Assembly: GCA_043228905.1 (NCBI GenBank)
Contig: JBHGNT010000039.1
Coordinates: 124,001 to 188,000, forward strand
Reading direction: 5' to 3'
DNA: 64,000 nucleotides
DNA from: Azolla caroliniana
Lineage: Eukaryota; Plantae; Polypodiophyta
Shown: positions 1 to 64,000 of the stretch, one piece after another
Position numbering within the stretch: position 1 is the first letter of the stretch
How the letters are laid out: each line of letters begins with the position of its first letter
Position numbers and translations under genes: made by a program
Notes under the pieces: model-generated
Seen by the model: the letters and a program-made list of their open reading frames with translations, nothing else
Told to the model about the DNA's origin: nothing
Databases searched by the model: none

Positions 1-3000
1 ATGAACATTGTAATTTACCTACTAGCTCTTCTCAACTCCCTCCTCAAATTTGCTAATTTCGTCATGTCTCTCGACCTGAGTTTCAAAATCTTGATTTTTT
101 AATTCCATATCATAGCTAGCGTTGTTAGCTTCGATTCGCATGTTTGTACACAAAAATCCGATATCACACTCGCTAGGTATGAACATTTTAATTTACTCAA
201 GGGCTCCTCTCACCTCACTCCTCAAATTTGCTAATTTCGTCATGTCTCTTGACCTGAGTTTCAAAATCTTGATTTTTTATTCCATATCATAGCTAGCGTT
301 GTTAGCTTCGATTCGCATGTTTGAACACAAAAATCCGATATCACACGAGCCAGGTATGAACATTTTAATTCACTCACGCAATCTTCCAACCTCACTCCTC
401 AAATTTGCTAATTTCGTCATGTCTCTCGACCTTAGTTTCAAAATCTTGATTTTTTAATTCCATATCATAGCTAGCGTTGTTAGCTTCGATTCGCATGTTT
501 GAACACAAAAATCCGATATCACACGAGTTAGGTATCAACATTTTTATTTACTCAAGGGTTCCTCTCAACTCCCTCGTCAAGGTTGCTAATTTCGTCATAT
601 CTCTCGACCTGAGTTTCAAAATCTTGATTTTTTAAATCCATATCATAGCTAGCGTTGTTGGCTTCGATTCGCATGTTTGAACACAAAAATCCGATATCAC
701 ACGAGCCAGGTATGAACATTGTAATTTACCTACTAGCTCTTCTCAACTCCCTCCTCAAATTTGCTAATTTCGTCATGTCTCTCCACCTGAGTTTCAAAAT
801 CTTGATTTTTTAATTCCATATCATAGCTAGCGTTGTTAGCTTCGATTCGCATGTTTGTACACAAAAATCCGATATCACACTCGCTAGGTATGAACATTTT
901 AATTTACTCAAGGGCTTCTCTCAACTCACCCCTCAAACTTGCTAATTTCTTCATGTCTCTCGACCTGAGTTTCAAAATCTTGATTTTTTAATTCCATATC
1001 ATAGCTAGCATTGTTAGCTTTGATTCGCATGTTTGAACACAAAAATCCGATATCACACGAGCCAGGTATGAACATTTTAATTTACTCAAGGGCTCCTCTC
1101 AACTCCCTCCTCAAATTTTGTAATTTCGTCATGTCTCTCGACCTGGGTTTCAAAATCTTGATTTTTTAATTCCATATCATAGCTAGCGTTGTTAACTTCG
1201 ATTCGCATGTTTGAACACAAAAATCCGATATCACACGAGCTAGGTATGAACATTTTAATTTACTCAAGGGCTCCTCTCAACTCCCTCCTCAAATTTTGTA
1301 ATTTCGTCATGTCTCTCGACCTGGGTTTCAAAATCTTGATTTTTTAATTCCATATCATAGCTAGCGTTGTTAGCTTCGATTCGCATGTTTGAACACAAAA
1401 ATCCGATATCACACGAGCCAGGTATGAACATTTTAATTTACTCAAGGGCTCCTCTCAACTCACTCCTCAAATTTGCTAATTTCGTCATGTCTCTCGACCT
1501 TAGTTTCAAAATCTTGATTTTTTAATTCCATATCATAGCTAGCGTTGTTAGCTTCGATTCGCATGTTTGAACACAAAAATCCGATATCACACGAGCCAGG
1601 TATGAACATTTTCATTTACTCAAGGGCTCCTCTCAACTCCCTCCTCAAATTTGCTAATTTCGTCATGTCTCTCGACCTTAGTTTCAAAGTCTTCATTTTG
1701 TAATTCCATATCATAGCTAGCGTTGTTAGCTTCGATTCGCATGTTTGAACACAAAAATCCGATATCACACGAGTTAGGTATCAACATTTTTATTTACTCA
1801 AGGGTTCATCTCAACTCCCTCGTCAAGGTTGCTACTTTCGTCATATCTCTCGACCTGAGTTTCAAAATCTTGATTTTTTGAATCCATATCATAGCTAGCG
1901 TTGTTGGCTTCGATTCGCATGTTTGAACAGAAAAATCCGATATCACACGAGCCAGGTATGAACATTGTAATTTACCTACTAGCACTTCTCAACTCACTCC
2001 TCAAATTTGGTAATTTCTTCATGTCTCTCGACCTTAGTTTCAAAATCTTGATTTTTTAATTCTATATCATAGCTAGCGTTGTTGGCTTCGATTCGCATGT
2101 TTGAACACAAAAATCCGATATCACACGAGCCAGGTATGAACATTTTAATTTACTCAAGGGCTCCTCTCAACTCCCTCCTCAAATTTTGTAATTTCGTCAT
2201 GTCTCTCGACCTTAGTTTCAAAATCTTGATTTTTTAATTCCATATCATAGCTAGCGTTGTTAGCTTCGATTCGCATGTTTGAACACAAAAATCCGATATC
2301 ACGCTCGCTAGGTATGAACATTTTAATTTACTCAACGGCTCCTCTCAACTCACTCCTCAAATTTGGTAATTTCGTCATGCCTGTCGACCTGATTTTCAAA
2401 ATTTTGATTTTTTAATTCCATATCATAGCTAGCGTAGTTAGCTTCGATTCGCATGTTTGAACACAAAAATCCGATATCACACGAGCCAGGTATGAACATT
2501 TTAATTTACTCAAGGGCTCCTCTCAACTCAGTCCTCAAATTTGCTAATTTCGTCATGTCTCTCGACCTTATTTTCAAAATCTTGATTTTTTAATCCCATA
2601 TCATAGCTAGCGTTGTTAGCTTCGATTTGCATGTTTGAACACAAAAATCCGATATCACACGAGCTAGGTATAAACATTTTAATTTACTCAAGGGCTCCTC
2701 TCAACTCACTCCTCAAATTTGCTAATTTCGTCATGTCTCTCGACCTTAGTTTCAAAGTCTTCATTTTGTAATTCCATATCATAGCTAGCGTTGTTAGCTT
2801 CGATTCGCATGTTTGAACACAAAAATCCGATATCACACGAGCCAGGTATGAACATTTTAATTTACTCAAGGGCTCCTCTCAACTCCCTCGTCAAGGTTGC
2901 TAATTTCGTCATATCGCTCGACCTGAGTTTCAAAATCTTGATTTTTTCAATCCATATCATAGCTAGCGTTGTTGGCTTCGATTCGCATGTTTGAACAGAA

Positions 3001-6000
3001 AAATCCGATATCACACGAGCCAGGTATGAACATTGTAATTTACCTACTAGCACTTCTCAACTCACTCCTCAAATTTGGTAATTTCGTCATGTCTCTCCAC
3101 TTGAGTTTCAAAATCTTGATTTTTTAATTCCATATCATAGCTAGCGTTATTGGCTTCGATTCGCATGTTTGAACACAAAAATCCGATATCACACGAGCCA
3201 GGTATGAACATTTTAATTTACTCAAGGGCTCCTCTCAACTCCCTCCTCAAATTTTGTAATTTCGTCATGTCTCTCGACCTTAGTTTCAAAATCTTGATTT
3301 TTTCAATCCATATCATAGCTAGCGTTGTTGGCTTCGATTCGCATGTTTGAACACAAAAATCCGATATCACACTCGCTAGGTATGAACATTTTAATTTACT
3401 CAAGGGCTTCTCTCAACTCACCCCTCAAACTTGCTAATTTCTTCATGTCTCTCGACCTGAGTTTCAAAATCTTGATTTTTTAATTCCATATCATAGCTAG
3501 CGTTGTTAGCTTTGATTCGCATGTTTGAACACAAAAATCCGATATCACACGAGCCAGGTATGAACATTTTAATTTACTCAAGGGCTCCTCTCAACTCCCT
3601 CCTCAAATTTTGTAATTTCGTCATGTCTCTCAACCTGGGTTTCAAAATCTTGATTTTTTAATTCCATATCATAGCTAGCGTTGTTAGCTTCGATTTGCAT
3701 GTTTGAACACAAAAATCCGATATCACACTCGCTAGGTATGAACATTTTAATTTACTCAAGGGCTCCTCTCAACTCACTCCTCAAATTTGCTAATTTCGTC
3801 ATGTCTCTCGACCTTAGTTTCAAAATCTTGATTTTTTAATTCCATACCATAGCTAGCGTTGTTAGCTTCGATTTGCATGTTTGAACACAAAAATCCGATA
3901 TCACACTCGCTAGGTATGAACATTTTAATTTACTCAAGGGCTCCTCTCAACTCACTCCTCAAATTTGCTAATTTCGTCATGTCTCTCGACCTGAGTTTCA
4001 AAATCTTGATTTTTTAATTCCATATGATAGCTAGCGTTGTTAGCTTCGATTCGCATGTTTGAACACAAAAATCCGATATCACACGTGCTAGGTATAACCA
4101 TTTTAATTTAATCAAGGGCTCCTCTCAACTCCCTCGTCAAGGTTGCTAATTTCGTCATATCTCTCGACCTGAGTTTCAAAATCTTGATTTTTTAAATCCA
4201 TATCATAGCTAGCGTTGTTGGCTTCGATTCGCATGTTTGAACACAAAAATCCGATATCACACGAGCCAGGTATGAACATTGTAATTTACCTACTAGCTCT
4301 TCTCAACTCCATCCTCAAATTTGGTAATTTCGTCATGTCTCTCGACCTGAGTTTCAAAATCTTGATTTTTTAATTCCATATCATAGCTAGCGTTGTTAGC
4401 TTCGATTCGCATGTTTGAACACAAAAATCCGATATCACACGAGCTAGGTATGAACATTTTTATTTACTCAAGGGCTCCTCTCAACTCGCTCCTCAAATTT
4501 TGTAATTTCGTCATGTCTCTCGACCTGGGTTTCAAAATCTTGATTTTTTAATTCCATATCATAGCTAGCGTTGTTAGCTTCGATTCGCATGTTTGTAGAC
4601 AAAAATCCGATATCACACGAGCCAGGTATGAACATTGTAATTTACCTACTAGCTCTTCTCAACTCCCTCATCAAATTTGGTAATTTCGTCATGTCTCTCG
4701 ACCTGAGTTTCAAAATCTTGATTTTTTAATTCCATATCATAGCTAGCGTTGTTAGCTTCGATTCGCATGTTTGTACACAAAAATCCGATATCACACTCGC
4801 TAGGTATGAACATTTTAATTTACTCAAGGGCTCCTCTCACCTCACTCCTCAAATTTGCTAATTTCGTCATGTCTCTTGACCTGAGTTTCAAAATCTTGAT
4901 TTTTTATTCCATATCATAGCTAGCGTTGTTAGCTTCGATGCGCATGTTTGAACACAAAAATCCGATATCACACGAGCCAGGTATGAACATTTTAATTTAC
5001 TCAAGGGCTCCTCTCAACTTCCTCCTCAAATTTGCTAATTTCGTCATGTCTCTCGACCTTAGTTTCAAAATCTTGATTTTTTAATTCCATATCATAGCTA
5101 GCGTTGTTAGCTTCGATTCGCATGTTTGAACACAAAAATCCGATATCACACGAGTTAGGTATCAACATTTTTATTTACTCAAGGGTTCCTCTCAACTCCC
5201 TCGTCAAGGTTGCTAATTTCGTCATATCTCTCGACCTGAGTTTCAAAATCTTGATTTTTTAAATCCATATCATAGCTAGCGTTGTTGGCTTCGATTCGAA
5301 TGTTTGAACACAAAAATCCGATATCACACGAGCCAGGTATGAACATTGTAATTTACCTACTAGCTCTTCTCAACTCCCTCCTCAAATTTGCTAATTTCGT
5401 CATGTCTCTCGACCTGAGTTTCAAAATCTTGATTTTTTAATTCCATATCATAGCTAGCGTTGTTAGCTTCGATTCGCATGTTTGTACACAAAAATCCGAT
5501 ATCACACTCGCTAGGTATGAACATTTTAATTTACTCAAGGGCTCCTCTCACCTCACTCCTCAAATTTGCTAATTTCGTCATGTCTCTTGACCTGAGTTTC
5601 AAAATCTTGATTTTTTATTCCATATCATAGCTAGCGTTGTTAGCTTCGATTCGCATGTTTGAACACAAAAATCCGATATCACACGAGCCAGGTATGAACA
5701 TTTTAATTCACTCACGCAATCTTCCAACCTCACTCCTCAAATTTGCTAATTTCGTCATGTCTCTCGACCTTAGTTTCAAAATCTTGATTTTTTAATTCCA
5801 TATCATAGCTAGCGTTGTTAGCTTCGATTCGCATGTTTGAACACAAAAATCCGATATCACACGAGTTAGGTATCAACATTTTTATTTACTCAAGGGTTCC
5901 TCTCAACTCCCTCGTCAAGGTTGCTAATTTCGTCATATCTCTCGACCTGAGTTTCAAAATCTTGATTTTTTAAATCCATATCATAGCTAGCGTTGTTGGC

Positions 6001-9000
6001 TTCGATTCGAATGTTTGAACACAAAAATCCGATATCACACGAGCCAGGTATGAACATTGTAATTTACCTACTAGCTCTTCTCAACTCCCTCCTCAAATTT
6101 GCTAATTTCGTCATGTCTCTCGACCTGAGTTTCAAAATCTTGATTTTTTAATTCCATATCATAGCTAGCGTTGTTAGCTTCGATTCGCATGTTTGTACAC
6201 AAAAATCCGATATCACACTCGCTAGGTATGAACATTTTAATTTACTCAAGGGCTCCTCTCACCTCACTCCTCAAATTTGCTAATTTCGTCATGTCTCTTG
6301 ACCTGAGTTTCAAAATCTTGATTTTTTATTCCATATCATAGCTAGCGTTGTTAGCTTCGATTCGCATGTTTGAACACAAAAATCCGATATCACACGAGCC
6401 AGGTATGAACATTTTAATTCACTCACGCAATCTTCCAACCTCACTCCTCAAATTTGCTAATTTCGTCATGTCTCTCGACCTTAGTTTCAAAATCTTGATT
6501 TTTTAATTCCATATCATAGCTAGCGTTGTTAGCTTCGATTCGCATGTTTGAACACAAAAATCCGATATCACACGAGTTAGGTATCAACATTTTTATTTAC
6601 TCAAGGGTTCCTCTCAACTCCCTCGTCAAGGTTGCTAATTTCGTCATATCTCTCGACCTGAGTTTCAAAATCTTGATTTTTTAAATCCATATCATAGCTA
6701 GCTTTGTTGGCTTCGATTCGCATGTTTGAACACAAAAATCCGATATCACACGAGCCAGGTATGAACATTGTAATTTACCTACTAGCTCTTCTCAACTCCC
6801 TCCTCAAATTTGCTAATTTCGTCATGTCTCTCCACCTGAGTTTCAAAATCTTGATTTTTTAATTCCATATCATAGCTAGCGTTGTTAGCTTCGATTCGCA
6901 TGTTTGTACACAAAAATCCGATATCACACTCGCTAGGTATGAACATTTTAATTTACTCAAGGGCTTCTCTCAACTCACCCCTCAAACTTGCTAATTTCTT
7001 CATGTCTCTCGACCTGAGTTTCAAAATCTTGATTTTTTAATTCCATATCATAGCTAGCATTGTTAGCTTTGATTCGCATGTTTGAACACAAAAATCCGAT
7101 ATCACACGAGCCAGGTATGAACATTTTAATTTACTCAAGGGCTCCTCTCAACTCCCTCCTCAAATTTTGTAATTTCGTCATGTCTCTCGACCTGGGTTTC
7201 AAAATCTTGATTTTTTAATTCCATATCATAGCTAGCGTTGTTAGCTTCGATTCGCATGTTTGAACACAAAAATCCGATATCACACTCGCTAGGTATGAAC
7301 ATTTTAATTTACTCAAGGGCTCCTCTCAACTCACTCCTCAAATTTGCTAATTTCGTCATGTCTCTCGACCTTAGTTTCAAAATCTTGATTTTTTAATTCC
7401 ATACCATAGCTAGCGTTGTTAGCTTCGATTTGCATGTTTGAACACAAAAATCCGATATCACACTCGCTAGGTATGAACATTTTAATTTACTCAAGGGCTC
7501 CTCTCAACTCACTCCTCAAATTTGCTAATTTCGTCATGTCTCTCGACCTGAGTTTCAAAATCTTGATTTTTTAATTCCATATGATAGCTAGCGTTGTTAG
7601 CTTCGATTCGCATGTTTGAACACAAAAATCCGATATCACACGTGCTAGGTATAACCATTTTAATTTAATCAAGGGCTCCTCTCAACTCCCTCGTCAAGGT
7701 TGCTAATTTCGTCATATCTCTCGACCTGAGTTTCAAAATCTTGATTTTTTAAATCCATATCATAGCTAGCGTTGTTGGCTTCGATTCGCATGTTTGAACA
7801 CAAAAATCCGATATCACACGAGCCAGGTATGAACATTGTAATTTACCTACTAGCTCTTCTCAACTCCATCCTCAAATTTGGTAATTTCGTCATGTCTCTC
7901 GACCTGAGTTTCAAAATCTTGATTTTTTAATTCCATATCATAGCTAGCGTTGTTAGCTTCGATTCGCATGTTTGAACACAAAAATCCGATATCACACGAG
8001 CTAGGTATGAACATTTTTATTTACTCAAGGGCTCCTCTCAACTCGCTCCTCAAATTTTGTAATTTCGTCATGTCTCTCGACCTGGGTTTCAAAATCTTGA
8101 TTTTTTAATTCCATATCATAGCTAGCGTTGTTAGCTTCGATTCGCATGTTTGTAGACAAAAATCCGATATCACACGAGCCAGGTATGAACATTGTAATTT
8201 ACCTACTAGCTCTTCTCAACTCCCTCATCAAATTTGGTAATTTCGTCATGTCTCTCGACCTGAGTTTCAAAATCTTGATTTTTTAATTCCATATCATAGC
8301 TAGCGTTGTTAGCTTCGATTCGCATGTTTGTACACAAAAATCCGATATCACACTCGCTAGGTATGAACATTTTAATTTACTCAAGGGCTCCTCTCACCTC
8401 ACTCCTCAAATTTGCTAATTTCGTCATGTCTCTTGACCTGAGTTTCAAAATCTTGATTTTTTATTCCATATCATAGCTAGCGTTGTTAGCTTCGATGCGC
8501 ATGTTTGAACACAAAAATCCGATATCACACGAGCCAGGTATGAACATTTTAATTTACTCAAGGGCTCCTCTCAACTTCCTCCTCAAATTTGCTAATTTCG
8601 TCATGTCTCTCGACCTTAGTTTCAAAATCTTGATTTTTTAATTCCATATCATAGCTAGCGTTGTTAGCTTCGATTCGCATGTTTGAACACAAAAATCCGA
8701 TATCACACGAGTTAGGTATCAACATTTTTATTTACTCAAGGGTTCCTCTCAACTCCCTCGTCAAGGTTGCTAATTTCGTCATATCTCTCGACCTGAGTTT
8801 CAAAATCTTGATTTTTTAAATCCATATCATAGCTAGCGTTGTTGGCTTCGATTCGCATGTTTGAACACAAAAATCCGATATCACACGAGCCAGGTATGAA
8901 CATTGTAATTTACCTACTAGCTCTTCTCAACTCCCTCCTCAAATTTGCTAATTTCGTCATGTCTCTCGACCTGAGTTTCAAAATCTTGATTTTTTAATTC

Positions 9001-11876
9001 CATATCATAGCTAGCGTTGTTAGCTTCGATTCGCATGTTTGTACACAAAAATCCGATATCACACTCGCTAGGTATGAACATTTTAATTTACTCAAGGGCT
9101 CCTCTCACCTCACTCCTCAAATTTGCTAATTTCGTCATGTCTCTTGACCTGAGTTTCAAAATCTTGATTTTTTATTCCATATCATAGCTAGCGTTGTTAG
9201 CTTCGATTCGCATGTTTGAACACAAAAATCCGATATCACACGAGCCAGGTATGAACATTTTAATTCACTCACGCAATCTTCCAACCTCACTCCTCAAATT
9301 TGCTAATTTCGTCATGTCTCTCGACCTTAGTTTCAAAATCTTGATTTTTTAATTCCATATCATAGCTAGCGTTGTTAGCTTCGATTCGCATGTTTGAACA
9401 CAAAAATCCGATATCACACGAGTTAGGTATCAACATTTTTATTTACTCAAGGGTTCCTCTCAACTCCCTCGTCAAGGTTGCTAATTTCGTCATATCTGTC
9501 GACCTGAGTTTCAAAATCTTGATTTTTTAAATCCATATCATAGCTAGCTTTGTTGGCTTCGATTCGCATGTTTGAACACAAAAATCCGATATCACACGAG
9601 CCAGGTATGAACATTGTAATTTACCTACTAGCTCTTCTCAACTCCCTCCTCAAATTTGCTAATTTCGTCATGTCTCTCCACCTGAGTTTCAAAATCTTGA
9701 TTTTTTAATTCCATATCATAGCTAGCGTTGTTAGCTTCGATTCGCATGTTTGTACACAAAAATCCGATATCACACTCGCTAGGTATGAACATTTTAATTT
9801 ACTCAAGGGCTTCTCTCAACTCACCCCTCAAACTTGCTAATTTCTTCATGTCTCTCGACCTGAGTTTCAAAATCTTGATTTTTTAATTCCATATCATAGC
9901 TAGCATTGTTAGCTTTGATTCGCATGTTTGAACACAAAAATCCGATATCACACGAGCCAGGTATGAACATTTTAATTTACTCAAGGGCTCCTCTCAACTC
10001 CCTCCTCAAATTTTGTAATTTCGTCATGTCTCTCGACCTGGGTTTCAAAATCTTGATTTTTTAATTCCATATCATAGCTAGCGTTGTTAGCTTCGATTCG
10101 CATGTTTGAACACAAAAATCCGATATCACACGAGCTAGGTATGAACATTTTAATTTACTCAAGGGCTCCTCTCAACTCCCTCCTCAAATTTTGTAATTTC
10201 GTCATGTCTCTCGACCTGGGTTTCAAAATCTTGATTTTTTAATTCCATATCATAGCTAGCGTTGTTAGCTTTGATTCGCATGTTTGAACACAAAAATCCG
10301 ATATCACACGAGCCAGGTATGAACATTTTAATTTACTCAAGGGCTCCTCTCAACTCCCTCCTCAAATTTTGTAATTTCGTCATGTCTCTCGACCTGGGTT
10401 TCAAAATCTTGATTCTTTAATTCCATATCATAGCTAGCGTTGTTAGCTTCGATTCGCATGTTTGAACACAAAAATCCGATATCACACGAGCTAGGTATGA
10501 ACATTTTAATTTACTCAAGGGCTCCTCTCAACTCCCTCCTCAAATTTTGTAATTTCGTCATGTCTCTCGACCTGAGTTTCAAAATCTTGATTTTTTAATT
10601 CCATATCATAGCTAGCGTTGTTAGCTTCGATTCGCATGTTTGTACACAAAAATCCGATATCACACTCGCTAGGTATAAACATTTTAATTTACTCAATAGC
10701 TCTTCTCAACTCCCTCCTGAAATTTGGAAATTTCGTCATGTCTCTTGACCTGAGTTTCAAAATCTTGATTTTTTAATTCCATATCATAGCTAGCGTTGTT
10801 AGCTTCGATTCGCATGTTTGAACACAAAAATCCGATATCACACGAGCCAGGTATGAACATTTTAATTTACTCAAGGGCTCCTCTCAACTCCCTCCTCAAA
10901 TTTTGTAATTTCGTCATGTCTCTCGACCTTAGTTTCAAAATCTTGATTTTTTAATTCCATATCATAGCTAGCGTTGTTAGCTTCGATTCGCATGTTTGTA
11001 CACAAAAATCTGATATCACACTCGCTAGGTATGAACATTTTAATTTACTCAAGGGCTCCTCTCAACTCACTCCTCAAACTTGCTAATTTCTTCATGTCTC
11101 TCGACCTGAGTTTCAAAATCTTGATTTTTTAATTCCATATCATAGCTAGCGTTGTTAGCTTCGATTCGCATGTTTGAACACAAAAATCCGATATCACACG
11201 AGCCAGGTATGAACATTTTAATTTACTCAAGGGCTCCTCTCAACTCTCTCCTCAAATTTGCTAATTTCGTCATGTCTCTCGACCTTAGTTTCAAAATCTT
11301 GATTTTTTAATTCCATATCATAGCTAGCGTTGTTAGCTTCGATTCGCATGTTTGAACACAAAAATCCGATATCACACGAGTTAGGTATCAACATTTTTAT
11401 TTACTCAAGGGTTCCTCTCAACTCCCTCGTCAAGGTTGCTAATTTCGTCATATCTCTCGACCTGAGTTTCAAAATCTTGATTTTTTAAATCCATATCATA
11501 GCTAGCGTTGTTGGCTTCGATTCGCATGTTTGAACACAAAAATCCGATATCACACGAGCCAGGTATGAACATTGTAATTTACCTACTAGCTATTCTCAAC
11601 TCCCTCCTCAAATTTGGTAATTTCATCATGTCTCTCGACCTGAGTTTCAAAATCTTGATTTTTTAATTCCATATCATAGCTAGCGTTGTTAGCTTCGATT
11701 CGCATGTTTGTACACAAAAATCCGATATCACACTCACTAGGTATGAACATTTTAATTTACTCAAGGGCTCCTCTCAACTCACTCCTCAAACTTGCTAATT
11801 TCTTCATGTCTCTCGACCTGAGTTTCAAAATCTTGATTTTTTAATTCCATATCATAGCTAGCGTTGTTAGCTTCGA
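1..11876. repeat. 178-bp satellite tandem array, left block (~67 monomers), putative centromeric/pericentromeric satellite
   Basis: The monomer anchor ATGAACATT/ATCAACATT recurs at 1, 179, 356 and 534 (period 178, occasionally 177). Conserved core: TTTCAAAATCTTGATTTTTTAATTCCATATCATAGCTAGCGTTGTTAGCTTCGATTCGCATGTTTGAACACAAAAATCCGATATCACAC. The array ends at ...AGCTTCGA (11876). A centromeric role is inferred from monomer size and organisation only. Confidence 0.98.
3700..10100. repeat. Higher-order repeat: 20-mer (3557 bp) followed by a 16-mer (2846 bp); boundaries approximate
   Basis: Rare variants recur at +3557: ATACCAT 3844/7401, CATATG 4021/7578, GTAGAC 4595/8152, TTCGATG 4934/8491. Others recur at +2846: GCTTTG 6701/9547, CTCCAC 6830/9676. 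Confidence 0.85.
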
Positions 11877-11882
11877 GATCAT

Positions 11883-13089
11883 AGCAAAGGTATTGGTGGA
11901 AGAACATGTATAAAGATGTCGCGGAGTTCACAGAAAGCTGCGAGAAATGCCAAGTCTACTCCGGGGTCCGACACCGAGATGAGCTGCATCCAACATTCTC
12001 ACCGACAATCAACTTCAAGTGGATGGTCGACATTGTAGCTATGCCGACCGGGATTGGACAAAAGAAATACTTGGTGTTAGCTCGAGAAGATCTCACAAAC
12101 CAAGTTGAAGGTCGAGCGCTTCGGAGGAAAACGTGTGCCGCGGTGTGCCAATTTCTTTTGGAAGAAGTGTTTTGTAGGTACGGCTGCGTAGGACAAGTGA
12201 TTGCGGACCGGGGAGAACTCGACTCGGACAAAGCTAGGGGATTCTTCGCCAAACATGGAGTTCGGTTAACGTTGACAACGGCCTACAATCCGGAGGCCAA
12301 CGGGAAGATCGAACGAGGACATAGTCCGATCGTGAAAGCACTTGCGAAGGCATGCGACGGAAGGGTGAAGGATTGGCCACAAATGCTTCCGTATGCACTA
12401 TGGGCGGATCGGACGACGCATAGCTCCGTGACCGGTTATATGCCGGCAGAACTCATGACCGGACAAGCACCGGTAATGCCAACGGAAACCGCAATCGCGA
12501 CATGGACAATACTACCGTGGAAGGAAGAGATGAGCCGGGAAGAACTACTAGCGGTCCGGATACGACAACTGGAGGGAAGACCGAAAGATGTAGCGGAAGC
12601 GTCACGCCGACAACAAGAAGCACGGTTCCGGAACAAAAGCCGGTTCGACACAAAGCACCGACTACGACCGAGGAGGATTGAAGAAGGAGATTGGGTGATC
12701 GTCTATGATAGTAGCTTGGACCATCAACATACAACGATGCGGAAATTCGCGAAAAGGTGGTTCGGGCCGTACGAGGTTCGGAAGGTCTTCGACAACGGGA
12801 CGTACCGACTGTCCGAGTTGGATGGAACAATACTACGAGTGCCTATAGCCGGGAAGCGGGTGAAGATTTTCAAGAAGCGGACCGACGACAAACCTTATGT
12901 GATCCAAGTCGAGGTCGACAACGAGGAGCAATCGGACGAAGACCACAATGATGCGGGAAGCGAAGAAAGTGGATTACAACTCATAGTCGACATAAGGGGA
13001 GATTCGGAGGAAGCTTCGGATGAAGACGGATACGAAGAATCAAGAACTTCGGCACATACCGGAGGATGTGCGGGTTTGGAGGGGGCGAG
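11883..13089 (+). mobile_element. 5'-truncated second copy of the element's internal region (integrase + PPT), sharing the LTR at 13090-13990
   Basis: 11883-13990 matches 18451-20558 at a constant offset of 6568 bp. All ORF-track translations over the two copies are identical. Confidence 0.96.
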
Positions 13090-13102
13090 TGTCGTAGTGT
13101 AG
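11906..13102 (+). pseudogene. Truncated pol fragment: integrase core + C-terminus (398 aa), lacking the two His of the HHCC finger
   Basis: Identical to the last 398 aa of ORF2. Begins at an internal Met 23 bp after the truncation point. Confidence 0.9.
13078..13089 (+). other. Polypurine tract of the truncated copy
   Basis: Identical GGAGGGGGCGAG abutting the LTR at 13090. Confidence 0.85.
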
Positions 13103-13174
13103 GTTGCACACTATGTGGAAATTATATTTTTGTCCCTCCGGATAGAGAATGGAGTGCTCGGTGAGAACCGGAAG

Positions 13175-13340
13175 AAAACGGCATACCGGCAAGAAGGAAG
13201 AAAACGGCATACCGGCAAGGAGGGAAAACGGCATACCGGCAAGAAGGAAGAAAACGGCATACCGGCAAGGAGGGAAAACGGCATACCGGCAAGGAGGAAA
13301 AACGGCATACCGGCAAGGAAGAAAACGGCATACCGGCAAG
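13175..13340 (+). repeat. Minisatellite in LTR U3: 7 copies of AAAACGGCATACCGGCAAG with purine spacers
   Basis: Cores at 13175, 13201, 13225, 13251, 13275, 13299 and 13322 (periods 26, 24, 26, 24, 24, 23). Confidence 0.95.
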
Positions 13341-13702
13341 GAAGAGCCGGATAAAGAGACATAAATGTAAAAAGAAAGGAAATACTCACTACTGCGCAGG
13401 GCGTGATTCGAACTCTGCACCTCCACGTTGACAAACCCCAACCTTACCATTACATTAACTTATCTTAAGTGTTTTAAATATAGATTTAATACGTATAAGA
13501 CCTTTATTTATGCATACCTTTATTAAAAGGTAAATCGTGTATTTTTTTAATATATGAAAAAGAAAAACGCGAGACACTAAAAATAACTCATGCACATCTA
13601 GCGTGCATGAGCCCTATACTTAGGAAATAAAAAGCATCACATGCACATTTAGTGGACATGAACACTAAAAAAAAAAGCATGAAGCCATGCTTAGCTCTTC
13701 CT

Positions 13703-13716
13703 TCCTTATATAAGGA
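13703..13716. promoter_or_regulatory. Candidate LTR TATA box inside a perfect 14-bp palindrome
   Basis: TCCTTATATAAGGA contains TATATAA on both strands and lies ~275 bp before the LTR end. The copy in the other LTR is at 20271-20284. Confidence 0.6.
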
Positions 13717-13994
13717 GGAGAGAAATATGTAAAGGGTTGTTGATTATTTGGATTAAGTATTAATTAATACAAAAATTATTCGTGGGATTCACGATTTATA
13801 CGTCTACTTCTCTCTTAACACCCTAAGTACCAATTAATATAGTATACTCGTGTGATTCACGAGTTTCTTATCTTTCTCTTCGTTATTTATTCATAATTAA
13901 TCTCTATCTCACGAACTTCTTTCTCCTAGTCCAAGACCTCTGTGGTTCCCACCCGACTCACGCAACGATCCGGAGCCGAAAGGCACGACACAGT

Positions 13995-14012
13995 TGGTGA
14001 ACCCGACGTGAA
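13995..14012 (+). other. Primer binding site complementary to the 3' end of plant cytosolic tRNA-Trp(CCA)
   Basis: TGGTGAACCCGACGTGAA is the reverse complement of TTCACGTCGGGTTCACCA, the 3' 18 nt of plant tRNA-Trp as recalled from Arabidopsis. It lies 4 nt (CAGT) after the LTR end. Confidence 0.88.
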
Positions 14013-14052
14013 GACGGGTGGCAAGGAGGTGGAGGCTCAACAAGCTAACAAT

Positions 14053-16068
14053 ATGATGGCGATGTTCGAACGGATGCTTCAAGAACAACGCACGATGTCG
14101 GAGATTTCGGCATCAGTAGAGCGGCTCGTGCAACGCAACGGGCAATTTAATGGTAAGGATGTGTCGCGATATTTGCAGGACTACAAGGCGGAGATGCTCC
14201 GGTGCCGGGCTTCGGAAGGACTGCAAGTGACATCCTTTAACCGGGTGGCGACCGACGGGCTTCAAGGGAGTATCCACGGGTTGCAACAACAAAATCCGAC
14301 GTGGGAAGCATTCGAAGGGGCGTTAAAGACCACGTTTGCCATCGAGGACTCCTCCAAGGCAACGCGGAGGGGATTCGAGGATTGGGTGGAAACGTCAGGT
14401 AAGGGGCTGAAGGTCCTCGAAGTGTTTTCGACATTCGAAAGTCGGTTCGGGAGGTTGTCCACGAGAGATCAAACTATTCTTGCACCGGACAAAGTCATCA
14501 TGTTTTTGCGAGCTGTGGACGTCCGGGACCGGAAAGATCTCGGAGTGCTTCTTGAGGACACGACCACCGAAAGCGGCCTCACCGAAACATGGGAAAGCGT
14601 GCGGGATATCGTCGCGCGGTACACGAAGAGGGGGCAATGGCTTGCCAACGAAGAAAAGAGGGTTTCGGAACCGATTCCGAAACCGAGAACGGGACTGGAA
14701 GACCATCAACCGAGGGCTCGGGAGATTACGGCCGAGAAGGGAGTCGACGCGTCTACGGTGGAGCAGCTGCTGAAGGAGATGGAGAATCTAAAGATCGCGA
14801 TGGTGAAGAAGTCGGATGATCGCCCCACAAGCTCCAAATATACGGATCGACGGTGCATATGGTGCGATAGCGCCGAACACGATCGGAGGGATTGCGACGA
14901 CCATAAGGAGGCGCTACGACGGGATCTCATCTACTACGAGGGAAACCGGATTCATTCGATGGACTCTCGAAAGCCACTCCGACCGAACTTCCGGAAAGGC
15001 GGCATGAAGAAGGTGCTCGAGGAGGAGTTAGCGGCAAGAAGCAACTATGCGACAACCGCGGGAATATGTGTCGGGGAGTCAACGGGAGCGAAGGCGTCTT
15101 TCTGGCCGGAGGTGCTAGGAAACACCGAGAAAACCGACTCCAACGATATCCGAAACACCGCGGAAGGCGTCCGGGAAGCTACGGGATGGGAGTGCCCTGT
15201 CGACAAGAATAGCATATACGCCCTGTGTCAATTACATGAGGTGTATGTGGACGAGAAACGACGGCGCACGGAGGATGCGGCCGGACCATCGAAGATACCG
15301 GAAAGTTGGAACTCCGGAGGTAAGGGAAAAGAAAAGGCGACTCCGGCATTCAAGCTCGCCTCGGACATAGAACAACAAACCGACTTGAAAAGAGTGTTCG
15401 AGGAAAGAATCTTGGATAGCCGGGTCGATTTTTCGCTGCGGGAACTACTCGGAATAGCGAAGAAGGAGTTTCACGATCTTCTCGTGGATCTCGTGAAAAG
15501 GAAGAGACAAAGTACGGAGGAAAATGCTCCAAGGGTGAATGCAAATACCGTTTCAATGAACGACACCGAAGTGGAAGGCGAAATTCCGAACTCCCACTAT
15601 ACAAGGCCACACTGGGCACGTGCGACCACGGAGACTCCGGTCCGAATCGGCAACATCAAAGAACCCGTGCTAGCATTGATTGATCACGGATCGGAGATCA
15701 ACTTGATGTCCAAGGAGTTCTACCGAAAGGGGAAGTGGCCTATAAACACCAACCATGGATGGAAGATTCGGGCAGCCACGAAAACGACAGAAGACCTATT
15801 TGCGGCTTGTCCGGATGTGACGGTAAAGATCGGGGATGTAGAAATTGACCAAAATTTCTTTGTGCAGGATGAGGTTTCACATGCTGTCATCCTCGGCCAA
15901 CCCTTTATCACGGCTTCACGGATGGAGACGAAGGTGCTCGATAGTGGTGCGGCTTTTGCGCGAATTCGGAGCCAAAACGGAGGGAAATCCGTCCAATTCC
16001 TAACGGTGCCGGCAAATCACGAAAGGAACAGGAGGGAACTCTTGTCCCAAGTGAGAATGGATTTTTAA
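14053..16068 (+). CDS. gag: ORF1: Gag (capsid-like region + CCHC zinc knuckle) fused to aspartic protease, 671 aa from the first ATG
   Basis: The ORF track opens at GTG 13942 inside the LTR; the first in-frame ATG after the PBS is 14053. CIWCDSAEHDRRDC is a CX2CX4HX4C knuckle (14854-14895). Retropepsin motifs ALIDHGSEINLM (DHG at 15682-15690) and VILGQPF are present. Confidence 0.92.
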   Translation: MMAMFERMLQEQRTMSEISASVERLVQRNGQFNGKDVSRYLQDYKAEMLRCRASEGLQVTSFNRVATDGLQGSIHGLQQQNPTWEAFEGALKTTFAIEDSSKATRRGFEDWVETSGKGLKVLEVFSTFESRFGRLSTRDQTILAPDKVIMFLRAVDVRDRKDLGVLLEDTTTESGLTETWESVRDIVARYTKRGQWLANEEKRVSEPIPKPRTGLEDHQPRAREITAEKGVDASTVEQLLKEMENLKIAMVKKSDDRPTSSKYTDRRCIWCDSAEHDRRDCDDHKEALRRDLIYYEGNRIHSMDSRKPLRPNFRKGGMKKVLEEELAARSNYATTAGICVGESTGAKASFWPEVLGNTEKTDSNDIRNTAEGVREATGWECPVDKNSIYALCQLHEVYVDEKRRRTEDAAGPSKIPESWNSGGKGKEKATPAFKLASDIEQQTDLKRVFEERILDSRVDFSLRELLGIAKKEFHDLLVDLVKRKRQSTEENAPRVNANTVSMNDTEVEGEIPNSHYTRPHWARATTETPVRIGNIKEPVLALIDHGSEINLMSKEFYRKGKWPINTNHGWKIRAATKTTEDLFAACPDVTVKIGDVEIDQNFFVQDEVSHAVILGQPFITASRMETKVLDSGAAFARIRSQNGGKSVQFLTVPANHERNRRELLSQVRMDF

Positions 16069-16122
16069 AGCGGACTGTTGCGGAGTGGGGAAGTGATAGT
16101 CCGAGAAGCCCTGATACCCCAC
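16059..16122 (+). promoter_or_regulatory. Predicted -1 programmed ribosomal frameshift element (slippery heptamer + H-type pseudoknot)
   Basis: G_GAT_TTT at 16059-16065 directly before the ORF1 stop, then a 5-nt spacer. Stem 1: CGGACTGTTGC (16071-16081) with GTGATAGTCCG (16093-16103). Stem 2: loop GTGGGG (16085-16090) with CCCCAC (16117-16122). Confidence 0.8.
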
Positions 16123-19100
16123 ACAGGAAGAAAACTCTCGGAGCAAAACAAGTACGAATCGGGCCGGATGGGGCATCTACGTACACGGTCGTAACCGGAG
16201 GAATGAAGAAACAATACCGACAAGTGGAGGATAAGTTACGGTCGGCATCAATAATAAAAGAAGACGAAGAAATCGTGGGAGTGATCGAGGAAGTGTTCTA
16301 TGGGAATACACTACAACGGCTTGAAGAGCTTGCGGAAGATAAAAGCCAAGGGAACCGGGTAGTCCCGGTGGAATCGGTCGAGATGTACGAGATCGTTGCG
16401 AAAATGGGGCCGGATGCGCTCCGCAAAGAAGAAGCAATGGTAAGTACGAAATACAAGACCGTGGAGAAGAAGGTAAAACCGGCCGCGGGACCACTACCCG
16501 CCGATAGCGAACAAAAGAGGAAAGAAGTCTCGGGAGATCCGACACTTCGGAAGACCGTGGATATCGGACATGCCTTCACAGATGAGACCCGGAAGAAACT
16601 TCGGATCGGTGGAGGTGGGTTCCTCTTACAAGAAGAAGAAAAACGGTTTCGAGAGATGTTGGAGCAACATGGCAAAGCATTCGCGTTCACATCGAGGGAG
16701 ATCGGATGCATTGATCCAAAGATAGTGGAGCCGATGGTGATTTTCACGATTGATCATGTACCGTGGAACCTGAAGCCGATTCCGGTGCCACGGGCGCATA
16801 TTCCGAAAGTCATCGACTTGCTCAAGGAGAAGGTGGCGATGGGGATTCTAGAGCCATCAAGTGCTCCGTACTCAAATCGATGGTTTACGGTTCCGAAGAA
16901 GAATGGGTCACTCCGATTCATCCAAGACTTGCAACCGGTGAACAAGGTCACGATCCGGAACTCGGGAGTCGGTCCGATAGTGGACGAATTCGCGGAAGCT
17001 TTTGCCGGACGTGCGATATACTCCATCGGGGACCTATACTCGGGGTATGACCAATTCCAACTAGCCGTGGAGAGCCGAGACATCACTACCATGCGGACAC
17101 CGATAGGACTAGTTCGAATGTGCACACTACCACAAGGAGCGACAAACTCGGTTGCACATATGATGAACGCGATGAACAAGGTGCTTCGAGATTGCATCCC
17201 GGAGATAACGATGCCGTTTCTAGATGACATTCCGATGAAAGGATGCGCGGTGGAAGAAAAAGATGAGACTATGGATGATCGGGGATGCCGAAAGTTCGTG
17301 GTCGACCATATTCATGATTGCGAGAAAGTGTTGCGAAAGCTAGAAGATGTGCACCTAACACTTTCCGGGGAGAAATCGGCATTCGGGCAAGAAGAAATAT
17401 TGGTGGTCGGACATCTATGTGGACCCTACGGCCGAAGACCGTCACCAACAAAGATCGATGCGATTCAAGCTATGAAGGAAGTATGTGAGTCAACATCGGA
17501 AGTCCGAAGGTTTCTGGGTGCGTGTGCATTCTATCACATATGGATTCCGCACTATGCACATATAGCGGACCCGCTCTATCACTTGTTGCGGAAAGGTAAG
17601 AAATTCGAGTGGAAACCGGAACACACTAAAGCCATGAGGAAGCTCAAGAAGACACTATGGAGGGCGGAATCACTTAAGAAGCCAAGCTACGAGCGGCCAA
17701 TCATAGTAACGGTTGATACAAGTCCAACCGGTATCGGGTGGGTCATCAATCAAGCCGACTCGGATGGTTCGCGGTATCCGATCCGATTTGGAGCAAAGGT
17801 CCTCAACGAAAGGCAACGCGGATATGCACAAGTCAAAAGAGAGTTGTGGGGAGTCGTGTCGGCGATAAAATCGGATCGGGATTATTTGATCGGAGCTGAA
17901 GTGGTGATCGAGACGGATTGTCTTCCGATACTCGGGATGATGCGGTGTTGTACGATACCGGATGTGGCTATGCTAAGGTGGATTGCATATGTCAAGTCAC
18001 TTAATCCGGAGGTTCGACACATCTCGGGGAAGGACAACGCGGTAGCGGACATGTTATCGAGGGCGCGGTTTGAAGACGACATAACCGAATCAGATAATGA
18101 AGAAGTTTCTGAAGACTACTTCACGTCAGAACACATATGCCGAGTGAACGTGATCCGAGAATTCCGGGAAGAAGAATACGAGGGGGAAACCTTGATGATC
18201 GGGAAGATGCTACAAGAGGTCGAGGATTCATCCAATGATAAAGAAAGGAGAGCCGAGATCCGAAGGAAGAAGAGGCAAGTCCAAAAGTTCTTTTTGGAAA
18301 ACGGTTTAATATGGAGGACGCCGAAAAGACCGGATGGGATACCACTTCGAGTAGTCGGGACGAAAGAGCAACGAAACCGGATAATGTCCGAGTTCCACGA
18401 ATCCGATTGGGCTGGACATCGAGGAACATGGGCAACTTTTGTGAAAATCAAGCAAAGGTATTGGTGGAAGAACATGTATAAAGATGTCGCGGAGTTCACA
18501 GAAAGCTGCGAGAAATGCCAAGTCTACTCCGGGGTCCGACACCGAGATGAGCTGCATCCAACATTCTCACCGACAATCAACTTCAAGTGGATGGTCGACA
18601 TTGTAGCTATGCCGACCGGGATTGGACAAAAGAAATACTTGGTGTTAGCTCGAGAAGATCTCACAAACCAAGTTGAAGGTCGAGCGCTTCGGAGGAAAAC
18701 GTGTGCCGCGGTGTGCCAATTTCTTTTGGAAGAAGTGTTTTGTAGGTACGGCTGCGTAGGACAAGTGATTGCGGACCGGGGAGAACTCGACTCGGACAAA
18801 GCTAGGGGATTCTTCGCCAAACATGGAGTTCGGTTAACGTTGACAACGGCCTACAATCCGGAGGCCAACGGGAAGATCGAACGAGGACATAGTCCGATCG
18901 TGAAAGCACTTGCGAAGGCATGCGACGGAAGGGTGAAGGATTGGCCACAAATGCTTCCGTATGCACTATGGGCGGATCGGACGACGCATAGCTCCGTGAC
19001 CGGTTATATGCCGGCAGAACTCATGACCGGACAAGCACCGGTAATGCCAACGGAAACCGCAATCGCGACATGGACAATACTACCGTGGAAGGAAGAGATG

Positions 19101-19670
19101 AGCCGGGAAGAACTACTAGCGGTCCGGATACGACAACTGGAGGGAAGACCGAAAGATGTAGCGGAAGCGTCACGCCGACAACAAGAAGCACGGTTCCGGA
19201 ACAAAAGCCGGTTCGACACAAAGCACCGACTACGACCGAGGAGGATTGAAGAAGGAGATTGGGTGATCGTCTATGATAGTAGCTTGGACCATCAACATAC
19301 AACGATGCGGAAATTCGCGAAAAGGTGGTTCGGGCCGTACGAGGTTCGGAAGGTCTTCGACAACGGGACGTACCGACTGTCCGAGTTGGATGGAACAATA
19401 CTACGAGTGCCTATAGCCGGGAAGCGGGTGAAGATTTTCAAGAAGCGGACCGACGACAAACCTTATGTGATCCAAGTCGAGGTCGACAACGAGGAGCAAT
19501 CGGACGAAGACCACAATGATGCGGGAAGCGAAGAAAGTGGATTACAACTCATAGTCGACATAAGGGGAGATTCGGAGGAAGCTTCGGATGAAGACGGATA
19601 CGAAGAATCAAGAACTTCGGCACATACCGGAGGATGTGCGGGTTTGGAGGGGGCGAGTGTCGTAGTGTAG
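16065..19670 (+). CDS. pol: ORF2: Pol (reverse transcriptase, RNase H, integrase), probably expressed by -1 frameshift from ORF1; first ATG at 16203
   Basis: RT motifs: WFTVPKKNGSLRFIQD, DLYSGYDQ, LPQG, FLDD (17217-17228). RNase H motifs: VDTS, KRELWG, ETDC, NAVADMLSR. Integrase: HHCC (H..AGH..CEKC), D-D-E (MVDIV/ADRG/IERGH) and GPY motif (19332-19340). The frame is open from 15945 and is -1 relative to ORF1. Start given at the predicted shift site. Confidence 0.93.
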   Translation, partial: LKRTVAEWGSDSPRSPDTPHRKKTLGAKQVRIGPDGASTYTVVTGGMKKQYRQVEDKLRSASIIKEDEEIVGVIEEVFYGNTLQRLEELAEDKSQGNRVVPVESVEMYEIVAKMGPDALRKEEAMVSTKYKTVEKKVKPAAGPLPADSEQKRKEVSGDPTLRKTVDIGHAFTDETRKKLRIGGGGFLLQEEEKRFREMLEQHGKAFAFTSREIGCIDPKIVEPMVIFTIDHVPWNLKPIPVPRAHIPKVIDLLKEKVAMGILEPSSAPYSNRWFTVPKKNGSLRFIQDLQPVNKVTIRNSGVGPIVDEFAEAFAGRAIYSIGDLYSGYDQFQLAVESRDITTMRTPIGLVRMCTLPQGATNSVAHMMNAMNKVLRDCIPEITMPFLDDIPMKGCAVEEKDETMDDRGCRKFVVDHIHDCEKVLRKLEDVHLTLSGEKSAFGQEEILVVGHLCGPYGRRPSPTKIDAIQAMKEVCESTSEVRRFLGACAFYHIWIPHYAHIADPLYHLLRKGKKFEWKPEHTKAMRKLKKTLWRAESLKKPSYERPIIVTVDTSPTGIGWVINQADSDGSRYPIRFGAKVLNERQRGYAQVKRELWGVVSAIKSDRDYLIGAEVVIETDCLPILGMMRCCTIPDVAMLRWIAYVKSLNPEVRHISGKDNAVADMLSRARFEDDITESDNEEVSEDYFTSEHICRVNVIREFREEEYEGETLMIGKMLQEVEDSSNDKERRAEIRRKKRQVQKFFLENGLIWRTPKRPDGIPLRVVGTKEQRNRIMSEFHESDWAGHRGTWATFVKIKQRYWWKNMYKDVAEFTESCEKCQVYSGVRHRDELHPTFSPTINFKWMVDIVAMPTGIGQKKYLVLAREDLTNQVEGRALRRKTCAAVCQFLLEEVFCRYGCVGQVIADRGELDSDKARGFFAKHGVRLTLTTAYNPEANGKIERGHSPIVKALAKACDGRVKDWPQMLPYALWADRTTHSSVTGYMPAELMTGQAPVMPTETAIATWTILPWKEEMSREELLAVRIRQLEGRPKDVAEASRRQQEARFRNKSRFDTKHRLRPRRIEEGDWVIVYDSSLDHQHTTMRKFAKRWFGPYEVRKVFDNGTYRLSELDGTILRVPIAGKRVKIFKKRTDDKPYVIQVEVDNEEQSDEDHNDAGSEESGLQLIVDIRGDSEEASDEDGYEESRTSAHTGGCAGLEGASVVV
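19646..19657 (+). other. Polypurine tract (plus-strand primer)
   Basis: GGAGGGGGCGAG abutting the TG start of the 3' LTR. Confidence 0.85.
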
Positions 19671-20558
19671 GTTGCACACTATGTGGAAATTATATTTTTG
19701 TCCCTCCGGATAGAGAATGGAGTGCTCGGTGAGAACCGGAAGAAAACGGCATACCGGCAAGAAGGAAGAAAACGGCATACCGGCAAGGAGGGAAAACGGC
19801 ATACCGGCAAGAAGGAAGAAAACGGCATACCGGCAAGGAGGGAAAACGGCATACCGGCAAGGAGGAAAAACGGCATACCGGCAAGGAAGAAAACGGCATA
19901 CCGGCAAGGAAGAGCCGGATAAAGAGACATAAATGTAAAAAGAAAGGAAATACTCACTACTGCGCAGGGCGTGATTCGAACTCTGCACCTCCACGTTGAC
20001 AAACCCCAACCTTACCATTACATTAACTTATCTTAAGTGTTTTAAATATAGATTTAATACGTATAAGACCTTTATTTATGCATACCTTTATTAAAAGGTA
20101 AATCGTGTATTTTTTTAATATATGAAAAAGAAAAACGCGAGACACTAAAAATAACTCATGCACATCTAGCGTGCATGAGCCCTATACTTAGGAAATAAAA
20201 AGCATCACATGCACATTTAGTGGACATGAACACTAAAAAAAAAAGCATGAAGCCATGCTTAGCTCTTCCTTCCTTATATAAGGAGGAGAGAAATATGTAA
20301 AGGGTTGTTGATTATTTGGATTAAGTATTAATTAATACAAAAATTATTCGTGGGATTCACGATTTATACGTCTACTTCTCTCTTAACACCCTAAGTACCA
20401 ATTAATATAGTATACTCGTGTGATTCACGAGTTTCTTATCTTTCTCTTCGTTATTTATTCATAATTAATCTCTATCTCACGAACTTCTTTCTCCTAGTCC
20501 AAGACCTCTGTGGTTCCCACCCGACTCACGCAACGATCCGGAGCCGAAAGGCACGACA
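19658..20558 (+). repeat. 3' LTR (901 bp)
   Basis: TGTCGT...ACGACA, preceded by a PPT and followed immediately by satellite. No differences from 13090-13990 seen by eye, including the A10 run and the minisatellite copy number. Confidence 0.96.
19743..19908 (+). repeat. Same 7-copy minisatellite in the 3' LTR
   Basis: Same units at offset +6568. Confidence 0.95.
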
Positions 20559-23500
20559 ACGTTATTTTCAAAATCTTGATTTTTTAATTCCATATCATAG
20601 CTAGCGTTGTTAGCTTCGATTCGCATGTTTGAACACAAAAATCCGATATCACACGAGCCAGGTATGAACATTTTAATTTACTCAAGGGCTCCTCTCAACT
20701 CACTCCTCAAATTTGCTAATTTCGTCATGTCTCTCGACCTTAGTTTCAAAATCTTGATTTTTTAATTCCATATCATAGCTAGCGTTGTTAGCTTCGATTC
20801 GCATGTTTGAACACAAAAATCCGATATCACACGTGCTAGGTATAACCAATTTAATTTACTCAAGGGCTCCTCTCAACTCACTCCTCAAATTTGCTAATTT
20901 CGTCATGTCTCTCGACCTTAGTTTCAAAATCTTCATTTTTTAATTCCATATCATAGCTAGCGTTGTTAGCTTCGATTCACATGTTTGAACACAAAAATCC
21001 GATATCACACGAGTTAGGTATCAACATTTTTATTTACTCAAGGGTTCCTCTCAACTCCCTCATCAAGGTTGCTAATTTCGTCATATCTCTCGACCTGAGT
21101 TTCAAAATCTTGATTTTTTAAATCCATATTATAGCTAGCGTTGTTGGCTTCGATTCGCATGTTTGAACACAAAAATCCGATATCATACGAGCCAGGTATG
21201 AACATTGTAATTTACCTACTAGCTCTTCTCAACTCCCTCCTCAAATTTGCTAATTTCGTCATGTCTCTCGACCTTAGTTTCAAAATCTTGATTTTTTAAT
21301 TCCATATCATAGCTAGCGTTGTTAGCTTCGATTCGCATGTTTGAACACAAAAATCCGATATCACACGTGCTAGGTATAACCAATTTAATTTACTCAAGGG
21401 CTCCTCTCAACTCACTCCTCAAATTTGGTAATTTCGTCATGTCTCTCGACCTTAGTTTCAAAATCTTGATTTTTTAATTCCATATCATAGCTAGCGTTGT
21501 TAGCTTCGATTCGCATGTTTGGACTCAAAAATCCGATATCACACGAGTTAGGTATCAACATTTTTATTTACTCAACGGTTCCTCTCAACTCCCTCGTCAA
21601 GGTTGCTAATTTCGTCATATCTCTCGACCTGAGTTTCAAAATCTTGATTTTTTAAATCCATATCATAGCTAGCGTTGTTGGCTTCGATTCGCATGTTTGA
21701 ACACAAAAATCCGATATCACACGAGCCAAGTATGAACATTGTAATTTACCTACTAGCTCTTCTCAACTCCCTCCTCAAATTTGCTAATTTCGTCATGTCT
21801 CTCGACCTTAGTTTCAAAATCTTGATTTTTTAATTCCATATCATAGCTAGCGTTGTTAGCTTCGATTCGCATGTTTGGACACAAAATTCCGATATCACAC
21901 GAACCAGGTATGAACATTTTAATTCACTCACGCGCTCTTCCAACCTCACTCCTCAAATTTGGTAATTTCTTCATGTCTCTCGACTTGAGTTGCAAAATCT
22001 TGATTTTTTAATTCCATATCATAGCTAACGTTGTTAGCTTCGATTCGCATGTTTGAACACAGAAATCCGATATCACACGAGCCAGGTATGAACATTTTAA
22101 TTTACTCAAGGGCTCCTCTCAACTCCCTCCTCAAATTTTGTAATTTCGTCATGTTTCTCGACCTGGGTGTCAAAATCTTGATTTTTTAATTCCATATCAT
22201 AGCTAGCGTTGTTAGCTTCGATTCGCATGTTTGAACACAAAAATCTGATATCACACTCGCTAGGTATAACCATTTTAATTTACTCAAGGGCTCCTCTCAA
22301 CTCACTCCTCAAATTTGGTAATTTCGTCATGTCTCTCGACCTTAGTTTCAAAATCTTGATTTTTTAATTCCATATCATAGCTAGCGTTGTTAGCTTCGAT
22401 TCGCATGTTTGAACACAAAAATCCGATATCACACGAGCCAGGTATGAACCAATTTAATTTACTCAAGGGCTCCTCTCAACTCCCTCCTCAAATTTGCTAA
22501 TTTCGTCATGTCTCTTGACCTGAGTTTCAAAATCTTGATTTTTTAATTCCATATCATAGCTAGCGTTGTTAGCTTCGATTCGCATGTTTGAACACAAAAA
22601 TCCGATATCACACGAGCCAGGTATGAACATTTTAATTTACTCAAGGGCTCCTCTCAACTCCCTCCTCAAATTTGGTAATTTCGTCATGTCTCTTGACCTG
22701 AGTTTCAAAATCTTGATTTTTTAATTCCATATCATAGCTAGCGTTGTTAGCTTCGATTCGCATGTTTGAACACAAAAATCCGATATCACACGTGCTAGGT
22801 ATAACCAATTTAATTTACTCAAGGGCTCCTCTCAACTCACTCCTCGAATTTGGTAATTTCGTCATGTCTCTCGACCTTAGTTTCAAAATCTTGATTTTTT
22901 AATTCCATATCATAGCTAGCGTTGTTAGCTTCGATTCGCATGTTTGAACACAAAAATCCGATATCACACGAGCCAGGTATGAACATTTTAATTTACTCAA
23001 GGGCTCCTCTCAACTCACTCCTCAAATTTGCTAATTCCGTCATGTCTCTCGACCTTAGTTTCAAAATCTTGATTTTTTAATTCCATATCATAGCTAGCGT
23101 TGTTAGCTTCGATTCGCATGTTTGAACACAAAAATCCGATATCACACGTGCTAGGTATAACCAATTTAATTTACTCAAGGGCTCCTCTCAACTCACTCCT
23201 CGAATTTGGTAATTTCGTCATGTCTCTCGACCTTAGTTTCAAAATCTTGATTTTTTAATTCCATATCATAGCTAGCGTTGTTAGCTTCGATTCGCATGTT
23301 TGAACACAAAAATCCGATATCACACGAGTTAGGTATCAACATTTTTATTTACTCAAGGGTTCCTCTCAACTCCCTCGTCAAGGTTGCTAATTTCGTCATA
23401 TCTCTCGACCTGAGTTTCAAAATCTTGATTTTTTAATTCCATATCATAGCTAGCGTTGTTAGCTTCGATTCGCATGTTTGTACACAAATATCCGATATCA

Positions 23501-26500
23501 CACGAGCTAGGTATGAACATTTTAATTTACTCAAGGGCTCCTCTCAACTCACTCCTCAAATTTGCTAATTTCGTCATGTCTCTCGACGTTAGTTTCAAAA
23601 TCTTGATTTTTTAATTCCATATCATAACTAGCGTTGTTAGCTTCGATTCGCATGTTTGAACACAAAAATCCGATATCACACGAGCCAGGTATGAACATTT
23701 TAATTTACTCAAGGGCTCCTCTCAACTCCCTCCTCAAATTTGCTAATTTCGTCATGTCTCTCGACCTTAGTTTCAAAATCTTGATTTTTTAAATCCATAT
23801 CATAGCTAGCGTTGTTGGCTTCGATTCGCATGTTTGAACACAAAAATCCGATATCACACGCGCTAGGTATGAACATTTTTATTTACTCTAGGGCTTTTGT
23901 CAACTCCCTCGTCAAGGTTGCTAATTTCGTCATGTCTCTCGACCTTAGTTTCAAAATCTTGATTTTTTTAATTCCATATCATAGCTAGCGTTGTTAGCTT
24001 CGATTCGCATGTTTGAACACAAAAATCCGATATCACACGAGCTAGGTATGAACATTTTTATTTACTCAAGGGCTCCTCTCAACTCCCTCGTCAAGGTTGC
24101 TAATTTCGTCATGTCTCTCGACCTGAGTTTCAAAATCTTGATTTTTTAATTCCATATCATAGCTAACGTTGTTAGCTTCGATTCGCATGTTTGAACACAG
24201 AAATCCGATATCACACGAGCTAGGTATGAACATTTTAATTTACTCAAGGGCTCCTCTCAACTCCCTCCTCAAATTTTGTAATTTCGTCATGTCTCTCGAC
24301 CTGGGTTTCAAAATCTTGATTTTTTAATTCCATATCATAGCTAGCGTTGTTAGCTTCGATTCGCATGTTTGAACACAAAAATCCCATATCACACTCGCTA
24401 GGTATCACCATTTTAATTTACTCAAGGGCTCCTCTCAACTCACTCCTCAAATTTTGTAATTTCGTCATGTCTCTCGACCTTAGTTTCAAAATCTTGATTT
24501 TTTAATTCCATATCATAGCTAGCGTTGTTAGCTTCGATTCGCATGTTTGAACACAAAAATCCGATATCACACGAGCCAGGTATGAACCAATTTAATTTAC
24601 TCAAGGGCTCCTCTCAACTCCCTCTTCAAATTTGCTAATTTCGTCATGTCTCTCGACCTTAGTTTCAAAATCTTGATTTTTTAATTCCATATCATAGCTA
24701 GCGTTGTTAGCTTCGATTCGCATGTTTGAACACAAAAATCCGATATCACACGAGCCAGGTATGAACAGTGTAATTTACTCAAGGGCTCTTCTCAACTCAC
24801 TCCTCAAATTTGCTAATTTCGTCATGTCTCTCGACGTTAGTTTCAAAATCTTGATTTTTTAATTCCATATCATAGCTAGCGTTGTTAGCTTCGATTCGCA
24901 TGTTTGAACACAAAAATCCGATATCACACGAGCCAGGTATGAACATTTTAATTTACTCAAGGGCTCCTCTCAACTCACTCCTCAAATTTGCTAATTTCGT
25001 CATGTCTCTCGACCTTAGTTTCAAAATCTTGATTTTTTAATTCCATATCATAGCTAGCGTTGTTAGCTTCGATTCGCATGTTTGAACACAAAAATCCGAT
25101 ATCACACGAGCCAGGTATGAACATTTTAATTTACTCAAGGGCTCCTCTCAACTCCCTCCTCAAATTTGGTAATTTCGTCATGTCTCTTGACCTGAGTTTC
25201 AAAATCTTGATTTTTTAAATCCATATCATAGCTAGCGTTGTTGGCTTCGATTCGCATGTTTGTACACAAATATCCGATATCACACGAGCTAGGTATGAAC
25301 ATTTTAATTTACTCAAGGGCTCCTCTCAACTCACTCCTCAAATTTGCTAATTTCGTCATGTCTCTCGACGTTAGTTTCAAAATCTTGATTTTTTAATTCC
25401 ATATCATAGCTAGCGTTGTTAGCTTCGATTCGCATGTTTGAACATAAAAATCCGATATCACACGAGCCAGGTATGAACATTTTAATTTACTCAAGGGCTC
25501 CTCTCAACTCCCTCCTCAAATTTGGTAATTTCATCATGTCTCTTGACCTGAGTTTCAAAATCTTGATTTTTTAATTCCATATCATAGCTAGCGTTGTTAG
25601 CTTCGATTCGCATGTTTGAACACAAAAATCCGATATCACACGAGCTAGGTATGAACATTTTAATTTACTCAAGGGCTCCTCTCAACTCCCTCCTCAAATT
25701 TGGTAATTTCGTCATGTCTCTTGACCTTAGTTTCAAAATCTTGATTTTTTAATTCCATATCATAGCTAGCGTTGTTAGCTTCGATTCGCATGTTTGAACA
25801 CAAAAATCCGATATCACACGAGCTAGGTATGAACATTTTTATTTACTCAAGGGCTCCTCTCAACTCCCTCGTCAAGGTTGCTAATTTCGTCATGTCTCTC
25901 GACCTTAGTTTCAAAATCTTGATTTTTTTAATTCCATATCATAGCTAGCGTTGTTAGCTTCGATTCGCATGTTTGAACACAAAAATCTGATATCACACGA
26001 GCTAGGTATGAACATTTTTATTTACTCAAGGGCTCCTCTCAACTCCCTCCTCAAATTTGGTAATTTCGTCATGTCTCTCGACTTTAGTTTCAAAATCTTG
26101 ATTTTTTAATTCCGTATCATAGCTAGCGTTGTTAGCTTCGATTCACATGTTTGAACACAAAAATCCGATATCACACGAGCTAGGTATGAACATTTCTATT
26201 TACTCAAGGGCTCCTCTCAACTCCCTCGTCAAGGTTGCTAATTTCGTCATGTCTCTCGACCTTAGTTTCAAAATCTTGATTTTTTTAATTCCATATCATA
26301 GCTAGCGTTGTTAGCTTCGATTCGCATGTTTGAACACAAAAATCCGATATCACACGAGCTAGGTATGAACATTTTTATTTACTCAAGGGCTCCTCTCAAC
26401 TCCCTCGTCAAGGTTGCTAATTTCGTCATGTCTCTCGACCTGAGTTTCAAAATCTTGATTTTTTAATTCCATATCATAGCTAGCGTTGTTAGCTTCGATT

Positions 26501-29500
26501 CACATGTTTGAACACAAAAATCCGATATCACACGAGCTAGGTATGAACATTTTTATTTACTCAAGGGCTCCTCTCAACTCCCTCGTCAAGGTTGCTAATT
26601 TCGTCATGTCTCTCGACCTTAGTTTCAAAATCTTGATTTTTTTAATTCCATATCATAGCTAGCGTTGTTAGCTTCGATTCGCATGTTTGAACACAAAAAT
26701 CCGATATCACACGAGCTAGGTATGAACATTTTTATTTACTCAAGGGCTCCTCTCAACTCCCTCGTCAAGGTTGCTAATTTCGTCATGTCTCTCGACCTGA
26801 GTTTCAAAATCTTGATTTTTTAATTCCATATCATAGCTAACGTTGTTATCTTCGATTCGCATGTTTGAACACAGAAATCCGATATCACACGAGCCAGGTA
26901 TGAACATTTTAATTTACTCAAGGGCTCCTCTCAACTCCCTCCTCAAATTTTGTAATTTCGTCATGTCTCTCGACCTTAGTTTCAAAATCTTGATTTTTTA
27001 ATTCCATATCATAGCTAGCGTTGTTAGCTTCGATTCGCATGTTTGAACACAAAAATCCGATATCACACGAGCTAGGTATGAACATTTCTATTTACTCAAG
27101 GGCTCCTCTCAACTCCCTCGTCAAGGTTGCTAATTTCGTCATACCTCTCGACCTGAGTTTCAAAATCTTGATTTTTTAAATCCATATCATAGCTAGCGTT
27201 GTTGGCTTCGATTCGCATGTTTGAACACAAAAATCCAATATCACACGAGCCAGGTATGAACATTGTAATTTACCTACTAGCTCTTCTCAACTCCCTCCTC
27301 AAATTTGCTAATTTCGTCATGTCTCTCGACCTTAGTTTCAAAATCTTGATTTTTTAATTCCATATCATAGCTAGCGTTGTTAGCTTCGATTCGCATGTTT
27401 GAACACAAAAATCCGATATCACACGTGCTAGGTATAACCAATTTAATTTACTCAAGGGCTCCTCTCAACTCACTCCTCAAATTTGCTAATTTCGTCATGT
27501 CTCTCGACCTTAGTTTCAAAATCTTGATTTTTTAATTCCATATCATAGCTAGCGTTGTTAGCTTCGATTCGCATGTTTGGACACAAAAATCCGATATCAC
27601 ACGAGCCAGGTATGAACCAATTTAATTTACTCAAGGGCTCCTCTCAACTCACTCCTCAAATTTGCTAATTTCGTCATGTCTCTCGACCTTAGTTTCAAAA
27701 TCTTGATTTTTTAATTCCATATCATAGCTAGCGTTGTTAGCTTCGATTCGCATGTTTGAACACAAAAATCCGATATCACACGAGCCAGGTATGAACATTT
27801 TAATTTACTCAAGGGCTCCTCTCAACTCCCTCCTCAAATTTTGTAATTTCGTCATGTCTCTCGACCTGGGTTTCAAAATCTTGATTTTTTAATTCCATAT
27901 CATAGCTAACGTTGTTAGCTTCGATTCGCATGTTTGAACACAAAAATCCGATATCACACGAGCCAGGTATGAACATTTTAATTTACTCAAGGGCTCCTCT
28001 CAACTCACTCCTCAAATTTGCTAATTTCGTCATGTCTCTCGACCTTAGTTTCAAAATCTTGATTTTTTAATTCCATATCATAGCTAGCGTTGTTAGCTTC
28101 GATTCGCATGTTTGAACACAAAAATCCGATATCACACGTGCTAGGTATAACCAATTTAATTTACTCAAGGGCTCCTCTCAACTCACTCCTCGAATTTGGT
28201 AATTTCGTCATGTCTCTCGACCTTAGTTTCAAAATCTTGATTTTTTAATTCCATATCATAGCTAGCGTTGTTAGCTTCAATTCGCATGTTTGAACACAAA
28301 AATCCGATATCACACGAGCTAGGTATGAACATTTTTATTTACTCAAGGGTTCCTCTCAACTCCCTCGTCAAGGTTGCTAATTTCGTCATACCTCTCGACC
28401 TGAGTTTCAAAATCTTGATTTTTTAATTCCATATCATAGCTAGCGTTGTTAGCTTCGATTCGCATGTTTGAACACAAAAATCCGATATCACACGAGCCAG
28501 GTATGAACATTTTAATTTACTCAAGGGCTCCTCTCAACTCACTCCTCAAATTTGCTAATTTCGTCATGTCTCTCGACCTTAGTTTCAAAATCTTGATTTT
28601 TTAATTCCATATCATAGCTAGCGTTGTTAGCTTCGATTCGCATGTTTGAACACAAAAATCCCATATCACACGAGCTAGGTATGAACATTTTTATTTACTC
28701 AAGGGCTCCTCTCAACTCCCTCGTCAAGGTTGCTAATTTCGTCATGTCTCTCGACCTGAGTTTCAAAATCTTGATTTTTTAATTCCATATCATAGCTAAC
28801 GTTGTTAGCTTCGATTCGCATGTTTGAACACAGAAATCCGATATCACACGAGCCAGGTATGAACATTTTAATTTACTCAAGGGCTCCTCTCAACTCCCTC
28901 CTCAAATTTTGTAATTTAGTCATGTCTCTCGACCTGGGTTTCAAAATCTTGATTTTTTAATTCCATATCATAGCTAGCGTTGTTAGCTTCGATTCGCATG
29001 CTTGAACACAAAAATCCGATATCACACGAGCCAGGTATGAACATTTTAATTTACTCAAGGGCTCCTCTCAACTCCCTCCTCAAATTTGGTAATTTCATCA
29101 TGTCTCTTGACCTGAGTTTCCAAATCTTGATTTTTTAATTCCATATCATAGCTAACGTTGTTAGCTTCGATTCGCATGTTTGAACACAGAAATCCGATAT
29201 CACACTAGCCAGGTATGAACATTTTAATTTACTCAAGGGCTCCTCTCAACTCCCTCCTCAAATTTTGTAATTTCGTCATGTCTCTCGACCTGGGTTTCAA
29301 AATCTTGATTTTTTAATTCCATATCATAGCTAGCGTTGTTAGCTTCGATTCGCATGTTTGAACCCAGAAATCCGATATCACACGAGCCAGGTATGAACAT
29401 TTTAATTTACTCAAGGGCTCCTCTCAACTCCCTCCTCAAATTTTGTAATTTCGTCATGTCTCTCGACCTGGGTTTCAAAATCTTGATTTTTTAATTCCAT

Positions 29501-32500
29501 ATCATAGCTAGCGTTGTTAGCTTCGATTCGCATGTTTGAACACAAAAATCCGATATAACACGTGCTAGGTATAACCAATTTAATTTACTCAAGGGCTCCT
29601 CTCAACTCCCTCCTCAAATTTGCTAATTTCGTCATGTCTCTCGACGTTAGTTTCAAAATCTTGATTTTTTAATTCCATATCATAGCTAGTGTTGTTAGCT
29701 TCGATTCGCATGTTTGAACACAAAAATCCGATATCACACGAGCCAGGTATGAACATTTTAATTTACTCAAGGGCTCCTCTCAACTCACTCCTCAAATTTG
29801 CTAATTTCGTCATGTCTCTCGACCTGAGTTTCAAAATCTTGATTTTTTAATTCCATATCATAGCTAACGTTGTTAGCTTCGATTCGCATGTTTGAACACA
29901 GAAATCCGATATCATACTAGCCAGGTATGAACATTATAATTTACTCAAGGGCTCCTCTCAACTCCCTCCTCAAATTTTGTAATTTCGTCATGTCTCTCGA
30001 CCTGGGTTTCAAAATCTTGATTTTTTAATTCCATATCATAGCTAGCGTTGTTAGCTTCGATTCGCATGTTTGAACCCAGAAATTCGATATCACACGAGCC
30101 AGGTATGAACATTTTAATTTACTCAAGGGCTCCTCTCAACTCCCTCCTCAAATTTTGTAATTTCGTCATGTCTCTCGACCTGGGTTTCAAAATCTTGTTT
30201 TTTTAATTCCATATCATAGCTAGCGTTGTTAGCTTCGATTCGCATGTTTGAACACAAAAATCCGATATCACACGAGCCAGGTATGAACAATTTAATTTAC
30301 TCAAGGGCTCCTCTCAACTCCCTCCTCAAATTTGGTAATTTCGTCATGTCTCTTGACCTGAGTTTCAAAATCTTGCTTTTTTAATTCCATATCATAGCTA
30401 GCGTTGTTAGCTTCGATTCGCAAGTTTGAACACAAAAATCCGATATCACACGAGCCAGGTATGAACATTTTAATTTACTCAAGGGCTCCTCTCAACTCAC
30501 TCCTCAAATTTGCTAATTTCGTCATGTCTCTCGACGTTAGTTTCAAAATCTTGATTTTTTAATTCTATATCATAGCTAGCGTTGTTAGCTTCGATTCGCA
30601 TGTTTGAACACAAAAATCCGATATCACACGAGCCAGGTATGAACATTTTAATTTACTCAAGGGCTCCTCTCAACTCACTCCTCAAATTTGCTAATTTCGT
30701 CATGTCTCTCGACCTTAGTTTCAAAATCTTGATTTTTTAATTCCATATCATAGCTAGCGTTGTTAGCTTCGATTCGCATGTTTGAACACAAAAATCCGAT
30801 ATCACACGAGCTAGGTATAACCAATTTAATTTACTCAAGGGCTCCTCTCAACTCACTCCTCAAATTTGCTAATTTCGTCATGTCTCTCGACCTTAGTTTC
30901 AAAATCTTGATTTTTTAATTCCATATCATAGCTAGCGTTGTTAGCTTCGATTCGCATGTTTGAACACAAAAATCCGATATCACACGAGCCAGGTATGAAC
31001 ATTTTAATTTACTCAAGGGCTCCTCTCAACTCCCTCCTCAAATTTTGTAATTTCGTCATGTCTCTCGACCTGGGTTTCATAATCTTGATATTTTAATTCC
31101 ATATCATAGCTAGCGTTGTTAGCTTCGATTCGCATGTTTGTACACAAATATCCGATATCACACGAGCTAGGTATGAACATTTTAATTTAATCAAGGGCTC
31201 CTCTCAACTCACTCCTCAAATTTGCTAATTTCGTCATGTCTCTCGACGTTAGTTTCAAAATCTTGATTTTTTAATTCTATATCATAGCTAGCGTTGTTAG
31301 CTTCGATTCGCATGTTTGAACACAAAAATCCGATATCACACGAGCCAGGTATGAACGTTTTAATTTACTCAAGGGCTCCTCTCAACCCACTCCTCAAATT
31401 TGCTAATTTCGTCATGTCTCTCGACCTTAGTTTCAAAATCTTGATTTTTTAATTCCATATCATAGCTAGCGTTGTTAGCTTCGATTCGCATGTTTGAACA
31501 CAAAAATCCGATATCACACGTGCTAGGTATAACCAATTTAATTTACTCAAGGGCTCCTCTCAACTCACTCCTCAAATTTGCTAATTTCGTCATGTCTCTC
31601 GACCTTAGTTTCAAAATCTTGATTTTTTAATTCCATATCATAGCTAGCGTTGTTAGCTTCGATTCGCATGTTTGAACACAAAAATCCGATATCACACGAG
31701 TTAGGTATCAACATTTTTATTTACTCAAGGGTTCCTCTCAACTCCCTCGTCAAGGTTGCTAATTTCGTCATATCTCTCGACCTGAGTTTCAAAATCTTGA
31801 TTTTTTAAATCCATATCATAGCTAGCGTTGTTGGCTTCGATTCGCATGTTTGAACACAAAAATCCGATATCACACGAGCTAGGTATGAACATTTTAATTT
31901 ACTCAAGGGCTCCTCTCAACTCACTCCTCAAATTTGCTAATTTCGTCATGTCTCTCGACGTTAGTTTCAAAATCTTGATTTTTTAATTCTATATCATAGC
32001 TAGCGTTGTTAGCTTCGATTCGCATGTTTGAACACAAAAATCCGATATCACACGAGCTAGGTATGAACATTTTAATTTACTCAAGGGCTCCTCTCAACTC
32101 ACTCCTCAAATTTGCTAATTTCGTCATGTCTCTCGACGTTAGTTTCAAAATCTTGATTTTTTAATTCTATATCATAGCTAGCGTTGTTAGCTTCGATTCG
32201 CATGTTTGAACACAAAAATCCGATATCACACGAGCCAGGTATGAACATTTTAATTTACTCAAGGCCTCCTCTCAACTCACTCCTAATATTTGCTAATTTC
32301 GTCATGTCTCTCGACCTTAGTTTCAAAATCTTGATTTTTTAATTCCATATCATAGCTAGCGTTGTTAGCTTCGATTCGCATCTTTGAACACAAAAATCCG
32401 ATATCACACGTGCTAGGTATAACCAATTTAATTTACTCAAAGGCTCCTCTCAACTCATTCCTCAAATTTGGTAATTTCGTCATGTCTCTCGACCTTAGTT

Positions 32501-35500
32501 TCAAAATCTTGATTTTTTAATTCCATATCATAGCTAGCGTTGTTAGCTTCGATTCGCATGTTTGAACACAAAAATCCGATATCACACGAGTTAGGTATCA
32601 ACATTTTTATTTACTCAAGGGTTCCTCTCAACTCCCTCGTCAAGTTTGCTAATTTCGTCATATCTCTCGACCTGAGTTTCAAAATCTTGATTTTTTAAAT
32701 CCATATCATAGCTAGCGTTGTTGGCTTCGATTCGCATGTTTGAACACAAAAATCCGATATCACACGAGCCAGGTATGAACATTGTAATTTACCTACTAGC
32801 TCTTCTCAACTCCCTCCTCAAATTTGCTAATTTCGTCATGTCTCTCGACCTTAGTTTCAAAATCTTGATTTTTTAATTCCATATCATAGCTAGCGTTGTT
32901 AGCTTCGATTCGCATGTTTGAACACAAAAATCCGATATCACACGTGCTAGGTATAACCAATTTAATTTACTCAAGGGCTCCTCTCAACTCACTCCTCAAA
33001 TTTGGTAATTTCGTCATGTCTCTCGACCTTAGTTTCAAAATCTTGATTTTTTTAATTCCATATCATAGCTAGCGTTGTTAGCTTCGATTCGCATGTTTGA
33101 ACACAAAAATCCGATATCACACGAGTTAGGTATCAACATATTTATTTACTCAACGGTTCCTCTCAACTCCCTCGTCAAGGTTGCTAATTTCGTCATATCT
33201 CTCGACCTGAGTTTCAAAATCTTGATTTTTTAAATCCATATCATAGCTAGCGTTGTTGGCTTCGATTCGCATGTTTGAACACAAAAATCCGATATCACAC
33301 GAGCCAGGTATGAACATTGTAATTTACCTACTAGCTCTTCTCAACTCCCTCCTCAAATTTGCTAATTTCGTCATGTCTCTCGACCTTAGTTTCAAAATCT
33401 TGATTTTTTAATTCCGTATCATAGCTAGCGTTGTTAGCTTCGATTCGCATGTTTGAACACAAAAATCCGATATCACACGAGCTAGGTATGAACATTTTTA
33501 TTTACTCAAGGGTTCCTCTCAACTCCCTCGTCAAGATTGCTAATTTCGTCATACCTCTCGACCTGAGTTTCAAAATCTTGATTTTTTAAATCCATATCAT
33601 AGCTAGCGTTGTTGGCTTCGATTCGCATGTTTGAACACAAAAATCCGATATCACACGAGCCAGGTATGAACATTGTAATTTACCTACTAGCTCTTCTCAA
33701 CTCCCTCCTCAAATTTGCTAATTTCGTCATGTCTCTCGACCTTAGTTTCAAAATCTTGATTTTTTAATTCCATATCATAGCTAGCGTTGTTAGCTTCGAT
33801 TCGCATGTTTGAACACAAAAATCCGATATCACACGAGCCAGGTATGAACATTTTAATTTACTCAAGGGCTCCTCTCAACTCCCTCCTCAAATTTTGTAAT
33901 TTCGTCATGTCTCTCGACCTGGGTTTCATAATCTTGATATTTTAATTCCATATCATAGCTAGCGTTGTTAGCTTCGATTCGCATGTTTGTACACAAATAT
34001 CCGATATCACACGAGCTAGGTATGAACATTTTAATTTAATCAAGGGCTCCTCTCAACTCACTCCTCAAATTTGCTAATTTCGTCATGTCTCTCGACGTTA
34101 GTTTCAAAATCTTGATTTTTTAATTCTATATCATAGCTAGCGTTGTTAGCTTCGATTCGCATGTTTGAACACAAAAATCCGATATCACACGAGCCAGGTA
34201 TGAACGTTTTAATTTACTCAAGGGCTCCTCTCAACCCACTCCTCAAATTTGCTAATTTCGTCATGTCTCTCGACCTTAGTTTCAAAATCTTGATTTTTTA
34301 ATTCCATATCATAGCTAGCGTTGTTAGCTTCGATTCGCATGTTTGAACACAAAAATCCGATATCACACGAGCCAGGTATGAACATTTTAATTTACGCAAG
34401 GGCTCTTCTCAACTCCCTCCTCAAATTTAGTAATTTCGTCATGTCTCTCGACCTTAGTTTCAAAATCTTGATTTTTTAATTCCATATCATAGCTAGCGTT
34501 GTTAGCTTCGATTCGCATGTTTGAACACAAAAATCCGATATCACACGAGCTAGGTATGAACATTTTAATTTACTCAAGGGCTCCTCTCAACTCCCTCCTC
34601 AAATTTGGTAATTTCGTCATGTCTCTCGACCTGGGTTTCAAAATCTTGATTTTTTAATTCCATATTATAGCTAGCGTTGTTAGCTTTGAGTCGCATGTTT
34701 GAACACAAAAATCCGATATCACACGAGCCAGGTATGAACATTTTAATTTACTCAAGGGCTCCTCTCAACTCCCTCCTCAAATTTGGTAATTTCGTCATGT
34801 CTCTTGACCTGAGTTTCGAAATCTTGATTTTTTAATTCCATATCATAGCTAGCGTTGTTAGCTTCGATTCGCATGTTTGTACACAAATATCCGATATCAC
34901 ACGAGCTAGGTATGAACATTTTAATTTACTCAAGGGCTCCTCTCAACTCACTCCTCAAATTTGGTAATTTCGTCATGTCTCTCGACGTTAGTTTCAAAAT
35001 CTTGATTTTTTAATTCCATATCATAGCTAGCGTTGTTAGCTTCGATTCGCATGTTTGAACACAAAAATCCGATATCACACGAGCTAGGTATGAACATTTT
35101 AATTTACTCAAGGGCTCCTCTCAACTCCCTCCTCAAATTTTGTAATTTCGTCATGTCTCTCGACCTGGGTTTCAAAATCTTGATTTTTTAATTCCATATC
35201 ATAGCTAGCGTTGTTAGCTTCGATTCGCATGTTTGAACACAAAAATCCGATATCACACGAGTTAGGTATCAACATTTTTATTTACTAAAGGGTTCCTCTC
35301 AACTCCCTCGTCAAGGTTGCTAATTTCGTCATATCTCTCGACCTGAGTTTCAAAATCTTGATTTTTTAAATCCATATCATAGCTAGCGTTGTTGGCTTCG
35401 ATTCGCATGTTTGAACACAAAAATCCGATATCACACGAGTTAGGTATCAACATTTTTATTTACTCAAGGGTTCCTCTCAACTCCCTCGTCAAGGTTGCTA

Positions 35501-38500
35501 ATTTCGTCATATCTCTCGACCTGAGTTTCAAAATCTTGATTTTTTAAATCCATATCATAGCTAGCGTTGTTGGCTTCGATTCGCATGTTTGAACACAAAA
35601 ATCCGATATCACACGAGCCAGGTATGAACATTTTAATTTACTCAAGGGCTCCTCTCAACTCCCTCCTCAAATTTTGTAATTTCGTCATGTCTCTCGACCT
35701 GGGTTTCATAATCTTGATATTTTAATTCCATATCATAGCTAGCGTTGTTAGCTTCGATTCGCATGTTTGAACACAAAAATCCGATATCACACGAGCTAGG
35801 TATGAACATTTTAATTTACTCAAGGGCTCCTCTCAACAGCCTCCTCAAATTTTGTAATTTCGTCATGTCTCTCGACCTGGGTTTCAAAATCTTGATTTTT
35901 TAATTCCATATCATAGCTAGCGTTGTTAGCTTCGATTCGCATGTTTGAACACAAAAATCCGATATCACACGAGCCAGGTATGAACATTGTAATTTACCTA
36001 CTAGCTCCTCTCAACTCCCTCCTCAAATTTTGTAATTTCGTCATGTCTCTCGACCTTAGTTTCAAAATCTTGATTTTTTAATTCCATATTATAGCTAGCG
36101 TTGTTAGCTTCGATTCGCATGTTTGAACACAAAAATCCGATATAACACGAGCCAGGTATGAACATTTTAATTTACTCAAGGGCTCCTCTCAACTCCCTCC
36201 TCAAATTTGGTAATTTCGTCATGTCTCTTGACCTGAGTTTCAAAATCTTGATTTTTTAATTCCATATCATAGCTAGCGTTGTTAGCTTCGATTCGCATGT
36301 TTGAACACAAAAATCCGATATCACACGAGCCAGGTATGAACATTTTAATTTACTCAAGGGCTCCTCTCAACTCCCTCCTCAAATTTGGTAATTTCGTCAT
36401 GTCTCTCGACCTGGGTTTCAAAATCTTGATTTTTTAATTCCATATCATAGCTAGCGTTGTTAGCTTTGATTCGCATGTTTGAACACAAAAATCCGATATC
36501 ACACGAGCCAGGTATGAACATTTTAATTTACTCAAGGGCTCCTCTCAACTCCCTCCTCAAATTTGGTAATTTCGTCATGTCTCTTGACCTGAGTTTCAAA
36601 ATCTTCATTTTTTAATTCCATATCATAGCTAGCGTTGTTAGCTTCGATTCGCATGTTTGTACACAAATATCCGATATCACACGAGCTAGGTATGAACATT
36701 TTAATTTACTCAAGGGCTCCTCTCAACTCACTCCTCAAATTTGCGAATTTCGTCATGTCTCTCGACGTTCATTTCAAAATCTTGATTTTTTAATTCCATA
36801 TCATAGCTAGCGTTGTTAGCTTCGATTCGCATGTTTGAACACAAAAATCCGATATCACACGAGCCAGGTATGCACATTTTAATTTACTCAAGGGCTCCTC
36901 TCAACTCCCTCCTCAAATTTGGTAATTTCGTCATGTCTCTCGACCTGGGTTTCAAAATCTTGATTTTTTAATTCCATATCATAGCTAGCGTTGTTAGCTT
37001 TGATTCGCATGTTTGAACACAAAAATCCGATATCACACGAGCCAGGTATGAACATTTTAATTTACTCAAGGGCTCCTCTCAACTCCCTCCTCAAATTTGG
37101 TAATTTCGTCATGTCTCTTGACCTGAGTTTCAAAATCTTGATTTTTTAATTCCATATCATAGGTAGCGTTGTTAGCTTCGATTCGCATGTTTGTACACAA
37201 ATATCCGATATCACACGAGCTAGGTATGAACATTTTAATTTACTCAAGGGCTCCTCTCAACTCACTCCTCAAATTTGCTAATTTCGTCATGTCTCTCGAC
37301 GTTCATTTCAAAATCTTGATTTTTTAATTCCATATCATAGCTAGCGTTGTTAGCTTCGATTCGCATGTTTGAACACAAAAATCCGATATCACACGAGCCA
37401 GGTATGAACATTTTAATTTACTCAAGGGCTCCTCTCAACTCCCTCCTCAAATTTGGAAATTTCGTCATGTCTCTTGACCTGAGTTTCAAAATCTTGATTT
37501 TTTAATTCCATATCATAGCTAGCGTTGTTAGCTTCGATTCGCATGTTTGTACACAAATATCCGATATCACACGAGCCAGGTATGCACATTTTAATTTACT
37601 CAAGGGCTCCTCTCAACTCACTCCTCAAATTTGCTAATTTCGTCATGTCTCTCGACGTTAGTTTCAAAATCTTGATTTTTTAATTCCATATCATAGCTAG
37701 CGTTGTTAGCTTCGATTCGCATGTTTGAACACAAAAATCCGATATCACACGAGCCAGGTATGAACATTTTAATTTACTCAAGGGCTCTTCTCAACTCACT
37801 CCTCAAATTTGCTAATTTCGTCATGTCTCTTGACCTGAGTTTCAAAATCTTGATTTTTTAATTCCATATCATAGCTAGCGTTGTTAGCTTCGATTCGCAT
37901 GTTTGAACACAAAAATCCGATATCACACGAGCCAGGTATGAACATTTTAATTTACTCAAGGGCTCCTCTCAACTCACTCCTCAAATTTGCTAATTTCGTC
38001 ATGTCTCTCGACCTTAGTTTCAAAATCTTGATTTTTTAATTCCATATCATAGCTAGCGTTGTTAGCTTCGATTCGCATGTTTGAACACAAAAATCCGATA
38101 TCACACGTGCTAGGTATAACCAATTTAATTTACTCAAGGGCTCCTCTCAACTCACTCCTCAAATTTGCTAATTTCGTCATGTCTCTTGACCTGAGTTTCA
38201 AAATCTTGATTTTTTAATTCCATATCATAGGTAGCGTTGTTAGCTTCGATTCGCATGTTTGTACACAAATATCCGATATCACACGAGCTAGGTAGGAACA
38301 TTTTAATTTACTCAAGGGCTCCTCTCAACTCACTCCTCAAATTTGCTAATTTCGTCATGTCTCTCGACGTTAGTTTCAAAATCTTGATTTTTTAATTCCA
38401 TATCATAGCTAGCGTCGTTAGCTTCGATTCGCATGTTTGAACACAAAAATCCGATATCACACGAGCCAGGTATGAACATTTTAATTTACTCAAGGGCTCT

Positions 38501-41500
38501 TCTCAACTCACTCCTCAAATTTGCTAATTTCGTCATGTCTCTCGACGTTAGTTTCAAAATCTTGATTTTTTAATTCCATATCATAGCTAGCGTTGTTAGC
38601 TTCGATTCGCATGTTTGAACACAAAAATCCGATATCACACGAGCCAGGTATGAACATTTTAATTTACTCAAGGGCTCCTCTCAACTCACTCCTCAAATTT
38701 GCTAATTTCGTCATGTCTCTCGACCTTAGTTTCAAAATCTTGATTTTTTAATTCCATATCATAGCTAGCGTTGTTAGCTTCGATTCGCATGTTTGAACAC
38801 AAAAATCCGATATCACACGTGCTAGGTATAACCAATTTAATTTACTCAAGGGCTCCTCTCAACTCACTCCTCAAATTTGCTAATTTCGTCATGTCTCTTG
38901 ACCTGAGTTTCAAAATCTTGATTTTTTAATTCCATATCATAGGTAGCGTTGTTAGCTTCGATTCGCATGTTTGTACACAAATATCCGATATCACACGAGC
39001 TAGGTATGAACATTTTAATTTACTCAAGGGCTCCTCTCAACTCACTCCTCAAATTTGCTAATTTCGTCATGTCTCTCGACGTTCATTTCAAAATCTTGAT
39101 TTTTTAATTCCATATCATAGCTAGCGTTGTTAGCTTCGATTCGCATGTTTGAACACAAAAATCCGATATCACACGAGCCAGGTATGAACATTTTAATTTA
39201 CTCAAGGGCTCCTCTCAACTCACTCCTCAAATTTGCTAATTTCGTCATGTCTCTCGACCTTAGTTTCAAAATCTTGATTTTTTAATTCCATATCATAGCT
39301 AGCGTTGTTAGCTTCGATTCGCATGTTTGAACACAAAAATCCGATATCACACGAGCCAGGTATGAACAGTGTAATTTACTCAAGGGCTCTTCTCAACTCA
39401 CTCCTCAAATTTGCTAATTTCGTCATGTCTCTCGACGTTAGTTTCAAAATCTTGATTTTTTAATTCCATATCATAGCTAGCGTTGTTAGCTTCGATTCGC
39501 ATGTTTGAACACAAAAATCCGATATCACACGAGCCAGGTATGAACATTTTAATTTACTCAAGGGCTCCTCTCAACTCACTCCTCAAATTTGCTAATTTCG
39601 TCATGTCTCTCGACCTTAGTTTCAAAATCTTGATTTTTTAATTCCATATCATAGCTAGCGTTGTTAGCTTCGATTCGCATGTTTGAACACAAAAATCCGA
39701 TATCACACGTGCTAGGTATAACCAATTTAATTTACTCAAGGGCTCCTCTCAACTCACTCCTCAAACTTGCTAATTTCGTCATGTCTCTCGACCTGAGTTT
39801 CAAAATCTTGATTTTTTAATTCCATATCATAGCTAGCGTTGTTAGCTTCGATTCGCATGTTTGAACACAAAAATCCGATATCACACGAGCTAGGTATGAA
39901 CATTTTTATTTACTCAAGGGTTCCTCTCAACTCCCTCGTCAAGGTTGCTAATTTCGTCATACCTCTCGACCTGAGTTTCAAAATCTTGATTTTTTAAATC
40001 CATATCATAGCTAGCGTCGTTAGCTTCGATTCGCATGTTTGAACACAAAAATCCGATATCACACGAGCCAGGTATGAACATTTTAATTTACTCAAGGGCT
40101 CTTCTCAACTCACTCCTCAAATTTGCTAATTTCGTCATGTCTCTCGACGTTAGTTTCAAAATCTTGATTTTTTAATTCCATATCATAGCTAGCGTCGTTA
40201 GCTTCGATTCGCATGTTTGAACACAAAAATCCGATATCACACGAGCCAGGTATGAACATTTTAATTTACTCAAGGGCTCTTCTCAACTCACTCCTCAAAT
40301 TTGCTAATTTCGTCATGTCTCTCGACGTTAGTTTCAAAATCTTGATTTTTTAATTCCATATCATAGCTAGCGTTGTTAGCTTCGATTCGCATGTTTGAAC
40401 ACAAAAATCCGATATCACACGAGCCAGGTATGAACATTTTAATTTACTCAAGGGCTCCTCTCAACTCACTCCTCAAATTTGCTAATTTCGTCATGTCTCT
40501 CGACCTTAGTTTCAAAATCTTGATTTTTTAATTCCATATCATAGCTAGCGTTGTTAGCTTCGATTCGCATGTTTGAACACAAAAATCCGATATCACACGT
40601 GCTAGGTATAACCAATTTAATTTACTCAAGGGCTCCTCTCAACTCACTCCTCAAATTTGCTAATTTCGTCATGTCTCTCGACCTTAGTTTCAAAATCTTC
40701 ATTTTTTAATTCCATATCATAGCTAGCGTTGTTAGCTTCGATTCGCATGTTTGAACACAAAAATCCGATATCACACGAGTTAGGTATCAACATTTTAATT
40801 TACTCAAGGGTTCCTCTCAACTCCCTCGTCAAGGTTGCTAATTTCGTCATATCTCTCGACCTGAGTTTCAAAATCTTGATTTTTTAAATCCATATCATAG
40901 CTAGCGTTGTTGGCTTCGATTCGCATGTTTGAACACAAAAATCCGATATCACACGAGCCAGGTATGAACATTGTAATTTACCTACTAGCTCTTCTCAACT
41001 CACTCCTCAAACTTGCTAATTTCTTCATGTCTCTCGACCTGAGTCTCAAAATCTTGATTTTTTAATTCCATATCATAGCTAGCGTTGTTAGCTTCGATTC
41101 GCATGTTTGAACACAAAAATCCGATATCACACGAGCCAGGTATGAACATTTTAATTTACTCAAGGGCTCCTCTCAACTCCCTCCTCAAATTTTGTAATTT
41201 CGTCATGTCTCTCGACCTGGGTTTCAAAATCTTGATTTTTTTAATTCCATATCATAGCTAGCGTTGTTAGCTTCGATTCGCATGTTTGAACACAAAAATC
41301 CGATATCACACGAGCCAGGTATGAACATTTTAATTTACGCAAGGGCTCTTCTCAACTCCCTCCTCAAATTTGCTAATTTCGTCATGTCTCTCGACCTGGG
41401 TTTCATAATCTTGATTTTTTAATTCCATATCATAGCTAGCGTTGTTAGCTTCGATTCGCATGTTTGAACACAAAAATCCGATATCACACGAGCCAGGTAT

Positions 41501-44500
41501 GAACATTTTAATTTACTCAAGGGCTCCTCTCAACTCCCTCCTCAAATTTGCTAATTTCGTCATGTCTCTCGACCTTAGTTTCAAAATCTTGATTTTTTAA
41601 TTCCATATCATAGCTAGCGTTGTTAGCTTCGATTCGCATGTTTGAACACAAAAATCCGATATCACACGAGTTAGGTATCAACATTTTTATTTACTCAAGG
41701 GTTCCTCTCAACTCCCTCGTCAAGGTTGCTAATTTCGTCATATCTCTCGACCTGAGTTTCAAAATCTTGATTTTTTAAATCCATATCATAGCTAGCGTTG
41801 TTGGCTTCGATTCGCATGTTTGAACACAAAAATCCGATATCACACGAGCCAGGTATGAACATTGTAATTTACCTACTAGCTCTTCTCAACTCACTCCTCA
41901 AACTTGCTAATTTCTTCATGTCTCTCGACCTGAGTCTCAAAATCTTGATTTTTTAATTCCATATCATAGCTAGCGTTGTTAGCTTCGATTCGCATGTTTG
42001 AACACAAAAATCCGATATCACACGAGCCAGGTATGAACATTTTAATTTACTCAAGGGCTCCTCTCAACTCCCTCCTCAAATTTTGTAATTTCGTCATGTC
42101 TCTCGACCTGGGTTTGAAAATCTTGATTTTTTAATTCCATATCATAGCTAGCGTTGTTAGCTTCGATTCGCATGTTTGAACACAAAAATCCGATATCACA
42201 CGAGCCAGGTATGAACATTTTAATTTACTCAAGGGCTCTTCTCAACTCCCTCCTCAAATTTGCTAATTTCGTCATGTCTCTCGACGTTAGTTTCAAAATC
42301 TTGATTTTCTAATTCCATATCATAGCTAGCGTTGTTAGCTTCGATTCGCATGTTTGAACACAAAAATCCCATATCACACGTGCTAGGTATAACCAATTTA
42401 ATTTACTCAAGGGCTCTTCTCAACTCACTCCTCAAATTTGGTAATTTCGTCATGTCTCTCGACCTTAGTTTCAAAATCTTGATTTTTTAATTCCATATCA
42501 TAGCTATCGTTGTTAGCTTCGATTCGCATGTTTGAACACAAAAATCCGATATCACACGAGTTAGGTATCAACATTTTTATTTACTCAAGGGTTCCTCTCA
42601 ACTCCCTCGTCAAGGTTGCTAATTTCGTCATATCTCTCGACCTAAGTTTCAAAATCTTGATTTTTTAAATCCATATCATAGCTAGCGTTGTTGGCTTCGA
42701 TTCGCATGTTTGAACACAAAAATCCGATATCACACGAGCCAGGTATGAACATTGTAATTTACCTACTAGCGCTTCTCAACTCCCTCCTCAAATTTGGTAA
42801 TTTCGTCATGTCTCTCGACCTTAGTTTCAAAATCTTGATTTTTTAATTCCATATCATAGCTAGCGTTGTTAGCTTCGATTCGCATGTTTGAACACAAAAA
42901 TCCGATATCACACGAGCTAGGTATGAACATTTTTATTTACTCAAGGGTTCCTCTCAACTCCCTCGTCAAGGTTGCTAATTTCGTCATACCTCTCGACCTG
43001 AGTTTCAAAATCTTGATTTTTTAAATCCATATCATAGCTAGCGTTGTTAGCTTCGATTCGCATGTTTGAACACAAAAATCCGATATCACACGAGCTAGGT
43101 ATGAACATTTTTATTTACTCAAGGGCTCCTCTCAACTCCCTCGTCAAGGTTGCTAATTTCGTCAAGTCTCTCGACCTGAGTTTCAAAATCTTGATTTTTT
43201 AATTCCATATCATAGCTAGCGTTGTTAGCTTCGATTCACATGTTTGAAAACAAAAATCCGATATCACACGAGCTAGGTATGAACATTTTTATTTACTCAA
43301 GGGCTCCTCTCAACTCCCTCGTCAAGGTTGCTAATTTCGTCATGTCTCTCGACCTTAGTTTCAAAATCTTGATTTTTTTAATTCCATATCATAGCTAGCG
43401 TTGTTAGCTTCGATTCGCATGTTTGAACACAAAAATCCGATATCACACGAGCTAGGTATGAACATTTTTATTTACTCAAGGGCTCCTCTCAACTCCCTCG
43501 TCAAGGTTGCTAATTTCGTCATGTCTCTCGACCTGAGTTTCAAAATCTTGATTTTTTAATTCCATATCATAGCTAACGTTGTTAGCTTCGATTCGCATGT
43601 TTGAACACAGAAATCCGATATCACACGAGCCAGGTATGAACATTTTAATTTACTCAAGGGCTCCTCTCAACTCCCTCCTCAAATTTTGTAATTTCGTCAT
43701 GTCTCTCGACCTGGGTTTCAAAATCTTGATTTTTTAATTCCATATCATAGCTAGCGTTGTTAGCTTCGATTCGCATGTTTGAACACAAAAATCTGATATC
43801 ACACTCGCTAGGTATAACCATTTTAATTTACTCAAGGGCTCCTCTCAACTCCCTCCTCAAATTTGCTAATTTCGTCATGTCTCTCGACCTTAGTTTCAAA
43901 ATCTTGATGTTTTAATTCCATATCATAGCTAGCGTTGTTAGCTTCGATTCGCATGTTTGAACACAAAAATCCGATATCACACGTGCTAGGTATAACCAAT
44001 TTAATTTACTCAAGGGCTCCTCTCAACTCACTCCTCAAATTTGCTAATTTCGTCATGTCTCTCGACCTTAGTTTCAAAATCTTCATTTTTTAATTCCATA
44101 TCATAGCTAGCGTTGTTAGCTTCGATTCGCATGTTTGAACACAAAAATCCGATATCACACGAGTTAGGTATCAACATTTTTATTTACTCAAGGGTTCCTC
44201 TCAACTCCCTCGTCAAGGTTGCTAATTTCGTCATATCTCTCGACCTGAGTTTCAAAATCTTGATTTTTTAAATCCATATCATAGCTAGCGTTGTTGGCTT
44301 CGATTCGCATGTTTGAACACAAAAATCCGATATCACACGAGCCAGGTATGAACATTGTAATTTACCTACTAGCTCTTCTCAACTCACTCCTCAAACTTGC
44401 TAATTTCTTCATGTCTCTCGACCTGAGTCTCAAAATCTTGATTTTTTAATTCCATATCATAGCTAGCGTTGTTAGCTTCGATTCGCATGTTTGAACACAA

Positions 44501-47500
44501 AAATCCGATATCACACGAGCCAGGTATGAACATTTTAATTTACTCAAGGGCTCCTCTCAACTCCCTCCTCAAATTTTGTAATTTCGTCATGTCTCTCGAC
44601 CTGGGTTTGAAAATCTTGATTTTTTAATTCCATATCATAGCTAGCGTTGTTAGCTTCGATTCGCATGTTTGAACACAAAAATCCGATATCACACGAGTTA
44701 GGTATCAACATTTTTATTTACTCAAGGGTTCCTCTCAACTCCCTCGTCAAGGTTGCTAATTTCGTCATATCTCTCGACCTAAGTTTCAAAATCTTGATTT
44801 TTTAAATCCATATCATAGCTAGCGTTGTTGGCTTCGATTCGCATGTTTGAACACAAAAATCCGATATCACACGAGCCAGGTATGAACATTGTAATTTACC
44901 TACTAGCGCTTCTCAACTCCCTCCTCAAATTTGGTAATTTCGTCATGTCTCTCGACCTTAGTTTCAAAATCTTGATTTTTTAATTCCATATCATAGCTAG
45001 CGTTGTTAGCTTCGATTCGCATGTTTGAACACAAAAATCCGATATCACACGAGCCAGGTATGAACATTTTAATTTACTCAAGGGCTCCTCTCAACTCCCT
45101 CCTCAAATTTTGTAATTTCGTCATGTCTCTCGACCTGGGTTTCAAAATCTTGATTTTTTAATTCCATATCATAGCTAGCGTTGTTAGCTTCGATTCGCAT
45201 GTTTGAACACAAAAATCTGATATCACACTCGCTAGGTATAACCATTTTAATTTACTCAAGGGCTCCTCTCAACTCACTCCTCAAATTTGGTAATTTCGTC
45301 ATGTCTCTCGACCTTAGTTTCAAAATCTTGATTTTTTAATTCCATATCATAGCTAGCGTTGTTAGCTTCGATTCGCATGTTTGAACACAAAAATCCGATA
45401 TCACACGAGCCAGGTATGAACCAATTTAATTTACTCAAGGGCTCCTCTCAACTCCCTCCTCAAATTTGCTAATTTCGTCATGTCTCTCGACCTTAGTTTC
45501 AAAATCTTGATTTTTTAATTCCATATCATAGCTAGCGTTGTTAGCTTCGATTCGCATGTTTGAACACAAAAATCCGATATCACACGAGCCAGGTATGAAC
45601 AGTGTAATTTACTCAAGGGCTCTTCTCAACTCACTCCTCAAATTTGCTAATTTCGTCATGTCTCTCGACGTTAGTTTCAAAATCTTGATTTTTTAATTCC
45701 ATATCATAGCTAGCGTTGTTAGCTTCGATTCGCATGTTTGAACACAAAAATCCGATATCACACGAGCCAGGTATGAACATTTTAATTTACTCAAGGGCTC
45801 CTCTCAACTCACTCCTCAAATTTGCTAATTTCGTCATGTCTCTCGACCTTAGTTTCAAAATCTTGATTTTTTAATTCCATATCATAGCTAGCGTTGTTAG
45901 CTTCGATTCGCATGTTTGAACACAAAAATCCGATATCACACGAGCTAGGTATGAACATTTTTATTTACTCAAGGGCTCCTCTCAACTCCCTCGTCAAGGT
46001 TGCTAATTTCGTCATGTCTCTCGACCTGAGTTTCAAAATCTTGATTTTTTAATTCCATATCATAGCTAGCGTTGTTAGCTTCGATTCGCATGTTTGAACA
46101 CAAAAATCCGATATCACACGTGCTAGGTATAACCAATTTAATTTACTCAAGGGCTCCTCTCAACTCCCTCGTCAAGGTTGCTAATTTCGTCATGTCTCTC
46201 GACCCTAGTTTCAAAATCTTGATTTTTTAATTCCATATCATAGCTAGCGTTGTTGGCTTCGATTCGCATGTTTGAACACAAAAATCCGATATCACACGAG
46301 CCAGGTATGAACATTGTAATTTACCTACTAGCTCTTCTCAACTCCCTCCTCAAATTTGCTAATTTCGTCATGTCTCTCGACCTTAGTTTCAAAATCTTGA
46401 TGTTTTAATTCCATATCATAGCTAGCGTTGTTAGCTTCGATTCGCATGTTTGAACACAAAAATCCGATATCACACGTGCTAGGTATAACCAATTTAATTT
46501 ACTCAAGGGTTCCTCTCAACTCACTCCTCAAATTTGCTAATTTCGTCATGTCTCTCGACCTTAGTTTCAAAATCTTGATTTTTTAATTCCATATCATAGC
46601 TAGCGTTGTTAGCTTCGATTCGCATGTTTGGACACAAAAATCCGATATCACACGAGCCAGGTATGAACCAATTTAATTTACTCAAGGGCTCCTCTCAACT
46701 CCCTCCTCAAATTTGGTAATTTCGTCATGTCTCTCGACCTTAGTTTCAAAATCTTGATTTTTTAATTCCATATCATAGCTAGCGTTGTTAGCTTCGATTC
46801 GCATGTTTGAACACAAAAATCCGATATCACACGAGCTAGGTATGAACATTTTTATTTACTCAAGGGCTCCTCTCAACTCCCTCGTCAAGGTTGCTAATTT
46901 CGTCATGTCTCTCGACCTTAGTTTCAAAATCTTGATTTTTTTAATTCCATGTCATAGCTAGCGTTGTTAGCTTCGATTCGTATGTTTGAACACAAAAATC
47001 TGATATCACACGAGCTAGGTATGAACATTTTAATTTACTCAAGGGCTCCTCTCAACTCCCTCCTCAAATTTGGTAATTTCGTCATGTCTCTCGACCTTAG
47101 TTTCAAAATCTTGATTTTTTAATTCCGTATCATAGCTAGCGTTGTTAGCTTCGATTCACATGTTTGAACACAAAAATCCGATATCACACGAGCTAGGTAT
47201 GAACATTTTTATTTACTCAAGGGCTCCTCTCAACTCCCTCGTCAAGGTTGCTAATTTCGTCATGTCTCTCGACCTTAGTTTCAAAATCTTGATTTTTTTA
47301 ATTCCATATCATAGCTAGCGTTGTTAGCTTCGATTCGCATGTTTGAACACAAAAATCCGATATCACACGAGCTAGGTATGAACATTTTTATTTACTCAAG
47401 GGCTCCTCTCAACTCCCTCGTCAAGGTTGCTAATTTCGTCATGTCTCTCGACCTGAGTTTCAAAATCTTGATTTTTTAAATCCATATCATAGCTAGCGTT

Positions 47501-50500
47501 GTTAGCTTCGATTCACATGTTTGAACACAAAAATCCGATATCACACGAGCTAGGTATGAACATTTTTATTTACTCAAGGGCTCCTCTCAACTCCCTCGTC
47601 AAGGTTGCTAATTTCGTCATGTCTCTCGACCTTACTTTCAAAATCTTGATTTTTTAAATTCCATATCATAGCTAGCGTTGTTAGCTTCGATTCGCATGTT
47701 TGAACACAAAAATCCGATATCACACGAGCTAGGTATGAACATTTTTATTTACTCAAGGGCTCCTCTCAACTCCCTCGTCAAGGTTGCTAATTTCGTCATG
47801 TCTCTCGACCTGAGTTTCAAAATCTTGATTTTTTAATTCCATATCATAGCTAACGTTGTTAGCTTCGATTCGCATGTTTGAACACAGAAATCCGATATCA
47901 CACGAGCCAGGTATGAACATTTTAATTTACTCAAGGGCTCCTCTCAACTCCCTCCTCAAATTTTGTAATTTCGTCATGTCTCTCGACCTGGGTTTCAAAA
48001 TCTTGATTTTTTAATTCCATATCATAGCTAGCGTTGTTAGCTTCGATTCGCATGTTTGAACACAAAAATCTGATATCACACTCGCTAGGTATAACCATTT
48101 TTATTTACTCAAGGGCTCCTCTCAACTCACTCCTCAAGGTTGCTAATTTCGTCATGTCTCTCGACCTGAGTTTCAAAATCTTGATTTTTTAATTCCATAT
48201 CATAGCTAGCGTTGTTAGCTTCGATTCGCATGTTTGAACACAAAAATCCGATATCACACGAGCCAGGTATCAACCAATTTAATTTACTCAAGGGCTCCTC
48301 TCAACTCCCTCCTCAAATTTGCTAATTTCGTCATGTCTCTCGACCTTAGTTTCAAAATCTTGATTTTTTAATTCCATATCATAGCTAGCGTTGTTAGCTT
48401 CGATTCGCATGTTTGAACACAAAAATCCGATATCACACGAGCCAGGTATGAACAGTGTAATTTACTCAAGGGCTCTTCTCAACTCACTCCTCAAATTTGC
48501 TAATTTCGTCATGTCTCTCGACGTTAGTTTCAAAATCTTGATTTTTTAATTCCATATCATAGCTAGCGTTGTTAGCTTCGATTCGCATGTTTGAACACAA
48601 AAATCCGATATCACACGAGCCAGGTATGAACATTTTAATTTACTCAAGGGCTCCTCTCAACTCACTCCTCAAATTTGCTAATTTCGTCATGTCTCTCGAC
48701 CTTAGTTTCAAAATCTTGATTTTTTAATTCCATATCATAGCTAGCGTTGTTAGCTTCGATTCGCATGTTTGAACACAAAAATCCGATATCACACGAGCTA
48801 GGTATGAACATTTTTATTTACTCAAGGGCTCCTCTCAACTCCCTCGTCAAGGTTGCTAATTTCGTCATGTCTCTCGACCTGAGTTTCAAAATCTTGATTT
48901 TTTAATTCCATATCATAGCTAGCGTTGTTAGCTTCGATTCGCATGTTTGAACACAAAAATCCGATATCACACGTGCTAGGTATAACCAATTTAATTTACT
49001 CAAGGGCTCCTCTCAACTCACTCCTCAAACTTGCTAATTTCTTCATGTCTCTCGACCTGAGTTTCAAAATCTTGATTTTTTAATTCCATATCATAGCTAG
49101 CGTTGTTAGCTTCGATTCGCATGTTTGAACACAAAAATCCGATATCACACGAGCTAGGTATGAACATTTTAATTTACTCAAGGGCTCCTCTTAAGTCCCT
49201 CCTCAAATTTTGTAATTTCGTCATGTCTCTCGACCTTAGTTTCAAAATCTTGATTTTTTAATTCCATATCATAGCTAGCGTTGTTAGCTTCGATTCGCAT
49301 GTTTGAACACAAAAATCCGATATCACACGAGCTAGGTATGAACATTTTAATTTACTCAAGGGCTCCTCTCAACTCCCTCCTCAAATTTTGTAATTTCGTC
49401 ATGTCTCTCGACCTGGGTTTCAAAATCTTGATTTTTTAATTCCATATCATAGCTAGCGTTGTTAGCTTCGATTCGAATGTTTGAACACAAAAATCCGATA
49501 TCACACGAGTTAGGTATCAACATTTTTATTTACTCAAGGGTTCCTCTCAACTCCCTCGTCAAGGTTGCTAATTTCGTCATATCTCTCGACCTGAGTTTCA
49601 AAATCTTGATTTTTTAAATCCATATCATAGCTAGCGTTGTTGGCTTCGATTCGCATGTTTGTACACAAATATCCGATATCACACGAGCTAGGTATGAACA
49701 TTTTAATTTACTCAAGGGCTCCTCTCAACTCACTCCTCAAATTTGCTAATTTCGTCATGTCTCTCGACGTTAGTTTCAAAATCTTGATTTTTTAATTCCA
49801 TATCATAGCTAGCGTTGTTAGCTTCGATTCGCATGTTTGAACACAAAAATCCGATATCACACGAGCCAGGTATGAACATTTTAATTTACTCAAGGGCTCC
49901 TCTCAACTCCCTCCTCAAATTTGGTAATTTCGTCATGTCTCTTGACCTGAGTTTCAAAATCTTGATTTTTTAAATCCATATCATAGCTAGCGTTGTTGGC
50001 TTCGATTCGCATGTTTGTACACAAATATCCGATATCACACGAGCTAGGTATGAACATTTTAATTTACTCAAGGGCTCCTCTCAACTCACTCCTCAAATTT
50101 GCTAATTTCGTCATGTCTCTCGACGTTAGTTTCAAAATCTTGATTTTTTAATTCCATATCATAGCTAGCGTTGTTAGCTTCGATTCGCATGTTTGAACAT
50201 AAAAATCCGATATCACACGAGCCAGGTATGAACATTTTAATTTACTCAAGGGCTCCTCTCAACTCCCTCCTCAAATTTGGTAATTTCATCATGTCTCTTG
50301 ACCTGAGTTTCAAAATCTTGATTTTTTAATTCCATATCATAGCTAGCGTTGTTAGCTTCGATTCGCATGTTTGAACACAAAAATCCGATATCACACGAGC
50401 TAGGTATGAACATTTTAATTTACTCAAGGGCTCCTCTCAACTCCCTCCTCAAATTTGGTAATTTCGTCATGTCTCTCGACCTTAGTTTCAAAATCTTGAT

Positions 50501-53500
50501 TTTTTATTTCCATATCATAGCTAGCGTTGTTAGCTTCGATTCGCATGTTTGAACACAAAAATCCGATGTCACACGAGCTAGGTATGAACATTTTTATTTA
50601 CTCAAGGGCTCCTCTCAACTCCCTCGTCAAGGTTGCTAATTTCGTCATGTCTCTCGACCTTAGTTTCAAAATCTTGATTTTTTTAATTCCATATCATAGC
50701 TAGCGTTGTTAGCTTCGATTCGCATGTTTGAACACAAAAATCGGATATCACACGAGCTAGGTATGAACATTTTTATTTACTCAAGGGCTCCTCTCAACTC
50801 CCTCAAATTTGGTAATTTCGTCATGTCTCTCGACCTTAGTTTCAAAATCTTGATTTTTTAATTCCTTATCATAGCTAGCGTTGTTATCTTCGATTCGCAT
50901 GTTTGAACACAAAAATCCGATATCACACGAGCCAGGTATGAACATTTTAATTCACTCACGCGCTCTTCCAACCTCACTCCTCAAATTTGCTAATTTCGTC
51001 ATGTCTCTCGACGTTAGTTTCAAAATCTTGGTTTTTTAATTCCATATCATAGCTAGCGTTGTTAGCTTCGATTCGCATGTTTGAACACAAAAATCCGATA
51101 TCACACGAGCCAGGTATGAACATTTTAATTTACTCAAGGGCTCTTCTCAACTCATTCCTCAAATTTGCTAATTTCGTCATGTCTCTCGACCTTAGTTTCA
51201 AAATCTTGATTTTTTAATTCTATATCATAGCTAGCGTTGTTAGCTTCGATTCGCATGTTTGAACACAAAAATCCGATATCACACGAGTTAGGTATCAACA
51301 TTTTTATTTACTCAAGGGTTCCTCTCAACTCCCTCGTCAAGGTTGCTAATTTCGTCATGTCTCTCGACCTTAGTTTCAAAATCTTGATTTTTTAAATCCA
51401 TATCATAGCTAGCGTTGTTGGCTTCGATTTGCATGTTTGAACACAAAAATCCGATATCACACGAGCCAGGTATGAACATTGTAATTTACCTACTAGCTCT
51501 TCTCAACTCCCTCCTCAAATTTGCTAATTTCGTCATGTCTCTCGACCTGAGTTTCAAAATCTTGATTTTTTAATTCCATATCATAGCTAGCGTTGTTGGC
51601 TTCGATTCGCATGTTTGAACACAAAAATCCGATATCACACGAGCCAGGTATGAACATTGTAATTTACCTACTAGCTCTTCTCAACTCCCTCCTCAAATTT
51701 GCTAATTTCGTCATGTCTCTCGACCTGAGTTTCAAAATCTTGATTTTTTAATTCCATATCATAGCTAGCGTTGTTAGCTTCGATTCGCATGTTTGTACAC
51801 AAATATCCGATATCACACGAGCTAGGTATGAACATTTTAATTTACTCAAGGGCTCCTCTCAACTCACTCCTCAAATTTGCTAATTTCGTCATGTCTCTCG
51901 ACGTTAGTTTCAAAATCTTGATTTTTTTAATTCCATATCATAGCTAGCGTTGTTAGCTTCGATTCGCATGTTTGAACACAAAAATCCGATATCACACGAG
52001 CTAGGTATGAACATTTTTATTTACTCAAGGGTTCCTCTCAACTCCCTCGTCAAGGTTGCTAATTTCGTCATACCTCTCGACCTGAGTTTTAAAATCTTGA
52101 TTTTTTAAATCCATATCATAGCTAGCGTTGTTGGCTTCGATTCGCATGTTTGAACACAAAAATCCAATATCACACGAGCCAGGTATGAACATTGTAATTT
52201 ACCTACTAGCTCTTCTCAACTCCCTCCTCAAATTTGGTAATTTCGTCATGTCTCTCGACCTTAGTTTCAAAATCTTGATTTTTTAATTCCATATCATAGC
52301 TAGCGTTGTTAGCTTCGATTCGCATGTTTGAACACAAAAATCCGATATCACACGAGCTAGGTATGAACATTTTTATTTACTCAAGGGCTCCTCTCAACTC
52401 CCTCGTCAAGGTTGCTAATTTCGTCATGTCTCTCGACCTGAGTTTCAAAATCTTGATTTTTTTAATTCCATATCATAGCTAGCGTTGTTAGCTTCGATTC
52501 GCATGTTTGAACACAAAAATCCGATATCACACGAGCTAGGTATGAACATTTTTATTTACTCAAGGGCTCCTCTCAACTCCCTCGTCAAGGTTGCTAATTT
52601 CGTCATGTCTCTCGACCTGAGTTTCAAAATCTTGATTTTTTAATTCCATATCATAGCTAACGTTGTTAGCTTCGATTCGCATGTTTGAACACAGAAATCC
52701 GATATCACACGAGCCAGGTATGAACATTTTAATTTACTCAAGGGCTCCTCTCAACTCCCTCCTCAAATTTTGTAATTTCGTCATGTCTCTCGACCTGGGT
52801 TTCAAAATCTTGATTTTTTAATTCCATATCATAGCTAGCGTTGTTAGCTTCGATTCGCATGTTTGAACACAAAAATCTGATATCACACTCGCTAGGTATA
52901 ACCATTTTAATTTACTCAAGGGCTCCTCTCAACTCCCTCCTCAAATTTGGTAATTTCGTCATGTCTCTCGACCTGGGTTTCAAAATCTTGATTTTTTAAT
53001 TCCATATCATAGCTAGCGTTGTTAGCTTTGAGTCGCATGTTTGAACACAAAAATCCGATATCACACGAGCCAGGTATGAACATTTTAATTTACTCAAGGG
53101 CTCCTCTCAACTCCCTCCTCAAATTTGGTAATTTCGTCATGTCTCTTGACCTGAGTTTCGAAATCTTGATTTTTTAATTCCATATCATAGCTAGCGTCGT
53201 TAGCTTCGATTCGCATGTTTGTACACAAATATCCGATATCACACGAGCTAGGTATGAACATTTTAATTTACTCAAGGGCTCCTCTCAACTCACTCCTCAA
53301 ATTTGGTAATTTCGTCATGTCTCTCGACCTTAGTTTCAAAATCTTGATTTTTTAATTCCATATCATAGCTAGCGTTGTTAGCTTCGATTCGCATGTTTGA
53401 ACACAAAAATCCGATATCACACGAGCCAGGTATGAACATTTTAATTTACTCAAGGGCTCCTCTCAACTCACTCCTCAAATTTGCTAATTTCGTCATGTCT

Positions 53501-56500
53501 CTCGACCTTAGTTTCAAAATCTTGATTTTTTAATTCCATATCATAGCTAGCGTTGTTAGCTTCGATTCGCATGTTTGAACACAAAAATCCGATATCACAC
53601 GTGCTAGGTATAACCAATTTAATTTACTCAAGGGCTCCTCTCAACTCACTCCTCAAACTTGCTAATTTCGTCATGTCTCTCGACCTGAGTTTCAAAATCT
53701 TGATTTTTTAATTCCATATCATAGCTAGCGTTGTTAGCTTCGATTCGCATGTTTGAACACAAAAATCCGATATCACACGAGCTAGGTATGAACATTTTTA
53801 TTTACTCAAGGGTTCCTCTCAACTCCCTCGTCAAGGTTGCTAATTTCGTCATACCTCTCGACCGGAGTTTCAAAATCTTGATTTTTTAAATCCATATAAA
53901 AGCTAACGTTGTTAGCTTCGATTCGCATGTTTGAACACAGAAATCCGATATCACACTAGCCAGGTATGAACATTTTAATTTACTCAAGGGCTCCTCTCAA
54001 CTCCCTCCTCAAATTTTGTAATTTCGTCATGTCTCTCGACCTGGGTTTCAAAATCTTGATTTTTTAATTCCATATCATAGCTAGCGTTGTTAGCTTCGAT
54101 TCGCATGTTTGAACACAAAAATCCGATATCACACGAGCTAGGTATGAACATTTTTATTTACTCAAGGGCTCCTCTCAACTCCCTCGTCAAGGTTGCTAAT
54201 TTCGTCATGTCTCTCGACCTTAGTTTCGAAATCTTGATTTTTTTAATTCCATATCATAGCTAGCGTTGTTAGCTTCGATTCGCATGTTTGAACACAAATA
54301 TCCGATATCACACGAGCTAGGTACGAACATTTTTATTTACTCAAGGGCTCCTCTCAACTCCCTCGTCAAGGTTGCTAATTTCGTCATGTCTCTCGACCTG
54401 AGTTTCAAAATCTTGATTTTTTTAATTCCATATCATAGCTAGCGTTGTTAGCTAGGTATAACCATTTTAATTTACTCAAGGGCTCCTCTCAACTCACTCC
54501 TCAAATTTGGTAATTTCGTCATGTCTCTCGACCTTAGTTTCAAAATCTTGATTTTTTAATTCCATATCATAGCTAGCGTTGTTAGCTTCGATTCGCATGT
54601 TTGAACACAAAAATCCGATATCACACGAGCCAGGTATGAACATTTTAATTTACTCAAGGGCTCCTCTCAACTCACTCCTCAAATTTGCTAATTTCGTCAT
54701 GTCTCTCGACCTTAGTTTCAAAATCTTGATTTTTTAATTCCATATCATAGCTAGCGTTGTTAGCTTCGATTCGCATGTTTGAACACAAAAATCCGATATC
54801 ACACGTGCTAGGTATAACCAATTTAATTTACTCAAGGGCTCCTCTCAACTCACTCCTCAAACTTGCTAATTTCGTCATGTCTCTCGACCTGAGTTTCAAA
54901 ATCTTGATTTTTTAATTCCATATCATAGCTAGCGTTGTTAGCTTCGATTCGCATGTTTGAACACAAAAATCCGATATCACACGAGCTAGGTATGAACATT
55001 TTTATTTACTCAAGGGTTCCTCTCAACTCCCTCGTCAAGGTTGCTAATTTCGTCATACCTCTCGACCTGAGTTTCAAAATCTTGATTTTTTAAATCCATA
55101 TCATAGCTAGCGTTGTTGGCTTCGATTCGCATGTTTGAACACAAAAATCCAATATCACACGAGCCAGGTATGAACATTGTAATTTACCTACTAGCTCTTC
55201 TCAACTCCCTCCTCAAATTTGCTAATTTCGTCATGTCTCTCGACCTTAGTTTCAAAATCTTGATGTTTTAATTCCATATCGCATGTTTGAACACAAAAAT
55301 CCGATATCACACGAGCTAGGTATGAACATTTTTATTTACTCAAGGGCTCCTCTCCACTCCCTCGTCAAGGTTGCTAATTTCGTCATGTCTCTCGACCTGA
55401 GTTTCAAAATCTTGATTTTTTAATTCCATATCATAGCTAACGTTGTTAGCTTCGATTCGCATGTTTGAACACAGAAATCCGATATCACACGAGCCAGGTA
55501 TGAACATTTTAATTTACTCAAGGGCTCCTCTCAACTCCCTCCTCAAATTTTGTAATTTCGTCATGTCTCTCGACCTGGGTTTCAAAATCTTGATTTTTTA
55601 ATTCCATATCATAGCTAGCGTTGTTAGCTTCGATTCGCATGTTTGAACACAAAAATCTGATATCACACTCGCTAGGTATAACCATTTTAATTTACTCAAG
55701 GGCTCCTCTCAACTCACTCCTCAAATTTGGTAATTTCGTCATGTCTCTCGACCTTAGTTTCAAAATCTTGATTTTTTAATTCCATATCATAGCTAGCGTT
55801 GTTAGCTTCGATTCGCATGTTTGAACACAAAAATCCGATATCACACGAGCCAGGTATGAACCAATTTAATTTACTCAAGGGCTCCTCTCAACTCCCTCCT
55901 CAAATTTGCTAATTTCGTCATGTCTCTCGACCTTAGTTTCAAAATCTTGATTTTTTAATTCCATATCATAGCTAGCGTTGTTAGCTTCGATTCGCATGTT
56001 TGAACACAAAAATCCGATATCACACGAGCCAGGTATGAACAGTGTAATTTACTCAAGGGCTCTTCTCAACTCACTCCTCAAATTTGCTAATTTCGTCATG
56101 TCTCTCGACGTTAGTTTCAAAATCTTGATTTTTTAATTCCATATCATAGCTAGCGTTGTTAGCTTCGATTCGCATGTTTGAACACAAAAATCCGATATCA
56201 CACGAGCCAGGTATGAACATTTTAATTTACTCAAGGGCTCCTCTCAACTCACTCCTCAAATTTGCTAATTTCGTCATGTCTCTCGACCTTAGTTTCAAAA
56301 TCTTGATTTTTTAATTCCATATCATAGCTAGCGTTGTTAGCTTCGATTCGCATGTTTGAACACAAAAATCCGATATCACACGAGCTAGGTATGAACATTT
56401 TTATTTACTCAAGGGCTCCTCTCAACTCCCTCGTCAAGGTTGCTAATTTCGTCATGTCTCTCGACCTGAGTTTCAAAATCTTGATTTTTTAATTCCATAT

Positions 56501-59500
56501 CATAGCTAGCGTTGTTAGCTTCGATTCGCATGTTTGAACACAAAAATCCGATATCACACGTGCTAGGTATAACCAATTTAATTTACTCAAGGGCTCCTCT
56601 CAACTCCCTCGTCAAGGTTGCTAATTTCGTCATGTCTCTCGACCTTAGTTTCAAAATCTTGATTTTTTAATTCCATATCATAGCTAGCGTTGTTGGCTTC
56701 GATTCGCATGTTTGAACACAAAAATCCGATATCACACGAGCCAGGTATGAACATTGTAATTTACCTACTAGCTCTTCTCAACTCCCTCCTCAAATTTGCT
56801 AATTTCGTCATGTCTCTCGACCTTAGTTTCAAAATCTTGATGTTTTAATTCCATATCATAGCTAGCGTTGTTAGCTTCGATTCGCATGTTTGAACACAAA
56901 AATCCGATATCACACGTGCTAGGTATAACCAATTTAATTTACTCAAGGGCTCCTCTCAACTCACTCCTCAAATTTGCTAATTTCGTCATGTCTCTCGACC
57001 TTAGTTTCAAAATCTTGATTTTTTAATTCCATATCATAGCTAGCGTTGTTAGCTTCGATTCGCATGTTTGGACACAAAAATCCGATATCACACGAGCCAG
57101 GTATGAACCAATTTAATTTACTCAAGGGCTCCTCTCAACTCCCTCCTCAAATTTGGTAATTTCGTCATGTCTCTCGACCTTAGTTTCAAAATCTTGATTT
57201 TTTAATTCCATATCATAGCTAGCGTTGTTAGCTTCGATTCGCATGTTTGAACACAAAAATCCGATATCACACGAGCTAGGTATGAACATTTTTATTTACT
57301 CAAGGGCTCCTCTCAACTCCCTCGTCAAGGTTGCTAATTTCGTCATGTCTCTCGACCTTAGTTTCAAAATCTTGATTTTTTTAATTCCATGTCATAGCTA
57401 GCGTTGTTAGCTTCGATTCGTATGTTTGAACACAAAAATCTGATATCACACGAGCTAGGTATGAACATTTTAATTTACTCAAGGGCTCCTCTCAACTCCC
57501 TCCTCAAATTTGGTAATTTCGTCATGTCTCTCGACCTTAGTTTCAAAATCTTGATTTTTTAATTCCGTATCATAGCTAGCGTTGTTAGCTTCGATTCACA
57601 TGTTTGAACACAAAAATCCGATATCACACGAGCTAGGTATGAACATTTTTATTTACTCAAGGGCTCCTCTCAACTCCCTCGTCAAGGTTGCTAATTTCGT
57701 CATGTCTCTCGACCTTAGTTTCAAAATCTTGATTTTTTTAATTCCATATCATAGCTAGCGTTGTTAGCTTCGATTCGCATGTTTGAACACAAAAATCCGA
57801 TATCACACGAGCTAGGTATGAACATTTTTATTTACTCAAGGGCTCCTCTCAACTCCCTCGTCAAGGTTGCTAATTTCGTCATGTCTCTCGACCTGAGTTT
57901 CAAAATCTTGATTTTTTAAATCCATATCATAGCTAGCGTTGTTAGCTTCGATTCACATGTTTGAACACAAAAATCCGATATCACACGAGCTAGGTATGAA
58001 CATTTTTATTTACTCAAGGGCTCCTCTCAACTCCCTCGTCAAGGTTGCTAATTTCGTCATGTCTCTCGACCTTACTTTCAAAATCTTGATTTTTTTAATT
58101 CCATATCATAGCTAGCGTTGTTAGCTTCGATTCGCATGTTTGAACACAAAAATCCGATATCACACGAGCTAGGTATGAACATTTTTATTTACTCAAGGGC
58201 TCCTCTCCACTCCCTCGTCAAGGTTGCTAATTTCGTCATGTCTCTCGACCTGAGTTTCAAAATCTTGATTTTTTAATTCCATATCATAGCTAACGTTGTT
58301 AGCTTCGATTCGCATGTTTGAACACAGAAATCCGATATCACACGAGCCAGGTATGAACATTTTAATTTACTCAAGGGCTCCTCTCAACTCCCTCCTCAAA
58401 TTTTGTAATTTCGTCATGTCTCTCGACCTGGGTTTCAAAATCTTGATTTTTTAATTCCATATCATAGCTAGCGTTGTTAGCTTCGATTCGCATGTTTGAA
58501 CACAAAAATCTGATATCACACTCGCTAGGTATAACCATTTTAATTTACTCAAGGGCTCCTCTCAACTCACTCCTCAAATTTGGTAATTTCGTCATGTCTC
58601 TCGACCTTAGTTTCAAAATCTTGATTTTTTAATTCCATATCATAGCTAGCGTTGTTAGCTTCGATTCGCATGTTTGAACACAAAAATCCGATATCACACG
58701 AGCCAGGTATGAACCAATTTAATTTACTCAAGGGCTCCTCTCAACTCCCTCCTCAAATTTGCTAATTTCGTCATGTCTCTCGACCTTAGTTTCAAAATCT
58801 TGATTTTTTAATTCCATATCATAGCTAGCGTTGTTAGCTTCGATTCGCATGTTTGAACACAAAAATCCGATATCACACGAGCCAGGTATGAACAGTGTAA
58901 TTTACTCAAGGGCTCTTCTCAACTCACTCCTCAAATTTGCTAATTTCGTCATGTCTCTCGACGTTAGTTTCAAAATCTTGATTTTTTAATTCCATATCAT
59001 AGCTAGCGTTGTTAGCTTCGATTCGCATGTTTGAACACAAAAATCCGATATCACACGAGCCAGGTATGAACATTTTAATTTACTCAAGGGCTCCTCTCAA
59101 CTCACTCCTCAAATTTGCTAATTTCGTCATGTCTCTCGACCTTAGTTTCAAAATCTTGATTTTTTAATTCCATATCATAGCTAGCGTTGTTAGCTTCGAT
59201 TCGCATGTTTGAACACAAAAATCCGATATCACACGAGCTAGGTATGAACATTTTTATTTACTCAAGGGCTCCTCTCAACTCCCTCGTCAAGGTTGCTAAT
59301 TTCGTCATGTCTCTCGAGCTGAGTTTCAAAATCTTGATTTTTTAATTCCATATCATAGCTAGCGTTGTTAGCTTCGATTCGCATGTTTGAACACAAAAAT
59401 CCGATATCACACGTGCTAGGTATAACCAATTTAATTTACTCAAGGGCTCCTCTCAACTCACTCCTCAAACTTGCTAATTTCTTCATGTCTCTCGACCTGA

Positions 59501-62500
59501 GTTTCAAAATCTTGATTTTTTAATTCCATATCATAGCTAGCGTTGTTAGCTTCGATTCGCATGTTTGAACACAAAAATCCGATATCACACGAGCTAGGTA
59601 TGAACATTTTAATTTACTCAAGGGCTCCTCTTAAGTCCCTCCTCAAATTTTGTAATTTCGTCATGTCTCTCGACCTTAGTTTCAAAATCTTGATTTTTTA
59701 ATTCCATATCATAGCTAGCGTTGTTAGCTTCGATTCGCATGTTTGAACACAAAAATCCGATATCACACGAGCTAGGTATGAACATTTTAATTTACTCAAG
59801 GGCTCCTCTCAACTCCCTCCTCAAATTTTGTAATTTCGTCATGTCTCTCGACCTGGGTTTCAAAATCTTGATTTTTTAATTCCATATCATAGCTAGCGTT
59901 GTTGGCTTCGATTCGCATGTTTGAACACAAAAATCCGATATCACACGAGCCAGGTATGAACATTGTAATTTACCTACTAGCTCTTCTCAACTCCCTCCTC
60001 AAATTTGCTAATTTCGTCATGTCTCTCGACCTTAGTTTCAAAATCTTGATGTTTTAATTCCATATCATAGCTAGCGTTGTTAGCTTCGATTCGCATGTTT
60101 GAACACAAAAATCCGATATCACACGTGCTAGGTATAACCAATTTAATTTACTCAAGGGCTCCTCTCAACTCACTCCTCAAATTTGCTAATTTCGTCATGT
60201 CTCTCGACCTTAGTTTCAAAATCTTGATTTTTTAATTCCATATCATAGCTAGCGTTGTTAGCTTCGATTCGCATGTTTGGACACAAAAATCCGATATCAC
60301 ACGAGCCAGGTATGAACCAATTTAATTTACTCAAGGGCTCCTCTCAACTCCCTCCTCAAATTTGGTAATTTCGTCATGTCTCTCGACCTTAGTTTCAAAA
60401 TCTTGATTTTTTAATTCCATATCATAGCTAGCGTTGTTAGCTTCGATTCGCATGTTTGAACACAAAAATCCGATATCACACGAGCTAGGTATGAACATTT
60501 TTATTTACTCAAGGGCTCCTCTCAACTCCCTCGTCAAGGTTGCTAATTTCGTCATGTCTCTCGACCTTAGTTTCAAAATCTTGATTTTTTTAATTCCATG
60601 TCATAGCTAGCGTTGTTAGCTTCGATTCGTATGTTTGAACACAAAAATCTGATATCACACGAGCTAGGTATGAACATTTTAATTTACTCAAGGGCTCCTC
60701 TCAACTCCCTCCTCAAATTTGGTAATTTCGTCATGTCTCTCGACCTTAGTTTCAAAATCTTGATTTTTTAATTCCGTATCATAGCTAGCGTTGTTAGCTT
60801 CGATTCACATGTTTGAACACAAAAATCCGATATCACACGAGCTAGGTATGAACATTTTTATTTACTCAAGGGCTCCTCTCAACTCCCTCGTCAAGGTTGC
60901 TAATTTCGTCATGTCTCTCGACCTTAGTTTCAAAATCTTGATTTTTTTAATTCCATATCATAGCTAGCGTTGTTAGCTTCGATTCGCATGTTTGAACACA
61001 AAAATCCGATATCACACGAGCTAGGTATGAACATTTTTATTTACTCAAGGGCTCCTCTCAACTCCCTCGTCAAGGTTGCTAATTTCGTCATGTCTCTCGA
61101 CCTGAGTTTCAAAATCTTGATTTTTTAAATCCATATCATAGCTAGCGTTGTTAGCTTCGATTCACATGTTTGAACACAAAAATCCGATATCACACGAGCT
61201 AGGTATGAACATTTTTATTTACTCAAGGGCTCCTCTCAACTCCCTCGTCAAGGTTGCTAATTTCGTCATGTCTCTCGACCTTACTTTCAAAATCTTGATT
61301 TTTTTAATTCCATATCATAGCTAGCGTTGTTAGCTTCGATTCGCATGTTTGAACACAAAAATCCGATATCACACGAGCTAGGTATGAACATTTTTATTTA
61401 CTCAAGGGCTCCTCTCCACTCCCTCGTCAAGGTTGCTAATTTCGTCATGTCTCTCGACCTGAGTTTCAAAATCTTGATTTTTTAATTCCATATCATAGCT
61501 AACGTTGTTAGCTTCGATTCGCATGTTTGAACACAGAAATCCGATATCACACGAGCCAGGTATGAACATTTTAATTTACTCAAGGGCTCCTCTCAACTCC
61601 CTCCTCAAATTTTGTAATTTCGTCATGTCTCTCGACCTGGGTTTCAAAATCTTGATTTTTTAATTCCATATCATAGCTAGCGTTGTTAGCTTCGATTCGC
61701 ATGTTTGAACACAAAAATCTGATATCACACTCGCTAGGTATAACCATTTTAATTTACTCAAGGGCTCCTCTCAACTCACTCCTCAAATTTGGTAATTTCG
61801 TCATGTCTCTCGACCTTAGTTTCAAAATCTTGATTTTTTAATTCCATATCATAGCTAGCGTTGTTAGCTTCGATTCGCATGTTTGAACACAAAAATCCGA
61901 TATCACACGAGCCAGGTATGAACCAATTTAATTTACTCAAGGGCTCCTCTCAACTCCCTCCTCAAATTTGCTAATTTCGTCATGTCTCTCGACCTTAGTT
62001 TCAAAATCTTGATTTTTTAATTCCATATCATAGCTAGCGTTGTTAGCTTCGATTCGCATGTTTGAACACAAAAATCCGATATCACACGAGCCAGGTATGA
62101 ACAGTGTAATTTACTCAAGGGCTCTTCTCAACTCACTCCTCAAATTTGCTAATTTCGTCATGTCTCTCGACGTTAGTTTCAAAATCTTGATTTTTTAATT
62201 CCATATCATAGCTAGCGTTGTTAGCTTCGATTCGCATGTTTGAACACAAAAATCCGATATCACACGAGCCAGGTATGAACATTTTAATTTACTCAAGGGC
62301 TCCTCTCAACTCACTCCTCAAATTTGCTAATTTCGTCATGTCTCTCGACCTTAGTTTCAAAATCTTGATTTTTTAATTCCATATCATAGCTAGCGTTGTT
62401 AGCTTCGATTCGCATGTTTGAACACAAAAATCCGATATCACACGAGCTAGGTATGAACATTTTTATTTACTCAAGGGCTCCTCTCAACTCCCTCGTCAAG

Positions 62501-64000
62501 GTTGCTAATTTCGTCATGTCTCTCGACCTGAGTTTCAAAATCTTGATTTTTTAATTCCATATCATAGCTAGCGTTGTTAGCTTCGATTCGCATGTTTGAA
62601 CACAAAAATCCGATATCACACGTGCTAGGTATAACCAATTTAATTTACTCAAGGGCTCCTCTCAACTCACTCCTCAAACTTGCTAATTTCTTCATGTCTC
62701 TCGACCTGAGTTTCAAAATCTTGATTTTTTAATTCCATATCATAGCTAGCGTTGTTAGCTTCGATTCGCATGTTTGAACACAAAAATCCGATATCACACG
62801 AGCTAGGTATGAACATTTTAATTTACTCAAGGGCTCCTCTTAAGTCCCTCCTCAAATTTTGTAATTTCGTCATGTCTCTCGACCTTAGTTTCAAAATCTT
62901 GATTTTTTAATTCCATATCATAGCTAGCGTTGTTAGCTTCGATTCGCATGTTTGAACACAAAAATCCGATATCACACGAGCTAGGTATGAACATTTTAAT
63001 TTACTCAAGGGCTCCTCTCAACTCCCTCCTCAAATTTTGTAATTTCGTCATGTCTCTCGACCTGGGTTTCAAAATCTTGATTTTTTAATTCCATATCATA
63101 GCTAGCGTTGTTAGCTTCGATTCGAATGTTTGAACACAAAAATCCGATATCACACGAGTTAGGTATCAACATTTTTATTTACTCAAGGGTTCCTCTCAAC
63201 TCCCTCGTCAAGGTTGCTAATTTCGTCATATCTCTCGACCTGAGTTTCAAAATCTTGATTTTTTAAATCCATATCATAGCTAGCGTTGTTGGCTTCGATT
63301 CGCATGTTTGTACACAAATATCCGATATCACACGAGCTAGGTATGAACATTTTAATTTACTCAAGGGCTCCTCTCAACTCACTCCTCAAATTTGCTAATT
63401 TCGTCATGTCTCTCGACGTTAGTTTCAAAATCTTGATTTTTTAATTCCATATCATAGCTAGCGTTGTTAGCTTCGATTCGCATGTTTGAACACAAAAATC
63501 CGATATCACACGAGCCAGGTATGAACATTTTAATTTACTCAAGGGCTCCTCTCAACTCCCTCCTCAAATTTGGTAATTTCGTCATGTCTCTTGACCTGAG
63601 TTTCAAAATCTTGATTTTTTAAATCCATATCATAGCTAGCGTTGTTGGCTTCGATTCGCATGTTTGTACACAAATATCCGATATCACACGAGCTAGGTAT
63701 GAACATTTTAATTTACTCAAGGGCTCCTCTCAACTCACTCCTCAAATTTGCTAATTTCGTCATGTCTCTCGACGTTAGTTTCAAAATCTTGATTTTTTAA
63801 TTCCATATCATAGCTAGCGTTGTTAGCTTCGATTCGCATGTTTGAACATAAAAATCCGATATCACACGAGCCAGGTATGAACATTTTAATTTACTCAAGG
63901 GCTCCTCTCAACTCCCTCCTCAAATTTGGTAATTTCATCATGTCTCTTGACCTGAGTTTCAAAATCTTGATTTTTTAATTCCATATCATAGCTAGCGTTG
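20559..64000. repeat. 178-bp satellite tandem array, right block (~244 monomers), same orientation as left block
   Basis: Resumes directly after the LTR end with ACGTTATTTTCAAAATCTTG and continues to the window end. Monomers are 178-179 bp, with a few deleted monomers. Confidence 0.98.
56700..63100. repeat. Higher-order repeat: tandem duplication of an 18-mer (3209 bp); boundaries approximate
   Basis: Markers recur at +3209: GTCATAG 57391/60600, CTTACT 58071/61280, TTAAGT 59631/62840. Confidence 0.88.

What the first reader, a model, noticed from the sequence alone, without database searches (positions are those of the whole stretch)
11883..20558. Tandem shared-LTR retrotransposon (1.3 units of a 6568-bp LTR+internal repeat) inside the satellite
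Seen: the upstream LTR is preceded not by host DNA but by PPT + integrase. 11883-13990 is a 2108-bp direct repeat of 18451-20558 with no visible differences. There is no target-site duplication around the full element (GCGAG left, ACGTT right). Inference: this is the remnant of an LTR-int-LTR-int-LTR dimer. It could arise by unequal LTR-LTR recombination, by recombination of a 6568-bp 1-LTR circle into a resident LTR, or by reverse transcription of a read-through RNA, followed by a 5' truncation. The element may be undergoing the same tandem amplification and deletion as the satellite.
Basis: partly seen in the sequence, partly recalled or inferred. Interest (0 to 1): 0.7.

Follow-up and report, generated by a model that had tools for sequence, protein, structure and literature searches.

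The report
Retrotransposon re-copied its own 3' end
Inside a 178-base satellite array a plant jumping gene is preceded by an exact 2.1-kb copy of its own tail, likely left by host DNA break repair that also likely fused two different satellite blocks, which makes it a truncated example of a known and common kind of tandem retrotransposon.

Summary
In detail: 11883-13990 equals 18451-20558 (0 of 2108 differences), giving integrase-PPT-LTR-internal-LTR in a 178-bp satellite. The element is a Phygy-type non-chromovirus Ty3/gypsy of a seed-free plant (tRNA-Trp primer site, no chromodomain, right flank ACGT fitting the 4-bp NCGN target rule, so the expected duplication is ACGT, not ACGTT). New here: the left end is a non-homologous join with a 6-bp filler that may be templated from satellite 27 bp away (p 0.02-0.05); the satellite left and right of the element are different variant blocks, and the ACGT target variant occurs in 0 of 66 left and 31 of 242 right monomers, so the original left flank is gone; one rare allele is shared by both copies. 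Best reading: host break repair copied this element's own 3' end over its 5' end (one event 0.45; full dimer then deletion 0.27). Sibling-copy recombination, retrotransposition of a dimer or circle, and misassembly remain open; no contig bridging the left junction was shown in 4 runs, which proves nothing. Shared-LTR tandems are published as common in plants.

The parts
1..11876 (.). 178-bp satellite, left variant block (66 whole monomers scored); lacks 8 variants that have 10 or more copies on the right
11877..11882 (.). 6-bp filler at the satellite/integrase junction; 11878-11885 matches satellite 11851-11858 (possibly templated, with 3 bases of microhomology to the element)
   Evidence: 45 of 2304 (50-bp search window) and 118 of 2304 (100-bp) possible fillers do as well
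11883..13089 (+). Duplicated 3' internal piece: integrase from the middle of the zinc-binding domain to the purine tract (1207 bp)
13078..13089 (+). Polypurine tract before the shared LTR
   Evidence: sequence
13090..13990 (+). Shared (middle) LTR, 901 bp, identical to the 3' LTR; holds a 24-25-bp minisatellite at 13174-13342
13995..14012 (+). Primer-binding site complementary to the 3' end of tRNA-Trp(CCA)
   Evidence: 30 of 30 loci tested are tRNA-Trp genes
13930..16068 (+). Open frame 1 (712 aa stop to stop): gag-like with DUF4100 and an aspartic-protease-like motif (motif recognised by eye)
15945..19670 (+). Open frame 2 (1241 aa stop to stop): RT, RNase H, integrase, no chromodomain hit; overlaps frame 1 in the -1 frame and ends 13 bases inside the 3' LTR
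18451..20558 (+). Second copy of the 2108-bp repeat: integrase, purine tract (19646-19657), 3' LTR (19658-20558)
20559..20562 (.). ACGT: surviving right half of the likely 4-bp NCGN target duplication; a satellite variant found only right of the element
20559..64000 (.). 178-bp satellite, right variant block (242 whole monomers scored)

Best explanation
A Phygy-type gypsy retrotransposon in a 178-bp satellite carries an exact 2108-bp copy of its own integrase-PPT-LTR tail in front of it, likely made in one host break-repair event in which a broken end likely paired through the 901-bp LTR with this element's 3' LTR, likely copied 1207 bp past it, and was likely end-joined with a short filler to a different satellite block. 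Shown: the exact repeat, the anatomy, the integrase-type right end (LTR then ACGT), the filler, the phase shift and the different satellite variants on the two sides. Inferred: (1) one integrase-mediated insertion at an ACGT site of the right-type satellite; (2) a break in or left of the 5' LTR; (3) strand invasion of the 3' LTR on the sister chromatid or the same molecule and synthesis beyond it (or, read from the other side, a satellite end that invades the integrase gene and switches template at the LTR); (4) polymerase-theta-type end joining that lost the original left flank with its target duplication. The product has no function of its own; the unit 13090-20558 keeps both LTRs, primer site, purine tract and two open frames and may still be able to transpose (untested).
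For: 0 of 2108 differences although the family is abundant and polymorphic: 114-117 places in 6741 bp show another letter at 10% or more of laid depth in each of 4 runs, and at 6 shown sites in the duplicated integrase piece the window's letter is usually the minority. 8 of the 40 rows shown have the window's letter nearly absent in all 4 runs; 5 of 7 scored are nonsynonymous against 5 of 26 other sites (p 0.016), as expected of recent unselected changes; one (12915/19483) is in both copies. At the rate of the 7 in the 4460-bp unduplicated part, two independently ageing 2108-bp copies would differ at about 6.6 sites (P of none 0.001). Filler of 6 bp with an 8-base match 27 bp upstream (p 0.02-0.05); templated insertions mark TMEJ, and tandem duplications arise by TMEJ of aborted homologous repair in C. 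elegans (PMC8654963, abstract and passages). Satellite blocks differ: cross-boundary nearest-monomer distance 4.46 against at most 2.56 at 123 boundaries in the right array; 0 shared runs of 3 or more near-identical monomers across the element against 6 within the left and 36 within the right; 9 exclusive variants against at most 5; ACGT variant 0 of 66 left, 31 of 242 right. One event explains identity, filler and lost target duplication together.
Against: The product is the same as that of a full dimer followed by a deletion, and nothing here tells them apart. Copying from the LTR does not by itself explain loss of all right-type satellite on the left. The filler match is short and found after the fact. 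The best single change point in satellite variants is monomer 74 (21992), 8 monomers right of the element; the element (66) ranks fourth on a plateau from 66 to 78. The rare alleles were judged against runs not known to be of this individual, from contigs that drop rare variants, and from 40 of 126 rows; they could belong to a local subfamily, which would let identical sibling copies explain the repeat. The shared rare allele is a single site. No contig bridging 11876/11883 was shown in 4 of 4 runs.
Confidence: 0.45

Rival explanations
1. Two steps: unequal exchange between the 3' and 5' LTRs of sister copies made a full LTR-int-LTR-int-LTR dimer, and a later end-joined deletion removed the first LTR, 4460 bp of the first internal part and the left flank.
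For: Such dimers are common in plants and come with single-copy and solo-LTR haplotypes at one site (PMC11899658, parts 1-4 of 6 read). A large deletion explains the switch of satellite block directly. Two other out-of-phase deletions in this array show that end joining acts here.
Against: Needs two rare events close in time, with no mutation in either 2108-bp copy since the first. No trace of the missing 5' part is in the window.
Confidence: 0.27
2. Two independent, still identical sibling insertions, one in each satellite block, recombined through their LTRs; the left one was also truncated.
For: Explains the switch of satellite block; the family is abundant and at least one other contig joins satellite to the LTR start (X3, 1 contig, among 15 of 41 joint rows shown). 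Daughters of one master copy are identical at birth (established knowledge).
Against: Needs identity over 1207 bp of integrase including an allele (12915) seen in no laid contig of 4 runs; still needs a separate truncation. PMC11899658 argues from flanks and target duplications that rice tandems come from single insertions.
Confidence: 0.12
3. The tandem was made in the retrotransposition cycle (read-through RNA, or a 6568-bp one-LTR circle recombining into the resident LTR) and truncated later.
For: Both routes are named as possible in PMC11899658 (introduction and discussion). The unit looks intact.
Against: Nothing in the sequence points to it; a circle from another family member would bring differences; it also needs the later deletion.
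Confidence: 0.08
4. Assembly error: two loci from different satellite blocks were joined through the 901-bp LTR, or a chimeric read made the left junction.
For: The satellite type changes at about the element; no contig bridging the left junction was shown.
Against: No N in the window; 55 kb of satellite with higher-order runs is resolved, which needs reads far longer than 901 bp (inference); a misjoin also needs two loci identical over 1207 bp of integrase; a novel filler junction is not what a collapse produces. Rice tandems of this form were confirmed by spanning reads (PMC11899658).
Confidence: 0.08

Closest known systems
Tandem LTR-retrotransposons sharing an internal LTR (TLI1, TLI2 and 266 candidates in rice; also Arabidopsis, almond, cotton; Morales-Diaz et al. 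2025, PMC11899658, parts 1-4 of 6 read)
   Same: Alternating internal region and LTR with one shared LTR, gypsy superfamily, near-identical copies, origin from one insertion by LTR recombination or in retrotransposition.
   Different: Begins inside integrase rather than with an LTR and has no target duplication, so it falls among the 'degenerated' structures that paper filtered out (38 of 66 in Nipponbare); seed-free plant, Phygy-type lineage, inside a satellite; repair junction readable.
Phygy lineage, non-chromovirus Ty3/gypsy (Neumann et al. 2019, PMC6317226, passages and one supplementary table row)
   Same: tRNA-Trp primer site, NCGN at the surviving flank, no extra domain or extra ORF, coding sequence fills the internal part.
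   Different: 7469 bp is just under the range of the 186 Physcomitrella elements (7656-9968); phylogenetic placement not tested; two open overlapping frames here, where the table gives organisation as not determined.
Host-copied centrophilic transposons in satellite arrays (atlas of 325 genomes, bioRxiv 10.64898/2026.09.17.752431, sections 7 and 9 and passages; ATHILA in Arabidopsis CEN178, PMC10984392, passages)
   Same: Young-looking LTR element in a satellite array, copied or eroded by host recombination after insertion.
   Different: Their class (i) copies are whole elements with shared target duplications and satellite between them; here a part is copied head to tail through the LTR. That this array is centromeric is not shown. 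The word Phygy does not occur in the atlas main text.
Tandem duplications by TMEJ of aborted SDSA (Kamp et al. 2021, PMC8654963, abstract and passages)
   Same: Exact head-to-tail copy ending in a non-homologous junction with filler.
   Different: Shown in C. elegans helq-1 mutants at unique DNA; here the invading end would use a dispersed LTR, which is inferred.

Membership tests
Tandem LTR-RT (shared LTR) | Internal sequence, LTR, internal sequence in head-to-tail order with one shared LTR | tested here: met
Tandem LTR-RT (shared LTR) | Starts and ends with an LTR (strict definition of PMC11899658) | tested here: not met
   starts inside integrase at 11883; so a truncated or degenerate tandem, not a complete one
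Tandem LTR-RT (shared LTR) | One target-site duplication around the whole structure (10 of 28 in rice) | tested here: not met
   right flank ACGT, no ACGT at the left end or at that phase in 66 left monomers
Tandem LTR-RT (shared LTR) | Both units from a single insertion | tested here: inconclusive
   0 of 2108 differences and one shared rare allele; identical siblings not excluded
Tandem LTR-RT (shared LTR) | Confirmed by spanning long reads | not testable with these tools
   all 24 runs listed are kept as contigs; none shown spanning
Ty3/gypsy | Order RT, RNase H, integrase between LTRs with primer site and purine tract | tested here: met
Phygy | Primer site for tRNA-Trp (81% of members) | tested here: met
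   30 of 30 loci tested, of 80 listed, are tRNA-Trp(CCA) (table row)
Phygy | 4-bp NCGN target duplication | tested here: inconclusive
   right flank ACGT fits NCGN; the left copy is lost, so the length cannot be read
Phygy | No chromodomain, no additional RNase H, no extra ORF | tested here: met
   no such Pfam hit at E 0.001; the only other frames of 150 aa or more are two antisense frames inside pol
Phygy | Size 7656-9968 bp | tested here: inconclusive
   7469 bp, 187 bp under a range taken from one species
Phygy | RT/RH/INT cluster with the REXdb Phygy clade | not testable with these tools
   no REXdb profiles held; named relatives are Riccia proteins at about 50-68% identity
Centrophilic element in a centromeric satellite | CENH3 on the array; family enriched in arrays | not testable with these tools
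   no genome held; 178-bp array with higher-order runs is only suggestive

The most novel reading that the evidence does not exclude
Host repair inside satellite arrays overwrites a retrotransposon's 5' LTR with its 3' LTR while fusing distant satellite blocks, so LTR elements act as anchors of block-joining rearrangements and their 100% LTR identity is a reset clock, not a recent insertion; here the copy carries at least 8 rare changes yet has identical LTRs. If common, the 'youngest elements sit in the satellite core' pattern would be partly a repair signal.
Probability: 0.2. Interest if true: 0.55.

Novelty: new member of a known kind. Interest (0 to 1): 0.27.

Why it matters
Modest. Shared-LTR tandems are published as common, and how they form is left open in PMC11899658. 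This case keeps readable scars (exact copy, filler, lost target duplication, change of satellite block) that point to host repair rather than retrotransposition, in a little-studied lineage and a seed-free plant. It also warns that LTR identity can be reset and that annotators needing a target duplication will miss or misdate such elements. One locus in one assembly cannot carry more than that.

Tried and rejected
No whole genome was held, so no genome-wide search for tandem copies, siblings or the junction. Read support: 24 runs listed, all contigs; no RNA holder listed. Laid X1, X2, X3, X5 on 11710-18450 and X1, X3, X7, X5 on 11826-11950: pieces stop at 11876 or start at 11883, none shown bridging; 9583 pieces and 8 loose ends were not shown, contigs drop rare variants and the runs are not known to be this individual, so this is no evidence either way. 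Simple host tandem duplication of element tail plus satellite: rejected, it would put satellite, not a primer site, after the first LTR and right-type satellite on the left. A 61-bp oversize target duplication (the flanks overlap in phase): rejected, they differ at 3 of the first 9 bases. Nested insertion of a second family member: rejected, no second target duplication and no differences. Hi-C ligation scar (filler holds GATC): the element has no GATC at the break. Search for the pre-insertion satellite haplotype: no run of 3 or more near-identical monomers starts at monomers 64-71. Rfam: 0 matches at E 1 in 11800-20700. Frameshift structure: a hairpin folds 5 nt after the start of 16066-16165 but the stretch is no more stable than shuffles (z -0.49). 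Cluster look-up of 7 relatives named no organism. Our-findings look-ups (5 of 8) gave no note on this element or structure. Paper searches; among the 18 papers holding 'Phygy' (listing only) no title concerns tandems; the kangaroo papers cited by PMC11899658 were not listed and not read. bioRxiv supplements are closed; the atlas's supplements may hold this genome's array and element.
Full report
Observation. The two stretches 11883-13990 and 18451-20558 are identical over 2108 bases and the match ends exactly there. The rest of the window is a 178-bp satellite and this 8.7-kb interruption is the only departure in base composition or coding frames. The LTRs are 901 bp (13090-13990, 19658-20558) with TG...CA ends. 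The first LTR has a purine tract and an integrase frame before it and a primer site after it; the second is followed by satellite.

The element. Frame 1 (13930-16068) is gag-like with DUF4100; frame 2 (15945-19670) holds RT, RNase H and integrase with no chromodomain hit. The frames overlap with frame 2 in the -1 phase; a ribosomal frameshift is inferred, and no unusually stable structure follows. The primer site 13995-14012 pairs with tRNA-Trp: all 30 loci tested, of 80 listed by a scan with this site plus a T-loop motif, are tRNA-Trp(CCA) genes. Neumann et al. 2019 (PMC6317226; passages; one supplementary row) give for Phygy a 4-bp NCGN target duplication, tRNA-Trp in 81%, no extra domains and 7656-9968 bp. 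The right flank begins ACGT, which fits; the unit is 7469 bp. So it works like a Phygy element; tree placement was not possible. Named relatives among the 120 listed of 245 hits are Riccia proteins at about 50-68% identity, closer ones are unnamed. Other notes on this genome say fern or moss (unchecked), so I say only seed-free plant.

Are both halves from one element? The family is abundant and variable: 16,848-31,693 contigs per run were laid on 11710-18450, and 114-117 places per run show another letter at 10% or more of depth. Of 126 rows 40 were shown. Six lie in the duplicated integrase piece and at these the window's letter is mostly the minority. Eight rows (12915, 14029, 14318, 15883, 16031, 17843, 18231, 18293) have another letter at 99.8% or more of depth in all four runs. 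Leaving out 1 satellite row, 5 LTR rows and 14029, 5 of 7 of these rare sites are nonsynonymous against 5 of 26 others (Fisher p 0.016; 16031 scored in frame 1 only), as expected for recent unselected changes. Site 12915 is carried by both copies. If the 7 rare changes in the 4460-bp unduplicated part set the clock, two independently ageing 2108-bp copies would differ at about 6.6 sites (P of none 0.001) and two LTRs at 2.8 (P of none 0.06). This favours a recent self-copy. Limits: the runs are not known to be this individual, contigs drop rare variants, and a master carrying these changes could have made identical daughters.

The left junction. Satellite stops at 11876, six bases of filler follow, and the element starts at 11883 in the middle of the integrase zinc-binding domain. 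Five filler bases plus three element bases match the satellite 27 bp upstream; 45 of 2304 possible fillers do as well within 50 bp, 118 of 2304 within 100 bp. That is the pattern of polymerase-theta end joining (PMC8654963, abstract and passages), with weak statistics. The left flank ends 51 nt after the monomer anchor, the right flank starts 9 nt before it, so with a 4-bp duplication the phase is off by 57 nt. In Arabidopsis mutation-accumulation lines all 56 large centromeric indels kept the phase (bioRxiv 10.1101/2025.06.02.657473, passages), so this junction is not the ordinary satellite process.

The flanks. 308 monomers were aligned (66 left, 242 right). Left monomers find their nearest neighbour at 1.2 differences on the left and 3.9 on the right. 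The cross-boundary distance at the element is 4.46 with 60 monomers a side, above all 123 control boundaries in the right array (maximum 2.56), and 4.58 against a maximum of 3.58 at 183 boundaries with 30 a side; no run of three or more near-identical monomers is shared across the element, against 6 within the left and 36 within the right. Nine variants are exclusive to one side against at most 5 in controls. The ACGT variant into which the element inserted occurs in 31 of 242 right and 0 of 66 left monomers, so the present left flank is likely not the original one. Against over-reading: the likelihood change point is a plateau over monomers 66-78 with its top at 74, monomers are not independent, and a block boundary is also what a misjoin would give.

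Mechanism. The right end is an integrase product; the left end is a repair product; the middle needs one exchange through the LTR. One repair event (pair through the LTR, copy 1207 bp past it, end-join to a distant satellite end) explains identity, filler and the lost duplication at once (0.45). A full dimer by unequal sister exchange and a later deletion gives the same sequence (0.27). Recombination of identical siblings (0.12), a read-through or circle route plus deletion (0.08) and misassembly (0.08) remain. A host-made self-copy thus has about 0.7 in all.

Read check. All 24 listed runs are contigs and none holds more than 0.68 of the words. In four runs the pieces shown stop at 11876 or start at 11883 and none bridges the junction; this neither confirms nor refutes it. 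One contig in run X3 joins satellite to the LTR start, a hint of other insertions of this family in this satellite.

What is known. Morales-Diaz et al. 2025 (PMC11899658; parts 1-4 of 6 read) found 266 candidate shared-LTR tandems in a rice pangenome, 11 each in Arabidopsis and almond and 130 in cotton, confirmed one by spanning reads, set aside 38 of 66 Nipponbare cases as degenerate or complex, and left recombination versus retrotransposition open; they cite the same structures in TRIMs, kangaroo centromeres and yeast (those papers not read). The centromere atlas (bioRxiv 10.64898/2026.09.17.752431; sections 7, 9 and passages) reports host-copied transposons in satellite arrays and uses LTR identity as age. 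Phygy domains were reported enriched in predicted centromeres of a liverwort (PMC12885004, passages). PMC10984392 (passages) describes invasion and purging of ATHILA. I found no description of a Phygy-type tandem (listings); bioRxiv supplements were closed and may bear on this.

Verdict. Real as far as the assembly goes, correctly described, and a truncated new member of a known, common kind. The added value is the set of scars pointing to host repair and the possibility that LTR identity was reset. Interest 0.27.

Noticed in passing
window 54453/54454 and about 55279: Two out-of-phase monomers in the right satellite (135 and 152 bp; losses of 43 and 26 bp); the first sits at a repeated AGCT. 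End joining acts in this array besides whole-monomer turnover.
   Followed up: partly
window 16057-16068: Gag-protease frame ends just after GGATTTT with the RT frame open in the -1 phase: a possible frameshift between protease and RT rather than between gag and protease (slippery-site likeness recalled, not tested; downstream fold z -0.49).
   Followed up: partly
window 13174-13342 and 19742-19910: 24-25-bp minisatellite of about 7 copies in the LTR; contigs of runs X3 and X5 skip parts of it, so copy number likely varies in the family.
   Followed up: no
window 19658-19670: The pol frame reads through the purine tract and stops 13 bases inside the 3' LTR; its last ~70 residues are an acidic tail where chromoviruses carry a chromodomain, and family members have deletions there (joints 12777-13051, 12878-13045).
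   Followed up: no
window 1-11876 and 40000-64000: Higher-order satellite runs: periods of 4, 16, 20, 30, 34 and 50 monomers on the left; 18, 57 and 75 on the right, up to 18 monomers long.
   Followed up: partly
run X3, joint 11763 to 13090: A contig joins this satellite to the LTR start, suggesting further insertions of the family in the satellite.
   Followed up: no
L006/L007, L008/L009, L019/L020, L052/L053: Pairs of tRNA-Trp matches 1.47-1.51 kb apart on the same metagenome contigs; a conserved tandem tRNA gene pair in some plant.
   Followed up: no

Follow-up and report, generated by a model that had tools for sequence, protein, structure and literature searches.

Several retroviruses place a -1 frameshift after the protease, namely at the gag-pol junction of RSV and the pro-pol junctions of MMTV and HTLV. 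The RSV protease lies inside Gag, and the slippery site is found immediately before the stop codon. GGAUUUU is the slippery heptamer of red clover necrotic mosaic virus. For this heptamer, written G_GAU_UUU, tests exist in pea enation mosaic virus, and four other umbraviruses are listed with it (PMC4737148). It is non-canonical with respect to X_XXY_YYZ, yet it is a tested variant; when the spacer is 5-6 nt and the stop codon lies next to the site, wheat germ extract supports -1 frameshifting on it (PMC4737148). According to the summary of Gao et al. (2003) in PMC5009743, plant cases are in the +1 direction only.

In plant Ty3/Gypsy elements, other arrangements have been described. The initial annotation of the locus studied here held that most of them have a single ORF or a break before the protease. 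A break after the protease is nevertheless not unusual, as Ogre and Retand of the plant Tat lineage illustrate (PMC6317226). Their organisation is given as GAG-PROT:_:RT for Ogre and GAG-PROT:s:RT (49%) for Retand (PMC6317226, supplementary file 3). Ogre has a spliced spacer and Retand a single stop codon at this point, and in each of them an archaeal-type RNase H is present in addition. Overlapping frames occur in Tcn1 and Selgy, but before the protease (GAG:o:PROT), and in no lineage of the survey table do they follow it (PMC6317226). Phygy, a non-chromovirus Ty3/Gypsy clade of Physcomitrium (Neumann et al. 2019; PMC6317226), is entered in that survey with its ORF organisation as not determined and with no frameshift named.

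The window, i.e., the whole stretch of 64,000 nucleotides analysed, contains a Ty3/Gypsy LTR retrotransposon enclosed by a satellite array with a 178-bp unit. All features of the element are on the forward (+) strand, and it measures 7469 bp from LTR to LTR. The domain order Gag-PR-RT-RH-IN between the LTRs, with a primer binding site (PBS) and a polypurine tract (PPT), identifies it as Ty3/Gypsy. The 5′ LTR (13090..13990; 901 bp, TGTCGT...ACGACA) and the 3′ LTR (19658..20558) are identical. The PBS, an 18-mer at 13995..14012 which we take to be of the tRNA-Trp type, also lies 5′ of ORF1 in 37 of the best 80 among 166 related loci. ORF1 runs from its first ATG at 14053 to 16068 and encodes Gag with a CCHC knuckle (14854-14895), DUF4100 and an aspartic protease with the D-H-G-S motif (about 15637-15906). 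In the Pfam scan, DUF4100 was matched with E = 2.9e-6, while Asp_protease_2, with E = 0.0025, fell short of the curated cut-off. DHGSE is invariant in 68/68 aligned sequences. ORF2, in the -1 frame, is open for 1241 codons (15945..19670). It comprises a linker of about 130 codons preceding RT (about 16890-17414), RNase H (about 17610-17987) and integrase (about 18363-18860). The PPT was recognised by its sequence at 19646..19657.

Upstream, a truncated tandem element (11883..13089) retains the 3′ part of an integrase and a PPT and has the 5′ LTR in common with the complete copy. Positions 11883-13990 and 18451-20558 are without a mismatch, and the identical ORF end occurs twice in the ORF list. 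Because the left end of the element is truncated in this way, a target-site duplication is not visible. Relatives of the element were not found among viral contigs, Rfam gave no match within 13000-20600, and a PDB sequence search with the protease region as query returned none.

In all likelihood the element belongs to the Phygy clade and its host, judged by named homologues, is a seed-free plant; the tree contains no Phygy-labelled rows. The right flank ACGT (20559-62) fits the NCGN target motif of Phygy, and the presumed Trp-type PBS would be a further likeness; an interior filled by the coding region, with neither chromodomain nor extra ORF, is common to both (PMC6317226). Indeed, the interior is almost fully coding; no Pfam match to a chromodomain was obtained in the element, and neither archaeal RNase H nor an additional ORF appeared in the Pfam scan and ORF list. 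Physcomitrium proteins are also among its homologues. In contrast, the length of 7469 bp lies slightly below the 7656-9968 bp listed for Phygy, which is an observed range and not a strict criterion (PMC6317226). RLG1 was rejected as the family of the element, as RLG1 has a chromodomain (PMC7466625). The separation of Gag-protease from RT-RNaseH-integrase recalls Ogre and Retand, but where PR gives way to RT the element has an overlapping frame in place of the intron or the single stop, and it lacks their archaeal-type RNase H, so that the features defining Tat membership are missing (PMC6317226). The unusual feature is the overlapping -1 frame with a predicted pseudoknot after the protease.

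All coordinates of the junction were reproduced. As annotated, the two ORFs are 134 nt apart and the -1 pol frame is free of stops between 15945 and 19670, with its first ATG at 16203, 134 nt past the ORF1 stop. ORF1 ends with ATG GAT TTT TAA, which places the heptamer G_GAU_UUU at 16059..16065, abutting the stop codon (16066..16068). Stem 1 (16071..16103) pairs 16071-81 with 16093-103 and, as claimed, has 11 bp with three G-U pairs; it is the minimum-energy structure in 5/5 folded windows, with pair probabilities of 0.92-1.0. The 37-nt hairpin has z = -4.84, and 0/200 shuffles were equally stable, whereas the 60-nt stretch reaches only z = -1.09 (31/200). A predicted stem 2 (16085..16122; 16085-90 with 16117-22) would complete an H-type pseudoknot with loops of 3, 2 and 13 nt. 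The initial annotation gave a spacer of 5 nt. Across 53 distinct junctions, stem 1 is conserved over a core of 8 bp (16072-79 with 16095-102), the outermost pair being kept in only 18/53 and the top two pairs in 25/53 and 19/53, which puts the family spacer at 6 nt.

The overlap of the two frames, the heptamer and the predicted pseudoknot very probably bring about programmed -1 ribosomal frameshifting. The pseudoknot, located 6 nt downstream, would make ribosomes stall while Asp- and Phe-tRNA are on GAU UUU. In the A site the tRNA would then find a perfect new match on UUU and in the P site an imperfect one on GGA, a re-pairing of the kind described for this heptamer in pea enation mosaic virus (PMC4737148). 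Ribosomes that do not shift would terminate at the next codon. Only a fraction would thus yield reverse transcriptase and integrase, and the protease would be made one-to-one with Gag. That protease is stoichiometric and RT rationed can be read from the ORF layout only on condition that the ribosomes do shift frame. Pea enation mosaic virus offers the identical heptamer, a 5-6 nt spacer and a stop beside the site, but in the umbravirus signal a bulged hairpin that engages in long-range pairing acts as the stimulator (PMC4737148), unlike the compact local pseudoknot predicted here. The shift after the protease resembles those of RSV, MMTV and HTLV, and the slippery site just before the stop that of RSV, while the larger double pseudoknot of RSV and the two shifts of beta- and deltaretroviruses differ from the element; the likeness probably reflects convergent design. 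No description of this retrotransposon signal was found in the literature covered, with Repbase, GyDB and subscription journals outside the search.

The frame break is a lineage trait, common to families down to about 57% protease identity. Among the best 80 of 166 related loci, 59 were informative, as their ORF1 end is open and their pol can be read; the loci come mostly from a few related assemblies and are collapsed multi-copy contigs, many are related or redundant, and the counts are not independent. Pol is in the -1 frame in 57 of these and in the +1/-2 frame in two. Copies in frame, or heptamer and stems without conservation, had been named as evidence against the annotation; none of the 59 is in frame, and both stems covary. 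The 57 -1 loci have GGATTTT (50), GGATTTC (4), GGGTTTT (2) or GGTTTTC (1), all four of which are able to slip by -1. G_GAT_TTY stands at the junction in 68 of the best 80 loci, compared to 6/89 DF dipeptides within pol ORFs. The stop is 0 nt from the heptamer in 61/70 loci and may be TAA (29), TAG (28) or TGA (13). Of the 120 ORF1 homologues listed, 103 terminate at or shortly past DF, NF or GF (DF 72, NF 3, GF 3, a few residues past DF/GF 26, VFx 2, other 14). The residue before DF/GF can be encoded by a codon ending in G in 100/100 cases tallied, against a background in which 27.6% cannot. A second search with P0025 as query revealed no VFx-ending family beyond P0035 among 120 listed. One counter-example exists: the distant singleton P0219, on an 8.8-kb contig, reads from protease into RT in one frame.

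The structure was compared in an alignment of 53 junctions, from which exact duplicates, six loci without the heptamer, L033 (contig end) and L078 (no matching stems, probably not homologous) were left out. Two-sided changes affect 9/11 pairs of stem 1. Its covariation is 0.364, compared to 0.218 after shuffling (0/500, a count that, as for all stem shuffles, ignores the relatedness of the loci) and at most 0.15 when slid. At offsets of +11 to +13 nt the folding z drops to about -3.4; at the 23 other offsets it is never below -0.74. Protein constraint does not account for the stem pairing, because the residues over the stems vary widely. Computationally, a spacer within 5-9 nt, two covarying stems and the H-type order expected of a pseudoknot were all found.

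A plain stem-loop could also stimulate real frameshifting, stem 2 being incidental. The proposed pairing of the loop GUGGGG with CCCCAC (16117-22) is indeed Watson-Crick complementary, but in the window alone this 6-bp match of a G-run and a C-run, both of low complexity, is within chance (p = 0.065). Support for stem 2 is derived from the relatives and not from the window by itself. It has at least 4 bp in 53/53 junctions and at least 5 bp in 50/53, leaving three with just 4. The mean score is 15.8, against 11.5 for shuffled sequences and 10.6 for windows further downstream, although choosing the register with the best score in each sequence inflates the pairing. A junction's own partner beats the mean foreign partner in only 37/53, and single-locus p values often exceed 0.05. 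Nevertheless, loop and partner change together, loop columns 31-35 switching among G-C, A-U, U-A and C-G. For instance, own and foreign scores are 16 and 8.7 in L053, 19 and 12.8 in L049, 20 and 11.6 in L050, and 17 and 11.8 in L012. Moreover, loop 3 is 10-17 nt long in 52/53 junctions. An incidental stem 2 is thus considered improbable.

Even less probable is an Ogre-type intron that is spliced from some transcripts and joins protease and RT, as Ogre does at the equivalent junction (PMC6317226). A GTGAG lies shortly 5′ of the heptamer in the window, and 14 longer relatives, most with RT domains, span the junction; all of them are Riccia or Physcomitrium gene models, and their junctions differ among themselves. 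Between -45 and +11 nt, however, no GT donor is common to more than 10/53 junctions, and GTRAG occurs in at most one junction at any offset. The pol frame of the -1 loci is also open back through the heptamer, without a stop-rich spacer. It is similarly hard to credit that pol is translated separately, starting at the internal AUG (16203) after reinitiation or on a transcript of its own. An in-frame Met precedes the conserved KYK motif in all 46 junctions whose pol frame reaches it, but its position ranges from codon 3 to 111 (48 in the window, 108 in the nearest relative, L002), and the heptamer and fixed frame are left unexplained. Least credible is slippage during transcription of the T run, or an indel that arose by chance in a dead copy: most loci have five Ts after GGA, but the run is shorter in GGATTTC loci, contigs of four runs list no common indel at this position, and the dead-copy form is already largely refuted by two open ORFs, identical LTRs and the spread of the break among families.

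In two sister families, L049 and L050, a long open pol lies in the +1/-2 frame. They have AG_GUU_UUU and a spacer one base shorter, and they retain both stems. They form a clade with 100/100 support in a tree of 30 rows, i.e., 25 loci and the window, each with at least 520 open pol residues, and four gene models. This layout is as expected for -2 frameshifting. AG_GUU_UUU resembles the PRRSV nsp2TF -2/-1 site GG_GUU_UUU (PMC4937337), and shorter spacers favour -2 (PMC4937337; PMC3458567). PRRSV, in contrast, requires a protein complex and has no RNA structure (PMC4937337), whereas both stems are present in L049 and L050. The -2 cases named in a 2016 review are phage Mu, arteriviruses and Trichomonas virus 1, with no retroelement among them. 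We lean slightly towards a lineage of Ty3/Gypsy elements in seed-free plants that rations RT by a pseudoknot-dependent shift after the protease, with L049 and L050 switched from -1 to -2. The switch would consist of G_GAU_UUU becoming AG_GUU_UUU and the loss of one spacer base, both stems being kept. If true, a eukaryotic retroelement would here provide a natural case of a -2 frameshift driven by RNA structure, and the sister clade would make the spacer-length (spacer-tension) model testable on natural sequences.

One compact predicted pseudoknot, in over 50 natural versions, offers a ready library for plant frameshift work. Furthermore, the frame break explains why gene callers split such elements or bridge them with made-up joins. 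For a plant retrotransposon clade whose organisation the reference survey lists as not determined (PMC6317226), the finding would provide both the arrangement of the ORFs and a likely mode of expression. Next to the intron and the stop codon, it would be a third way in which plant Ty3/Gypsy elements deal with a break between protease and RT.

A 178-bp satellite array, of which 310 copies were matched, fills the window (1-11872 and 20563-64000; ~310 units, mostly 90-99% alike) and looks centromeric. At about 11880-20558 it is broken by a GC-richer block, which is a Ty3/Gypsy LTR retrotransposon. The 901-bp LTRs lie at 13090-13990 and 19658-20558, the PPT at 19646-57, and the PBS, which we take to be of the tRNA-Trp type, at 13995-14012. 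ORF1 includes a CCHC knuckle and matches DUF4100 and, weakly, an aspartic protease; ORF2 carries RT, RNase H and integrase. The protease active-site motif (15682-15696) reads D-H-G-S-E, not D-T/S-G; it is invariant in 68/68 aligned homologues, and the protease region had no match in a PDB sequence search. Named homologues come from Physcomitrium, Riccia and Adiantum, which suggests a seed-free plant as host. The start of both LTRs (13168-13340) holds ~7 tandem copies of a purine-rich unit of 21-25 nt, and the insertion point is an ACGT variant of a satellite unit.

On its left, the element adjoins the final 1.2 kb of another interior region. No mismatch separates 11883-13990 from 18451-20558 (2108 bp identical), so the arrangement is a truncated tandem copy with a common 5' LTR. 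Such tandems are reported as frequent in plants (PMC11899658). This copy is either of very recent origin or an assembly collapse. A few filler bases where it (11873-13990) meets the satellite on the left suggest a deletion there.

The initial annotation had proposed a -1 frameshift signal at the end of ORF1, made of the heptamer G_GAU_UUU and an H-type pseudoknot with stem 1 at 16071-81/16093-103 and stem 2 between its loop and 16117-22. Its coordinates were all reproduced in the window sequence, where the heptamer lies at 16059-65, the stop codon at 16066-68 and the loop of stem 2 at 16085-90. Its transframe prediction holds as well: the ORF1 product ends in Met-Asp-Phe, and reading in the -1 frame goes on from a Leu codon at 16065-67. 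None of 200 shuffles was as stable as the 37-mer hairpin; within a 60-mer, 31/200 were, so that the hairpin does not stand out beyond shuffles, and stem 2 was not significant in the window alone (p = 0.065). Therefore, the case rests on relatives. Between the shift site and the conserved KYK motif upstream of RT lie ~130 poorly conserved codons (16066-16450), a stretch present in all relatives.

Among the best 80 of 166 related DNA loci, ORF1 is open from the protease onward in 74, of which 59 also match pol. Relative to ORF1, pol lies in the -1 frame in 57 and in the +1/-2 frame in 2 of these informative loci; in-frame pol was found in 0/59. G_GAT_TTY occurs at the site in 68/80 loci, against 6/89 control DF dipeptides within pol. 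The ORF1 stop, which may be any of the three stop codons, immediately follows the heptamer in 61/70 loci. In a subgroup (L057, L063, L065, L070, L077) it lies 15 nt past the heptamer, within stem 1. Contigs of four further runs (best 40 of 159 rows) show TAA to TAG as the sole well-supported change across 16059-16146; in several divergent contigs of these runs the alignment begins only at 16056-60.

In the best 120 of 271 ORF1 protein homologues, the C-terminus is DF in 72, NF in 3 and GF in 3, and lies a few residues past DF/GF in 26; 2 end in VFx and 14 otherwise. The residue preceding DF/GF was counted because G_GAU_UUU or G_GGU_UUU needs a preceding G: a codon with a final G is possible in 100/100 tallied cases, while 27.6% of nearby residues cannot be so encoded. 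The remote representatives P0263, P0266, P0261 and P0216 retain a DF or NF end. In 38 further proteins with the full region, 10 end in D/N/G-F, 7 a little beyond it, 6 close by in another way, and 15 are longer. One of these 15, P0219, reaches RT. This distant singleton, whose ORF starts just before the zinc knuckle, has protease and RT in a single frame; it may be a mutated copy or a genuine relative that is in frame. Longer forms were sought too, and 14 proteins came up. Every one is a gene model from Riccia or Physcomitrium, whereas the metagenome gene calls, the source of most near-length matches, contributed none. In these models the junction is shortened or differs from one to the next, which suggests, judged at the protein level, that they are predicted joins.

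The downstream structure is conserved as well. The 53 distinct 72-nt junctions align nearly without gaps. Covariation across family members, named beforehand as a check, was found for stem 1 (two-sided changes at 9/11 pairs, above shuffled and slid controls), and stem 2 reaches at least 5 bp in 50/53 junctions. These counts, like those for the DNA loci above, overstate independence, owing to relatedness and partial redundancy among the loci and to the selection of stem 2 registers by score. Stem 1 has an 8-bp core beginning 6 nt past the heptamer, and folding strength peaks at its position only. Families with changed loops carry matching stem 2 partners, and the residues encoded across both stems are variable.

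As for how pol is expressed, internal initiation fits poorly, with the first Met spread from codon 3 to 111, and so does joining by splicing, as no donor is common to the relatives near the site. Programmed -1 frameshifting is very probably what the site directs: ribosomes would slip from ORF1 into pol, matching the observed layout. In pea enation mosaic virus, the identical heptamer, spaced by 5-6 nt and with a stop codon beside it, is reported functional in wheat germ extract (PMC4737148). Retroviral signals are described with a pseudoknot 5-8 nt past the slippery site (PMC12789967).

The two +1/-2 loci, L049 (2496-2560) and L050 (2834-2900), are sister families and candidates for -2 frameshifting. 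ORF1 ends with AG_GUU_UUU plus one codon in both, pol is open in the +1/-2 frame for 1106 and 1181 codons, respectively, and both stems are retained one base nearer, with a stem 2 of 8 bp in each. In the tree, where they are surrounded by -1 families, they form a clade (support 100/100) with end branches of 0.12 and 0.09. Within a cluster of 35 members, 5 more of those listed have an ORF1 end of the L050 type. Short contigs of three other runs are gap-free over this junction with 4-5 other letters, none spanning 31 letters on each side. A +1 slip may serve instead, but it would place the A-site Phe tRNA on UUG in L050; after a -2 slip, this tRNA would re-pair perfectly in both families. The -2/-1 site of PRRSV is GG_GUU_UUU, and shorter spacers are reported to favour -2 both there (PMC4937337) and on a U6A slippery sequence (PMC3458567). 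On balance, these two families tip slightly towards -2 frameshifting in their clade.

The element probably belongs to Phygy, a non-chromovirus Ty3/Gypsy clade whose described features it fits. A survey gives Phygy a Trp PBS in 81% and an NCGN target, with ORF organisation not determined; in its table, Ogre and Retand likewise break after the protease, but never as overlapping frames (PMC6317226). For plant elements as of 2003, a 2016 review cites +1 arrangements only (PMC5009743). Our literature search found no description of this signal, although repeat databases and subscription journals may contain one. Taken from sequence comparison, the predicted recoding signal is real and lineage-wide, of a known type, and new in its position and clade.
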